Virus record (IMG/VR): IMGVR_UViG_3300044769_000038
DNA from: a virus
Length of the DNA stretch: 47,126 bases
Direction: 5' to 3' (one strand)
This document shows, in pieces, positions 1 to 47,126 of the stretch. Each line of letters begins with the position of its first letter. Within the stretch, counting starts at the first letter, position 1. The position numbers were made by a program, and so were the translations under genes. The notes beneath the pieces were generated by a model, which saw nothing but the letters and a program-made list of their open reading frames with translations, was not told the DNA's origin and did no database searches.

Positions 1-127
1 AGACGCGCGCGACCACGACACGGCTGAGTATCACTACGCAGGGTTCGATGAGCTGACGGCCTTTACGGAGTTTATGTATCGTTACATAACCTCCAGAGTC
101 CGGTCAACTCTCACCGGCGTGCCGCCC
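1..127. repeat. Terminal direct repeat, identical to 47000..47126 (circular-closure overlap)
   Basis: Base-by-base comparison shows nt 1-127 equal nt 47000-47126. The repeat lies inside the terL reading frame and keeps it in frame. Confidence 0.95.
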
Positions 128-1387
128 TTAATAAGGTCGGCCACAAATCCAGGTAACATTGGGCACGCCTGGGTCAGAGATAGGTTTGTAGCCCCGGCCA
201 GACAAGGCCGAACGATTCTATACGACGAGATAGCCAAGAGCAAGCGAATATTTATCCCAGCTAAGCTGACGGATAATCCGCATCTGATGGAGAAGGACCC
301 CGGTTACATCAACCGGTTGCGTTTACTTCCCCTCGCTGAGCAGAAGGCTAAGCTCGATGGTGACTGGTGGTCATTCTCGGGTCAGGTGTTTGACCAGTAT
401 CGTGAGGAACCGTATCCCGATGAACCAAGTAATGCCTGTCACGTCGTGGCAGACTTCGAGCCGCCATACTGGTGGCCGCGTGTGCTTGCTGTTGACTGGG
501 GTTATTCGGCTCACACATGGGCGGGATGGGCTGCGATTGCACCAGACTCACGGGCTTTTCTTTACCGGGAATACTGCCGTAATCGACAGGATGTTTCAGT
601 TTGGGCTGCCGACATCGCACGCGCTTCTCAGTTTGAACTAGATAACATCGTAGCAAAGGTAATCGACCCCTCGGCTCAACAGAAGCGTGGGACTAAGACG
701 ATTCTTGAGCAGGTTATAGAGAGCACGGGCTGGTCAGATTGGGAACTCGCTGATAACGACCGCATCGGTGGAAAGATGCTGGTCCAGGAGTTCCTGAGAT
801 GGCAGCCGCGACCACCCCGATACGTTCCGCTCGAAGGTTACAAGCAAGAGACCTTCGACTACATCATGCGGAATCAGGGGTTGGAGCAGGCAGCTGAGTA
901 CTACAGGATGTTCGAGCCGGAAGCTCCGGAGACGAACCTCCCTCGGTTGCAGATTACGAGAAGTTGTGCAGAGTTAAGGCGTGCAATTCCCCTGTGCGTT
1001 TACGAGGAAAAAGATGGACGACCGACCGAGGATGTCGCCGAGTGGAGGGGAACCGAGGAACATCCGGGGGACGACCCCTATGACGGGGTTAGGTATCTCC
1101 TCAAGGCGGTTGACCGATTCGTCCGCATCTCAAAGAGAGAGTTCACCAAACGCGCACAACTCTCGGCAGTTTCAGAGCGCCTCGAAAAGACCGGCGACTG
1201 GAACACCTATTATCGACAGATGGGAAAGATTGAAGCAGAACAGCGAAAAGTCGTCGGTATCCACCGAGGAAGGAACAGGGGGCGTCATTTCGTCGCTTCT
1301 GGGCTTCCTCGGGCTCATGTCATTCCGACACCATCAAAAGCTTACGGTGGACCTACACGAAAAGAACCAGATACTGGTGGCCTATAA
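1..1387 (+). CDS. terL: Terminase large subunit, C-terminal part (continues from 46656..47126 across the junction; codon phase starts at nt 2; combined protein 576 aa)
   Basis: In frame with 46656..47126 through the overlap. Walker B-like AGFDELT and nuclease-domain-like motifs VLAVDWGYS and DPYDGVRYLL are present. It sits just upstream of the portal. Confidence 0.85.
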   Translation, partial: DARDHDTAEYHYAGFDELTAFTEFMYRYITSRVRSTLTGVPPLIRSATNPGNIGHAWVRDRFVAPARQGRTILYDEIAKSKRIFIPAKLTDNPHLMEKDPGYINRLRLLPLAEQKAKLDGDWWSFSGQVFDQYREEPYPDEPSNACHVVADFEPPYWWPRVLAVDWGYSAHTWAGWAAIAPDSRAFLYREYCRNRQDVSVWAADIARASQFELDNIVAKVIDPSAQQKRGTKTILEQVIESTGWSDWELADNDRIGGKMLVQEFLRWQPRPPRYVPLEGYKQETFDYIMRNQGLEQAAEYYRMFEPEAPETNLPRLQITRSCAELRRAIPLCVYEEKDGRPTEDVAEWRGTEEHPGDDPYDGVRYLLKAVDRFVRISKREFTKRAQLSAVSERLEKTGDWNTYYRQMGKIEAEQRKVVGIHRGRNRGRHFVASGLPRAHVIPTPSKAYGGPTRKEPDTGGL

Positions 1388-1778
1388 CGACCAGCTCAAG
1401 TCGGAAGTGGCTGCATCGCGCGCGCGTTTGATCGAGGCTGAGTCGGCGGGTCAGTTATCAGACGCCAGGAGCGCACACGAGCAGGGAAAGTGCCTGCTCC
1501 TTGAGAACGAGATGGAGTATCTTAAGGCTCAAATCGAGCTTTACCAGGTTCGGATGGGTCTTGTAGTGCCCGCTCCCATAGCTGGGGCCGTGGCCACAGA
1601 GCACAAACCCATCCGGAAGTCTCGTGAGCCGTTTGAAGCTCTCCAGAGTCGAGTCGCTAAGGCTCAAGCGGACCAAACGGAAGAATACTGGCGCAAGAGA
1701 GCGGAAGGCGTCAATATTGCGGGTGCTACAAGCAGTGAAAGTCTGACGAAGGACGAGCCTGATGCAGCAAGTTCTTGA
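1317..1778 (+). CDS. Hypothetical coiled-coil protein (alternate frame, overlaps terL 3' end)
   Basis: Protein-like heptad sequence (LKSEVAASRARLIEAESAG, EMEYLKAQIELYQVRM). ATG at 1317 has a weak SD. It overlaps terL by 71 nt and the portal start by 17 nt. The start is uncertain. Confidence 0.4.
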   Translation: MSFRHHQKLTVDLHEKNQILVAYNDQLKSEVAASRARLIEAESAGQLSDARSAHEQGKCLLLENEMEYLKAQIELYQVRMGLVVPAPIAGAVATEHKPIRKSREPFEALQSRVAKAQADQTEEYWRKRAEGVNIAGATSSESLTKDEPDAASS

Positions 1779-4215
1779 TCCGCCCGCCGCTACCGACTTC
1801 CAGGAGATGATTCCTCCTGAAGCTGGCATGGTCCCGGCTGCTTCGTCGACTCCAGAAGAGCCGATGAAGTTTCACGAGACCCGCGAGGGCCGATTACTGT
1901 CCCAACTCATCGAAGACCTTGAAGAACCGGAGAAAAATGTCCGTGAACAGATGGTCAAGGTCTGGAGAAAGATGGAAAACTACTGGCGTGACCGCCAGTA
2001 TATCATCTGGGACGAAATCTCGTCGGATTGGCGCACTCCGGGGGAGATGGCGCTCACAAATAAAGAGCTCAACATCGACCCGGCGGCTTACGCCAAGATT
2101 GTTAACGTCTACAAGGCTCACGGACAGGCAATTATCTCTGCTCTGTCAGCGGGTTTGCCTTATGTCCAGTTTTTCCCTGATGATGCGGACTCACAGGATG
2201 ACGTTTTCACTGCCAAAGCTTACTCAAAGTTGGCTACACTGATCCAAAAGCGAAATAAGGGTCAGTTAATCTTCATCAAGGCCCTTTTCTACATCTACAA
2301 CTTCGGCACAGCGTTCGCCTACAACGAAAACAAGGATACGACCCAGTTTGGGACGGTGAAACGTGAAATTCACGTTGATGTCCCCATCGTAACGCGTCAA
2401 GAGTTCTGTCCAGCCTGCGGCTATATGCTGGCGAACGACGAATACGATGCACCACCACCTCCTGCTCCTGTTGAACCGGCTGGCTTCGAGGAAATGGGTG
2501 AGATGCCTGCTCCTCCCATGACGGAGCCGGGTATACCACCAGGACCGGCAAGTGTTCAGAGCATGAACACTTTACCGCCGCCCCCTTCTGCTCAAGAGCA
2601 GTGCCCTCAGTGCGGGAATACGATCGTTGCTGACCACGAGGACTTCGAGGATGTCGTCCCGAGGCTCGTGGGCCACACGGATGACCCCAAGTCGCATGAG
2701 ACGATTGAGGTTTTCTCCGGGTTGCACGTCAAGTTCCCGCACTGGTGCACCACTCAGGCTCAGACGCCATATTTGAGCCTGGAAACGGACGAGAGCGTCC
2801 CATATCTCCAGAGCATCTACAAAGAGGTGGCCGATAAGATCAGCCCCTCAGGTTCCTCGACGACTTACGAAAGACAGGCCCGTCAGAACGCTGATTATCG
2901 CGGGGATGAGCCGGGCGACCTGTGCGCCTTCAAGCGCTCATGGATTCGCCCCTGGGCCTTCAATAAGCTCGGTGTCAACAAGCAAGAGGACATCGATTAC
3001 CTCATCGGCCTCTACCCGGATGGCGTTTACATCGCCAAAGTAGAGGATCTTATCGTTGAAGCTGTTCCGGACAAGCTCGACGACCATTGGACTTGCACCA
3101 TTGACGCGACTTCGATGTTCGTCCACGCTGACCCGATGGCTCAGCCGCTCGTTCCCATCCAGGACATCACGAACGAACTCACGAATCTTACTCTCGAGAC
3201 GGTGGAGTTCGGTATTCCTGAGACTTTCTACGAGTCAGATGCTATCGATTCTGACCAGTATTCGAAATCAGAAGCCCGTCCTGGAATGCTTTATCCGGCT
3301 AAGAGCAGAGCGGGAATGGGCCTTGACTCAAGCTTCCATACCATCAAAACATCAGCGCTGAGTCAGGAAGTTGACACATTCGCAGACCGAATGACCCAGG
3401 CTGGTCAGTTCGTCTCCGGCGCATTCCCCACGATTTGGGGCGGTGCGATGGAAGGCGGCGGTGGAACAGCGCGTGAGTATGAGCAGTCGCGTTCGATGGC
3501 TCTCCAGCGCCTGAATCTGTGCTGGCTCAACGTCAAGATGTGGTGGGCGGACGTGATGAGCAAGTCCGTCCGGTCCTTCGCCACCAACATGAAGGATGAT
3601 GAGAAATACGTTGAGAAGAAGGGCAATTCCTTCATCAACGTCTGGATCAAGCGCGCTGAGATGCAGGGGAAGGTTGGACAGGTTGAACCGGACGTCAACG
3701 AGGCGTTCCCAATCTCCTGGTCTCAGAAGCGTGACATCATCATGAACCTCGTTGGCATGAAGAACGAGATGGTCGATGCGGTCATTGGCCACCCGGAGAA
3801 CTCCGGTCTCGTTGCTTCCGTTATCGGGTTCCCGGAACTCTATATCCCAGGCGACGACGTCAGAAGCAAGCAGCTCTGGGAAATCTCGGTTCTTATACAA
3901 GGTCAGCCCACTCCTACAGGGATACCAGACCCAACCAATCCGGGTCAAGAGGCTTTGCAGCCCACGATACCCGTGCAGAACTGGGAAACCCATGAGATTG
4001 AGTCTGAAACCTGTAAGGCGTGGTTGATGTCGGAAGTCGGCATCGATGCGAAGATGAACAACCCTGGTGGCTACATGAACGTGGTCGCCCACATGCAGAT
4101 GCATGACTTCCAGGTTGCTCAGGCGCAGGCTGCGGAAGCTGCTGCTGATGCTGAAAAGTCCGTCGAGAAGGACGGCAAGAAAATCAAGTCAGCTCCTCCT
4201 GAAAAGCAGGAATGA
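1762..4215 (+). CDS. Portal protein (putative), with an inserted split zinc ribbon and Pro-rich segment
   Basis: 817-aa ORF between terL and scaffold/capsid, with size and position typical of a portal. It contains CPACG...(Pro-rich ~60 aa)...CPQCG. Confidence 0.7.
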   Translation: MQQVLDPPAATDFQEMIPPEAGMVPAASSTPEEPMKFHETREGRLLSQLIEDLEEPEKNVREQMVKVWRKMENYWRDRQYIIWDEISSDWRTPGEMALTNKELNIDPAAYAKIVNVYKAHGQAIISALSAGLPYVQFFPDDADSQDDVFTAKAYSKLATLIQKRNKGQLIFIKALFYIYNFGTAFAYNENKDTTQFGTVKREIHVDVPIVTRQEFCPACGYMLANDEYDAPPPPAPVEPAGFEEMGEMPAPPMTEPGIPPGPASVQSMNTLPPPPSAQEQCPQCGNTIVADHEDFEDVVPRLVGHTDDPKSHETIEVFSGLHVKFPHWCTTQAQTPYLSLETDESVPYLQSIYKEVADKISPSGSSTTYERQARQNADYRGDEPGDLCAFKRSWIRPWAFNKLGVNKQEDIDYLIGLYPDGVYIAKVEDLIVEAVPDKLDDHWTCTIDATSMFVHADPMAQPLVPIQDITNELTNLTLETVEFGIPETFYESDAIDSDQYSKSEARPGMLYPAKSRAGMGLDSSFHTIKTSALSQEVDTFADRMTQAGQFVSGAFPTIWGGAMEGGGGTAREYEQSRSMALQRLNLCWLNVKMWWADVMSKSVRSFATNMKDDEKYVEKKGNSFINVWIKRAEMQGKVGQVEPDVNEAFPISWSQKRDIIMNLVGMKNEMVDAVIGHPENSGLVASVIGFPELYIPGDDVRSKQLWEISVLIQGQPTPTGIPDPTNPGQEALQPTIPVQNWETHEIESETCKAWLMSEVGIDAKMNNPGGYMNVVAHMQMHDFQVAQAQAAEAAADAEKSVEKDGKKIKSAPPEKQE

Positions 4216-4283
4216 GTCTCTGGGTCGTGTTGTTGATTCTCGGGATTCTGGTAGCTCGGCTACTGATCCGACATAGGAGCTAA
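4212..4283 (+). CDS. Possible 23-aa single-TM micro-protein (MSLWVVLLILGILVARLLIRHRS)
   Basis: Its ATG overlaps the portal stop (ATGA), and its stop lies 1 nt before the next ATG. Hydrophobic core followed by a basic tail. Below the ORF-track length cutoff. Confidence 0.25.
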   Translation: MSLWVVLLILGILVARLLIRHRS

Positions 4284-4284
4284 G

Positions 4285-4527
4285 ATGCCACTTCAGTCAG
4301 TGTTTCTCGGTGCGACGACTCTCCTGCTGAACGGAGTGGTCTATGCCCTCCCAGGTGTTCGTTGTCTGCTGGCGTGTTCAGCAGCCGCGCCCACCATGAC
4401 GATGTCAGTTGATCCAGCGTTCGCCAACAGCGTTCCAGTTGTCCTGACGAACGGGCAGATGGAAGTCGCTGGCGGATTCATCAAGGCCACGGGCGCTGAT
4501 ACGCCCATTATGGTCAAACGTGCGTAA
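4285..4527 (+). CDS. Hypothetical small protein in the head module
   Basis: AGGAG lies 6 nt upstream of the ATG. 80 aa, between portal and scaffold. Confidence 0.5.
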   Translation: MPLQSVFLGATTLLLNGVVYALPGVRCLLACSAAAPTMTMSVDPAFANSVPVVLTNGQMEVAGGFIKATGADTPIMVKRA

Positions 4528-4543
4528 AACGTAGGGGTGTTAC

Positions 4544-5884
4544 ATGTTTCGTTTCAAGTTCCAGAATCTTTTCTCACCGGATGACGCACCGGGAGCAGGT
4601 GTGCCTCACGGAGTAGCCGGCGATGTCAGCATCATGGGCGAAGGTGAGGAAACAAGTGGTGATGCTTCGGACGATACTGAAGGCGCTGAAGGGGAAGAAG
4701 AAGCTCCTGCAGGAAAGCCTCGCGTCGAAAGCTTCAACGAGGACGAGCCGGCTGAAGAAAAAGCCGAAACCGAAGAAGAACCCGACGACGAAGAAGAAAA
4801 GCCTGAAGGCGAGCGCACCGACGAAGAAGTCTTCCAGGGTCGGCCGACGCTCACCGACGTAAAGGCCAAGTATCCGAAGATTTTCAAGGAGTTTCCCGAC
4901 CTCCGGGAGGTTCTCTTTCGTGAGGGAGAGTTCTCCAAGCGATTCGGCAGCGTCGAAGAAGCCGAAGACGCGATGGTCAAGGCGGGCTCCTTTGGAACGA
5001 TTGAAGCAGCCCTGTTGGGCGGCGACAGTTCTCCTATTATCGAGCAGCTGGGGGCCAATGCTCCTGAGGCTCTGGCATCCGTCGTCGACAACTTTCTCCC
5101 GCAAGTTCTGAAGCACTCGCAGGACCTCTATCTACGGGCCACGATGCCCGTGATTGAGCAATTCCTGCACACGGCCTACACTCACGGGAAGAACACTGGC
5201 GACGCTAACCTGATGAGGTCTGCGCAGCATGCGGCGAACTTCATCTTCGGAAAACCTGAGATTCCGGACCCGGCACGGAGAAATCAGCCGCGTGGTCCCC
5301 ATCCTGCCGAGCAGAAGCTTGAACAGGAGAGGAAAGAGTGGGCTGATACCAGATTTCGCGAGACTTCTGCTGAAATCTCCGCTGGTATCGACCAGGAACT
5401 CGAAGCCGATATCGTTAAGGGCCTCGATCCTGACAAGAAGCTATCTCAAAGGCAGAGGGCTAGTTTAATCAAAGAGATCAAAGACGAAATTGACGCGACC
5501 CTCGGCAAGGACGAGGCTTTCAAGCGTCAGATGCGCTCCCTGTGGCAGCGAGCAGGGACCGCCGGATATCCGAGAGACCAGCGAGCCAGCATAAAATCCG
5601 CGTTCCTGGCGCGCGCAAAAGCGTTGGTCCCATCGGTTCGCACGAAGCTCAAGGGCGAGTGGTTTGGACAGGCCGAAAAAGGGAGGCCTGACGGGGCGAA
5701 GGCTCCGGTTCGAGAAGTAGCTCCTCAGGGTAAGCCTGAACTCGGGAAGAAGCGGTTTGTGGCAGAAGCGGGTCGACCGGCAGCTGGAGCGGGACCGAAA
5801 CGTCCACCAGCTCCGAAGGACGTCGATTACGCTCGAACCTCAGACCTCGACCTCATCGAGGGACGGTTCACCAGAAGGCGATAA
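4544..5884 (+). CDS. Scaffolding protein (putative)
   Basis: 446 aa with a very acidic Glu/Asp-rich N-terminal third and a charged, helical-looking body. It sits directly between portal and major capsid. Confidence 0.6.
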   Translation: MFRFKFQNLFSPDDAPGAGVPHGVAGDVSIMGEGEETSGDASDDTEGAEGEEEAPAGKPRVESFNEDEPAEEKAETEEEPDDEEEKPEGERTDEEVFQGRPTLTDVKAKYPKIFKEFPDLREVLFREGEFSKRFGSVEEAEDAMVKAGSFGTIEAALLGGDSSPIIEQLGANAPEALASVVDNFLPQVLKHSQDLYLRATMPVIEQFLHTAYTHGKNTGDANLMRSAQHAANFIFGKPEIPDPARRNQPRGPHPAEQKLEQERKEWADTRFRETSAEISAGIDQELEADIVKGLDPDKKLSQRQRASLIKEIKDEIDATLGKDEAFKRQMRSLWQRAGTAGYPRDQRASIKSAFLARAKALVPSVRTKLKGEWFGQAEKGRPDGAKAPVREVAPQGKPELGKKRFVAEAGRPAAGAGPKRPPAPKDVDYARTSDLDLIEGRFTRRR

Positions 5885-5887
5885 TCA

Positions 5888-7141
5888 ATGGCTCTTGCTG
5901 AGACTCAAGTAGTCGCGAACGAACTTGAGCGTGTCGAACCGACGGTTCCCACGCTGTTCGACCGTGACGCGGTGTTCTACGCGAACATCGAAAAGAAGAC
6001 CCCGGAGAAGGTTTCCAATAGGGACATGCGAGTCCCGATGGAAATGCGTCCGGGCGGCCTGTTCGGTCACTACGACCCAGCAGGCGGAGACATGGGACGC
6101 GGCGAAGGTCCCGTGTTCGACAAGGCGCTCGTCAACACTGTCCACCTCAAGCATGCCATCGAATGGCACAAGAAGGCCGAGTGGGCGACTGACGATGCGC
6201 GGAAGTCGGTCGTCAACACGGTCCGTCACCTGCTCGCCAAGAGCATGGCGGAGTTCCGCCGTCACGTTGATTCGCTCATGATGACCTCCGGCAACGGAGT
6301 CGTCGGAACGATCAGCGGCGTCACCAACGCGGGTGGGTTCGACACCTACACGCTCGGGACTGACGGATTCGGTGCGCGTCTCGTTCGCGCCGGTCAGAAG
6401 GTCAACATCTACACGTCGAACCTCGCTGGCCCCGTCCATGCGACCGGCGTGGAAACTCCCATCACCTACCTCGATCTGGAGAACAAGCAGATCAAGGTCG
6501 CGACCGTGACGGGTTCGGCTCCGGGAAACGTGATTCTCCTGTCGGGTCTCTCAGGGGCGAGCCCCACCTCGCTTCTGGGAGTGCCTTACCATCACAACAA
6601 CGCATCGACGGGAACGTGGCTCGGTCTCGACCGAGGTGCCAACCCCGAGATTCGTTGCTCGCGAGTCAACGCCAACGGTTCGCCGCTGTCGTTGCCGTTC
6701 CCGAGGCTGGCCGTCAACAAAATCGGTGACCGTGTCGGCATCGACCACGGCACGAAGTTCCAGGCATGGATGCATCCGTGTCAGGTGCAGGCGTATGAGG
6801 ACCTCGGCCAGCAGGTCTCCATCATCAACAAGCAGGCGAAGGAAGAGGGACTCGACCTCTACTTCGACGTGCAGCAGCTCGCCGGCGTCCCCATCAAGAA
6901 GTCCTACTCGTGGGACAAGAAGCGCATCGACTTCATCGTGAACGAGGCGTGGGGTCGTGCCGAGATGCACCCCGCCGGATTCTACGAGGAAGGCGGACGC
7001 AAGGTGTTCGAGCTCAGAGGCGCTTCGGGTGGCGTGGCTGCGGCGAGCATCTTCTACATCGTGGTGTCGTTCAATCTCTACATGAACAACCCCACGAAGG
7101 GCGTCTACATCGACAACCTCGCGGTTCCGTCGGGCTACTAA
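5888..7141 (+). CDS. Major capsid protein (putative)
   Basis: 417-aa ORF immediately after the scaffold and followed by a large stem-loop. Its position and size fit a major capsid protein. Confidence 0.7.
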   Translation: MALAETQVVANELERVEPTVPTLFDRDAVFYANIEKKTPEKVSNRDMRVPMEMRPGGLFGHYDPAGGDMGRGEGPVFDKALVNTVHLKHAIEWHKKAEWATDDARKSVVNTVRHLLAKSMAEFRRHVDSLMMTSGNGVVGTISGVTNAGGFDTYTLGTDGFGARLVRAGQKVNIYTSNLAGPVHATGVETPITYLDLENKQIKVATVTGSAPGNVILLSGLSGASPTSLLGVPYHHNNASTGTWLGLDRGANPEIRCSRVNANGSPLSLPFPRLAVNKIGDRVGIDHGTKFQAWMHPCQVQAYEDLGQQVSIINKQAKEEGLDLYFDVQQLAGVPIKKSYSWDKKRIDFIVNEAWGRAEMHPAGFYEEGGRKVFELRGASGGVAAASIFYIVVSFNLYMNNPTKGVYIDNLAVPSGY

Positions 7142-7150
7142 TCAGGAGAA

Positions 7151-7226
7151 TGTCCGGGGTGAGGCTGGGCTTGTTATTATCCGACGTCAAGTCGGTCCCC
7201 GATAACAAGAAACCCCACCCCGGACA
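7151..7226 (+). promoter_or_regulatory. Long composite stem-loop downstream of the capsid gene (transcript-stabilising or attenuator hairpin)
   Basis: TGTCCGGGGTG pairs with CACCCCGGACA (11 bp), CTTGTTAT with ATAACAAG (8 bp) and CCGAC with GTCGG (5 bp), all nested. There is no U-tract afterwards. Confidence 0.5.
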
Positions 7227-7237
7227 CGCTAAATACG

Positions 7238-7765
7238 ATGGCTGAACAGGTTATTATAAACGAGCGGCTCAAACTCTACTACGGGACGGAGTTGGATGGA
7301 CGTCCGAGATATCGAGTCCTCTGGACGACCAACAAGACCGAGCAGAGAATCGGAGAGTTCAACGAGTTCTACGGAAAGATTTTCCTCAGGACCGTTGTTG
7401 GTATGAAAGAGTGTCTCAGATACCCCTACGACCAGGATCGGTGGGTAATTGAGAAACTGTTTTACATCAACAACCCTGAGCTAGTTTCCGAGAAGCCAGG
7501 GAGCTACGAACCTGTCCATATCTTGAAAGATAAGAATGGCGAGTATCTTCCGCTCAATTGGAAGGTTGTGCAGACTATCGTGGACTTTGCTGAAGCACGT
7601 CCTGTGGGCATCCAGTTGACGGACAAAGACTGGAAAGCAGAAGATCAGCAGCTCACGGACAAAGAGGTCGCATACTTCGAGGATGTGCTGGCCGATCAGG
7701 GGCGAAGCAACCTGTTTGCCTTTGAAAACTCAGTGTTCAACGACTCGACAAAGGTGTTCCGATGA
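7238..7765 (+). CDS. Hypothetical virion-module protein
   Basis: 175-aa ORF. Its stop overlaps the next ATG (ATGA). Confidence 0.55.
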   Translation: MAEQVIINERLKLYYGTELDGRPRYRVLWTTNKTEQRIGEFNEFYGKIFLRTVVGMKECLRYPYDQDRWVIEKLFYINNPELVSEKPGSYEPVHILKDKNGEYLPLNWKVVQTIVDFAEARPVGIQLTDKDWKAEDQQLTDKEVAYFEDVLADQGRSNLFAFENSVFNDSTKVFR

Positions 7766-8424
7766 AAGAGCGTGTATATCCAGCGGCCACGGTCATCTCG
7801 CTTGTCCCGTTCGCTATCGACGAGACGAAGCCTGGGATGACTCCCAGCAAGTTCTACATCGACCCAGCCCCGGTCGATTCTTTCTCCTGTTTGCTGGTGA
7901 CGAAATGCCAGCATGGGGTCTATCTCGACGAATACAGGCCGGTCCTCATCGTGCCGACCTCACCTGACGAAGTTGCCGAGGCCATCTGCTTCGACTACAA
8001 GAAGGGTCAGCTGGAACTCACTCTCGGCGTCGCAGAACCGGGCCTGTTCTGGGTTCCAGGCGACTACGCCAAGAAGGAGAAGCACGACGAACTCAAGGCG
8101 TTGTTCGCTACGGAGTTCCGAGAGGCTCACAAGCTCCAGATGGAGTGGTTCAAGTCCCTCGTTGCGAAGGCTGACGACGCATGGGGCAAGTTCCACCAGC
8201 GCGCCATGATCGCGCACATCACCAAGATTGCAGCTTCGCGCCTCAAGCTCAATCGCGAGTGGTTGCTCGAAGCTGAGGTTCAGGCAGCTCAGAGTGAGTG
8301 CCCCGTATGCTTCGAGAAGGTTCATCCGAAGGCAATCATTTGTCGTGGTTGTCAGAACATCCTCAATCCGGCTGAGTATGCCAAGCACCAGTTCGCCAAG
8401 GCTGCTCAGCCTGTGAAGGTATAA
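7762..8424 (+). CDS. Hypothetical virion-module protein with C-terminal zinc ribbon
   Basis: 220 aa with CPVCFEKVHPKAIICRGCQ near the C-terminus. Translationally coupled on both sides. Confidence 0.55.
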   Translation: MKERVYPAATVISLVPFAIDETKPGMTPSKFYIDPAPVDSFSCLLVTKCQHGVYLDEYRPVLIVPTSPDEVAEAICFDYKKGQLELTLGVAEPGLFWVPGDYAKKEKHDELKALFATEFREAHKLQMEWFKSLVAKADDAWGKFHQRAMIAHITKIAASRLKLNREWLLEAEVQAAQSECPVCFEKVHPKAIICRGCQNILNPAEYAKHQFAKAAQPVKV

Positions 8425-8425
8425 C

Positions 8426-9082
8426 ATGGCTGTAACTGCGGCTGACGCCCTCACGGAGTGCAAGTTCCTGCTGAACGACCCGTCGGGAAATATCTACCCC
8501 GACGACCGTCTGTTGCCCTTGATGCAGAAGGCTTACCGTGAGCTTCAGACGAAGTTACTGCTTAACGGGCTTTCGGTTGTCAAGGAATACACGACGGGAA
8601 CCCCGATTCCAGTCCCGGCAGGGACCATACTGTTGGGCGATGGGACGGGACTTCCCACTGATCTCGTCTATCCCATAGAACTGTGGGAACGTCCCGCAGG
8701 TTCTACTCAGTTGTTCGAGGAGATGACGGAGCGAGCCTGGGAGCCAGAAATCAGACCAGGTTCGACCCTCATCTACTGGGATTGGCGCGAGGAGGAAATC
8801 AAGTTCGTAGGTGCGACGACGAACCGTGAAGTCCGCATCAAGTTCATGAAAGGACTCGCGCGCATCACCTCAGCAGCTTCACCCATAACGGTGAACAATG
8901 CCACAACCTGGCTCGCCGCACGAACTGCTGCAATCGCTGCATTCGTATTGGGAAGCAATCCGACTCGAGCGGAAGGACTCAACGGGGATGCCGGGCAAGC
9001 TCTCGAAGACCTCTTACGGTATCTCGTCAAGCGTCAGCAGGGTCTTCCGGTCAGAAGGAGGGTCAACGCATACCGTCGCTGA
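8426..9082 (+). CDS. Hypothetical virion-module protein (possible head-tail adaptor)
   Basis: 218-aa ORF starting 1 nt after the previous stop. The function is positional inference only. Confidence 0.45.
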   Translation: MAVTAADALTECKFLLNDPSGNIYPDDRLLPLMQKAYRELQTKLLLNGLSVVKEYTTGTPIPVPAGTILLGDGTGLPTDLVYPIELWERPAGSTQLFEEMTERAWEPEIRPGSTLIYWDWREEEIKFVGATTNREVRIKFMKGLARITSAASPITVNNATTWLAARTAAIAAFVLGSNPTRAEGLNGDAGQALEDLLRYLVKRQQGLPVRRRVNAYRR

Positions 9083-9127
9083 GTCGAAAAATCGTTAACT
9101 GAATCATTAGGTGGTGGAGGGTAAAAA

Positions 9128-9418
9128 ATGATTCCTGGAAAAACCGGAAGGCTGTCCGAATCGACAGTCGTCGCCGCAGACACGATCAAGGCTGATGCCG
9201 ATATCGTGGTTGCGACGGGTGCCGTTGGCATCAACACAATCATCCCGTTTGGCATTGGCATCGGACAGTGCCAGCTTCTCATCCTGCTCACTCCCGTTCC
9301 AGTCGTTCTGGGAACCACGGGCAACATCGCTGTCGGGTTGACGACGGTAGCCAATCGACCGACGATTCTGGCTTACGTGCGCTCGCTCGGCAAGTGGTAT
9401 CTGCACTCGGTGGTCTAA
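9128..9418 (+). CDS. Hypothetical small virion-module protein
   Basis: GGTGGAGGG SD upstream. 96 aa. Its stop abuts the next ATG. Confidence 0.5.
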   Translation: MIPGKTGRLSESTVVAADTIKADADIVVATGAVGINTIIPFGIGIGQCQLLILLTPVPVVLGTTGNIAVGLTTVANRPTILAYVRSLGKWYLHSVV

Positions 9419-11260
9419 ATGCTAGACCACGAACCCATCACAATTCGTCAGTTCCTCGGCACGTTTGACCGGGGTGACGATGAGTCTGTCCCGCCGGGAT
9501 ACTTCAGGGACTCCCGTAACGTTCGTTTCATGACGAACGCGGTGGAGACTCGTGAGGGGAGTAGTGTCGACCTCGACAAGTCGAACATTCGTCGCATGGC
9601 AATCTACAAGAGGTTGGGGGAGGCCCAGCGCCTGTTGCTGCTAGACACGAGCGGGAACTTGTGGGACTCAGTTAACATGGGTGCCCCCATCCTCTCTATC
9701 GTTGCCATGACGGACTTTTCGATGGAGACGATGTTTAATCGCGCTTACATCACTCCACACAACGGTGTAACCGGCTTGCCGGGAGAACGTGTCTATGTTT
9801 ATGAAGGTTCCGGATTGGCACGACCCGCGGGTGGGAACGCTCCAAGTGGTTTTGTACTCGGACTTGCAGATTCTACGGATTCGGGAAACTGTGAACCCGG
9901 TTCGCACGTGTTCGCGGTATGCAACGAGTCCATTACTGGTTACTTGTCTAAACCGGGTGGATTCGCTGCGTTCTCGCCAGTTGGTGAGAAAAAGCTAGAC
10001 GTCTCAAACATTCAGCCCGGACCAACCGGAACGGTAGCGCGTGTCCTCGTCGCCACTAAGATGATTGAGGACTACGCGGGCGACTACCAGAATCAGGAGT
10101 ATTTCTTTGTCCCCCTCGGACGACTCGCCGGAAACGTTGCGACAACCCTTACCGTTTCCTTCTTCGACGCAGACCTACAAGCCTCAGCTGATTTCCTCCT
10201 TGACCAGCTCGGAGAGATTCCAGCTGGCGTGTGTATCCGTAATTATCGAGGACGCCTTTGCGTCGGTGGAGAGAATCTTAACCCGGCTATCGTTAGAGTC
10301 TCCAACCCAGGAAATCCTGAATCACATGATGCAGTTGAAGGCTTTGTTACGGTTAATCCAGGGGATTCCGGAGGAGGAGTAACGAACCTCGCGACGTATA
10401 GGACGCAGCTTATCTGTTTCAAGGACGAGCGCACTTACGTCACGATGGATAACACCTTCAACCCAGCTTTCTGGAAGGTTGATGACATTGACCCCTCAAT
10501 GGGATGCTCTTGTCATGCGTTGGGCAAGATTCGAGACTTTGGGGATGGCACGGAAGATAGACTTTTCGTCGCTAATCGTCAAGGACTTCAGCTTTTCACG
10601 GGCACCTTCTCCGATGCCGTGGTCAGCTACGACATCGATACGCTCTGGAACAGAATCAACAAGAAATACTTCCACACCGTCGAAGTAGTGGTTGACCCAT
10701 ATGCCTACCTCGTTTATTGCGCTGTTCCCCTGGGGGCTGCTACTTCTCCTGATTATCTTTTCGTGGGTGATTATCAGGAAGGTATGGACAAAATAAAGTG
10801 GACCACTTGGTCATATCCTACTTTCCCGACGACCGTCGTCGTTGATCTCGACGAGGCTAAGAAAGAGGGAGTGTTCAAGTTCGGTTCGCTGAACGGGAAG
10901 ATTTACAAGTCCGACCTCACGCGCACAGACGACAATAACGTCGCAATCGCCTCCTATGTGCAGTTCGGCCACATGCCGACGGAGGACGATGAGCGAGTTT
11001 GGCACTTCACGGGAACTCGCATCAGGTGCAAGGGTGTAGGGGTTCTCGACATCATGGTAACAGGTGAGGACGGGGTGCTGACACAGTTTCCCGCCTCCCT
11101 GTTGCTATCTCTCGCACCAGGCCGGGGATTGTTCAGGGGGTTCAATTTCGTCAACGAACGTGCAAGCGTGAAGTTTGGCGTGGATGGGTTCGGGGAGAAG
11201 TTCAGGCTGACAAAGTATTGTCTCTATGGCTCCGTCGAATGGGAAACGAGGCCTGAGTAG
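9419..11260 (+). CDS. Large tail structural protein (putative)
   Basis: 613-aa ORF between small connector-like genes and the fibre genes. No diagnostic motif recognised. Confidence 0.45.
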   Translation: MLDHEPITIRQFLGTFDRGDDESVPPGYFRDSRNVRFMTNAVETREGSSVDLDKSNIRRMAIYKRLGEAQRLLLLDTSGNLWDSVNMGAPILSIVAMTDFSMETMFNRAYITPHNGVTGLPGERVYVYEGSGLARPAGGNAPSGFVLGLADSTDSGNCEPGSHVFAVCNESITGYLSKPGGFAAFSPVGEKKLDVSNIQPGPTGTVARVLVATKMIEDYAGDYQNQEYFFVPLGRLAGNVATTLTVSFFDADLQASADFLLDQLGEIPAGVCIRNYRGRLCVGGENLNPAIVRVSNPGNPESHDAVEGFVTVNPGDSGGGVTNLATYRTQLICFKDERTYVTMDNTFNPAFWKVDDIDPSMGCSCHALGKIRDFGDGTEDRLFVANRQGLQLFTGTFSDAVVSYDIDTLWNRINKKYFHTVEVVVDPYAYLVYCAVPLGAATSPDYLFVGDYQEGMDKIKWTTWSYPTFPTTVVVDLDEAKKEGVFKFGSLNGKIYKSDLTRTDDNNVAIASYVQFGHMPTEDDERVWHFTGTRIRCKGVGVLDIMVTGEDGVLTQFPASLLLSLAPGRGLFRGFNFVNERASVKFGVDGFGEKFRLTKYCLYGSVEWETRPE

Positions 11261-12786
11261 TGCCTAATCAGGATATCACGACCCTCATAGCAGGGCTTCA
11301 GATAGATGACCCGAAACTCTATCAAGCCTTGATGCTACTGAACGAGCGGATGTTGACGGTCGAAAACGACCTCTTTCCACTCGTTCGTCAATCTGAGGAG
11401 GCTGAGCTTCCTGAGTTACCCGTTCCAGCACCAGCGACGTTCACGTTCATTTTTGAGCCACTCAGCGTCGAGTTGAGATGGGCACCAGTTGACGGAGCTA
11501 CCATATATGAGGTTCGCAAGGGGACCGCCTGGGATACAGCATTCTTTCAGTTGCGGACAACTTCGCTACAGGCGGATATTTCGCCGTTGCCAGTTGGTTC
11601 GCATACGTTCCTGCTCAAGAGTGTGACTCCCGGTAACAGTTACTCTCTCGACTTTATCTCACTTGTCATCGACGTTCCACAGCTGGGAACACCAGTTCTA
11701 AGCGCCCGCACAATTGATAACAATGCACTCCTTAGCTGGAACATTCCGACTTCCGTATTCGCCATTAGTTACTACAACTTCTGGAAGAACGGTGGTCTCG
11801 TTGGTATCGTTCGTGGTAACTTCACGACATACTTTGAGATGGTCGGTGGCACTTTTCTCTATGGTATTTCGGCTGTAGACGTAGCTGGAAATGAATCGGC
11901 TCGTGGCGAGATCCCGGTAGTTCTGGCGATACCTCCAGACTTCGTGCTGGAGAGTATCTACGTCAGTAACTTGGGTATGCTTGACGCCCAAGCTCACGGT
12001 ATCTACATCGAGAAGGCTGGAAGCGTAAATCCGACTAATTTCATCTTCGAGAATCAGTCAGGCTTTACCACTGATCCGACGCACATCTATCTCGCGCTGA
12101 TTCAGACGAGTTCGACGCTTGTCAACTGTGTCCGTGAGCCTGGGCCGCGTTTGTTAGCTTGCTGGCTCATCACTAACTGGCAACAGCACTTTACGAATCG
12201 TTCATGGATTAGCCCGAAGAATCAGGTTGATGCTGGCTATCCAATTTATATCCAGCCGGGAGCACTGACGGGTAGCTATGAGGAGATTGTCAACTACGGG
12301 GCAATCTTCCCGAACGTAATCGCGACAATCTCATGGAGCACTCAGCCTATCGTTGGTAGTGTAGCCGTTAGAGTTTTAATGGCCGCATCGACAGATGGTG
12401 TGACATACGGACCAATGCTCGCGGGAGCTTCACAGTTCTTCGCAAGCATCAGGTTCTTGAAGTTTAAGTTGGAGTTCACTGGTGAGGATGACCATGCCCT
12501 CGCAGAGTTCTTTAATGTAACTATTTCGCTGAACGTGAAGAAAGAGTTGGACTCAGGTCTTGTCACCGCAAACGCTGGTGACATTACTGGCACGACAGTC
12601 CCGTTCAACAAGAAATTCAAGGACGTAGAATCGATTACCCTGACAGTCGAAGCGAAAGAGCCGATAACGGCCATTTACGACTTCAATGACATAGCTAATC
12701 CTGTGTCGTTCAAAGTCTTCGCACTCGATTCTACAGGAAATAGAGTTACGTATCCGGTGAGCTGGAAAGCTCGGGGGATAGTCTAA
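11260..12786 (+). CDS. Tail fibre / host-recognition protein with FN3-like module (putative)
   Basis: GTG start overlaps the previous stop. The segment FEPLSVELRWAPVDGATIYEVRKG resembles a fibronectin type III module. Lies in the fibre-cluster position. Confidence 0.5.
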   Translation: MPNQDITTLIAGLQIDDPKLYQALMLLNERMLTVENDLFPLVRQSEEAELPELPVPAPATFTFIFEPLSVELRWAPVDGATIYEVRKGTAWDTAFFQLRTTSLQADISPLPVGSHTFLLKSVTPGNSYSLDFISLVIDVPQLGTPVLSARTIDNNALLSWNIPTSVFAISYYNFWKNGGLVGIVRGNFTTYFEMVGGTFLYGISAVDVAGNESARGEIPVVLAIPPDFVLESIYVSNLGMLDAQAHGIYIEKAGSVNPTNFIFENQSGFTTDPTHIYLALIQTSSTLVNCVREPGPRLLACWLITNWQQHFTNRSWISPKNQVDAGYPIYIQPGALTGSYEEIVNYGAIFPNVIATISWSTQPIVGSVAVRVLMAASTDGVTYGPMLAGASQFFASIRFLKFKLEFTGEDDHALAEFFNVTISLNVKKELDSGLVTANAGDITGTTVPFNKKFKDVESITLTVEAKEPITAIYDFNDIANPVSFKVFALDSTGNRVTYPVSWKARGIV

Positions 12787-13484
12787 TGTGGCAACGGTGG
12801 AACGGAACCTCTCACGTCTTTGAAAAGTCTGATGACAACGGGTCATCATGGGCACCATTGCCGCTAAATGCTAATACTATCACCGAGGGACTTCTCCCAG
12901 ATGGCAGGCTCTCAGGTAATGTTGCTATGCGTAATGCAAGCAACATCTTTACTGCTGGTCCACAACTTATTAATCCCACCGCAGTAGGCGCAGCCTATAT
13001 TGGTTTGCAAGTTGCTGGTTCAACTTGTGGCTTGTTAGGTGTATCAGGTGCTTTGCTAGGTAATGCTAATACAGATATAATGATGCTAGCGGAGACTGGC
13101 AAGCACATATCTTTTGTTGTTAATGGTAATCCTACATTTGTAGCTCTTGCTATTGGTCTTGATAGTGTAGTCACAATGCGAGCTGGTATAGCAACAAAAA
13201 GGGGGTCAGTTTCCGCTGGACATACAACTATTACCACCCTTTTTGCTTGTGAAGCCACAGACCAAGTTGCATTATATTTTGTGCGTGCTGGTATTGGAAC
13301 ATCTAGTCAAGATGCAAATAACTATGCTGCTTTCGCGACTATCGCAGTAGAGGGAGCCTCAGCTAGGATAGTCGCAAACAACACTTCGACAGTCAGTATC
13401 TCACTTTCAGGACTAACTGTTCAAGCACAGCAATCTTCAGGCTCAACCTCAAATATCAAGTGGGTTGCTCTTAAAATAGTCTAG
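12786..13484 (+). CDS. Tail fibre protein with compositionally distinct C-terminal domain
   Basis: The N-terminal NANTITEGLLPDGRLSGNVAMRNASNIFT is a fibre-type motif. The DNA turns markedly AT-richer from about 12990. TAATG coupling to the previous gene. Confidence 0.6.
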   Translation: MWQRWNGTSHVFEKSDDNGSSWAPLPLNANTITEGLLPDGRLSGNVAMRNASNIFTAGPQLINPTAVGAAYIGLQVAGSTCGLLGVSGALLGNANTDIMMLAETGKHISFVVNGNPTFVALAIGLDSVVTMRAGIATKRGSVSAGHTTITTLFACEATDQVALYFVRAGIGTSSQDANNYAAFATIAVEGASARIVANNTSTVSISLSGLTVQAQQSSGSTSNIKWVALKIV

Positions 13485-13491
13485 GGGCATT

Positions 13492-13851
13492 ATGGCAAAT
13501 AACTCTGCATCACAACAGGCACTCGCGGACGATTCCACATTTCGCCTTCGGGTGAAGGATGCCTTCAGTCAGGTAGCATGGGAAGTCATCAATGAAGCTG
13601 ATGATGTTCCACATCATATGCAGAGGGAGGAGTATGCACGTCGAACTGTGCTGCTTAATCTCGATGCAGTAACTACACAGACAGCACCATGGCTCGTGAA
13701 CCGAACCAACATTATTGCCTTCGAGACTTCATATAGCTTCGAGGGTCGAGCAGTCATCACGGCAGCGGGGGATGCTGATATTCGCGCCCAGCTCCTCGCC
13801 GATTGGGACATTATGGCAGGCGTCGAAGAGATTCCAACGATCAACCCATGA
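13492..13851 (+). CDS. Hypothetical protein (fibre cluster)
   Basis: 119-aa ORF. Its stop overlaps the next ATG (ATGA). Confidence 0.5.
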   Translation: MANNSASQQALADDSTFRLRVKDAFSQVAWEVINEADDVPHHMQREEYARRTVLLNLDAVTTQTAPWLVNRTNIIAFETSYSFEGRAVITAAGDADIRAQLLADWDIMAGVEEIPTINP

Positions 13852-14048
13852 ACAACAACCAACTCGAAACAAGCTCAGCTGAACTCTTTGCTCTTATTGG
13901 AGAGCGTGAGTTCATAAAGTATAGGCAGGGACTTGAAATCCAAAAACTCTATACTCAAGTTGAAGAGATGAGTCATGAAATTAGCCGACTTAAAGCAGAA
14001 CTACAGGAAACTAAGGGTGCTGAGATTCTAGATATAAAGCGAGGCTAA
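13848..14048 (+). CDS. Hypothetical small coiled-coil protein
   Basis: An internal ATG at 13848 gives an ATGA overlap with the upstream stop. 66 aa, helical (EIQKLYTQVEEMSHEISRLKAELQE). Confidence 0.45.
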   Translation: MNNNQLETSSAELFALIGEREFIKYRQGLEIQKLYTQVEEMSHEISRLKAELQETKGAEILDIKRG

Positions 14049-14049
14049 G

Positions 14050-14526
14050 TTGGCTAACTGGTCAAATCCCACGATTACGACGCAGTATGACGTCTTCGTC
14101 AACGAGGCGAAGGAACGTGACGTTGATGCTGCAACGATGTTCTTAAATATCCCTTCAAATCCTCCGATTGGGGGAATTAGATTGGGACGTTTAGGTAGTC
14201 GCATGTTCAGATTACAGGAGTGGGATGTTCCAGGACAGTTCTGGGATTTATACCTTCACGTATCAGGTGGGGGAACGGGCGCAAGTGAACCAGTCGGGGC
14301 GCGAGCTAATCTTGGTATTGGCACGATGGGTGTGCAGAACTCGAATGCTGTCGCGATCACAGGGGGAACTGTTAATAATATTACAAGTTTTTCATTAAGC
14401 ACCTCTATCGTATTCAATGCAGGAGCAGCCTATGACCTCGGGAGCAATGGTGCGAGAGCACGGCGTGGTTATTTCGCAGATGCACTCGTGCTCCCCGCTG
14501 GTGTCGACAAGTTTGCCACGAGCTAA
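14050..14526 (+). CDS. Tail fibre protein, short form (putative)
   Basis: TTG start. The ANWSNPTITTQYDVFVNEAKERD N-terminus and the segment GGGTGASEPVGARANLGIGTMGVQNSNAVAITGGTV are typical of phage fibre proteins. Confidence 0.55.
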   Translation: MANWSNPTITTQYDVFVNEAKERDVDAATMFLNIPSNPPIGGIRLGRLGSRMFRLQEWDVPGQFWDLYLHVSGGGTGASEPVGARANLGIGTMGVQNSNAVAITGGTVNNITSFSLSTSIVFNAGAAYDLGSNGARARRGYFADALVLPAGVDKFATS

Positions 14527-15539
14527 TGGCTAAGATTGCTGGCTCAACGTGGATTGAGGGTAGTGAGCTACACTACGTCGATAGCTCCGGTGTAGAGTGG
14601 TATTATCCTGCGACTCCGTGGGGTGGTGCGAATGTTGGTGTCGTGGGTTCAGTATGGGTTGAGGGTAATGATCTTCACTTCATCGCTGAGAACACATCGG
14701 AATACTATATCCCCGGAACTGACCGAGGATTCAAGGTTGGCTCAATCTCAGGCTCAGCGTGGATTGAGGCTAATCTCTTTAGTTGGATTGCCGTCAATCA
14801 AAACAAGTTTCAGGCCCATACTGACGTAGCTCACGTGGATGGCATCGGGACTCCGCATACCGATACACACACGGACACGCACGCTGACGGGCCTCATAGC
14901 GACACGCCGCATCAGGACGTAGCTCATAACGATTGGTATGATAACATCGCTCATCAGGACACTCACAGTGACGTGCCGCATGGGGATAATCCTCATACCG
15001 ATTGGCATGATGATGTGGGCCATAACGATACTCATAGTGATACGGGTCACAGTGATAGTCATGACGATGTTCCACACAGTGACTGGCATAATGATGGTGC
15101 CTACAGCATAAACGATGTTGGACAGCATTTTGATGGTCACTTTGACCAGACAAATACGAATCCATCAAGTCCACAGCATAATGATGCTCATTACGATCAC
15201 AATGATGGTAATAATAGCCCAACGGGTCATTATGACATTCATTATGATGAGCATTCTGATACGCACAGTGATACGCACAGCGATACAGCTCACGCAGATA
15301 CGCATACGGACCAGGCTCACAATGACAATCATGGGGATGGCAGCCCACATAGCGACTCAGCGCATGGTGATGCTCACACTGACCGACCGCATGAGGATGC
15401 TCACTTCGACTCAGGGCATGGGGATGCTGGCCATACCGATTCGGCCCACGTGGATACACATGACGACACGCACGTAGATGTCCCGGCGACGCACTCGGAC
15501 GTAACTCACAACGACTTTCCCGTATACGTAGGTCCTTAA
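14526..15539 (+). CDS. His-Xaa-Asp repeat protein (N-terminal triple GSxW[IV]E repeat plus ~235-aa HxD array), candidate substrate of the downstream radical SAM enzyme
   Basis: TAATG coupling at both ends. I count about 45 H-x-D triplets by eye (HTDTHTDTHADGPHSDTPHQDVAHND...). There is no Cys in the array. Confidence 0.75.
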   Translation: MAKIAGSTWIEGSELHYVDSSGVEWYYPATPWGGANVGVVGSVWVEGNDLHFIAENTSEYYIPGTDRGFKVGSISGSAWIEANLFSWIAVNQNKFQAHTDVAHVDGIGTPHTDTHTDTHADGPHSDTPHQDVAHNDWYDNIAHQDTHSDVPHGDNPHTDWHDDVGHNDTHSDTGHSDSHDDVPHSDWHNDGAYSINDVGQHFDGHFDQTNTNPSSPQHNDAHYDHNDGNNSPTGHYDIHYDEHSDTHSDTHSDTAHADTHTDQAHNDNHGDGSPHSDSAHGDAHTDRPHEDAHFDSGHGDAGHTDSAHVDTHDDTHVDVPATHSDVTHNDFPVYVGP

Positions 15540-16732
15540 TGTCGATAGAATACTTGCCCGTTGGTATCGCCTGCAATCTGCAATGTGGTTACTGTTATCA
15601 GGACCCCATGCGGAATGCTGGCAATATCAGTGTGCCACGTGACTGGCCTAAAGCCAAGGCGCAGCTTCTCAAAGAGGGAAGCGATTTCGCTCTATTCGGC
15701 GGTGAGCCATTGCTCGCACCCATCGAGCACATCGAGGAGGTTCTGAAGTTTGGGCTCGAATCTTTCGGACGCAATGGTATTCAAACCAACGGTAGTCTCA
15801 TCACTGACGAGCACGTTGCGCTCTTTAAGCGATACCGTGTTGGTGTTGGTATTAGTGTGGATGGCCCTGGAGAGCTTAATGATGTTCGTCAGATGGGCAG
15901 CGAAACGGGAGTTGCAACAGCGAGAACAGAGCGGGCAATCAAAAAGCTCTGTGACGCAGGAATCCCGCCAAGTCTAATCGTTACTCTACACGATTGGAAC
16001 GCCGGGACAACCCGTGCGCTCCGTCAGATGACTAATTGGTTGACCGACCTAAGCAAGCATGGCATTCGACATGTAAACCTGCACGCCTTGGAAGTGGAGA
16101 AATGTCATACTGGTCTGGGAATGTCGCAAGCCAAGACCATTGATGCGTTCACTCACTTCTACGATTACTGGCGGACGAGCAGCCTCGAAATCATGCCGTT
16201 CAGCGACATCGTGAAGCTCTTGACTGAGCAGCAACCGCGTGTTTCGTGCGTCTGGAATAACTGTGACCCGCTCACTACCGCAGCAGTTCGAGGAGTTGGC
16301 CCCGACGGAGTTCAGAGCAACTGCGGTCGAACCAATAAGGACGGCATCAACTGGGTCAAAGCTGACTCACCTGGTCAGGAAAGGTATCTAATACTCCAGC
16401 AGATACCACAAGATCTTGGGGGTTGTAAGGACTGCCGCTACCTTACCTTGTGTAAGGGTCAGTGCCCTGGAACTGCGATCGATGGTGATTGGAGAAACCG
16501 AACAGCTGACTGCCAGCTATGGTATCATCTTTTCACCATCATCGAGAAGGACTTAGGCTCGAAGGTTCGCCCGTTCGCTCATGAGAAAGTCTTTCAAGAT
16601 TCGGCTACTCATGGCGACAGCGCGCACGGAGATGTAAATCACGGAGATAGTCACGGCGATGTCCCTCATGGTGATGGGCATGGCGATTCCGATGCGAGAG
16701 GAGTTCCCGTCACATGGAAAGACTTACGATAG
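15539..16732 (+). CDS. Radical SAM / SPASM-domain protein-modifying enzyme with C-terminal HGD repeat tail
   Basis: CNLQCGYC (CX3CX2C), GGEPLL, and a SPASM signature (GVQSNC ... CKDCRYLTLCKGQC = CX2CX5CX3C ... ADC). The tail reads HGDSAHGDVNHGDSHGDVPHGDGHGDSD. Confidence 0.85.
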   Translation: MSIEYLPVGIACNLQCGYCYQDPMRNAGNISVPRDWPKAKAQLLKEGSDFALFGGEPLLAPIEHIEEVLKFGLESFGRNGIQTNGSLITDEHVALFKRYRVGVGISVDGPGELNDVRQMGSETGVATARTERAIKKLCDAGIPPSLIVTLHDWNAGTTRALRQMTNWLTDLSKHGIRHVNLHALEVEKCHTGLGMSQAKTIDAFTHFYDYWRTSSLEIMPFSDIVKLLTEQQPRVSCVWNNCDPLTTAAVRGVGPDGVQSNCGRTNKDGINWVKADSPGQERYLILQQIPQDLGGCKDCRYLTLCKGQCPGTAIDGDWRNRTADCQLWYHLFTIIEKDLGSKVRPFAHEKVFQDSATHGDSAHGDVNHGDSHGDVPHGDGHGDSDARGVPVTWKDLR

Positions 16733-18135
16733 ACCTTCCAGAGTTCATGCGAACTATCTGGGTTAGCGAGCAAGCGAGAACTACCTGGGAACATAGGTTT
16801 CAGCAGATTAGCAGAAGTTGGGAGTCAATCGAAAGGCTCTCAGTTCCTAGCCTTAGGGCTGCGGCTTTACAGGTGGTAACGCCTGAGAATCTACCTGAAC
16901 TCTCAGAGGAAGTTGCGAAGAGAGGTCTGGTAGCTTTTCCTCTTGCGCGTCAGGGCACTTCAAACGCTGGTTATCAGAACGCGACGACCGAGATGAGACC
17001 GGGTGGACCGTGGAACTATCGGGTGGTCATCACTAGACCTGAATATATTCCAGGGTTCGTCGAAGCGTGGCGCGCGCAAGACAACGACGCTATCGGGGCG
17101 TTTCTCGGCTTTCCCGAATGCTGCCGTAACTTCTACGAGTGGTCATGGGTGAAACAGGGCTGGCGTGACGTAGCAATAACCGGCACCGTAGGCGAGGATG
17201 GTATAGACTTGACTGCTATGCTACCTGAGCTTCACACGGTGGGCTACTACCAGAACAACGTGTTCTTGAGACAGCTCGGTGTTCGACTCGTCTCGCATCT
17301 TCCATGTTCACTTGCGTGTTCCGTATCGCAAGACGTGGGCAAGGCTAACGAGAAACTGGCTATCAAGCTCGGTTATCTCAAGGAAATGGAATGGTCGCGC
17401 GAGATTCTTGACTGGCCGTTGAAATGGTCATCACTACATGGTGTTGCGATTGTCACTACTCCGGTGGTAAAGGTTGTATACAACACCGACGCACTCTCGG
17501 AGAAGGTTGAGATACTGAAAGACGGAGATAGGTATCCAGCCGAGGGCGGAAGGGGCGACTTTCCTTTCCGGAAAAGTGTTCATGTGGTGAACAGTTCAAG
17601 GGATAACGGATTTTCAAGTCAAGATGCTATGCTAAACGCACACGCGATGATCGTTCAGGGTGTCATGTCATTGAACATCCCTGAGGGGGCTAAAATCGTT
17701 GACTTGGGGTGTGGTGATGGCCAGTTACTCGAGACCATCTCTGACGTGGTCAAGGTGGTCCCAATCGGTGTGGAATCGGACAAGAAGAGATTCGAAAAGG
17801 CATCGGCGCGTCTCGTCGGAAGAGCACATCAGCTGTGTCACGCTGATCTGTTTGCTTTCTGGGATGGTGATAGCCAATATTTTCTTGGCCTTGTATCAAT
17901 CAATCGACTGGCTGAAGCAAGCGCCGACAAGGCAAAGGACCTTCTTAGAAGATTGAAGCTACACTGTGAGCACGTGATCTTCTATAGCTACGTGTCAGAC
18001 AAATGGCCCGGTTTTCCTGGAATGACGAACGGCTTCGTCGTCGAGAAATTCCTGACTGGTCCAAACTCGTGTGCTGCGCTCATGCGTCCCGTAAACGTCG
18101 AGATCGTAAAGGAAACCGAATATGAAGCCAATTAA
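16714..18135 (+). CDS. Fusion of a Cys-containing domain of unknown function with a class I SAM-dependent methyltransferase
   Basis: Overlaps the rSAM gene by 19 nt. The N-terminal ~300 aa contain FLGFPECCRNFY and SHLPCSLAC. The C-terminal part has methyltransferase motif I, KIVDLGCGDGQLLE. An alternative ATG lies at 16747. Confidence 0.65.
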   Translation: MERLTIDLPEFMRTIWVSEQARTTWEHRFQQISRSWESIERLSVPSLRAAALQVVTPENLPELSEEVAKRGLVAFPLARQGTSNAGYQNATTEMRPGGPWNYRVVITRPEYIPGFVEAWRAQDNDAIGAFLGFPECCRNFYEWSWVKQGWRDVAITGTVGEDGIDLTAMLPELHTVGYYQNNVFLRQLGVRLVSHLPCSLACSVSQDVGKANEKLAIKLGYLKEMEWSREILDWPLKWSSLHGVAIVTTPVVKVVYNTDALSEKVEILKDGDRYPAEGGRGDFPFRKSVHVVNSSRDNGFSSQDAMLNAHAMIVQGVMSLNIPEGAKIVDLGCGDGQLLETISDVVKVVPIGVESDKKRFEKASARLVGRAHQLCHADLFAFWDGDSQYFLGLVSINRLAEASADKAKDLLRRLKLHCEHVIFYSYVSDKWPGFPGMTNGFVVEKFLTGPNSCAALMRPVNVEIVKETEYEAN

Positions 18136-18676
18136 CAAGTGGGCAATCGTTGGGCTGCTGTTGTTCGTCAGCGCGTGCGAGTATAACCTCGGACCAACGA
18201 CGAACATCAACAGCACCAACACCAACACGAACACAAACACGAACAACACCGACATTCACGACCTGGTCAACTTTGCACCAGTCGCGAATCCATCGGCACC
18301 GTTACCAGTTCCAGGTGGTGGCACGGAAGTCCCACTTCCGATTCCGACGGGTGCTCAGAACACCGCGACGACCTACGCAACGAACAATGCTGCGTTGCTG
18401 GCTCGCTCATGTCAGGACCTATATGGCGAGAGTGCATGGGCATTTCTCGATGGAATGGTCAAGACACTCTCTGCGACGGACCCACGATGGGGTTACGTCG
18501 TCAAGTCGAACACTGGAACAATCAGCCGAGACGTGATTGCCTATCGCGCGACTTCCAGCAACCGGGGTGCATGGGGAGTCGATGTCATAGTTGACCATTG
18601 CGGCACATCATCATCGTTTGCCTGGAATGTGTTGGGACTCGACGCAAACCTACAGTGGTCGGCGACGCGGTTCTAG
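18122..18676 (+). CDS. Lipoprotein with Thr-Asn repeat linker
   Basis: Signal peptide plus lipobox (MKPINKWAIVGLLLFVSAC), then TNINSTNTNTNTNTNNT. Overlaps the previous gene by 14 nt. Confidence 0.7.
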   Translation: MKPINKWAIVGLLLFVSACEYNLGPTTNINSTNTNTNTNTNNTDIHDLVNFAPVANPSAPLPVPGGGTEVPLPIPTGAQNTATTYATNNAALLARSCQDLYGESAWAFLDGMVKTLSATDPRWGYVVKSNTGTISRDVIAYRATSSNRGAWGVDVIVDHCGTSSSFAWNVLGLDANLQWSATRF

Positions 18677-19060
18677 ATGATTCTCAGGGGGTTCCGAAAT
18701 GAGGACATACCTGCCATTGACAAAATTTGGCGGGATCACCACAGTTCTGATTTTTCCGTCCCTGACAGAGAAAACAGGATTGTGGACGCGGTGGTGGTCG
18801 AGGGTGAGCAGGTTATTGGCTATGGACAGGTCAAGCTGTTTGCAGAGGCCATGCTCATCCTCGACCTGAGCGCCACGAGACGACAGAAAGTCGAAGCCAT
18901 CAAGCTACTCATGTTAGAAGCGTTCAGGGGTTGCGACCAGGCTGGCATTCATCAAGTATACGCTTTCATTAAAGATCCCGACTTCGCTACTCTCATCTCT
19001 CGCCACTTCGGATTTGAAGTGGTTGACAAGGGTGAGTTACTCTTGAGAGAGGAAGTATAA
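18677..19060 (+). CDS. Small GNAT-like acetyltransferase (tentative)
   Basis: 127 aa with the overall GNAT pattern (VVVEGEQVIGYGQV ... HQVYAFIKDPDFATLISRHFGFEVV). The acetyl-CoA motif is weak. Confidence 0.4.
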   Translation: MILRGFRNEDIPAIDKIWRDHHSSDFSVPDRENRIVDAVVVEGEQVIGYGQVKLFAEAMLILDLSATRRQKVEAIKLLMLEAFRGCDQAGIHQVYAFIKDPDFATLISRHFGFEVVDKGELLLREEV

Positions 19061-19061
19061 C

Positions 19062-20432
19062 ATGGGTGGTGGTGGCGAGAAGAAAAAGACCAACTCTATG
19101 CTTGACACTCAAAACCGTCAGGCACAGAGTGAGCACAACGAGTACATGAGTGCCGTGAGTCCCCAACTCAAGGGCTCTCAGGACCGTGCCTCCGACATGT
19201 ATAACAGCATGTATGGTGGCCTTGACCGCTTCACGTCAGGTGGCGCTGATTACGACCCCACCAAATACGGAAGCCTCAACGACTTCGTTGACAAAGGTGG
19301 TGGCGGAGCTGGTGGAGACCCCGGTGGCGTCGGTGCTGCGGGTGCTGACCCACGTTTCGGTGACGTCGAGGGTTCCTATCGCAACTTCATGGGTGGCGGT
19401 GGTGTTGACACCGGCATGTTCAATCGCATGCAGGGAAACCTGGCTGAGATTGGCGAGACGGGTGGTTGGGATGCTGGCCGTCGCGCGTCAATTGACGAGA
19501 ACGTGAGAGGCTTCAAGGACATCGCGCGCACCGGAGGGGTTGACACTGAGGGTCAGGCTCGTATGCGTGGGTCCGGAGTATTCGATGAGTTTGCCAAAAC
19601 GGGTGGACTCAGCGACATGGACCGGACTCGCATGCGCGCGAGGGGAACCTCAACGGTCCCCGCCTTCTACGACGCAGCGAAACAGGAAGCGGGTCGCACA
19701 GCGGCGGTTCAGGGCGGTTACGGTCCTGGCCAGTCGGCACTCCTCGGACGCATGGCTCGTGAGGGCTCAGCAGAAGCTGCCAAGGCTGCCCGTGAGACTG
19801 AGCTGGGCATCTCCGACCAGGTGATGAAGGGCCGTCAGTGGGGTGGCACGAACATCGCTTCTTCTGAGGGAACTCTCCAGGATCTGCTCTCGAAGAATCG
19901 ACTGGCTGGTCTCACAGGAGCCTCGACAGCTGAGACCAACATGGTCAACTCGATTGCTCAGAATCGGACCAGCGCGGCTGGGACTGGTGCTGGCAACGAG
20001 GTCGGGATGCAGGGTGTCATTCAGAAGGGTAAGATGTTCGGAACGCAGGGTCTGGAGGGTATGGCTGAGAGTGCCGCCGACAGAGCTGCCCGAGCCTCTG
20101 CTGCTTCGGGTGCCGCTGGTGCTGCGAGTGCCGCTCAACAGATGGCCAACGCGAAGTGGCAGGCACAGTTCGACCGTGAGGGTCGGCAGTATGGTATCGA
20201 GGGCATGAACTCACTATACGGGACGGCTCCCGCAGAAGTGGACATGTATCTCGGTGCTCACGACCAGGGCCAGGCTCGCATCAACAGCAATCAGGGTCGC
20301 ATCGTGGACCAGCGCATGGCGAACAATCCCCAGCGTGACTGGATGAGCATGATTGGCGGGTTGGCTGGTGCTGCTGGTGGCGCGATGACCGGCATCGGAG
20401 CCCTCGGTTACAAGCCCGGCGCACGAGTCTAG
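19062..20432 (+). CDS. Gly-rich putative internal virion protein with internal repeats
   Basis: 456 aa with a repeated (K/R)TGG(V/L)(D/S)...R(M)R motif and Gly/Ala-rich tracts. Position after the fibre cluster. Confidence 0.45.
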   Translation: MGGGGEKKKTNSMLDTQNRQAQSEHNEYMSAVSPQLKGSQDRASDMYNSMYGGLDRFTSGGADYDPTKYGSLNDFVDKGGGGAGGDPGGVGAAGADPRFGDVEGSYRNFMGGGGVDTGMFNRMQGNLAEIGETGGWDAGRRASIDENVRGFKDIARTGGVDTEGQARMRGSGVFDEFAKTGGLSDMDRTRMRARGTSTVPAFYDAAKQEAGRTAAVQGGYGPGQSALLGRMAREGSAEAAKAARETELGISDQVMKGRQWGGTNIASSEGTLQDLLSKNRLAGLTGASTAETNMVNSIAQNRTSAAGTGAGNEVGMQGVIQKGKMFGTQGLEGMAESAADRAARASAASGAAGAASAAQQMANAKWQAQFDREGRQYGIEGMNSLYGTAPAEVDMYLGAHDQGQARINSNQGRIVDQRMANNPQRDWMSMIGGLAGAAGGAMTGIGALGYKPGARV

Positions 20433-20440
20433 AGGTCAAC

Positions 20441-21562
20441 ATGAGAATCACAGACCGAAACGAAAACCCGTTTGACAGCTACCGTCGAACCAGCATGTTG
20501 GCTCCTCAGCGTGAGACGTCAACCATGCCGACCTTCGGAGACCCAGGTTCTGGCATAGGGCAGGGATTCGGTGAGACCCTGCCCGCTGCGAAGCCGGACC
20601 CCATGCGAGGCTATGATGACGAAATCATGGGCCTCATGAAGCCGTCTCCGGGGCTGCTCGCATACAAGGAATACCTGAGCACCACGCCGAAGCGTGAGGA
20701 CTATGCCCCCTCGGGCTGGACTCGCGCAGCGGCTGGCCTCTCAGGACTCTCGGCTGGCATGAAGAACGCCGGTGAGGGAATCAGGGTCGCCCAGGGTGTC
20801 AACGAGTCGGGCTATCGCAACGCGATGGAAGATTATGGAATCAGAGGCTCCGGTCTGAAGGAAACTGCTGGCATCGAGCAGGATGACCGAGCAAATCAGG
20901 TCAAGGTGCTCCAGCAGGCTCGAGCGATGGGTCTCGACTACGACAAGCTTCTGGAGCAGAAGCGTCAGTTCGATACGACCTCCAAACAGGGACAGGAGAA
21001 GATCGATATCGACCGTCAACGTGCTGAAGCCTATGTCGCTGACAAACAGCGAAAGGGCTACGATACCATCAAGCTCGCCAACGGCTCGGTGATGTTCACC
21101 AACAAGAACGACCCCAATGACAGCTACACCAAGACTCCGAGGGAGATGGGTGGGGCGACCATCGAGGCTGGTCAGCTTGGTGCGACTCAGTATTCCAATC
21201 AGACTGGTCGCATCAATGCCGGAACCGCAGCTGCTGGACAGCAGGAGACGGCGTATCAGAACTACTGGACACGCAATCGTCCAGCAGAATCACCACGAGT
21301 GGAAGATTCCAGCAAGGCGTCGGCTCTCGCTCTCGAGAGGCTTTCACAGGACCCGACGTTCGCTGAGTTCTTCAAGGACGATGGGAAGGGTGCCCTCACC
21401 ATCGACCGTTCCAAGATGACCAGCCCACGGTATCGGACGTTCCAGAAGGCTCTGGACGATACTGCGAAGGCCATCAACGATGGCATCATCTTCGACCCAC
21501 CAGCGGGTCCAGCATGGGGAACGCCACCCCCACGGTCGTTGTTCGGCGGAGGAGGTAGGTAA
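20441..21562 (+). CDS. Putative internal virion protein
   Basis: 373-aa ORF. Its stop overlaps the next ATG (TAATG). Charged and Gly-rich. Confidence 0.4.
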   Translation: MRITDRNENPFDSYRRTSMLAPQRETSTMPTFGDPGSGIGQGFGETLPAAKPDPMRGYDDEIMGLMKPSPGLLAYKEYLSTTPKREDYAPSGWTRAAAGLSGLSAGMKNAGEGIRVAQGVNESGYRNAMEDYGIRGSGLKETAGIEQDDRANQVKVLQQARAMGLDYDKLLEQKRQFDTTSKQGQEKIDIDRQRAEAYVADKQRKGYDTIKLANGSVMFTNKNDPNDSYTKTPREMGGATIEAGQLGATQYSNQTGRINAGTAAAGQQETAYQNYWTRNRPAESPRVEDSSKASALALERLSQDPTFAEFFKDDGKGALTIDRSKMTSPRYRTFQKALDDTAKAINDGIIFDPPAGPAWGTPPPRSLFGGGGR

Positions 21563-24500
21563 TGCCTCAGGGCCGATATAGCTACAGAAAGTCGGAGCCG
21601 TCCGAGTATCAGACTCGGATGGACTCCTATCGTAAAGAACTCGCACAAACCCCGGAACCTGCTGAAGAAACCTGGGGTCATTGGGCCGCTGATAACGTCG
21701 TTCCTACAGTCATCAGAACGGTTCCAGCAATCGGAGGTGGTATACTGGGCGCTGCTGGTGGTCCCATCGGTGTCGCTGCTGGTGGAGCTGCTGGTGCCGG
21801 TCTTGGCTCAGCGGCTGCTCAGGCATACGAGCGGTGGCGTGGGACGCGCACGGAGTATAGCCCCGGTGAGATAGCCCTCGATACGGGTCTGGGGGCGATT
21901 CCGTTTGCCAATGCTTCCAAAGGCGCCAGCACACTTGCTCGGATGGGTATTCATGCTGCTCAGGGCGCTGGGATGGCCGGTGCCTCGACGGTGGGTGAAT
22001 CGCTCATCAATCGTGGCGAGTTGCCGGAGTTGTCCGATGTCGGCAGAAACATGCTGACAGGTGGTGCCGTAGGCGGTGTCATTGGAGGGGTAACGGGTCG
22101 CGCAAGGGGTTCAGTTGTCGAACCTCCCGGCACGGAAATCGGACCGCCTCGGAATCCCTACTTCAGGGCACCGTGGGACCGACCTGCTCGCGCGACTGTC
22201 GAACCAGTTGGGCCGATCAACATGGGAAGGGCTCAGCCTATTCCTGAACCGACACCTCCGCCTACTGCGATGGGTAGAGGAGGGGGTGGAGGCTCTTCAG
22301 CTCCTCGCGGATTGCCACCTGGAAGACAGCCTGCTCTCGAAGCGACTCCGGGACGTAGCGAGTTCCCACAGCGTGGGTTACCTGCTGCGAAGAGCCCCTA
22401 TGCTGCCCTTCCTGACAAGGAACTAGAAGGTCTCGTTACGTTTGGTGACGAGGAAGCTTGGCAGGAGCTGTCGAAGCGTGGCCGCGTTACTCCCGCAGGG
22501 CCATCTTCTCTGGAGCGGAAGCCGATTCCGATGGGGCCATCATCGTTGCCCTCGGAACCCGAGTTTCCACCGTCGATCAGGCCACTTGTTGACAAGCTGA
22601 AAAAGTCTGTCGACAAGGATGCAGCAAGACCTCCTCGTCAGCTTGGTGCGCGCCAGGAAATCGCCCCGATAGCTCCTGAACAGCCGATGGGAATCGGTCC
22701 TGTTGAGGAGCCGCGTCCAGTTGGTGCGGGTCGCTCAATGGGAGCTGCACCACCAGCGCCAGCACCCCCTGGAGCGGGGATTCTCACGAGAGCTGCTGGT
22801 ATGCAGGTGCCTCCGAGAATCGGTCAGCCTGTGCCCGATATGCCAGCCGTTCCGGGTCGTCCCATGTCAGGGCCACGTGGGCCGATGCCTGGACTGGAAC
22901 CCGTGGGTGAAGTTGGTCAGCCACACTCACCGATGGCTGCTCCACCCCCTGAACCTGCTCCGATGGCAAGAACAGCTCCAGCGAGAACGCCTCAGACGGT
23001 GCCGGAATACGATGCGGCTATCACAGCGCTCGAGGATCGTCTCTACAACACGGACGTTGGCGATGATATGGAAGGGCCGCTCTTCACCAAACTCCAGAGG
23101 CTCAAGGCGGAGCGTGGGGAGCTTATCGATAGCTCGCCACTTCCAGATGAAGGGCCTCCGATGGCCGACGTGTATCCTCCGAGAGCTGCTATCCCTGGAT
23201 TCGACAGCCCGAACTTCCCGGCACCGACAGGTCCTCGTGCTGAGAGGATGCCAAGCATCAAGGACGTTGCTCCCATACCAAATCCGGCCAACATACCGGG
23301 TCTGGAACAAGCTCAGGAGCCACCACCACTTGGTGCTCGTGCCAGAAGGCGCGCACAACGGGATAGTGGTGCCGCTGGCAGGCTCCCTTTCGCCGATAGG
23401 CTCCGTGATGAACGGGGCATGGTCGATCTGACGGGTAAGAAGGGTATCCCGAAACAACAGGGATACATCGACGACACGCCAGAAAGGTATAAGCGTTACG
23501 AAGTCTATGATGAGAACGACAAACTCATCCACAAGACTTACGACAGTGATGAAGCGCAGCGTATAGCCGACGTGGAGAATGGCTACGTCAACGATACGGG
23601 TGAGGTAGGACCAGTTCGTAGTGCTACGGAGCCAGTCGGAGACGTTCCTCCAGTAGAAGGAGAACCGACAGGAAAGCCGGGTCTTGGCTCCAAGATCAGC
23701 GATAAGCTCAAACAGGCTCAGGAAGCCTATAAGAACTCGCGTCTTGGAAGCGAGCGTGGCTCAGTGAGTCTCGAAGGAGAGGGACCTACCCCTGGTCAGG
23801 TGGCCAAGAAGTATGGACGGAAGGCTCAGTGGGCAGTTCAAGATACGGGAGCTTGGATTGGTGAAAGACTAGGAGAGGCGCGCACCTACAAGTCAGGGCT
23901 TGATGTGTCTGGCACGCTACGTCAGGGCGGGCATTTCAAGGGTAGGGGCTTCTTCTGGAAAACACTTCCAAACGCATGGAAGTCACTGAGAAGCGAAGAG
24001 GGGGCTCAGGAGACGAGGGACTGGATCAAGTCGCACCCTCTATTTGAGAGGGCCAAACAGGAAGGAATCTTCTTCAGCGACGAGACCAAACTCGAAGACA
24101 AGGTCATCTCGAAAGCTGCTGAAAAGGGCTTCTTCCCCGAGGGTAGCAAGGCTTCTGAGATGTATCAGGGGACCGTGGGAGCGGCTTACAAGCGAACCAA
24201 CGCATACCACGAGAACTTCTTGAACGAGCTACGTCTGCGCGCGTTTGAGGACATGTCGAAGAACGCCAAACCCGAGGAGATGGAGGGACTCGTCAAGTAT
24301 ATCAACAGCGCAACGGGTCGTGGCTCGCTGAAGATGAAGAACATGATAACAGGTAAGGAGCATGATTTTGAGGGCGCAGCAGAGACGCTCAACAAGACAT
24401 TCTTCTCAGCTCGTTTCGCCAAGTCCAGGCTGGACCTACTACCCATTACCAATCCCAGCCTCTACTTCACGATGAAGAATCCCACGGTGACTCTGAATGC

Positions 24501-25083
24501 GTGGAGAGACTTGGCTACGAACGTCGGTTACGTCGCAACGGCCAACGCACTGGCAAAAGCAGCTGGTGCAGAGGTCACGATGGACCCGAGAAATCCCGAC
24601 TTCGGCAAGATAAAGATCGGGAAGTCGCGGCTTGACCTCTCCAACGGTATGCAGCCCTATATCCGTGTGCTGTCACAGTTGGCTACGGGTGAGAAGGTGA
24701 GCTCGGTGACGGGGGAAACTACGAAGCTGAATACTGACAAGTTCGGCGCACCGGATATGCTCGAAACTATCGAGCGATTTGGTGAGGGCAAGCTTGCACC
24801 AGTTCCGGCATTCGTGACGAACCTGTTGCGAGGTAAGCAGATAACTGGAGAGGAGTTGGACTACACGACGCCGAACCCGCTCAAGAACGAGTTTGCGCGT
24901 CTGTTCAGCCCGATGATCGTGGACGACATGTATGACCTGGCGACCACTGATCCGAAGGCATTTGCGTTGATGGCTCCGCTGGCTCTGGCAGGGGATTCCC
25001 TGCAGACTTACGGAGAAGATAGGAAGTCGAAAACGAAAAGCTCGGGGAGCACTGTGGCCCCCCGAACCATCAAGCGACGTTAG
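21562..25083 (+). CDS. Very large putative internal virion / ejection protein with long Pro-rich disordered region
   Basis: 1173 aa. N-terminal Gly/Ala-rich hydrophobic stretch, roughly 400 aa of Pro-rich low complexity, then a structured C-terminal half. It is the last gene of the plus-strand arm. Confidence 0.45.
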   Translation: MPQGRYSYRKSEPSEYQTRMDSYRKELAQTPEPAEETWGHWAADNVVPTVIRTVPAIGGGILGAAGGPIGVAAGGAAGAGLGSAAAQAYERWRGTRTEYSPGEIALDTGLGAIPFANASKGASTLARMGIHAAQGAGMAGASTVGESLINRGELPELSDVGRNMLTGGAVGGVIGGVTGRARGSVVEPPGTEIGPPRNPYFRAPWDRPARATVEPVGPINMGRAQPIPEPTPPPTAMGRGGGGGSSAPRGLPPGRQPALEATPGRSEFPQRGLPAAKSPYAALPDKELEGLVTFGDEEAWQELSKRGRVTPAGPSSLERKPIPMGPSSLPSEPEFPPSIRPLVDKLKKSVDKDAARPPRQLGARQEIAPIAPEQPMGIGPVEEPRPVGAGRSMGAAPPAPAPPGAGILTRAAGMQVPPRIGQPVPDMPAVPGRPMSGPRGPMPGLEPVGEVGQPHSPMAAPPPEPAPMARTAPARTPQTVPEYDAAITALEDRLYNTDVGDDMEGPLFTKLQRLKAERGELIDSSPLPDEGPPMADVYPPRAAIPGFDSPNFPAPTGPRAERMPSIKDVAPIPNPANIPGLEQAQEPPPLGARARRRAQRDSGAAGRLPFADRLRDERGMVDLTGKKGIPKQQGYIDDTPERYKRYEVYDENDKLIHKTYDSDEAQRIADVENGYVNDTGEVGPVRSATEPVGDVPPVEGEPTGKPGLGSKISDKLKQAQEAYKNSRLGSERGSVSLEGEGPTPGQVAKKYGRKAQWAVQDTGAWIGERLGEARTYKSGLDVSGTLRQGGHFKGRGFFWKTLPNAWKSLRSEEGAQETRDWIKSHPLFERAKQEGIFFSDETKLEDKVISKAAEKGFFPEGSKASEMYQGTVGAAYKRTNAYHENFLNELRLRAFEDMSKNAKPEEMEGLVKYINSATGRGSLKMKNMITGKEHDFEGAAETLNKTFFSARFAKSRLDLLPITNPSLYFTMKNPTVTLNAWRDLATNVGYVATANALAKAAGAEVTMDPRNPDFGKIKIGKSRLDLSNGMQPYIRVLSQLATGEKVSSVTGETTKLNTDKFGAPDMLETIERFGEGKLAPVPAFVTNLLRGKQITGEELDYTTPNPLKNEFARLFSPMIVDDMYDLATTDPKAFALMAPLALAGDSLQTYGEDRKSKTKSSGSTVAPRTIKRR

Positions 25084-25289
25084 CCTTCGGTAGTCCCTGA
25101 CGTATCTTCTTCGACGGTGGAGTGCTGAGTGTGGCACGTGTAGTCCACAATCTTCCCTTCATCGTCGAAGTCGGTTTCCATATCGACCCCGCCTGCGTGC
25201 CGGTCCTCGACTTCAAGGCCCTTCTTCAGACCCTCGAGGTCCTCGTCCTTGATCTCCGCGAAAATGACTCGTGTGATTTTGATCTTCAT
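25080..25289 (-). CDS. Hypothetical acidic small protein
   Basis: 69 aa. Its stop overlaps the convergent plus-strand stop (TTAG). Coupled to the upstream gene. Confidence 0.45.
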   Translation of the reverse strand: MKIKITRVIFAEIKDEDLEGLKKGLEVEDRHAGGVDMETDFDDEGKIVDYTCHTQHSTVEEDTSGTTEG

Positions 25290-26509
25290 AGTTTCCCCAT
25301 CTTATTGTAACGCTCTAGAACCTTGGGGTCAAGGACTAAATGTGTCTCTGTATACCCCACTCCCCTACCCGTCGGCACCTGCTCAGTTTCCACCCGTATA
25401 GCCTTCGCTTGTAACAGAGATTCTACAATCACTACCATCTCGTCAGAGTTGAAGTGACCCCAGAACTTACGGAGTAGGTTACTGACGGTATCCCTATGCC
25501 CTTCGACGGACAACAGATGCCGCAAGACTACCGCGATTCCCTCCTTTGATAAAGACTTGCCCTGAGCACCGAGAGTAACCTTGCGCGCTCCAGGGACAAA
25601 AGCTGAACATACTTCGATGGCCTTTGTGATGTCCTCGATTGTGAGTAGAAGACTCGTGTCACGACTGAGTGACAAAAGAGTAGCAACCTTGAGTACTGAG
25701 TCGGTGAATCGCTCAAGTGTTCCTGTGTCATCATCATGCTCACTTTTGTCGAACTCTAGATACCAGTCATTATACAACGCTTTGGCTGGTGGTGTCCACT
25801 CAAATGCACCCTTGACTGTCGAGAGCTTCTTCAGATACGCTGCCAAGTCAGGGATGCTTACGATGGTGTCAGGTTTCTCCGTAAGGGAGTTGCTTCCAGA
25901 CTTCTTATCCGCATGGATAATGAACGTCCGTGCTACGAACCCACCACCGAGCGCATTCTGTGGCACCGCCTCCTTAAAGTGTGTTTCGTTCGATGCTCCT
26001 ATCATCGTCAGGTAAGGTTCTTTGAGCGCCTTCTTGCCCCCACCCTTAGTAAGATAGTCCCATGTTTTATCATGATAGTTCCGGTCGTATAGGTCGGTCA
26101 GAATCGTTAGAGCGGACTCATTCTGGATGATGAACGAGGCGAACTCAGACGATACTAGATACCCACGACTGTCCATGATAGGTGGTCTACCATTCTTACT
26201 CGTCGAGGCAGTTGCAAGCTCGCTAATGATGGCCTCGATAGAACTTCTACCTGCAAACACACGGGTGTTGTCGACCTCCTCAACCAATGACTTAGCGAGT
26301 TGGACAGGAGGCCCTTTTCTCAACCCTGAACGCCCCACCAGAATGACATATATGTTGGGCCACAGCTTGTAATAATGTCGGTCGAGGTATACGTTATTCG
26401 CAACCACGGCAGAAATAGCTGACAAGCCTGCCCAATAATAGTATTCTTTTGGAGATTCAGAATCCTTGGTCGATTCAAGAACCTGATCAATCCACGTCAC
26501 ATTATGCAA
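25286..26509 (-). CDS. Putative replication protein (DUF3987-like helicase/primase-associated domain) with degenerate P-loop
   Basis: 407 aa. YYYWAGLSAISAVVANNV ... LWPNIYVILVGRSGLRKG resembles DUF3987-type phage proteins, but the Walker A Lys-Ser/Thr is not canonical. Confidence 0.35.
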   Translation of the reverse strand: MHNVTWIDQVLESTKDSESPKEYYYWAGLSAISAVVANNVYLDRHYYKLWPNIYVILVGRSGLRKGPPVQLAKSLVEEVDNTRVFAGRSSIEAIISELATASTSKNGRPPIMDSRGYLVSSEFASFIIQNESALTILTDLYDRNYHDKTWDYLTKGGGKKALKEPYLTMIGASNETHFKEAVPQNALGGGFVARTFIIHADKKSGSNSLTEKPDTIVSIPDLAAYLKKLSTVKGAFEWTPPAKALYNDWYLEFDKSEHDDDTGTLERFTDSVLKVATLLSLSRDTSLLLTIEDITKAIEVCSAFVPGARKVTLGAQGKSLSKEGIAVVLRHLLSVEGHRDTVSNLLRKFWGHFNSDEMVVIVESLLQAKAIRVETEQVPTGRGVGYTETHLVLDPKVLERYNKMGKL

Positions 26510-29021
26510 CCTCTTTCAGATTGAAATCCTTGAGCTCCTTATAGTTCTCTCCAATCTTCGCCTCACACGGAATAGTTAGCATACCCCGCTGAAGCGTGCA
26601 CCTACTGAAATCGATAGGAGTCTCGAACTCCTCCTTGATGATGCGAGCGTGATACTCGATTTGTGAGATTGGGGTCATGAACACGAGCGCGTCATGGGCC
26701 TCAACCACCATACGCACGTCCGGGATTCTCTCCTTGATACGAAGGGCGCACTTCTTGGTATGGTCGGCTACGGTTGACTGAGGTATCTGAGCGTAGGCTT
26801 CACGCCATAGGTCGTCACCCCACCATCCGTTGAAAACACGCGCACGACCGAACGGGTTGACGAGCATCATGTTGTTGTTCTGTAGCGCGTCAACTACCTC
26901 TGCGTGGAAAACCTCTCGAATCCACGGAGAGAACCGATGGAAAGCATCGAGCATCTGACCCGCTTTCCACTCCGAGAGAGCTGCGATGTTCACGTCGTAT
27001 TTCTTGGCGTTAGTGTTGACCAGCTCCATCAGCCGTCGCTTGCCCATGTCGTAGTTACCGGCGTGGCGCACAGTCTTGCCGATGAATCGCATCTCCTTGG
27101 TGATGAGGTGCATGGCTAGACTGAACACCCACGTCGAGGTCAGCTTATGGATGTCGGTCATGTTGAACAGCTCCAGAGTTTCCTGAGAGCGGCCCAACAA
27201 TGCAACGACGCGAGCCTCAGCCTGAGATTGGTCGAACTCCATGATGACATGGCCCTTATCAGCCACGAACATCTTGCGAAGCTCAGCCCCCATCTCACCA
27301 TGCTTGCTCATGGTCTGGAAGGCCAACCCCATTTCAAATGGCCTGACTGGGGGCTTGAGGGTCGTGTTCGACGTTCTTCCTGTCTCAGTTCCGCAGATGC
27401 GAATAGATGTTCTCATTCGCCCGTCGAAGTCGCACGGAGCTTCGATATAGGTGCCCTTCGCCTTGCGCCACCCGCGTATGGAGAGGATGAGGTCAATGGC
27501 CCGCTTATGCTCAGCCTTCTTACACGTGTTGGCTTGGAGCGCGATGAGCACGTCCTCACCAGTGCTGGCCTTCAGCTCGCCCTGAGCGTTCCGACTCCCT
27601 TTCCCCTTACCAGTCCTGATTGGGAGTCCGAAGTCCTTGTAGATGAGTAGACCGATTTGCTTAGGTGAGTTGCAGTTGACGGACCAACCTGCTATCTCAT
27701 TCAACTCAGCCTGAGCAACCTTAATCTTAGCGTCGTAGTCCTTGAGCATGGACTGACGCTTATTCTCATCAACCGCGAATCCCTCATCTTCCATGTCGCG
27801 ATAGAGCGGGTGGAGACGCATGACGAAATCATGGAAGAACTCCTCACGCCAGTTCGGGAATCCTGGAACCTCGAACTCTCCCATCGCCGCATTCATGGCC
27901 GTCTTAATCTCGAATGCTACTGCTGCGTCCTTCGCGTTGTAGAGGAGTAGCTGCTCTACGGGAGACCGTTTGAGGTCGAACTCCTTTCCCTCGTCCTTGT
28001 AGTATGGTTCCTCTGTGTAGATGGAGCCGAGAAATGCCTGGGACTTTTCCAGCTCACAATGAAGTGAATGAGCCGCGAGCATGTTGTCCCAAAACACGTT
28101 CTGCACAACCATCCCGCATGGTCGACGGAGTTTCGCGTCATCGAACTTGAAGTTCTGTCCGATTACCTTGAGGTCCGGCAAACTAAGGAAGTCACCCAGC
28201 ACACGCCAGATGTTGATGAACTCCCCCTCGGAGATACCAGAGGGCTTCCTCTGAAACTTCCAGATGTCGATGAGGGGGACGGACATGGCATGCCACTCAT
28301 TGAAGGCCAGCGCTATGCAAACAGGCATTGCATGTAGGACTTCAATGTCAACCGATACCTCACGAAGTTTCTGCTCCGTGTAGTATTTCGTGAGGAAGCG
28401 CCAGAGGTCTACGGAACTACGCCCAACCTCCAGCGTCCTTCTCGGTAGCTTGAACTCAGGGAATCGTGACTGCTCGACAGCCCTGTTCAGATCATGCTGG
28501 ATATAGAGGCGCGAGGCATAGCTAATAGCCTTCTCCTGCACCACTCCTTCCGACTGTGACCTGAGTAGGGCTGCCGGGTGAATCGTGGGCAGCACCTTGT
28601 AGTTACCCTGCAACGCCGTCAGGATGGAACCTCTCCAGGTCGTGATGCCCGAGAACTTCTCAGTCTTACGGACCCGCGTTCCCTTACCCGTCAGCGCCCA
28701 CAGAGAAAGGTTCCCGAGAGCGATGATGCAGTTGGGCTTGATTGCGTGAATCTCATCCCACAGCTCGGGAATCTGCTCATCGATGGAGATACCAATGCCA
28801 CCCAGGTTGTCAAGCCTGTTGAACGGTGGCTTATACTTGACGACGTTGGTGACGTAGACCTCTCCCCTACGGATGCCTGCTGTCTCCAGCATCTCGTTGA
28901 GGAGTTGACCTGATGGACCGCTGAACGGGATACCGGATTCGTCCTCGACGGCACCGGGAGCCTCGCCGACTACCATCAGAGGCGCACTAAACGGTCCCTG
29001 ACCCTTCACGTAGTTCGGCAT
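26502..29021 (-). CDS. Family A DNA polymerase with N-terminal family-4 UDG-like domain and 3'-5' exonuclease
   Basis: UDG-like LMVVGEAPGAVEDESGIPFSGPSGQLL, exo motif VSVDIEV, and polymerase motifs A (DQSQAEARVVA), B-like (RHAGNYDMG) and C (VEAHDAL). Confidence 0.9.
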   Translation of the reverse strand: MPNYVKGQGPFSAPLMVVGEAPGAVEDESGIPFSGPSGQLLNEMLETAGIRRGEVYVTNVVKYKPPFNRLDNLGGIGISIDEQIPELWDEIHAIKPNCIIALGNLSLWALTGKGTRVRKTEKFSGITTWRGSILTALQGNYKVLPTIHPAALLRSQSEGVVQEKAISYASRLYIQHDLNRAVEQSRFPEFKLPRRTLEVGRSSVDLWRFLTKYYTEQKLREVSVDIEVLHAMPVCIALAFNEWHAMSVPLIDIWKFQRKPSGISEGEFINIWRVLGDFLSLPDLKVIGQNFKFDDAKLRRPCGMVVQNVFWDNMLAAHSLHCELEKSQAFLGSIYTEEPYYKDEGKEFDLKRSPVEQLLLYNAKDAAVAFEIKTAMNAAMGEFEVPGFPNWREEFFHDFVMRLHPLYRDMEDEGFAVDENKRQSMLKDYDAKIKVAQAELNEIAGWSVNCNSPKQIGLLIYKDFGLPIRTGKGKGSRNAQGELKASTGEDVLIALQANTCKKAEHKRAIDLILSIRGWRKAKGTYIEAPCDFDGRMRTSIRICGTETGRTSNTTLKPPVRPFEMGLAFQTMSKHGEMGAELRKMFVADKGHVIMEFDQSQAEARVVALLGRSQETLELFNMTDIHKLTSTWVFSLAMHLITKEMRFIGKTVRHAGNYDMGKRRLMELVNTNAKKYDVNIAALSEWKAGQMLDAFHRFSPWIREVFHAEVVDALQNNNMMLVNPFGRARVFNGWWGDDLWREAYAQIPQSTVADHTKKCALRIKERIPDVRMVVEAHDALVFMTPISQIEYHARIIKEEFETPIDFSRCTLQRGMLTIPCEAKIGENYKELKDFNLKEVA

Positions 29022-29430
29022 ACTGCTCCCTCAGAACCAACATCAGTGCCTCAGCCAACAAGTCCATGCGCTTGTGGTTAGCCCACTCCAGGAAGGTGAC
29101 CTCGTTGAGGCTCTGAAACACGTTCTCCCGCTTCTCCCCGATAACGATGACCGGAACCTGGCGCGCGAGAGCGTAGCCCATCTCCACATGCCGTCCGCCC
29201 GTGCCCCCGCGCTGATGACTCATGGGATTGTAGAGCACGAACACGTCCGCCGCGTCAATCGCCATCAGATCCTTGCGTGCTTCCTCATCGAGCTGCGCCG
29301 GACTGTAGTGAAGTGAGAAGTCGAGGTCAATCCAGTCCGCGTTGACCTTAAGTCCATTCTGGCGGAAGTGGCTCCTCAACTCTTTCACTTTGCTCTGAAG
29401 TTCCGACGCTGTTGCTAGGTAGATTGTCAT
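28987..29430 (-). CDS. Nucleoside 2-deoxyribosyltransferase-like protein
   Basis: 147 aa with AIDAADVFVLYNP...GGTGGRHVEMGYALARQVPVIVIG, typical of the NDT/Rcl-like fold. Overlaps the polymerase gene by 35 nt. Confidence 0.5.
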   Translation of the reverse strand: MTIYLATASELQSKVKELRSHFRQNGLKVNADWIDLDFSLHYSPAQLDEEARKDLMAIDAADVFVLYNPMSHQRGGTGGRHVEMGYALARQVPVIVIGEKRENVFQSLNEVTFLEWANHKRMDLLAEALMLVLREQYAELREGSGTV

Positions 29431-30778
29431 TCTTTGGCTCCTTGTTCAGCCTCTTGAGGATTTTTTCGTAGCGTTCTTTGTCCCTCTCGATGAGGATGTA
29501 ACTGCGACGGTTCTCTTTGCAGGCTTGTCCGACAACGCCACTTCCTGCAAACGGATCGAGAACAAGTGCCCCGTCGAACGTCGAGTCCTGGAGGAGGTCT
29601 GCGACCAGATCCAGTGGCTTTTCATGAGGGTGGATAAGGTTTCTCGGAGGAACCGCGTTGAAGCTCTTGACCCCTGAGATGCGGGTCGGTTTAGTAAGCG
29701 CAGGAGCTCCCTTAGCTGCGACGAGGATAAGCTCGAAGTCGCGGTCATATTCCCAAGACTTAACTCCGCGACGAGACATGGCCGCTTTTTTGTGCCAGAT
29801 GACGGGGGTCTTGGCGACGTCGAATCCGCATCGCATGAGTTCGCCTCTGACGTTTTCGAGTTTGCCATCGGGGAGCATCCTGTCGTATCCTGCGTAGTGT
29901 GGCCAATCGTCGAGTCCGATGAAGACGTAGCACATCGCGGGATACTTGAGGACTCGGTAGACTTCTTGGAAGACCGGGAACGTGCGCGCGTCGCGGGTGA
30001 GCTTCTCATCGAAGAATCGGAGCCAGGGTGGGTCGGTGATGCAGGCGTCAACCGAACAGTCAGGGATGAGTTTGAGGATGGAGGTAGAATCTCCCAGGTA
30101 AACCTGGTCGACTTCCGTGGTTTTTGGGGCGGTCGCCTCAATCTCAGCGTCGATGCGTCGAACTTCGTGGCGGACCAGCTTGATAGCTGTTCTTTTGTCT
30201 GCGACGTTCCTAAGCGCAGGATTGAGTCTGACTGCACGGGCGAGGTTGATGTCTTCTGAAACTGCTCCCAGGGCAGCCCCCAGTTCTTCGGCTGTGTCAC
30301 GGAGCGACCAACCTTTCTCTTCTTCTGATACTTTCGGTCTCCCAGTCTTCGCTACTCCGTGTTCCTCCTGCCTCATGGTGTGGAGCTTCTCGACGAGGAG
30401 CGCCTGATCCCACCACGGCAGATTGAACCGACGGAGATTCTCGTGGACTCGCTTGAAGGTTGCTTCCCTTTCGGTGCAATCCTCAACGATAGCCTCAATC
30501 TCCGTCCAACCCAGCTTGAGGGCCGCACGGAGGCGTTTCTCCCCGAAGTTGAGGAGATATGGCTTTTCGGAATTGTTCGTGTTGCGAACACTTATTGCTT
30601 GCAGTTGGCCTTGCTCCCTCATCGAATCAGCCATGTCGTCAAGCTGAGTGAGAAGATTCTGGCGCTGCTGACCCTCGTAGACCTCGAAGTCTTGTTCGAG
30701 ATTCGTGGGGACGAACTCTATCTGATCGACAGGTATCTTCATAGAAGTTCTTCCTCCTCCGCTTCTACGTTCTCCCAT
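29348..30778 (-). CDS. ParB-like N-terminal domain fused to a DNA (N6-adenine/N4-cytosine type) methyltransferase
   Basis: ParB-like FGEKRLRAALKLGWTEIEAIV. Methyltransferase motif IV (ITDPPW) precedes motif I (LDPFAGSGVVGQA). Overlaps the downstream gene by 83 nt. Confidence 0.85.
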   Translation of the reverse strand: MGERRSGGGRTSMKIPVDQIEFVPTNLEQDFEVYEGQQRQNLLTQLDDMADSMREQGQLQAISVRNTNNSEKPYLLNFGEKRLRAALKLGWTEIEAIVEDCTEREATFKRVHENLRRFNLPWWDQALLVEKLHTMRQEEHGVAKTGRPKVSEEEKGWSLRDTAEELGAALGAVSEDINLARAVRLNPALRNVADKRTAIKLVRHEVRRIDAEIEATAPKTTEVDQVYLGDSTSILKLIPDCSVDACITDPPWLRFFDEKLTRDARTFPVFQEVYRVLKYPAMCYVFIGLDDWPHYAGYDRMLPDGKLENVRGELMRCGFDVAKTPVIWHKKAAMSRRGVKSWEYDRDFELILVAAKGAPALTKPTRISGVKSFNAVPPRNLIHPHEKPLDLVADLLQDSTFDGALVLDPFAGSGVVGQACKENRRSYILIERDKERYEKILKRLNKEPKNDNLPSNSVGTSEQSERVEEPLPPEWT

Positions 30779-31149
30779 GAAGCTGCCATCTTCTCGATGA
30801 TGGGAACGATATAGTTGTCATCTAAGGCGATGGCCCGACGAATGCACTCCTCTTTAGGGGTTCCGATGAACACGAACTCGCGCACCCAGCTTTTCGATCG
30901 CCACTCCTCACGCCTCGCCTTTGTGCCGTTTGTCGCATCGAGAATCACCGTGTCATGGCCTGCGAGGAACAAAGCCTTAACCATGCAATGTGCGATTGCC
31001 CAAACGAACATCTCAGCTTCGGGGATGAATCGCTGACCGTGCAACGCGTAGCGAATCTGGTCTGGACAGACGATTGGGGCGCGGCCTGCTTGCGCCCACG
31101 TTGTCTTACCACTACGGGGAAGCCCCACTGTCATCATTAGCTTTTTCAT
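30739..31149 (-). CDS. P-loop kinase, AAA_33 / polynucleotide-kinase-like
   Basis: Walker A (GLPRSGKTTWA), VILDATNGTKARR, and PKEECIRRAIAL, in the typical order for PNK-like kinases. Confidence 0.6.
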   Translation of the reverse strand: MKKLMMTVGLPRSGKTTWAQAGRAPIVCPDQIRYALHGQRFIPEAEMFVWAIAHCMVKALFLAGHDTVILDATNGTKARREEWRSKSWVREFVFIGTPKEECIRRAIALDDNYIVPIIEKMAASWENVEAEEEELL

Positions 31150-31304
31150 CTATTGCACCTTCTGACAAAATGTGCGGTTTTCAATTTTCAAATTGCGTGG
31201 TTAATAGAAAACCGTCTTCCGGTTAAACAAACCACTCGGGCTAGCACCGAGAAGTCACCCTTTCGAGCCTTTCCGGGTCTACTCAGGAAGTCTAAGTGGT
31301 CGCC

Positions 31305-31493
31305 CTACTCGACGACGTCTTCGTCAGCTTCCTCGTCGTCCTCATCTTCGTCGTCTTCATCCTCGTCCTCGTCGGTCTCTTCACCGAGGGCAGCCTCGTG
31401 CTCCTCGATTTCGTTGTCGAGTTCGATGCGCTCCTGATCCTGCTGCTGTTCGAGGTCGGCGGGGTCCGGAACGTCTGCGTGCATGTTATACAT
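31305..31493 (-). CDS. Highly acidic 62-aa protein (DNA-mimic candidate)
   Basis: GGGAGAA SD upstream. The C-terminal half is almost pure Asp/Glu (ETDEDEDEDDEDEDDEEADEDVVE). Confidence 0.6.
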   Translation of the reverse strand: MYNMHADVPDPADLEQQQDQERIELDNEIEEHEAALGEETDEDEDEDDEDEDDEEADEDVVE

Positions 31494-31597
31494 GACTCTG
31501 ATTCTCCCTGTCTATTGCTGTTTGCTGTGCGCGTTTCTACGAATGATGACGAAAGAGGACTCCCCGATTCCCCACGAACCGAGGAGTCCAGTGGTTA

Positions 31598-32023
31598 CTA
31601 GCCGCCGAAGCCGGTCACGGGAACCGCCGGAGCCGTCGAGCCACCCGACAGGGCAGTCGGCGCCCAGTCGTTGATTTTGTTGGTGGGACGACCCTGATAC
31701 TTGTCCGTGATGATCTCGATGCGGACGGTCTTGCCGAGGCAGCTCTCGAAGTCGAAGTCCGAGCCCTCTTCTTCGGTGACCTTGCCGCCGAAGGCCTTGA
31801 TGACGGGCACCGCGAGGCCGGGGGCCTTCTCGGAAATCCACGTCTTGAACGGCACGCCGAGGACCTCACCTTCCTGTCCCTCCAGGTCGATGACGATGTT
31901 CTTCGACTGACCGTCCTTGGCGTCCCCCAGGGCGACCTTCGTCACCTTGGCGAGATACCAGCCGGGGCGCACGATCTTGCTGCGCTTGACGTCCTGCGGA
32001 GTAACCTGAAAACGCATTCCCAT
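31598..32023 (-). CDS. SSB-like protein (DUF669-type, tentative)
   Basis: The start was moved to the ATG at 32023 because AGGTAGG lies upstream. It sits directly downstream of the Sak4-like ATPase, as in known Sak4/SSB pairs. Confidence 0.4.
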   Translation of the reverse strand: MGMRFQVTPQDVKRSKIVRPGWYLAKVTKVALGDAKDGQSKNIVIDLEGQEGEVLGVPFKTWISEKAPGLAVPVIKAFGGKVTEEEGSDFDFESCLGKTVRIEIITDKYQGRPTNKINDWAPTALSGGSTAPAVPVTGFGG

Positions 32024-32099
32024 TCTGAACCTACCTATCACTAGTGGCACTATGTGCCGGTTTACGACCCCCAACCTTTGATATCAGTAGGGGTTCTTG

Positions 32100-32999
32100 C
32101 TACACAATCTTCCGAATCTCCTCCTTCTCTGCGTGCGCAGCTTCCTGTGCTGCCTTCGAGGTCACGGCTTCCTGCAACTTGACGTTGTGCTCAGCCAAGA
32201 ACTTCTTGACCTCAGCGAAGCCGGGTTTGTTGGTGATGTCAAACGACGGAGGCAGAGGCAAAGCTGTCTTTGCGAACTGCTCACCAATCGTCTGAACATG
32301 GATGATGCGCTGGCGACCACCCGCCACTGACGAATCAGCGCGAGTCTCCAGGTGCCATATTTCGTTGAAGTAGCTCGGTGCCATCGCAGCCGTCTTCGCA
32401 CCGTAGGCTGCAATCGATGAAGTCTTGGTGACCTTCATCCCGGCTCCCGATCCCGACGTATCGAGCTTGGGGAGAGGGTGTGCAGTCCAGATGACATGAC
32501 ACGGAAGCACCTTGGAGACATCCAGAGTCTGGGTCACCAAAGTTGTTTCGCCTTTGTATTCATCGAAGTCCGGTATCACAAGACCACCCTTTGACTTGAG
32601 TGGGTTCTTGTTTGACTGTTCCGATGCGCTGCGAACGTCCAACTGGAACGTCACACAGGTGACGGAGAATGAGGTGAAGCTGTCGAGGACAACGGTTGCC
32701 CACGGGCAGTAATCCTGAAGTTTGTTGAACTCCTCAGCGAACTGCACCAGACTCTTGATGTGGACGGTCATGCCGTCAGCATCCTTGAAGCGAGTTTCTC
32801 TCGCTCCATAAATATCATACTCAATATCCGTGCGATTCGGAAAAAAGAGTTTGACCACATCGAGTTTCGAGCCATCAAACATAAAGAACTTGATGGGTCC
32901 GGGGAAGCTCGCCGCTAGAACGGTCTTACCAGAGCCATTGTCTCCCTTGAGCATGGCCATGATACGACCGCCTAGCACGATGTCGCTGGTTCGTGGCAT
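32100..32999 (-). CDS. RecA-core ATPase, AAA_24 / Sak4-like recombination protein
   Basis: Walker A (GDNGSGKT) near the N-terminus and hydrophobic strand plus Asp (VVLDSFTSF). 299 aa. Confidence 0.55.
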   Translation of the reverse strand: MPRTSDIVLGGRIMAMLKGDNGSGKTVLAASFPGPIKFFMFDGSKLDVVKLFFPNRTDIEYDIYGARETRFKDADGMTVHIKSLVQFAEEFNKLQDYCPWATVVLDSFTSFSVTCVTFQLDVRSASEQSNKNPLKSKGGLVIPDFDEYKGETTLVTQTLDVSKVLPCHVIWTAHPLPKLDTSGSGAGMKVTKTSSIAAYGAKTAAMAPSYFNEIWHLETRADSSVAGGRQRIIHVQTIGEQFAKTALPLPPSFDITNKPGFAEVKKFLAEHNVKLQEAVTSKAAQEAAHAEKEEIRKIV

Positions 33000-33265
33000 C
33001 AGTCTCGTCCCTCGTTACGTATCCGGCTTGTCTTCCGCTCCGATGGCGACATGCGAGTGTCCTGATCACCGACCGTGCCCATTCGTGGGGTCTTGTCCAT
33101 GTAGAGCTTGTCGACAATCTCCATCTGCTTGTCGCTCAGGTAGCCCTTCGCTTCGAGCTGACGTGAGCAGGACTCGACGAAGGTCTCTTCCCAGGTTGTG
33201 AGCTTCGTCGATTGCATGAGTTCTGTGAGGATGACCTTGTAGTTAGGCATCATCAGGCTCCACAA
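32999..33265 (-). CDS. Hypothetical protein
   Basis: 88-aa ORF. Alternative ATGs at 33253 and 33250 would reduce the overlap with the upstream gene. Confidence 0.45.
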   Translation of the reverse strand: MWSLMMPNYKVILTELMQSTKLTTWEETFVESCSRQLEAKGYLSDKQMEIVDKLYMDKTPRMGTVGDQDTRMSPSERKTSRIRNEGRD

Positions 33266-33710
33266 CTACCTGAGCCTTGAGCATGTCGACGGTGTTCTGG
33301 AACGCTGTTTCGAGCAGCCCCGGTGGCAGCTCCAGCTTATAGACGGAGCCGCTCCGACCCATTCCCGCCATCACGCAATCGACGATGAAGTCGAGCACGT
33401 CGATGAGATTCACGTCGTCTCGCACACCATCGCTCATCGTGAGGTGATGACGATTGAGCTGCCGGTGCGCGGTCCACCACGTTGTCTGAGTGAAGCCCGT
33501 GATGAAGTCCCGATGGAACCCGTCGATGTCCGAGAGCTTGTCGAAATCGTGCCGCCCCGCGCACTCAACGATTTGAGCCGCGAAGAACGCCAGTCCCTTG
33601 TGCACGTCGCCGAGATGCTGGAGCGAGCTTGCGAGGAGCTGCTCTCTTGACACCTTTGTGAAGTCGCACGTCCTTGTGTCCGCTGTCTTGCTTTTCTTGA
33701 TCTGAATCAT
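33243..33710 (-). CDS. Hypothetical protein
   Basis: The start was moved to the ATG at 33710, which has a perfect AAGGAG 4 nt upstream. 155 aa. Confidence 0.55.
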   Translation of the reverse strand: MIQIKKSKTADTRTCDFTKVSREQLLASSLQHLGDVHKGLAFFAAQIVECAGRHDFDKLSDIDGFHRDFITGFTQTTWWTAHRQLNRHHLTMSDGVRDDVNLIDVLDFIVDCVMAGMGRSGSVYKLELPPGLLETAFQNTVDMLKAQVVVEPDDA

Positions 33711-33960
33711 GGCACTCCTTGCATACGAAAACGTATCGGCCACCCTGTTTATCACGTTGAGTCTTGCAGTCATGGCACACACCCTGCTGTGCCCGATACC
33801 ATACTGCGTTGATAATCCGTTTGATGTCATCGTCGTGCCAGTGTCCCCTGAGTAGCTGGTCTACGATGCCGTCCACTGGACGGAGTCGCTTGACGGGAGG
33901 CAGCTTGAGCTTCATGTCATCGACTTCACCAAACGACTTATCCCCGAACTTGAGTTTCAC
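33565..33960 (-). CDS. Hypothetical zinc-ribbon protein (3' part overlaps the next gene)
   Basis: CHDC ... CKEC motif. The N-terminal ~85 aa look protein-like. The Arg-rich tail overlaps 33243..33710 by 146 nt and may not be a functional part of the protein. Confidence 0.4.
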   Translation of the reverse strand: MKLKFGDKSFGEVDDMKLKLPPVKRLRPVDGIVDQLLRGHWHDDDIKRIINAVWYRAQQGVCHDCKTQRDKQGGRYVFVCKECHDSDQEKQDSGHKDVRLHKGVKRAAPRKLAPASRRRAQGTGVLRGSNR

Positions 33961-34304
33961 CCTCCACCCAACAGGTCATCGAGAGATCCTCCCAACAGTG
34001 CGTCGAGATTCTCCTCGACCTTCTTGATGTCGACGTGCTCCTTGCCCTTCGGCGCGGCGTTGCTCTTACCCGTGCAAATGAGACAATGCGGCTTCTTGAG
34101 TTGGAGCGTCCGCTTGTTGAGCTGAAACGCCCGTCCGCACTTCCAGCACTCACATGCCTCACCCACCAACAGGGCTGCGGGTTTGTGGCTGGAGCAACCT
34201 GCGATCTGACACTTGAAGATGACGTAGTCAGTCCCGTCCCTTCTCTTATACTTGATCCTCAGAAACTTGTGAGGACCAAGGTGGCTTCGTTTTGCCCTCG
34301 GCAT
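33957..34304 (-). CDS. Hypothetical zinc-finger protein
   Basis: The start was moved to the ATG at 34304, 1 nt after the upstream stop. Contains CQIAGC ... CECWKC ... CLIC. Confidence 0.5.
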   Translation of the reverse strand: MPRAKRSHLGPHKFLRIKYKRRDGTDYVIFKCQIAGCSSHKPAALLVGEACECWKCGRAFQLNKRTLQLKKPHCLICTGKSNAAPKGKEHVDIKKVEENLDALLGGSLDDLLGGG

Positions 34305-34305
34305 A

Positions 34306-35151
34306 TCATGCTTCCTTCGTGTGTGGACTCCACGGCTCCCCGACGTAGAAACGCGACTGGAGTTTGAACTCGCGCACCTCGGGGATAGCTTCGCAGACCT
34401 CCTGGAAGATACAGCCCGCATACTTATCACATGATGTGAAGTTGGGCGGGAAGTAGTTTGAGTCGATGTAGCTCACGAGCATCTCAGTCCAGTATGTTGC
34501 GGACTGAATCCACTCGATAAGCAGCGGATCGTTATATGACAGAAACAGACGTTGGAATCGCTCGTTCTCTTTCAGCGTCTTCTGGAAACCGATACGGTTG
34601 ACGATGACGTTATGGGAACCAGTCGCCCATGCGTAGCCCATGAACTGGTTGGAGAGCCGAGTCGGGGATGAACGACGCGACGCCGTCTTGTGGTCGATGA
34701 CGAAGATACCATGAGGCGTCTTGGCGATGAGGTCGATGACCCCCTCATAGAGAATCGACAAGCCTTCGAGTTCTGGGGTATCTTCCCGACGATAGAGTTC
34801 ACGGGAGAACGACTGCTCTACCTCAAGCGGCTCCCAGCCGTCCTGATTATAGTAGTGGCAGTAAGCCGTGAACTGCTTGATGTTCTCGTCGATGGTCGAT
34901 TCGTTCAGGTCCATCTCGATCGTGGCCGCACGCCCGATGGCAACCGCTTCCTCGATGACGTTGTGCAGGTCCGTGCGCCCATTCTTCCGTGCGACGTAGT
35001 AGTGCTTGAGCATCCGGTGCATGAGGTCGCCCTTTTCGAGCGCCTCTGCTTTCTCGGTGGGCCGCCAGTTCTTGATGAACCCGAGGTCCACCTTGCGCGC
35101 ACACATGGACACTGTGTTCAGTATCTGCGAGTCGAGAGCAATCGTTCTCAA
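34306..35151 (-). CDS. PD-(D/E)XK exonuclease, Cas4/AddB-like with Cys cluster
   Basis: VIDLIAKTPHGIFVIDHKT (D...D-x-K), one N-terminal Cys and a C-terminal CDKYAGCIFQEVC, consistent with an Fe-S cluster. Confidence 0.7.
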   Translation of the reverse strand: MRTIALDSQILNTVSMCARKVDLGFIKNWRPTEKAEALEKGDLMHRMLKHYYVARKNGRTDLHNVIEEAVAIGRAATIEMDLNESTIDENIKQFTAYCHYYNQDGWEPLEVEQSFSRELYRREDTPELEGLSILYEGVIDLIAKTPHGIFVIDHKTASRRSSPTRLSNQFMGYAWATGSHNVIVNRIGFQKTLKENERFQRLFLSYNDPLLIEWIQSATYWTEMLVSYIDSNYFPPNFTSCDKYAGCIFQEVCEAIPEVREFKLQSRFYVGEPWSPHTKEA

Positions 35152-35152
35152 C

Positions 35153-35407
35153 CTATCCCCCCTTCCTTACTTCATCCCCGTATCGGGGAGAATGCATCTT
35201 GAAAAAGTCCATGAGAATCTCATCGACGACGTATGAAATGCTGGCTGGCGAACCCGTGCGCCCCGCTCCCCTCGCTATCATAGCCAGCTCATGATAGTGA
35301 AGGGGATCAATCCCCACAGACTTCGGGACGCGCCTGTCTCCGATGATTCTCGGAGCGTAGGTCTTTTTAATCTTGCGCGATTGTCTCTGACGACGATGAT
35401 GTCGCAT
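35153..35407 (-). CDS. Hypothetical basic protein (possible ribbon-helix-helix)
   Basis: 84 aa with a basic N-terminus, then VGIDPLHYHELAMIA ... SISYVVDEILMDFF. Confidence 0.35.
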   Translation of the reverse strand: MRHHRRQRQSRKIKKTYAPRIIGDRRVPKSVGIDPLHYHELAMIARGAGRTGSPASISYVVDEILMDFFKMHSPRYGDEVRKGG

Positions 35408-35431
35408 CTCTACTCCTTCTTGTCGATTAAA

Positions 35432-35980
35432 CTACTGGGGCGCTCCGCAGTTGTCACAAACGTCTGCATTACGGCGAAGCTCCGATCCGCATCCTGAGCA
35501 TGAACCCGCTTTAGGAGATACTCGAACACCTCTTGACTGATTGTGCTGAACTCGTCGACTACTGTTAGAAACTCCCGCCGCTGTTGAACTGCCATTCTTC
35601 TCGACGTAGTAAAGGGAAGCAATCTCCCCCTGGAACCGAAAGTAATTCTCGGGGGACGCACCGATGAGCTTCTGAATATGCTCCTCACGGTAGCCGTGCT
35701 TCTCTCCGTAGCGTCGAATCCACCAGTCGCGGGGGACTTGTTTGACTGCTTCGTATCTTCCACAACAGACCTCTGCACTGAGTCCGAGTGAAAAGTCGGG
35801 CATCTTGTTCTTATACGGAACCGAGAAGATCGATTCCGGATATACCGTGATCATGCGCTTTCGCATGACATCGAAGTCGGCCTCGGCATGACACCACCCA
35901 TGACAGCATGAACCGACAGTGAAGTCTTCGCACCAGAAGGTGGTCGGTAGATCCTTCTTCGTGATGAGGCTACTTGACAC
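35432..35980 (-). CDS. Cys-rich hypothetical protein with C-terminal zinc ribbon
   Basis: GSCCHGWCH near the N-terminus and CSGCGSELRRNADVCDNCG at the C-terminus. 182 aa. Confidence 0.5.
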   Translation of the reverse strand: MSSSLITKKDLPTTFWCEDFTVGSCCHGWCHAEADFDVMRKRMITVYPESIFSVPYKNKMPDFSLGLSAEVCCGRYEAVKQVPRDWWIRRYGEKHGYREEHIQKLIGASPENYFRFQGEIASLYYVEKNGSSTAAGVSNSSRRVQHNQSRGVRVSPKAGSCSGCGSELRRNADVCDNCGAPQ

Positions 35981-36161
35981 TGAACTTTCTCCACACCTTC
36001 TGAGCGAATGTTACAGCGTCACCAGCCCTCTCGAACTTCTCGATGTCCTTCGAGAGTATAACCCCGTCCTCCCCCGGCTCGTAGACCTCGACGCGCACAA
36101 CGTATGGCTTGTCATTCACGCCGATGAAGCGTGGGGATGAGTGTGACTTGGCATTAGCCAT
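35970..36161 (-). CDS. Hypothetical small protein
   Basis: The start was moved to the ATG at 36161 (MANAKSH...). 8-nt overlap with the upstream stop. Confidence 0.45.
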   Translation of the reverse strand: MANAKSHSSPRFIGVNDKPYVVRVEVYEPGEDGVILSKDIEKFERAGDAVTFAQKVWRKFSVK

Positions 36162-36375
36162 CGTCATCCTCCACATCCTCAACGACAAGCCCCGGAAAGA
36201 CAGTGACGTAGAACTCTCGAAAGAGAATCTTCTCACTGTCCGTCCGTGACTTGACGTAGACCTTACCGTAGAGGATGGCATGAAACACCCACTCGTCTCC
36301 GCGGAAGTCCTTGATCATGTTCCCCTCAATCAAGGGCTTCCCGTAGTATGTTACCGTGACTTCCTTGGGGAACAT
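36154..36375 (-). CDS. Hypothetical small protein
   Basis: The start was moved to the ATG at 36375 (MFPKEVTVTYYGKP...), 1 nt after the upstream stop. The Arg-rich N-terminal extension in the ORF track looks out of frame. Confidence 0.5.
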   Translation of the reverse strand: MFPKEVTVTYYGKPLIEGNMIKDFRGDEWVFHAILYGKVYVKSRTDSEKILFREFYVTVFPGLVVEDVEDDDG

Positions 36376-36376
36376 G

Positions 36377-36799
36377 CTATCCGTTGAACCCGATGAGGTC
36401 GGAGTCCTTGAATCCCGAGAACGAATACATCGTCTCGTCCTCGACCCAGATGCCCATGATGCATCCCTCGTCAACCACCCACCGAGCGAAGACCTTGGGG
36501 TCTTCCTTGGGGCCGTAGTGCTTGCCGCTGAACACGGAGTTGTCCGCCGTGCGCTTCCCGACGATGTGATAGGGGCGCGCACCGGGGCCAGCACTGACCT
36601 CAATCGTCTGCTCAGTGTCAGACACGTCGGTGATGATGGCTTCCGACGTTTCCTGGACACCCTCGATCCCGAGAAACGTGAGCGTGTAGACCTTCTTTTC
36701 CTTCAACATCATATCTCCTCTGTATGCCTGTCGAAACAGGTCGAGGTCGCAGACAGTGATGTGATTACCACGGGCTTCGACCAAGACCCATTCCGCCAT
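36377..36799 (-). CDS. Hypothetical protein
   Basis: 140-aa ORF with balanced composition, tightly packed between its neighbours. Confidence 0.5.
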   Translation of the reverse strand: MAEWVLVEARGNHITVCDLDLFRQAYRGDMMLKEKKVYTLTFLGIEGVQETSEAIITDVSDTEQTIEVSAGPGARPYHIVGKRTADNSVFSGKHYGPKEDPKVFARWVVDEGCIMGIWVEDETMYSFSGFKDSDLIGFNG

Positions 36800-36924
36800 T
36801 ATGATTCCCTCTTCTCCTCAGTCGGAGACTTCAGCTCAGCATAGGCCCGCTTGCCACAGCACTTCGAGCAGTAGCGATGTTCGTCGTTCATCTTGACACG
36901 ACAGAACTTGCACATCCAATACAT
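36799..36924 (-). CDS. Small zinc-ribbon protein (41 aa)
   Basis: The start was moved to the ATG at 36924 (MYWMCKFCRVKMNDEHRYCSKCCG), which overlaps the upstream stop by 1 nt. Confidence 0.4.
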   Translation of the reverse strand: MYWMCKFCRVKMNDEHRYCSKCCGKRAYAELKSPTEEKRES

Positions 36925-37268
36925 TACTGGTGCTTCGCCGCTTCCCGCTCCATCATTCCCCGGAATCCCCTGCCCTCTTTCCACGCGTCCACCACCTTCT
37001 CGCTACCGAAGCATCCGATGGGAGCGTGGTTGTGGAGGAACTTCACGTAGTCCACGATCGCGCTCTGGTTGTAGTCGTCGCCCCTCGCCACTGCTTTCAA
37101 CAGGTCATTGCTCAGAATAGCCTGCAGAAAACTCCCGGTGGCGCGTCCGTCGAGGATGTAAGCCACGAGGCCTTCGTGCATGTAGTCGGGGATGCTGTAG
37201 TTGCACAACCGAGCCTCGAGATTCTCCTGATACTTCTGAAACTCCTCGGCACTCCACACTTTGCTCAT
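36924..37268 (-). CDS. Hypothetical protein
   Basis: The ATG at 37268 is preceded by AAGGAGCAGAC. A longer GTG-initiated form reaching 37379 is possible. Confidence 0.5.
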   Translation of the reverse strand: MSKVWSAEEFQKYQENLEARLCNYSIPDYMHEGLVAYILDGRATGSFLQAILSNDLLKAVARGDDYNQSAIVDYVKFLHNHAPIGCFGSEKVVDAWKEGRGFRGMMEREAAKHQ

Positions 37269-37502
37269 GTCTGCTCCTTGATAAGCTGCTGGTTTATCTC
37301 TCGCGAAACCAGCAAAGACGGTGTGTTCCTCCACGTCCCAGTCCCGTATCTCACACACAACGGTAGGGTAAAGGGGCACTCATGAAAGTCCTTACTCTCC
37401 TGTCCTTATCATGAGGTAGAGACTCGAGAGAATCTCCATGCCGTATCCCCGAGAGTTGACAACCCTCGGACGCTCTGAGCTTAGCTACCTATTTATAGTG
37501 GC

Positions 37503-37700
37503 TCAGTCCACTCCCTGAATCGACAGGACATCCGTCTCGACGAACACGTCGAACGTGTCGGCTGCCCAAATCTCCAGGTCATCCGTCGATTCGCGAGGCA
37601 TGGTGGCATGGGCCTCGACGAAGATGAAGCCGTTCTCCGCCCTGAGTATCACGTTGCCCCAATACTCATGCGTCCAGTATGGGGTCTTAATTTTAATCAT
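37503..37700 (-). CDS. Hypothetical small protein
   Basis: The start was moved to the ATG at 37700 (MIKIKTPYW...). 8-nt overlap with the upstream stop. Confidence 0.45.
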   Translation of the reverse strand: MIKIKTPYWTHEYWGNVILRAENGFIFVEAHATMPRESTDDLEIWAADTFDVFVETDVLSIQGVD

Positions 37701-37977
37701 CGGCCATGTCCTCAAACGCCTTCGCCGTGACCTCGAACTCCTGAGGAGTCATCCCGGTCTGCAAGAACTCCCTCTCGTCAGGGCTGAGAAAGTGGAATGC
37801 GTCCTGCACGAACATCCCCTTATGCTCCCAGTTATACCAGCCCTGATTCATCTCCTGAATGGGAGATGCAACGATGATCTTCTTCGTGCCGCTCTTCAGT
37901 CTTAGCTCGATGCAGGTTCCCCCACTGGGGCTTGGCTCCAGCACGAACGTCAGCCCATGTCGATTGCTTCTGACCAT
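37693..37977 (-). CDS. Hypothetical protein
   Basis: 94 aa. AAGGAGTAGAC lies directly upstream of the ATG. Confidence 0.5.
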   Translation of the reverse strand: MVRSNRHGLTFVLEPSPSGGTCIELRLKSGTKKIIVASPIQEMNQGWYNWEHKGMFVQDAFHFLSPDEREFLQTGMTPQEFEVTAKAFEDMADD

Positions 37978-37986
37978 GTCTACTCC

Positions 37987-38178
37987 TTAGATGTCCCAAC
38001 CCTGTTCACGCTTCGTGGCGCACGAGTCGCAGTAGCCATACTGTGGCTGAATGCTCACCATGCGCCCGCATCCCTGGCACTTCTTCCGCACGTTGGTAGC
38101 CTGCGTGCGACGGTAGTGTTCGAGATCGTCCTCGTCGTTGATCTCCCAGTGCCCGAAGTTGTCGTCGTAGTATTCCAT
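37987..38178 (-). CDS. Small zinc-ribbon protein
   Basis: CQGCGRMVSIQPQYGYCDSC. AAGGAGCAGAC lies directly upstream of the ATG. Confidence 0.5.
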   Translation of the reverse strand: MEYYDDNFGHWEINDEDDLEHYRRTQATNVRKKCQGCGRMVSIQPQYGYCDSCATKREQGWDI

Positions 38179-38245
38179 GTCTGCTCCTTTTTGTCAGTGG
38201 ATGAGCGGGCGCGCACCACTTCACATGATGCGCACCCTTGTTGAA

Positions 38246-39817
38246 CTACCGAACGATGTTGTCCCGACCCTTCGACCGGATGATGTTATACAGCTCCTTC
38301 GCGAGTGACTGCTCCATCCAGGGAACCGTCTTGCCGTCGAGCGTCTGGTTCATAATGGAACGCTTCTGTTCGACGAGCTGCGTCAGCCACTCATCCATAG
38401 TGCCGATTGCGATGATGTAGGCTGCGCTGATCGAACCACCCTCGCTCCTCTTCAGAGTCGTGCCGGGACGCGGGAATCGAGCCTCGGCTTGTTCCTCGTT
38501 AGCGGGGTTCCACTGGCGCTCCCCGATAACGCAGTCGCTACAGAACTGAAGGTTGAGACCCTCACCGGCTGCGAGCGTTGATGCAATCAGGATGCGGCAG
38601 CCCGGATCGTTCCGGAACCGCTCGACGTTATTCGCTCGGGTCGTAACGTCCATGCTGCTGAGAATCTGAGCAGGCTCGCCATACCCACCGTTCTTCATGG
38701 TCTCGGACAGCTTCGCCATGAGCATCTGCTGCACCTTCTCGTGATGAAAGAAGATGGTCAGCTTGCGGTCCGTGCTGAGAAGGAACTCCTCAGCGTAGTC
38801 CACAATGGCTTGCGCCTTCGCGATGCCAATCACGTGCCTCATCTGGGAGAAGTATCCGAGGATGTTCGCGCTCCCCCAGTTCGGCTCCTCGTCAAGCCCG
38901 TCCATGTAGTTGAGGAACTCCGCGACGATGGCCTCGTATGACTTCTTCAGTCCCTCTTCCATCTCCACCTTGTGGAAGGTTCTGAAGATGGGCGGCAGGT
39001 CTGGCAGAACATCCTCACGTTTATACCTGATAATCCAGCCCTTGGTCTTGGCCTCGAACATCTCAGGGTATCGGAGGCCGTGCGCCTTGTAGCCGTCCCA
39101 CACCACATCTTCTCTCAGGAACTTGGCCTGTGAGGGGAACTGCTCAGGGTTGATGAAGTTCAAGATGGGGAAGTATTCACCGGCGTTGTTCTTGATGGGC
39201 GTTCCGCTCAGTCCGAGCCGATGCGGCACCTTGGAGAACATCTTCCTGATGGCCTTCGTCCGCTGTGAGGTGTCGTTCTTCATGAGCTGGCACTCGTCGA
39301 TGGTGACACTCTTGAATCGCGAGCAGATTTCCTCGCCCCAATTCAGGGCGCGCACCATGTCGATGGACACGATGAACACCTTGAAGTAATCGAAGTATGG
39401 CTTCTCTTTCGAGGAGTAGATGACCTGCGCTGGGAGTCCAGTCCACCTATAGGTCTCAGCCATCCACTGCAAGCGAAGGCCGCTCTTGACAATCTTCAGA
39501 GCCGGGAGCATCTCCTCTTTGTTCCGAAGCATGAGCGCCTGGTCGATGACCGTCTTGCCCAACCCCATCTCATGGGCGATGATGCCCTGGCCGCCAGCCT
39601 TCTCGACGAACTCAACCGTCTTGATCTGGAAGTCGAACAGCGCGCGTCCGTCCTCTGAGACAATCTCCGCAGCGTCAACCGGGGCCATGATGTCGCGGGT
39701 GATGGTGTGCCCGCATTCGAGCTCGATGCAGAGCACAGTCCCGAACTCACTCGTGGACTTCTGCACCGCCATTTTACCGCAGCTCGGACACTTTCTTCTA
39801 ACAATCGTGAATGCCAT
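38246..39817 (-). CDS. SNF2-family helicase/translocase with N-terminal zinc finger
   Basis: CPSCG ... CGH at the N-terminus, then GLGKT (motif I), DECQ (II), LSGTPIKNN (III), ASTLAAGEGLNLQ (V) and QAEARFPRPG (VI). Confidence 0.85.
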   Translation of the reverse strand: MAFTIVRRKCPSCGKMAVQKSTSEFGTVLCIELECGHTITRDIMAPVDAAEIVSEDGRALFDFQIKTVEFVEKAGGQGIIAHEMGLGKTVIDQALMLRNKEEMLPALKIVKSGLRLQWMAETYRWTGLPAQVIYSSKEKPYFDYFKVFIVSIDMVRALNWGEEICSRFKSVTIDECQLMKNDTSQRTKAIRKMFSKVPHRLGLSGTPIKNNAGEYFPILNFINPEQFPSQAKFLREDVVWDGYKAHGLRYPEMFEAKTKGWIIRYKREDVLPDLPPIFRTFHKVEMEEGLKKSYEAIVAEFLNYMDGLDEEPNWGSANILGYFSQMRHVIGIAKAQAIVDYAEEFLLSTDRKLTIFFHHEKVQQMLMAKLSETMKNGGYGEPAQILSSMDVTTRANNVERFRNDPGCRILIASTLAAGEGLNLQFCSDCVIGERQWNPANEEQAEARFPRPGTTLKRSEGGSISAAYIIAIGTMDEWLTQLVEQKRSIMNQTLDGKTVPWMEQSLAKELYNIIRSKGRDNIVR

Positions 39818-39822
39818 TGGCG

Positions 39823-40005
39823 TCAGCCTCTCTCAATTCCGTTATTCATGAGCAGGTCCGCGTATTCAAACGCAGCCCGAACCTTGTCTACCTTGAGACC
39901 CCCTGAGTCAATCATCTTGCTCAGGAGGTAAGTCGCGATGATGAGCCGTTGTTCCTCGCGCGTGAGGGCTTTGAGCGGCTCGCTAATTGTTCGTGTGCTG
40001 AACAC
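39823..40005 (-). CDS. Hypothetical small protein
   Basis: 60-aa ORF, closely packed. Confidence 0.4.
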   Translation of the reverse strand: MFSTRTISEPLKALTREEQRLIIATYLLSKMIDSGGLKVDKVRAAFEYADLLMNNGIERG

Positions 40006-40014
40006 TTTGCGCGC

Positions 40015-40701
40015 TCACTTTCCCGTCAGTTGGAACTGACTGATGATGGCCGTGAGGTTTTCGGGGACGGGTGAGCCGGAATCGGTCAACGTCTTGCGAA
40101 TCGTCGCCTCATCCATCTTCAGTCTGACGAGCTGTTTGATACCAGCTTCCATCTTCGTGAGTGCCTGCTTCTCAGCTCTGGCCGGTGATGCCGCAGACTT
40201 GGCCGCGCCCTTTTCTCGACGTGGGACGTAGAACGCTGAGTCAGCTTCCTTGAGCTTCTTCCGAACCTTCTCATCTTCGAGCTGAACCTTACCCTCATAC
40301 GTTATGCGGGCAGCCCACTTCTGGACTTTAATCATCTCGATCTTCTCATCCATTCCGTGGATGATCTTCTGGAGGTCTTCAGCCGTTAGGTCTTTCACCT
40401 GAGTGATGGTCCCGTTGAAGAGATCCTTGTATTTCTCGGTGAGCTGGTCGAGCGCCCGATGCTCTGGCATGATGGGCGAGATTCTGATCGGGGCTTCAAC
40501 TTCCTGATACGGAATCTCGGGACGCTGCGGGCTGAGAGGTTCCGGTCGATCCGGGGTCTTGTAAGTCGCGGGTGGCTTCTCGTCAGCTCGCGGCTTCGGG
40601 ATGATGTTCAGTTCTGAGGCTGGTGTGTCTGTGAAGCTAGGCTTCTTCGTCGGCTCTGACTCCCAGTTAAGGAAGTCGCTGAGCATGTCTTTCTCTGTCA
40701 T
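40015..40701 (-). CDS. Hypothetical protein
   Basis: 228 aa with a Pro-rich N-terminal third and a Lys/Glu-rich helical C-terminal part. Confidence 0.5.
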   Translation of the reverse strand: MTEKDMLSDFLNWESEPTKKPSFTDTPASELNIIPKPRADEKPPATYKTPDRPEPLSPQRPEIPYQEVEAPIRISPIMPEHRALDQLTEKYKDLFNGTITQVKDLTAEDLQKIIHGMDEKIEMIKVQKWAARITYEGKVQLEDEKVRKKLKEADSAFYVPRREKGAAKSAASPARAEKQALTKMEAGIKQLVRLKMDEATIRKTLTDSGSPVPENLTAIISQFQLTGK

Positions 40702-40726
40702 TCAAGTCTCCAATCAAGGTCTGTTA

Positions 40727-40918
40727 CTACTGGGAGTCGGCCAGGCGCGCACGCTCTTCGTGAAGCTCGATGCTCGTGAGGAGCACCGTCTTAACAGCGT
40801 GGGCCGTGGTGTCGAGGATGGATTTGTTCGAGATATCCGACTGGCACGTGGAGTCGCCAGTTGCGATAATCCTATCGCTGTAGTCTCTGAGCTCAACTCG
40901 GATGTAATACTTCTTCAT
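40727..40918 (-). CDS. Hypothetical small protein (first gene of the long minus-strand operon)
   Basis: GGAGAG SD upstream of the ATG. 63 aa. Confidence 0.45.
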   Translation of the reverse strand: MKKYYIRVELRDYSDRIIATGDSTCQSDISNKSILDTTAHAVKTVLLTSIELHEERARLADSQ

Positions 40919-41454
40919 TCTTCTCTCCTGTCAAGGATTGTCATTAGGCGGTCGGTGAACCACTCTCAGCAAGAGTAGCTCACCCACCGCCTGTGTGCAT
41001 GGGGAGTCTTAGTTAGGATGAAATCTTGATACTAAAGACCCCGGCGCGCACACCGTTCCGTTGGGTGCTGAGCAGATTGAATCTCTCAGCCGTTTCTCAT
41101 TACCATGTCTCGATTACCAACTTCATACCGGGGACTATTCTATTCGGGCCTGCTTTTGGGCAGGGCGCCCGACGTTGCATCGGGCGGCGCGCACGAGTTA
41201 GCTTGAGTCCTTTTGGGAGTCAGTAGCAGAACATGAGAGACCTTTTGAGTCTCGTGAGTTATTCAGTTTGGTAAGAACTTTCGAGTGGCGCCAAGTCCTG
41301 AGGAGAGGCGCCGACCCGTCGGCCCGGCACGAAGCCCGCCATACGTAGTATACCACACTTGTCAAGTGGTCCCGTAACCCCTTTAGAATCAACAGGTTAG
41401 CCCGCTTTGGGTTGCAAAGTAGCCCTTTTCGGGGGAACGCCCTATGTTCGTCGA

Positions 41455-42135
41455 TAGGCTCAAACTATATGATTATTCATTATAAATGTATAAGATTCTA
41501 TAGAAATGCCTCTTATATTCCCCGCGAAGCGGGCGACCTGCGAATGGCATGCCATGTATAAAAAAGTGTTCACCATACATGGGAGTGCATAAAACACTTA
41601 TGACCGGGAGTGCTCGGCAATATCTGTGCCTGGAAAAACTGCTAGAAATCTCATAGAAACTTCTTTCATACTACATAGAAAACATATTGAAACTGCGTTC
41701 ATTTGCAGCGTTTTTATGGGCTAAACCCTTATGGATCAATGAGTTACGGGAAATGGGGGTGGGGGGGTAGTATCGAAAAGCCGGTCCTATGGTGCCCGTT
41801 TTATGCAGGAAAATATGCATTTTTATGCTTTGCGTTTTTGTTTCGCTTTTTCTTTTTTTTTATATTTTTTTATATAATATAATGAATAAGAACATTATAA
41901 ATTACCATAATGTAATCCTGATGATCCAAAAAACCGTATGTGTCACCAAAAGTGGTCAAACCGACCTCGAATTATAAGTGGGGGAGTCCCCCATACGCAA
42001 GCAAATTATGCCGTAAGTCCTTTAGGATCAATCACTTGCAGCGATCCCAATATGGTAAACCTATAGGGTTTTAAGGTGTATCCTACGTTGTTTCTATGCG
42101 ATTCCTACGTAATAATGCAGCGTAAAATAATGGGC
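41455..42135. other. AT-rich non-coding core with iteron-like repeats (candidate replication origin / regulatory hub)
   Basis: Nt 41821-41940 are about 22% G+C by my count, against about 60% in coding DNA. CATAGAAAC occurs at 41652, 41674 and, inverted, at 42090. TGCAGCG...ATGGGC[TA]AA[AG]CC occurs at 41704 and 42116. TTA[GT]G[GA]ATCAA occurs at 41383, 41731 and 42023. T-tracts span 41845-41875. Confidence 0.45.
41971..42000 (-). promoter_or_regulatory. Candidate sigma70-type promoter (TTGCGT-18-TATAAT) pointing leftward
   Basis: Perfect TATAAT (complement of 41971-41976) with a weak -35. The spacer contains the palindrome GGGGGACTCCCCC. Confidence 0.3.
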
Positions 42136-42567
42136 ATAAGCCATGCCAGGCAGGAATTAATTGTTCGTTGGTGATAGAACAATTCGGGCGCGCGTGCGCC
42201 CCTGAGTTCCATAGTAGGGGGTCCAAATTGTTCAGAGGGCATTATAAACTGTTCTAAGGGCAGTCAGGGCAAACGCGCACCGCGCAGGCTCCGCGCCAAA
42301 AACCGGCTTGTCAGTGGAAGATCCTGACGAAAACGGAGGATTATAGTGGGGGAGCGCAGCGAAAACAAGTGTTCGCGGCACGAACACTTTAAGCGTCAGT
42401 CGAATCGGTGTGTGTTATGGGGAGCTCGAACGCTCAGACGGAGGGATTTGACGGTTGAACGCGCCAGCGTTCAAACATCTCTCAAGTATTTGGTTTGTCA
42501 GGGGTGACGACGGAGGGCGACGGAGGGAATGACGGAGGGAGCGCGCCCCAGGTCCAGGCGCAGAGAC

Positions 42568-42599
42568 AAAAAAAGGGCCACCCTCAGAGAGGGCAGCCC
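42568..42599 (-). terminator. Rho-independent terminator after the two leftward early genes
   Basis: The minus strand reads GGGCTGCCCTCTCTGAGGGTGGCCC followed by TTTTTTT. Confidence 0.7.
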
Positions 42600-42679
42600 A
42601 GTCGGTTAGCGTTTGTCGTCGGTTCGGCAGTTGTCGGCCAGAACCCAAACGATCATGATGAGAGTGATCAGGGTGAACA

Positions 42680-42913
42680 CTAGAGATCCTCGCCGTGCCG
42701 TTCGACCGTGTGAACGTCGGCCAGAATCTCGCGCTGGCACATCTTCTCGGTCCAGAAAACCATAGGCCGAGCGTGCCAGCCCTTCAGGTTGTGGAGCCGA
42801 GCGTAGGTATTGGCGTCGGGCCGAGTCTCGAAAACGCCGTGTAGGCGCGTTCCAGTTTCGGCAGTAATTGTCAGGAGAACGTGAACGATCTTCACAGTGT
42901 AAACCTCAGTCAA
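42680..42913 (-). CDS. Hypothetical early protein
   Basis: 77-aa ORF with a TTG start. A GTG at 42895 with GAGG upstream is an alternative start. A terminator follows. Confidence 0.45.
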   Translation of the reverse strand: MTEVYTVKIVHVLLTITAETGTRLHGVFETRPDANTYARLHNLKGWHARPMVFWTEKMCQREILADVHTVERHGEDL

Positions 42914-42922
42914 GAGAAGTGG

Positions 42923-42955
42923 ATACCGGCTCCCCGTTCATAGGGGAGCCGGTAT
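42923..42955. promoter_or_regulatory. Perfect 13-bp-stem palindrome carrying the ACCGGCTCC motif
   Basis: ATACCGGCTCCCC-GTTCATA-GGGGAGCCGGTAT, located between the two early genes. Confidence 0.5.
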
Positions 42956-42988
42956 GGTAGGACCGGAACGTGGGTTCCGGCTCCGTGG

Positions 42989-43489
42989 TTATTCGGTCGG
43001 TGGGTTGTCCGCGATGATCTTCCGGGCCTTTGCCTCGGTCATCCCCGGGATCCCCATCAGGCCCTTGATGGCCCGCTCGATTGCCTTTTCCGGGCCTTCG
43101 AGCTTCTGGAGCAGCGGGTTGCGAACTTCACCGCGAGCGGTCAAGTCGAACCCGTAATTGAAGCGGGTCAGCACTCCGGCGCCGTCGTCGGTCGCCTTCA
43201 TGCGGTTGTCCATCAGGAAAAGCGCAGCCTGTGGAGTTTCCGCTTCCAGTCGGACGTAAGACGTGATCGCCGTCTTTTCCGACTTTTTGCCGTTTCCGTC
43301 TTCCACTTTCGCGGAAGCAGTCACCGATCCGACCGACGCCGTGAGACCGCCTTCGGTCACCAGAGGACGGAACTTCTCGGGGACGTTCTCCCAAAGCGGA
43401 GAATCCGGGGTGATGGCCGTCTTATCGGCGACCAGTTCTCCCGCTGCGTCTTTCCAGCGGAAATCGAAGTCGAATTTCTTCTCGCTCAT
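42989..43489 (-). CDS. Hypothetical early protein (first leftward gene)
   Basis: 166 aa. GAGG lies 5 nt upstream of the ATG. Downstream of the candidate leftward promoter. Confidence 0.55.
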   Translation of the reverse strand: MSEKKFDFDFRWKDAAGELVADKTAITPDSPLWENVPEKFRPLVTEGGLTASVGSVTASAKVEDGNGKKSEKTAITSYVRLEAETPQAALFLMDNRMKATDDGAGVLTRFNYGFDLTARGEVRNPLLQKLEGPEKAIERAIKGLMGIPGMTEAKARKIIADNPPTE

Positions 43490-43567
43490 ACTACCTCTTC
43501 AGTTGTCAAAGAACGCCGGGAGTCGGTCCCGACCGCCGGTCGCGCGTTTCATTCGCCCGACTTGATT

Positions 43568-43596
43568 AGTATGGGGCCAGTGGGCGGGGGAGTCAA
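43568..43596 (-). promoter_or_regulatory. Candidate leftward sigma70-type promoter (TTGACT-17-CATACT)
   Basis: The minus strand reads TTGACTcccccgcccactggcccCATACT, about 70 nt upstream of the ATG at 43489. Confidence 0.5.
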
Positions 43597-43633
43597 GCAC
43601 TATTTGCAGGTTCCGCGAAAAAACTTCCGACGG

Positions 43634-43693
43634 CATACCGGCTCCGTCCGATAGGACCGGCTCCCCTACTGATGACCGGCTCCCGCCCTATAG
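43634..43693. repeat. Three tandem ~20-bp units [AG]ACCGGCTCC-N(5-7)-(A)TAGG
   Basis: ATACCGGCTCCGTCCGATAGG / GACCGGCTCCCCTACTGATG / GACCGGCTCCCGCCCTATAGG. The same motif forms the hairpin at 42923 and recurs at 42975. Confidence 0.7.
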
Positions 43694-43717
43694 GATGCCA
43701 AACGCCGACCAGGGCGG

Positions 43718-43737
43718 ACTGTATACAAGCTGTATAC
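43718..43737. repeat. Two CTGTATACA boxes 11 bp apart (palindromic TGTATACA core)
   Basis: CTGTATACAagCTGTATACA, read directly from the sequence. Confidence 0.6.
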
Positions 43738-43791
43738 ACCGAGGCGAAGCCAGAGCGAAAATTGACCGCCCTGCGACTGTAGGTCGCTGGC

Positions 43792-43805
43792 CTATGCCTA
43801 GGCAT
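43792..43805. repeat. Perfect 14-bp palindrome TATGCCTAGGCATA
   Basis: Self-complementary as read. It is flanked by the GCGAC-TGTAG-GTCGC palindrome (43772-43786) and the GGAAGCCGGAAGCC tandem. Confidence 0.6.
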
Positions 43806-43892
43806 ACCCGGAAGCCGGAAGCCTCTTATAAGGCATCCTGACGCGTTCTAGACGGTGTGCGATACTGGGATTTATCTACAGTTAGCCTGTGG

Positions 43893-44050
43893 AAATATAC
43901 TCTAAGTGGAGTATGGTATGAACTCATACTGTGGAGGAGTATCCTGTCGGGGGAGTATATACAGAGGGGGAGTATATACCCCCTCCCAGTATAGGGCACC
44001 CCATACTCATACCCCCTACCAGTATCAGCGGGTCCCATACTATACTCCAG
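43893..44050. repeat. Periodic (~16-17 bp) array of GGAGTAT / ATACTCC motifs
   Basis: GGAGTAT occurs at 43908, 43936, 43952 and 43969. Related CAGTAT/CATACT/ATACTCC motifs occur at about 43987, 44003, 44019, 44035 and 44042. The array includes the near-palindrome GGGGGAGTATATACCCCC. Confidence 0.7.
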
Positions 44051-44205
44051 GGGGGTGGCAGCCAATACCGACCCGCCTGTCCAAAAACGAAAATGGGTCC
44101 CCTATCAAGAGGCATCCATATACCAGGACGTAAAGACAGAACCAAACTCGATACGGCAGAGAACTGTTCACAGCATGAACATTAATTTCCTTAGCAAAAC
44201 CGGGC

Positions 44206-44234
44206 TTGACTTCCCGTCGGGGATTTGCTACACT
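44206..44234 (+). promoter_or_regulatory. Candidate rightward sigma70-type promoter (TTGACT-17-TACACT)
   Basis: TTGACTtcccgtcggggatttgcTACACT, about 80 nt upstream of the ATG at 44316. Confidence 0.5.
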
Positions 44235-44315
44235 CACGCGTGGGACTTCACGTCCCCATGATTTCCATCGCTCATCGGAACACCGACAACTATAGTAGAG
44301 GTCCAAGAGATCGCC

Positions 44316-44993
44316 ATGTTCATTGATCGGAAAGAGGCAACGCGTCGAGTGAACAACTCCACGGGAGTTCTCTCTCGAATCAATCCCTCTACCATCAAAC
44401 CGTCGAATGGTAACGGGTCCCATCCTCCGGTTAAAGACGCGCACAAGGACACGGAAGAATCCTCGGTCCCATCCATCACGGAAACACCAGAGGAGTTCAG
44501 CGAGGGCGCGCTCAAGAGCCTCCTGAACGTGAAGCGCGCACGCGGGCAACATGGGCCTCTGATGTCCACGAAGGACCGCGCAACGCTTGGACTCGCGGGA
44601 GTTCTCCTCGGTGGTAGGCGGGCTGGAAACCTCCTCGGTCGTGGACCAGATACCTCACACGAGCTGCGTCATGGTTATCTCTCTCAAGTCAAGAAACAGG
44701 CGGGCGAGCAGGATGAGGCTCTCGTCGACGAGCTTGGACTCCAGAAGAAAACAGTCCGTGACCTGGCCTTTGATCGACTCATCTCATCCGTTGGCCTCAT
44801 TACCCACGAGAAGCTCGAAAAGATTGCTGACGTTACCAAGCTCGCCAAAGTCAGCCGTGATCTTGCTACCGTCGTAGACAAGACCACCCCCAAGGAACAA
44901 GCAATCAACAACGGCGTTCACTTCCACATCTGGAAGCCTGAGATGAAGGAAGAGTCTCAATACGAGACCATCAACGTAAATGCACCGCGCTAA
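44316..44993 (+). CDS. Hypothetical protein (first rightward gene)
   Basis: 225-aa ORF downstream of the candidate promoter. No motif recognised. Confidence 0.5.
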   Translation: MFIDRKEATRRVNNSTGVLSRINPSTIKPSNGNGSHPPVKDAHKDTEESSVPSITETPEEFSEGALKSLLNVKRARGQHGPLMSTKDRATLGLAGVLLGGRRAGNLLGRGPDTSHELRHGYLSQVKKQAGEQDEALVDELGLQKKTVRDLAFDRLISSVGLITHEKLEKIADVTKLAKVSRDLATVVDKTTPKEQAINNGVHFHIWKPEMKEESQYETINVNAPR

Positions 44994-45045
44994 ATATACT
45001 CCACCCGTCGAACCACTCCCGTTTAACAGGAACGTGGAAATCACA

Positions 45046-45264
45046 ATGTCGGACGAGACGCTCTCGGGCACAATCAAGAAGCTGCGTGAAGGTTACGGTT
45101 TTATCACGGGAGCTGACGGCAAGGACTACTTCCTCCACTGGACCTCGCTCGCGAAAGAGTCACCGAAGGACTTTCGCCAGCTTGAGGTCGGAGATCGTGT
45201 CGAGTTCAAATGGAAGCTCGCGGAAAAGGGACCACGCGCGCTCGACGTGATGGTGCTGGCATAA
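45046..45264 (+). CDS. Cold-shock-domain (CspA-like) nucleic-acid-binding protein
   Basis: GTIKKLREGYGFITGADGKDYFLHWTSL ... GDRVEFKW matches the CSD pattern with RNP1-like GYGFI. The start was moved to the internal ATG at 45046. Confidence 0.7.
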   Translation: MSDETLSGTIKKLREGYGFITGADGKDYFLHWTSLAKESPKDFRQLEVGDRVEFKWKLAEKGPRALDVMVLA

Positions 45265-45279
45265 CGTAAGGAGCCTCAT

Positions 45280-45465
45280 ATGGTATTGCTGCTAGTTTGG
45301 GTGTTAGTCGCTATCCTGGCGCTCTACTGTGTGAGACTCATGCTCCCGATGACGGGGCTTCCTGCAAACGCGCAGACGGTCATCATCATCATTCTCGCAA
45401 TCATCCTCCTTCTGTGGTTGGTCGCGGGATACGCCCCACAGTCGTGGGTAAGTAGACCAAGATAG
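45280..45465 (+). CDS. Small membrane protein with two TM segments
   Basis: 61 aa. MVLLLVWVLVAILALYCV and VIIIILAIILLLWLVAGY are hydrophobic helices. GGAG lies upstream. Confidence 0.55.
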   Translation: MVLLLVWVLVAILALYCVRLMLPMTGLPANAQTVIIIILAIILLLWLVAGYAPQSWVSRPR

Positions 45466-45473
45466 GAGAGAAC

Positions 45474-46046
45474 ATGGAATTCGTGGACGGAACACTCGCA
45501 GGGGCCTGTAGGGTTAAGAAGCTCACGGGGCCGGGCTTCGCCATCGTGGACATGGGGCGCAACGGTGAAGGCAAGGCCTATCACGGCGACCACGTCCTCG
45601 AAGTTGAGACGACACGGGAAGCCATCTACGGTGAGAAGGAGTTCGACCTCGAGAAGGCGAAGGCCGACCCACCGGAAGCTCAGAAGATGGTCACTCGTAT
45701 CTGCCGCTTCGTTCTGTCGGAGGATGCGGCGCGCGCGACGGGCGTGTTCCAGGAAGATGTCGTCGAGCCGCCGAGTGAAGCCATCGATGCAACTGGAGCG
45801 ACAGCGGGAAACCCCGGCTCGTTCACCCCGAGTGGTGCGACGCCTCCGGTGGACCTCGCCTCGATGGTTGGAATCGTCGCGACCCCGGCCAGCGGATGGC
45901 TCGTGGGAGAACACGTGGTGCTCGGCGACGCGTCGCACGCGAGCTGGGACGGAGGCGCGTGGGTCGCTGGTGACGGGGTTGGCATCGCGGCCTTCTCCAC
46001 TGCATCAAAGGCCAAGAAATCGGGCGTCGTTCAGGACACGTTCTAG
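45474..46046 (+). CDS. Hypothetical protein
   Basis: 190-aa ORF. AGGAGAGAAC lies upstream of the ATG. Confidence 0.5.
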   Translation: MEFVDGTLAGACRVKKLTGPGFAIVDMGRNGEGKAYHGDHVLEVETTREAIYGEKEFDLEKAKADPPEAQKMVTRICRFVLSEDAARATGVFQEDVVEPPSEAIDATGATAGNPGSFTPSGATPPVDLASMVGIVATPASGWLVGEHVVLGDASHASWDGGAWVAGDGVGIAAFSTASKAKKSGVVQDTF

Positions 46047-46076
46047 GCCATCGAACCGGTCCAAAGACGCGCACGA

Positions 46077-46118
46077 CGAGACGGGATGGAGTTTCCTCCA
46101 GGGTTCGCCATCCCGTCT
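46077..46118 (+). promoter_or_regulatory. 12-bp-stem hairpin upstream of the terminase-proximal genes
   Basis: GAGACGGGATGG - 18-nt loop - CCATCCCGTCTC. No U-tract follows. Confidence 0.4.
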
Positions 46119-46154
46119 CACTACCAGTAACCGTATAACGTAAGTGAGGTCAGC

Positions 46155-46394
46155 GTGCGAAACTATCATGTGCTTCTCTCGAACGGCAACGAACGGAACA
46201 TCAAGGCGAAGTCGATTGAAATTCTCGATGGCTCGCTTCTGTTCTGGAGTGAACTGAGCATCGAAGCGACGGAATCCGAGTCGAGCATCGTTGTCGCATA
46301 CGCGCCGGGCACCTGGGTCGGCGTGGAGGTCGAGCGACTCGACGACAAGGGCTACCCCGGAGACGACCCGAATCGTCCAACGCCCATCAACTGA
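46155..46394 (+). CDS. Hypothetical small protein
   Basis: GTG start with GTGAGG upstream. 79 aa. Confidence 0.45.
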   Translation: MRNYHVLLSNGNERNIKAKSIEILDGSLLFWSELSIEATESESSIVVAYAPGTWVGVEVERLDDKGYPGDDPNRPTPIN

Positions 46395-46395
46395 C

Positions 46396-46659
46396 ATGGA
46401 GAACAAGTTCATCGTCGAGGAGTGGCCGGTTGTCACCTTCACGATTCAGAATGGCCCCATCAAGGAAGTCGGCGTCAACGGCTGCCAGATTGATGAAGTC
46501 ATCGAGTGGGCGAGGAACACAATCGACGGGTTCAACAAGAGCTTCCCCTGTCGTGAGAACTCCCTGGCGATCACGAAGCTCGACGAGGCGCTCCTCTGGC
46601 TCCTCAAGCGCAAGATGGACCGAGATGCGCGGGGGGTCGAGGGTTATAACAAGGCATGA
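46396..46659 (+). CDS. Conserved-looking small phage protein upstream of terL
   Basis: The start was moved to the ATG at 46396, 1 nt after the upstream stop. Its stop overlaps the terL ATG (ATGA). Contains FPCRENSLAITKLDEALLWLLKRKMDRDARGVEG. Confidence 0.5.
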   Translation: MENKFIVEEWPVVTFTIQNGPIKEVGVNGCQIDEVIEWARNTIDGFNKSFPCRENSLAITKLDEALLWLLKRKMDRDARGVEGYNKA

Positions 46660-47126
46660 TTCAGGTCACCTCGAGGGCTGAGAAACTATGGAGTCCTCAC
46701 CAGGTCCAAGCGGACTTTGTGCAGACTCCGTGGACAGTCTTCGAGGCGATGTTTGGCGGCGCAGCCGGAGGGGGAAAGTCCGAACTTCTATTGATGCTTC
46801 CAGTCGTTTACGGGTTTCACGAGATTCCCGGATTTAATGGCATCCTGTTTAGAAGGACTTTCCCTCAACTTGAAGAATCGCTGATACCTCGCTCTCAGGA
46901 GTTCTACAAATACCTCGGGGCGACTTATAACGACACGAAGCACTACTGGACGTTTCCATCGGGCGCAGTCGTAAGGTTCTCATATCTCGATAAAGACAAA
47001 GACGCGCGCGACCACGACACGGCTGAGTATCACTACGCAGGGTTCGATGAGCTGACGGCCTTTACGGAGTTTATGTATCGTTACATAACCTCCAGAGTCC
47101 GGTCAACTCTCACCGGCGTGCCGCCC
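46656..47126 (+). CDS. terL: Terminase large subunit, N-terminal part (continues at nt 128 after the circular junction)
   Basis: ATG at 46656. Walker A (GGAAGGGKSE) and Walker B (HYAGFDELT). The frame is open to the window end and continuous with 1..1387. Confidence 0.85.
   Translation, partial: MIQVTSRAEKLWSPHQVQADFVQTPWTVFEAMFGGAAGGGKSELLLMLPVVYGFHEIPGFNGILFRRTFPQLEESLIPRSQEFYKYLGATYNDTKHYWTFPSGAVVRFSYLDKDKDARDHDTAEYHYAGFDELTAFTEFMYRYITSRVRSTLTGVPP
47000..47126. repeat. Terminal direct repeat, identical to 1..127
   Basis: Direct comparison of the two ends. Confidence 0.95.

Follow-up and report, generated by a model that had tools for sequence, protein, structure and literature searches.

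The locus analysed here raises the question of why a viral gene coding for a long array of His-Xaa-Asp (HxD) triplets overlaps a gene for a radical SAM (rSAM) enzyme, itself overlapped by a gene for a methyltransferase fusion. The window is the whole stretch of viral DNA that was analysed, i.e. the 47,126 nucleotides of the IMG/VR record IMGVR_UViG_3300044769_000038. The three ORFs highlighted by a sequence-only reading of this DNA were all present where it had placed them (ORF A, 14526..15539; ORF B, 15539..16732; ORF C, 16714..18135), and we consider it fairly probable that these overlapping ORFs constitute a protein-maturation cassette in which the array is the substrate. The features of the region are:

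14050..14526, + strand: fibre-like ORF of 158 aa, with a weak PHROG tail-fibre match (phrog_25747, E 0.0028)
14526..15539, + strand: ORF A, the HxD protein, 337 aa
14526..14816, + strand: A_N, N-terminal domain of ORF A (residues 1-97), with three GSxW(I/V)EGxxLH(Y/F)-type repeats
14817..15515, + strand: HxD array of 45 His-Xaa-Asp triplets (residues 98-330), the proposed substrate region
15539..16732, + strand: ORF B, radical SAM/SPASM enzyme of 397 aa (Pfam Radical_SAM, E 2.3e-16)
16610..16687, + strand: HGD tail at the C-terminus of the rSAM (residues 358-383, six HGD triplets)
16714..17598, + strand: C_N, DUF483-like Cys-rich domain of ORF C (residues 1-295)
17611..18108, + strand: class I SAM-dependent methyltransferase domain of ORF C (residues ~300-465; Pfam MetW, 8.8e-7)

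The cassette was compared among 157 loci gathered via rSAM homologues, 77 of them viral and 80 cellular, the latter from a wide range of bacterial phyla and, in one case, from an archaeal MAG.

The number of triplets in ORF A, previously estimated at about 45, is exactly 45, versus 9.2±2.5 after shuffling of the repeat region (maximum 17 in 2000 shuffles). They succeed each other with a spacing of mostly 4-5 residues, and the repeat region contains 50 Asp and 45 His and has a strongly negative net charge. ORF A is devoid of Cys, as had been noted. A recent DNA-level tandem repeat was ruled out for the array, where three short local repeats were found and no more. Comparison with the orthologues of loci L007 and L102 revealed a conservation of 97% for H and 97% for D, against 53% for X and 50% for the linkers. 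Selection acts on the H and D residues of the array. An antisense ORF (14794..15576) was discarded as a shadow of the array.

A_N, the domain preceding the array, gave no match in Pfam, PHROG or NCBIfam. It was detected by tblastn in 41/77 viral and 0/80 cellular loci, and gp13 of the Thermus phage Cumys contains it. Upstream, the 158-aa fibre-like ORF, whose C-terminal end is ...LVLPAGVDKFATS, is translationally coupled to the HxD protein, its TAA stop overlapping the ATG of ORF A; its equivalent in Cumys, Cumys_14, ends with VLPVGTDRW directly before the HxD protein. In four relatives (L162, L132, L155 and L145), an A_N domain and an HxD array are fused to a similar N-terminal stretch that has a VLPVGxDKF motif. 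Of these four, L162 was tested for homology to A_N, and its protein is homologous (E 3e-16); the direct similarity between the 158-aa ORF and the fused N-terminal stretch is weak (E 0.013). PHROG searches with related carrier proteins gave no matches. The cassette had been read as flanked by fibre genes on one side and by genes for internal virion proteins on the other. The upstream half of this claim is in agreement with the weak tail or fibre PHROG matches of the preceding ORFs (E 5e-10 and 0.0028); for the downstream half, searches with the following ORFs of 456, 373 and 1173 aa gave no annotated match. Gene order, the weak PHROG matches and the fibre-like fusions in relatives together make ORF A a candidate virion or fibre component.

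The stop codon of ORF A overlaps the ATG of ORF B as TAATG, and ORFs B and C share 19 nt; both junctions had been read correctly, as had the CNLQCGYC and GGEPLL motifs and the full set of SPASM cysteines of ORF B. The CX3CX2C motif corresponds to C12, C16 and C19 (15572..15595), and the eight SPASM cysteines (C237, C242, C262, C296, C299, C305, C309 and C325, within 16247..16513) are all invariant across 24 homologues. The five best NCBIfam matches, DynA (88.5 bits), AmcB, anSME, TIGR04083 and GrrM/OscB, are all peptide or protein maturases, some of which make three-residue crosslinks, and the two best PDB matches of the ORF B profile, anSME (4k36, 2.6e-24) and ChlB (9gm3, 2.6e-15), are maturases too. 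A clustering with a non-peptide rSAM family, which would speak against a peptide or protein substrate, is thus not what these matches reveal. ORF B lies below the cut-off of every curated NCBIfam family, so that its chemistry is not transferable by homology. HxsB and HxsC, proposed earlier as a parallel, are both absent from its 25 best NCBIfam matches, and the likeness to them is conceptual only.

ORF B also carries the HGD tail, a feature absent from the sequence-only reading. Tails with at least 3 HxD were found in 58/77 viral and 14/78 cellular rSAMs, and in locus L064 the tail is enlarged to a 31-HxD array, giving an rSAM–HxD array fusion.

ORF C contains the motifs previously noted, FPECC and PCSLAC in its N-terminal domain and VDLGCGDG in the class I methyltransferase domain. 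C_N adjoins the rSAM in 72/80 cellular and 71/77 viral loci (143/157), and its relatives form about 1014 clusters at 50% identity (E≤1e-10). Pfam DUF483 is weakly matched by 33 of 38 C_N homologues; C136, C137, C198 and C202 are invariant, and H195 and H242 nearly so. The AF2 model of C_N (pLDDT 90, pTM 0.85) gave no significant fold match in structure searches of PDB and BFVD; with no relative recognisable by fold, any role given to C_N is a guess. With the methyltransferase domain, Foldseek retrieved class I methyltransferases (E about 1e-8), ChlM, NodS and BpumL among them, and PDB sequence matches include BpumL, the plantazolicin methyltransferase. This domain is present in only 32/80 cellular and 45/77 viral loci.

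The linkage between array and enzyme, suggested earlier as a test of the proposal, was found in both directions. An HxD-dense ORF on the same strand directly adjoins the rSAM in 121/157 loci (61/77 viral, 60/80 cellular), and only 22 other HxD-dense ORFs occur in the 1.75 Mb scanned in all six frames. No HxD-dense neighbour was detected in about one locus in five; many of these loci, though not all, are truncated contigs, and in several loci scored as negative short HxD or YDD stretches still adjoin the cassette. Conversely, among the matches listed, 11 viral loci have a long HxD array (at least 19 HxD in the best ORF), and 9 of them carry the rSAM. The longest arrays reach 93 motifs. Their carriers differ (stand-alone, Laminin_G_3, FAD_binding_4 or the phage A_N), indicating that it is the array, and not the carrier, that goes with the enzyme. 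In 21 of 60 bacterial HxD carriers, a twin-arginine (Tat) signal immediately precedes the array, which fits modification in the cytoplasm followed by export. Around the bacterial rSAMs, conservation is limited to the three cassette genes, with no protease and no exporter among conserved neighbours; nucleotide-modification genes were found neither in the cassette nor among conserved neighbours. Further fusions join the rSAM to C_N (P0240), the rSAM to C_N and the methyltransferase (P0205), and a PqqD/RRE peptide-binding domain to C_N (P0190, E 7.5e-10; P0261, E 1.1e-9). Together with the rSAM–HxD fusion, they independently support the array as substrate. What the data directly support is the motif array, the selection on its H and D, the class of the enzyme and the conserved three-gene set together with its fusions. 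The two-way linkage, the maturase relatives and the fusions support the claim that the adjacent SPASM enzyme has the array as its substrate or partner.

The most likely mechanism is a repeated crosslink between imidazole and Asp Cβ in an i, i+2 register. ORF A would be a tail-fibre-region protein, whose C-terminal two-thirds, with the 45 motifs, would be the substrate. ORF B, which has a complete SPASM domain with two auxiliary Fe-S clusters and lacks a leader-binding domain, would recognise the short H-x-D motif itself and modify all its copies in the infected cell's cytoplasm. A hydrogen atom would be abstracted from Asp Cβ, and a bond would form between this carbon and C2 or N of the imidazole ring of the His lying two positions earlier, at a cost of 2 Da per crosslink. 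The product would be a three-residue macrocycle at each motif, turning the array into a chain of small rigid rings. DynA joins a His nitrogen to the Cβ of residue i+2. In HaaB, YhhB and HtkB products, His-C2 is joined to the Cβ of residue i+2 (PMC11499958). In a second step, the CC...HxPC...C domain of ORF C would probably bind metal and modify or hold the array, and the methyltransferase domain, in those lineages that possess it, would probably methylate the remaining imidazole nitrogen or the carboxylate. The finished protein would be displayed outside the cytoplasm, on the phage tail fibre or, in bacteria, after Tat export. The occurrence of the triad in more than 100 loci of phages and bacteria suggests a so far uncharacterised system by which whole proteins would be chemically modified at each triplet.

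All the linkage evidence is equally compatible with a different reaction on the array: anSME-like oxidation or hydroxylation at Asp Cβ, epimerisation, decarboxylation, or a change of His alone resembling the +8 Da reported in HxsA, the product being completed by C_N and the methyltransferase. anSME, the best PDB match of ORF B, is as near to it as the cyclophane synthases (77.8 versus 81-88 bits), and the His-x-Ser repeats of HXS systems can carry an uncommon modification (PMC13128918). However, a strict i, i+2 register of an aromatic and a Cβ-bearing residue defines three-residue crosslink motifs (PMC11499958), and a one-residue change would need no 97% conservation of both H and D. Such a reaction is a possibility of some weight, but we consider it unlikely.

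The array could also be an unmodified metal-binding or polyanionic domain, ORFs B and C acting elsewhere, e.g. on phage DNA. His and Asp are well known as ligands of metals, the repeat region combines 50 Asp and 45 His with a strong net negative charge, the i, i+2 placement of H and D along an extended strand would be equally suited to simple metal chelation, and the methyltransferase domain is generic. Moreover, a 2024 preprint noting a three-gene "rSAM module" in the Thermus phages Cumys and phiMa left its function open and suggested DNA modification, on the basis of homologues near deazapurine genes in some cyanobacteria; the word histidine is absent from its text (bioRxiv 10.1101/2024.08.14.607894). 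Against this reading stand the adjacency across about 120 loci with unrelated carriers, the rSAM–HxD array fusion, the PqqD/RRE domains fused to C_N, the five maturase families and the lack of nucleotide-modification genes mentioned above; bacterial HxD proteins with Tat signals, in addition, leave the cytoplasm, where the DNA is. We judge this explanation improbable. Finally, the HGD tail on the rSAM itself in 58/77 viral homologues and the long arrays at times fused to it would suit HxD stretches serving the enzyme, as iron or metal reservoir, assembly scaffold or regulatory pseudo-substrate, the true substrate being elsewhere. Arrays also occur on lipoproteins exported via Tat and on large proteins with lectin domains, which is hard to reconcile with such an intracellular role, and up to 93 motifs far exceed the needs of a docking element. 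We consider this reading very improbable.

Among known systems, anSME is the closest solved structure to ORF B and, likewise, a SPASM enzyme without leader-binding domain. Its substrate is a full-length protein, exported later, in which it recognises a short motif and abstracts a Cβ hydrogen. The cassette differs by a score of 77.8 bits for a cut-off of 349, by dozens of sites per protein instead of one and, unlike anSME systems, by containing no sulfatase and no C/S-x-P-x-R motif. QhpD, the quinohemoprotein amine dehydrogenase maturase, is also a SPASM rSAM with a family match to ORF B (E 3.6e-13); it links side chains covalently to the carbons of Asp/Glu within a protein subunit exported afterwards. 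Its products are Cys-to-Asp/Glu thioethers, whereas ORF A lacks Cys, and the match reaches 49 bits for a cut-off of 453. Of all NCBIfam families, DynA, the dynobactin maturase, is the one that ORF B matches best (E 4e-25); its products carry a bond from His-N to Cβ that spans three residues (H-x-Y), and a Trp–Asn C–C link. ORF B scores 88.5 bits against its cut-off of 450, and the dynobactin precursor is short, with one core, and without HxD repeats or DUF483-like partner.

The triceptide synthases (HaaB on HAA, YhhB on HNR, HtkB on HTK; AmcB, GrrM/OscB, XyeB and ChlB) are SPASM rSAMs as ORF B, with families among its best matches and a precursor motif that is often repeated. This motif is aromatic-X-X; its third residue receives the crosslink at Cβ, and His is accepted in first position (PMC11499958); a His-first motif with Asp as third residue was not found in the triceptide literature searched. 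ORF B is below every family cut-off (e.g. AmcB, 81 versus 425 bits), and triceptide precursors are short peptides with 1-3 motifs, whereas the substrates proposed here are entire proteins in which up to 93 motifs occur; the obligatory partner is a DUF483-like domain, and no protease or exporter is conserved nearby. In HXS systems, a His-x-(small polar) repeat protein is matured by rSAM in the cytoplasm, acts outside and is tied to phage–host conflict (PMC13128918). HxsA, however, has five basic-rich HxS repeats, whereas ORF A has 45 acidic HxD repeats; two paired rSAMs and HxsD replace the single rSAM and DUF483-like protein, and HXS is a host-encoded defence whereas the present cassette is phage-encoded and gave no specific match with PADLOC.

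The sequence-only reading knew of no described phage system of this kind. This holds in part: the three genes had already been noted in Thermus phages, where only DNA modification was guessed. In Cumys and phiMa, the methyltransferase fusion is missing and Cys198 is replaced by His, but the triad is the same, down to its gene order: an A_N and HxD protein, an rSAM with HGD tail (48-49% identity to ORF B) and a DUF483-domain protein, and in Cumys this triad is situated after tail-fibre genes, including a 'tail collar fiber protein'.

The array of His-Xaa-Asp (HxD) triplets noticed in the sequence-only reading was analysed together with the two genes that follow it in the window.

14526-15539, plus strand: ORF A, HxD-array protein of 337 aa with an N-terminal domain (A_N)
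15539-16732, plus strand: ORF B, radical SAM (rSAM)/SPASM enzyme of 397 aa
16714-18135, plus strand: ORF C, Cys-rich DUF483-like N-terminal domain (C_N) fused to a class I methyltransferase

The array was confirmed: ORF A is free of Cys, and the H-x-D triplets between its residues 98 and 330 number exactly 45. After shuffling of the repeat region, 9.2±2.5 triplets (maximum 17) were counted. The triplets mostly follow one another at a distance of 4-5 residues and their middle position is variable, S, T, N or G being the commonest residues (PHTDTHTDTHAD is a peptide with the motif). When the window array was compared with two orthologues, H and D were each conserved at 97%, against 53% for the middle residue and 50% for the linkers. 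A recent DNA tandem repeat was rejected by repeat analysis of the DNA. Pfam and NCBIfam searches gave no domain or family match for ORF A, PHROGs gave none for ORF A, ORF C and seven HxD carrier proteins of related phages, and a word-index search of limited sensitivity with the 97-aa A_N domain found nothing. In an exact sequence look-up, neither ORF A nor its antisense ORF was present in the protein collection.

A general mis-calling of the HxD gene was considered and rejected. The gene calls of a near-identical 46.9-kb contig from another sample are identical to those of the window and ORF A is called correctly there, so that mis-calling is confined to two G+C-rich acidobacterial MAG contigs. 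On these (L002, 7198-7998, and L003, 5294-5995, both plus strand) the HxD gene is uncalled and the antisense frame is called (207 and 274 aa); protein databases can for this reason lack HxD precursors, and wrong-strand calling in G+C-rich genomes may have helped the system to go unnoticed.

The gene junctions were found as first described, the stop of ORF A and the start of ORF B sharing TAATG and ORF B and ORF C overlapping by 19 nt; the 158-aa ORF upstream of ORF A also overlaps it as TAATG. The motifs attributed to ORF B were likewise borne out (CX3CX2C, GGEPLL and the full SPASM cysteine set), and the eight cysteines of the SPASM region are invariant in 24 homologues. ORF B matches Pfam Radical_SAM with an E-value of 2.3e-16. 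Its top NCBIfam matches are DynA, AmcB, anSME, a methanogen peptide-modifying family and GrrM/OscB, followed by DarW, YhhB, PapB, DarE and QhpD, all far under their curated cut-offs, and the solved structures best matched by the profile of its family are anSME, the triceptide synthase ChlB and SkfB. Because of these matches below cut-off and of the structures matched, ORF B is placed by its sequence in the peptide- or protein-modifying SPASM group and outside every described family. The protein opens straight at the cluster-binding motif, with no N-terminal recognition domain. At its C-terminus it carries six HGD triplets (residues 358-383, window 16610-16687), which the first reading had overlooked. 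Such a tail with at least three HxD is present in 58/77 viral and 14/78 cellular rSAMs; its possible roles in phages are those of a cis substrate, of a pseudo-substrate or of a docking element. In the 178-kb Thermus phage phiLo (MH673673, 4815-7449) the C-terminal extension of the rSAM is longer and includes 9 HxD; next to the gene there is no separate HxD protein. Two IS605 OrfB transposase fragments lie directly upstream of this rSAM, so phiLo may have lost its precursor gene or have it at another place.

The layout of ORF C was also as described, a domain of about 295 aa with FPECC and PCSLAC being joined to a class I methyltransferase. In Foldseek searches with the full ORF C model the methyltransferase domain dominated the matches, and the N-domain was therefore modelled alone. 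The C_N model is confident (pLDDT 90, pTM 0.85), and no significant structural relative was found in the PDB (best 2guk, E 0.02, TM 0.22) or among the BFVD viral predicted structures. C136, C137, C198 and C202 are invariant in C_N, and H195 and H242 nearly so; in Thermus phages a His replaces the Cys at position 198, a swap that would point to a metal site. A weak Pfam DUF483 match around the GFPxCC motif was obtained for 33/38 ORF C homologues. A HMMER scan of 1.84 billion representatives with C_N gave about 1014 clusters (50% identity) at E≤1e-10, from many phyla. The methyltransferase domain is generic and its matches include RiPP N-methyltransferases such as BpumL.

The association of the three genes was followed in 80 cellular and 77 viral loci fetched via rSAM homologues of 38-80% identity. 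The cellular loci came from Acidobacteriota, Actinomycetota, Cyanobacteria, Planctomycetota, Chloroflexota, Bacteroidota, Proteobacteria, Paenibacillus, Armatimonadota, other bacterial groups and one Nitrososphaeraceae MAG.

Table. Features of the fetched rSAM loci.
HxD-dense same-strand ORF directly adjoining the rSAM or C gene: cellular 60/80; viral 61/77
C_N adjoining the rSAM: cellular 72/80; viral 71/77
Methyltransferase domain: cellular 32/80; viral 45/77
A_N domain: cellular 0/80; viral 41/77

Elsewhere in these loci, a six-frame reading found only 22 HxD-dense ORFs in 1.75 Mb, and several loci scored as array-less have short HxD or YDD stretches adjoining the cassette. Neighbour clustering of the bacterial loci revealed nothing conserved beyond the three cassette genes, and no protease or exporter. 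Bacterial arrays are carried by stand-alone proteins of 100-500 aa or by proteins of 900-1900 aa with Laminin_G_3 or FAD_binding_4; phage arrays are carried by the A_N domain of about 95-97 aa (the A_N plus HxD layout was found in 32 distinct viral proteins) or by large lectin-domain proteins. These carriers are unrelated to each other, and it is therefore the array, not the carrier, that travels with the enzyme. In some bacterial loci (L004/L005, 3077-5980; L021, 8684-11881) the arrays are N-terminal and mid-protein in FAD_binding_4-type oxidoreductase-like proteins, where the array, and the modification proposed for it, would sit on an enzyme and not on a structural protein.

Linkage was also tested in the opposite direction, by searching the DNA of viral contigs for a pattern of four HxDx units in a row. 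Among the matches listed, 11 loci have a best ORF with 19 or more HxD, and in 9 of them the rSAM is present within the available DNA; the two rSAM-less loci and all shorter matches are simple or microsatellite-like repeats of different character. The scan mostly picked up giant-virus MAGs in which a 12-nt unit is repeated perfectly, in the manner of a microsatellite; these matches have no relation to the heterogeneous HxD arrays and were set aside.

Fusions join the same components. A 31-HxD array is fused to the rSAM in one locus (L064), and C_N homologues include an rSAM–C_N fusion (P0240), an rSAM–C_N–methyltransferase fusion (P0205) and two PqqD–C_N fusions above the Pfam threshold (P0190, E 7.5e-10; P0261, E 1.1e-9). 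PqqD is a peptide-binding RiPP recognition element (RRE); none was found in ORF B or ORF C of the window by Pfam and NCBIfam searches. A canonical twin-arginine signal (F-S/T-R-R-x-L-L/I-R-A-G...) directly precedes the array in 21/60 bacterial carriers, in some of them with a lipobox, and in 0/61 viral carriers. Tat export would fit finishing of the protein in the cytoplasm by an oxygen-sensitive enzyme, followed by display outside.

In the window, ORF 11260-12786, two upstream of the neighbour of the array protein, matches a tail/host-specificity PHROG (E 5e-10), and the ORF directly upstream of ORF A, which ends with LVLPAGVDKF, weakly matches a tail-fibre PHROG (E 0.0028). In Thermus phage Cumys, gp14 ends with VLPVGTDRW and stands after a 'tail collar fiber protein' and before gp13, which is made of A_N repeats and a long HxD array. 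Four other phages encode the array protein as a fusion, in which a fibre-like N-terminal part with the same type of motif precedes A_N and the array. Taken together, the upstream PHROG matches, the Cumys gene order and these fusions support a fibre-module role for ORF A. The downstream ORFs of 456, 373 and 1173 aa gave no identifying match, and so no support for the internal virion protein genes placed there by the sequence-only reading. Two small ORFs follow the cassette.

18122-18676, plus strand: ORF of 184 aa with a lipoprotein-like N-terminus (…LLLFVSAC) and an (NT)n linker; no family match; sits as an insertion after ORF C, ahead of the next conserved ORF; absent from the related locus L001
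18677-19060, plus strand: ORF of 127 aa (89 aa with another gene caller), by eye clearly similar to L001, 8499-8915; no Pfam match

A family of ORFs of about 128 aa occupies the equivalent position downstream of the cassette in 25 viral loci.

The window, a complete 47,126-bp contig, is a phage genome. No close relative of it was found among 50,697 deposited phage genomes: the nucleotide query 14000-18700 gave no match, and the putative capsid and the 1173-aa protein, used as protein queries, gave nothing or one unannotated match. The remainder of the genome shows the following features.

Rightward arm: large terminase gene; rest of the arm mostly without annotation
Leftward arm: primase, DNA polymerase A, apparent ParB–methyltransferase fusion, Sak4-like annealing protein, exonuclease and helicase
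26502-29021, minus strand: DNA polymerase A with an N-terminal uracil-DNA-glycosylase-superfamily domain (Pfam UDG, E 3.5e-27) before the 3'-5' exonuclease and polymerase domains
29348-30778, minus strand: protein of 475 aa with ParB-like nuclease/partition and DNA methyltransferase PHROG matches, an apparent ParB–methyltransferase fusion
37442-37512, minus strand: Pistol self-cleaving ribozyme (Rfam RF02679, full model, 55.5 bits for a gathering score of 34.5, E 1.6e-7), in the leftward replication-gene arm
About 40980-42990: no ORF of at least 100 aa; contains the G+C minimum of the window (0.45 at 41-42 kb vs about 0.55 overall); may hold an origin or regulatory sequences, or a series of small genes

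As far as comparative genomics reaches, these results support the core of the sequence-only reading, namely that the HxD array is the substrate or partner of the adjacent rSAM enzyme. Since no leader is present and the carriers are diverse, the best-supported mechanism is that ORF B would recognize the H-x-D motif itself and modify each copy, as anSME recognizes a short motif in sulfatases. The product would most probably be a His–Asp crosslink over three residues that joins C2 or N of the imidazole to Asp Cβ and shifts the mass by -2 Da per motif. Its main rival would be a different reaction at the H-x-D motif, such as an oxidation of the anSME type, and anSME is among the best family and structure matches of ORF B; the crosslink is favoured by the placement of an aromatic residue strictly two positions before a Cβ-bearing one (i, i+2), by the equal conservation of H and D and by the nearest relatives of ORF B. 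C_N would probably be a metal-dependent second enzyme or a substrate holder, and the methyltransferase would provide an optional tailoring step. Another role, the modification of DNA, was put forward for the rSAM module of Thermus phages in a 2024 preprint, which proposes an unknown DNA modification and whose text is without the word histidine (bioRxiv 10.1101/2024.08.14.607894). This idea is weakened because bacterial HxD proteins carry Tat signals, because RRE (PqqD)–C_N fusions and an rSAM–array fusion exist, and because ORF B itself has maturase affinities.

We tentatively propose, as a possibility rather than a probability, that the phage rSAM installs dozens of His–Asp macrocycles, and the new metal-binding fold a second modification, on a protein of the tail-fibre module, giving a 'stapled' virion appendage, and that the same cassette is a widespread, unrecognised bacterial route to modified Tat-exported or surface HxD proteins. 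If true, a virion structural protein would for the first time be seen to undergo radical SAM modification, and RiPP-type chemistry would, to our knowledge, act on a full-length protein at more motif copies than in any other case. Radical SAM/SPASM maturases have been described mainly on short peptide natural products and in a few single-site protein maturations; here a third mode seems to emerge, in which one enzyme would work along whole proteins on 5 to >90 copies of a three-residue motif, as a highly iterative macrocyclase, and the cassette is spread over many bacterial phyla and several unrelated phage groups. Virion-associated proteins would then be chemically remodelled by phage-encoded radical enzymes, which bears on fibre stability, on the metal and pH dependence of adsorption and on host range.

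Compared with known systems, the cassette shares a SPASM rSAM with triceptide synthase systems, and their adjacent aromatic-X-X precursor would have its equivalent in the 45 motifs of ORF A. In triceptide motifs His is accepted as the aromatic residue, and His-C2 to Cβ links are formed on HAA, HNR and HTK (PMC11499958). The cassette probably works like these systems, although ORF B falls outside the triceptide families (bits scored/cut-off: AmcB 81/425, GrrM 64/310, YhhB 56/445, XyeB 40.5/450, FxsB 38/370). Nor is it a member of anSME (77.8 bits vs a cut-off of 349), and no sulfatase gene, the C/S-x-P-x-R partner of anSME, was found in the window or among the conserved neighbours. A listed defence system was rejected, PADLOC giving only generic rSAM-core (viperin) and methyltransferase matches. 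Literature searches for HxD or His-Xaa-Asp repeats with radical SAM, or for cyclophane with bacteriophage, returned nothing relevant, a mention of 'cyclophane' in a phage N4 paper being a citation only; the triceptide-landscape networks of JACS 2022 could include an HxD cluster.

Judged by sequence, the window cassette is a member of the uncharacterised module type of Cumys and phiMa. The 'rSAM module' that these two Thermus phages have in common consists of the genes for an rSAM, for a DUF483 protein and for a hypothetical protein; similar loci occur in prophages, and DUF483 is found fused to methyltransferase or rSAM domains (bioRxiv 10.1101/2024.08.14.607894). Their rSAM is homologous to ORF B (48-49% identity by tblastn to Cumys, phiMa and phiLo), the Cumys rSAM neighbour is annotated as a DUF483-domain protein, in line with the ORF C homologues, and the homologous third gene, gp13, lies directly upstream as ORF A does. 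Cumys and phiMa offer a ready test bed, since both can be grown in culture and their host is genetically tractable.

In the HXS defence system, described in 2026, a His-x-Ser repeat protein is matured by HxsB/HxsC and then blocks phage DNA entry from the periplasm (PMC13128918). HXS has His-Xaa-Ser repeats with a peptidoglycan-binding domain (HxsA) and paired rSAMs, HxsB and HxsC, with HxsD, whereas ORF A has H-x-D repeats without a Pfam or NCBIfam domain and the cassette a single rSAM; HxsB and HxsC are absent among the 25 best NCBIfam matches of ORF B, and the clustering of neighbours showed neither a second rSAM nor any small conserved partner. Measured against the sequence features that define those families, the cassette is not a triceptide, HXS or anSME system. 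By analogy, HXS is its closest functional counterpart, and the cassette parallels this host defence as its mirror image on the phage-encoded side.
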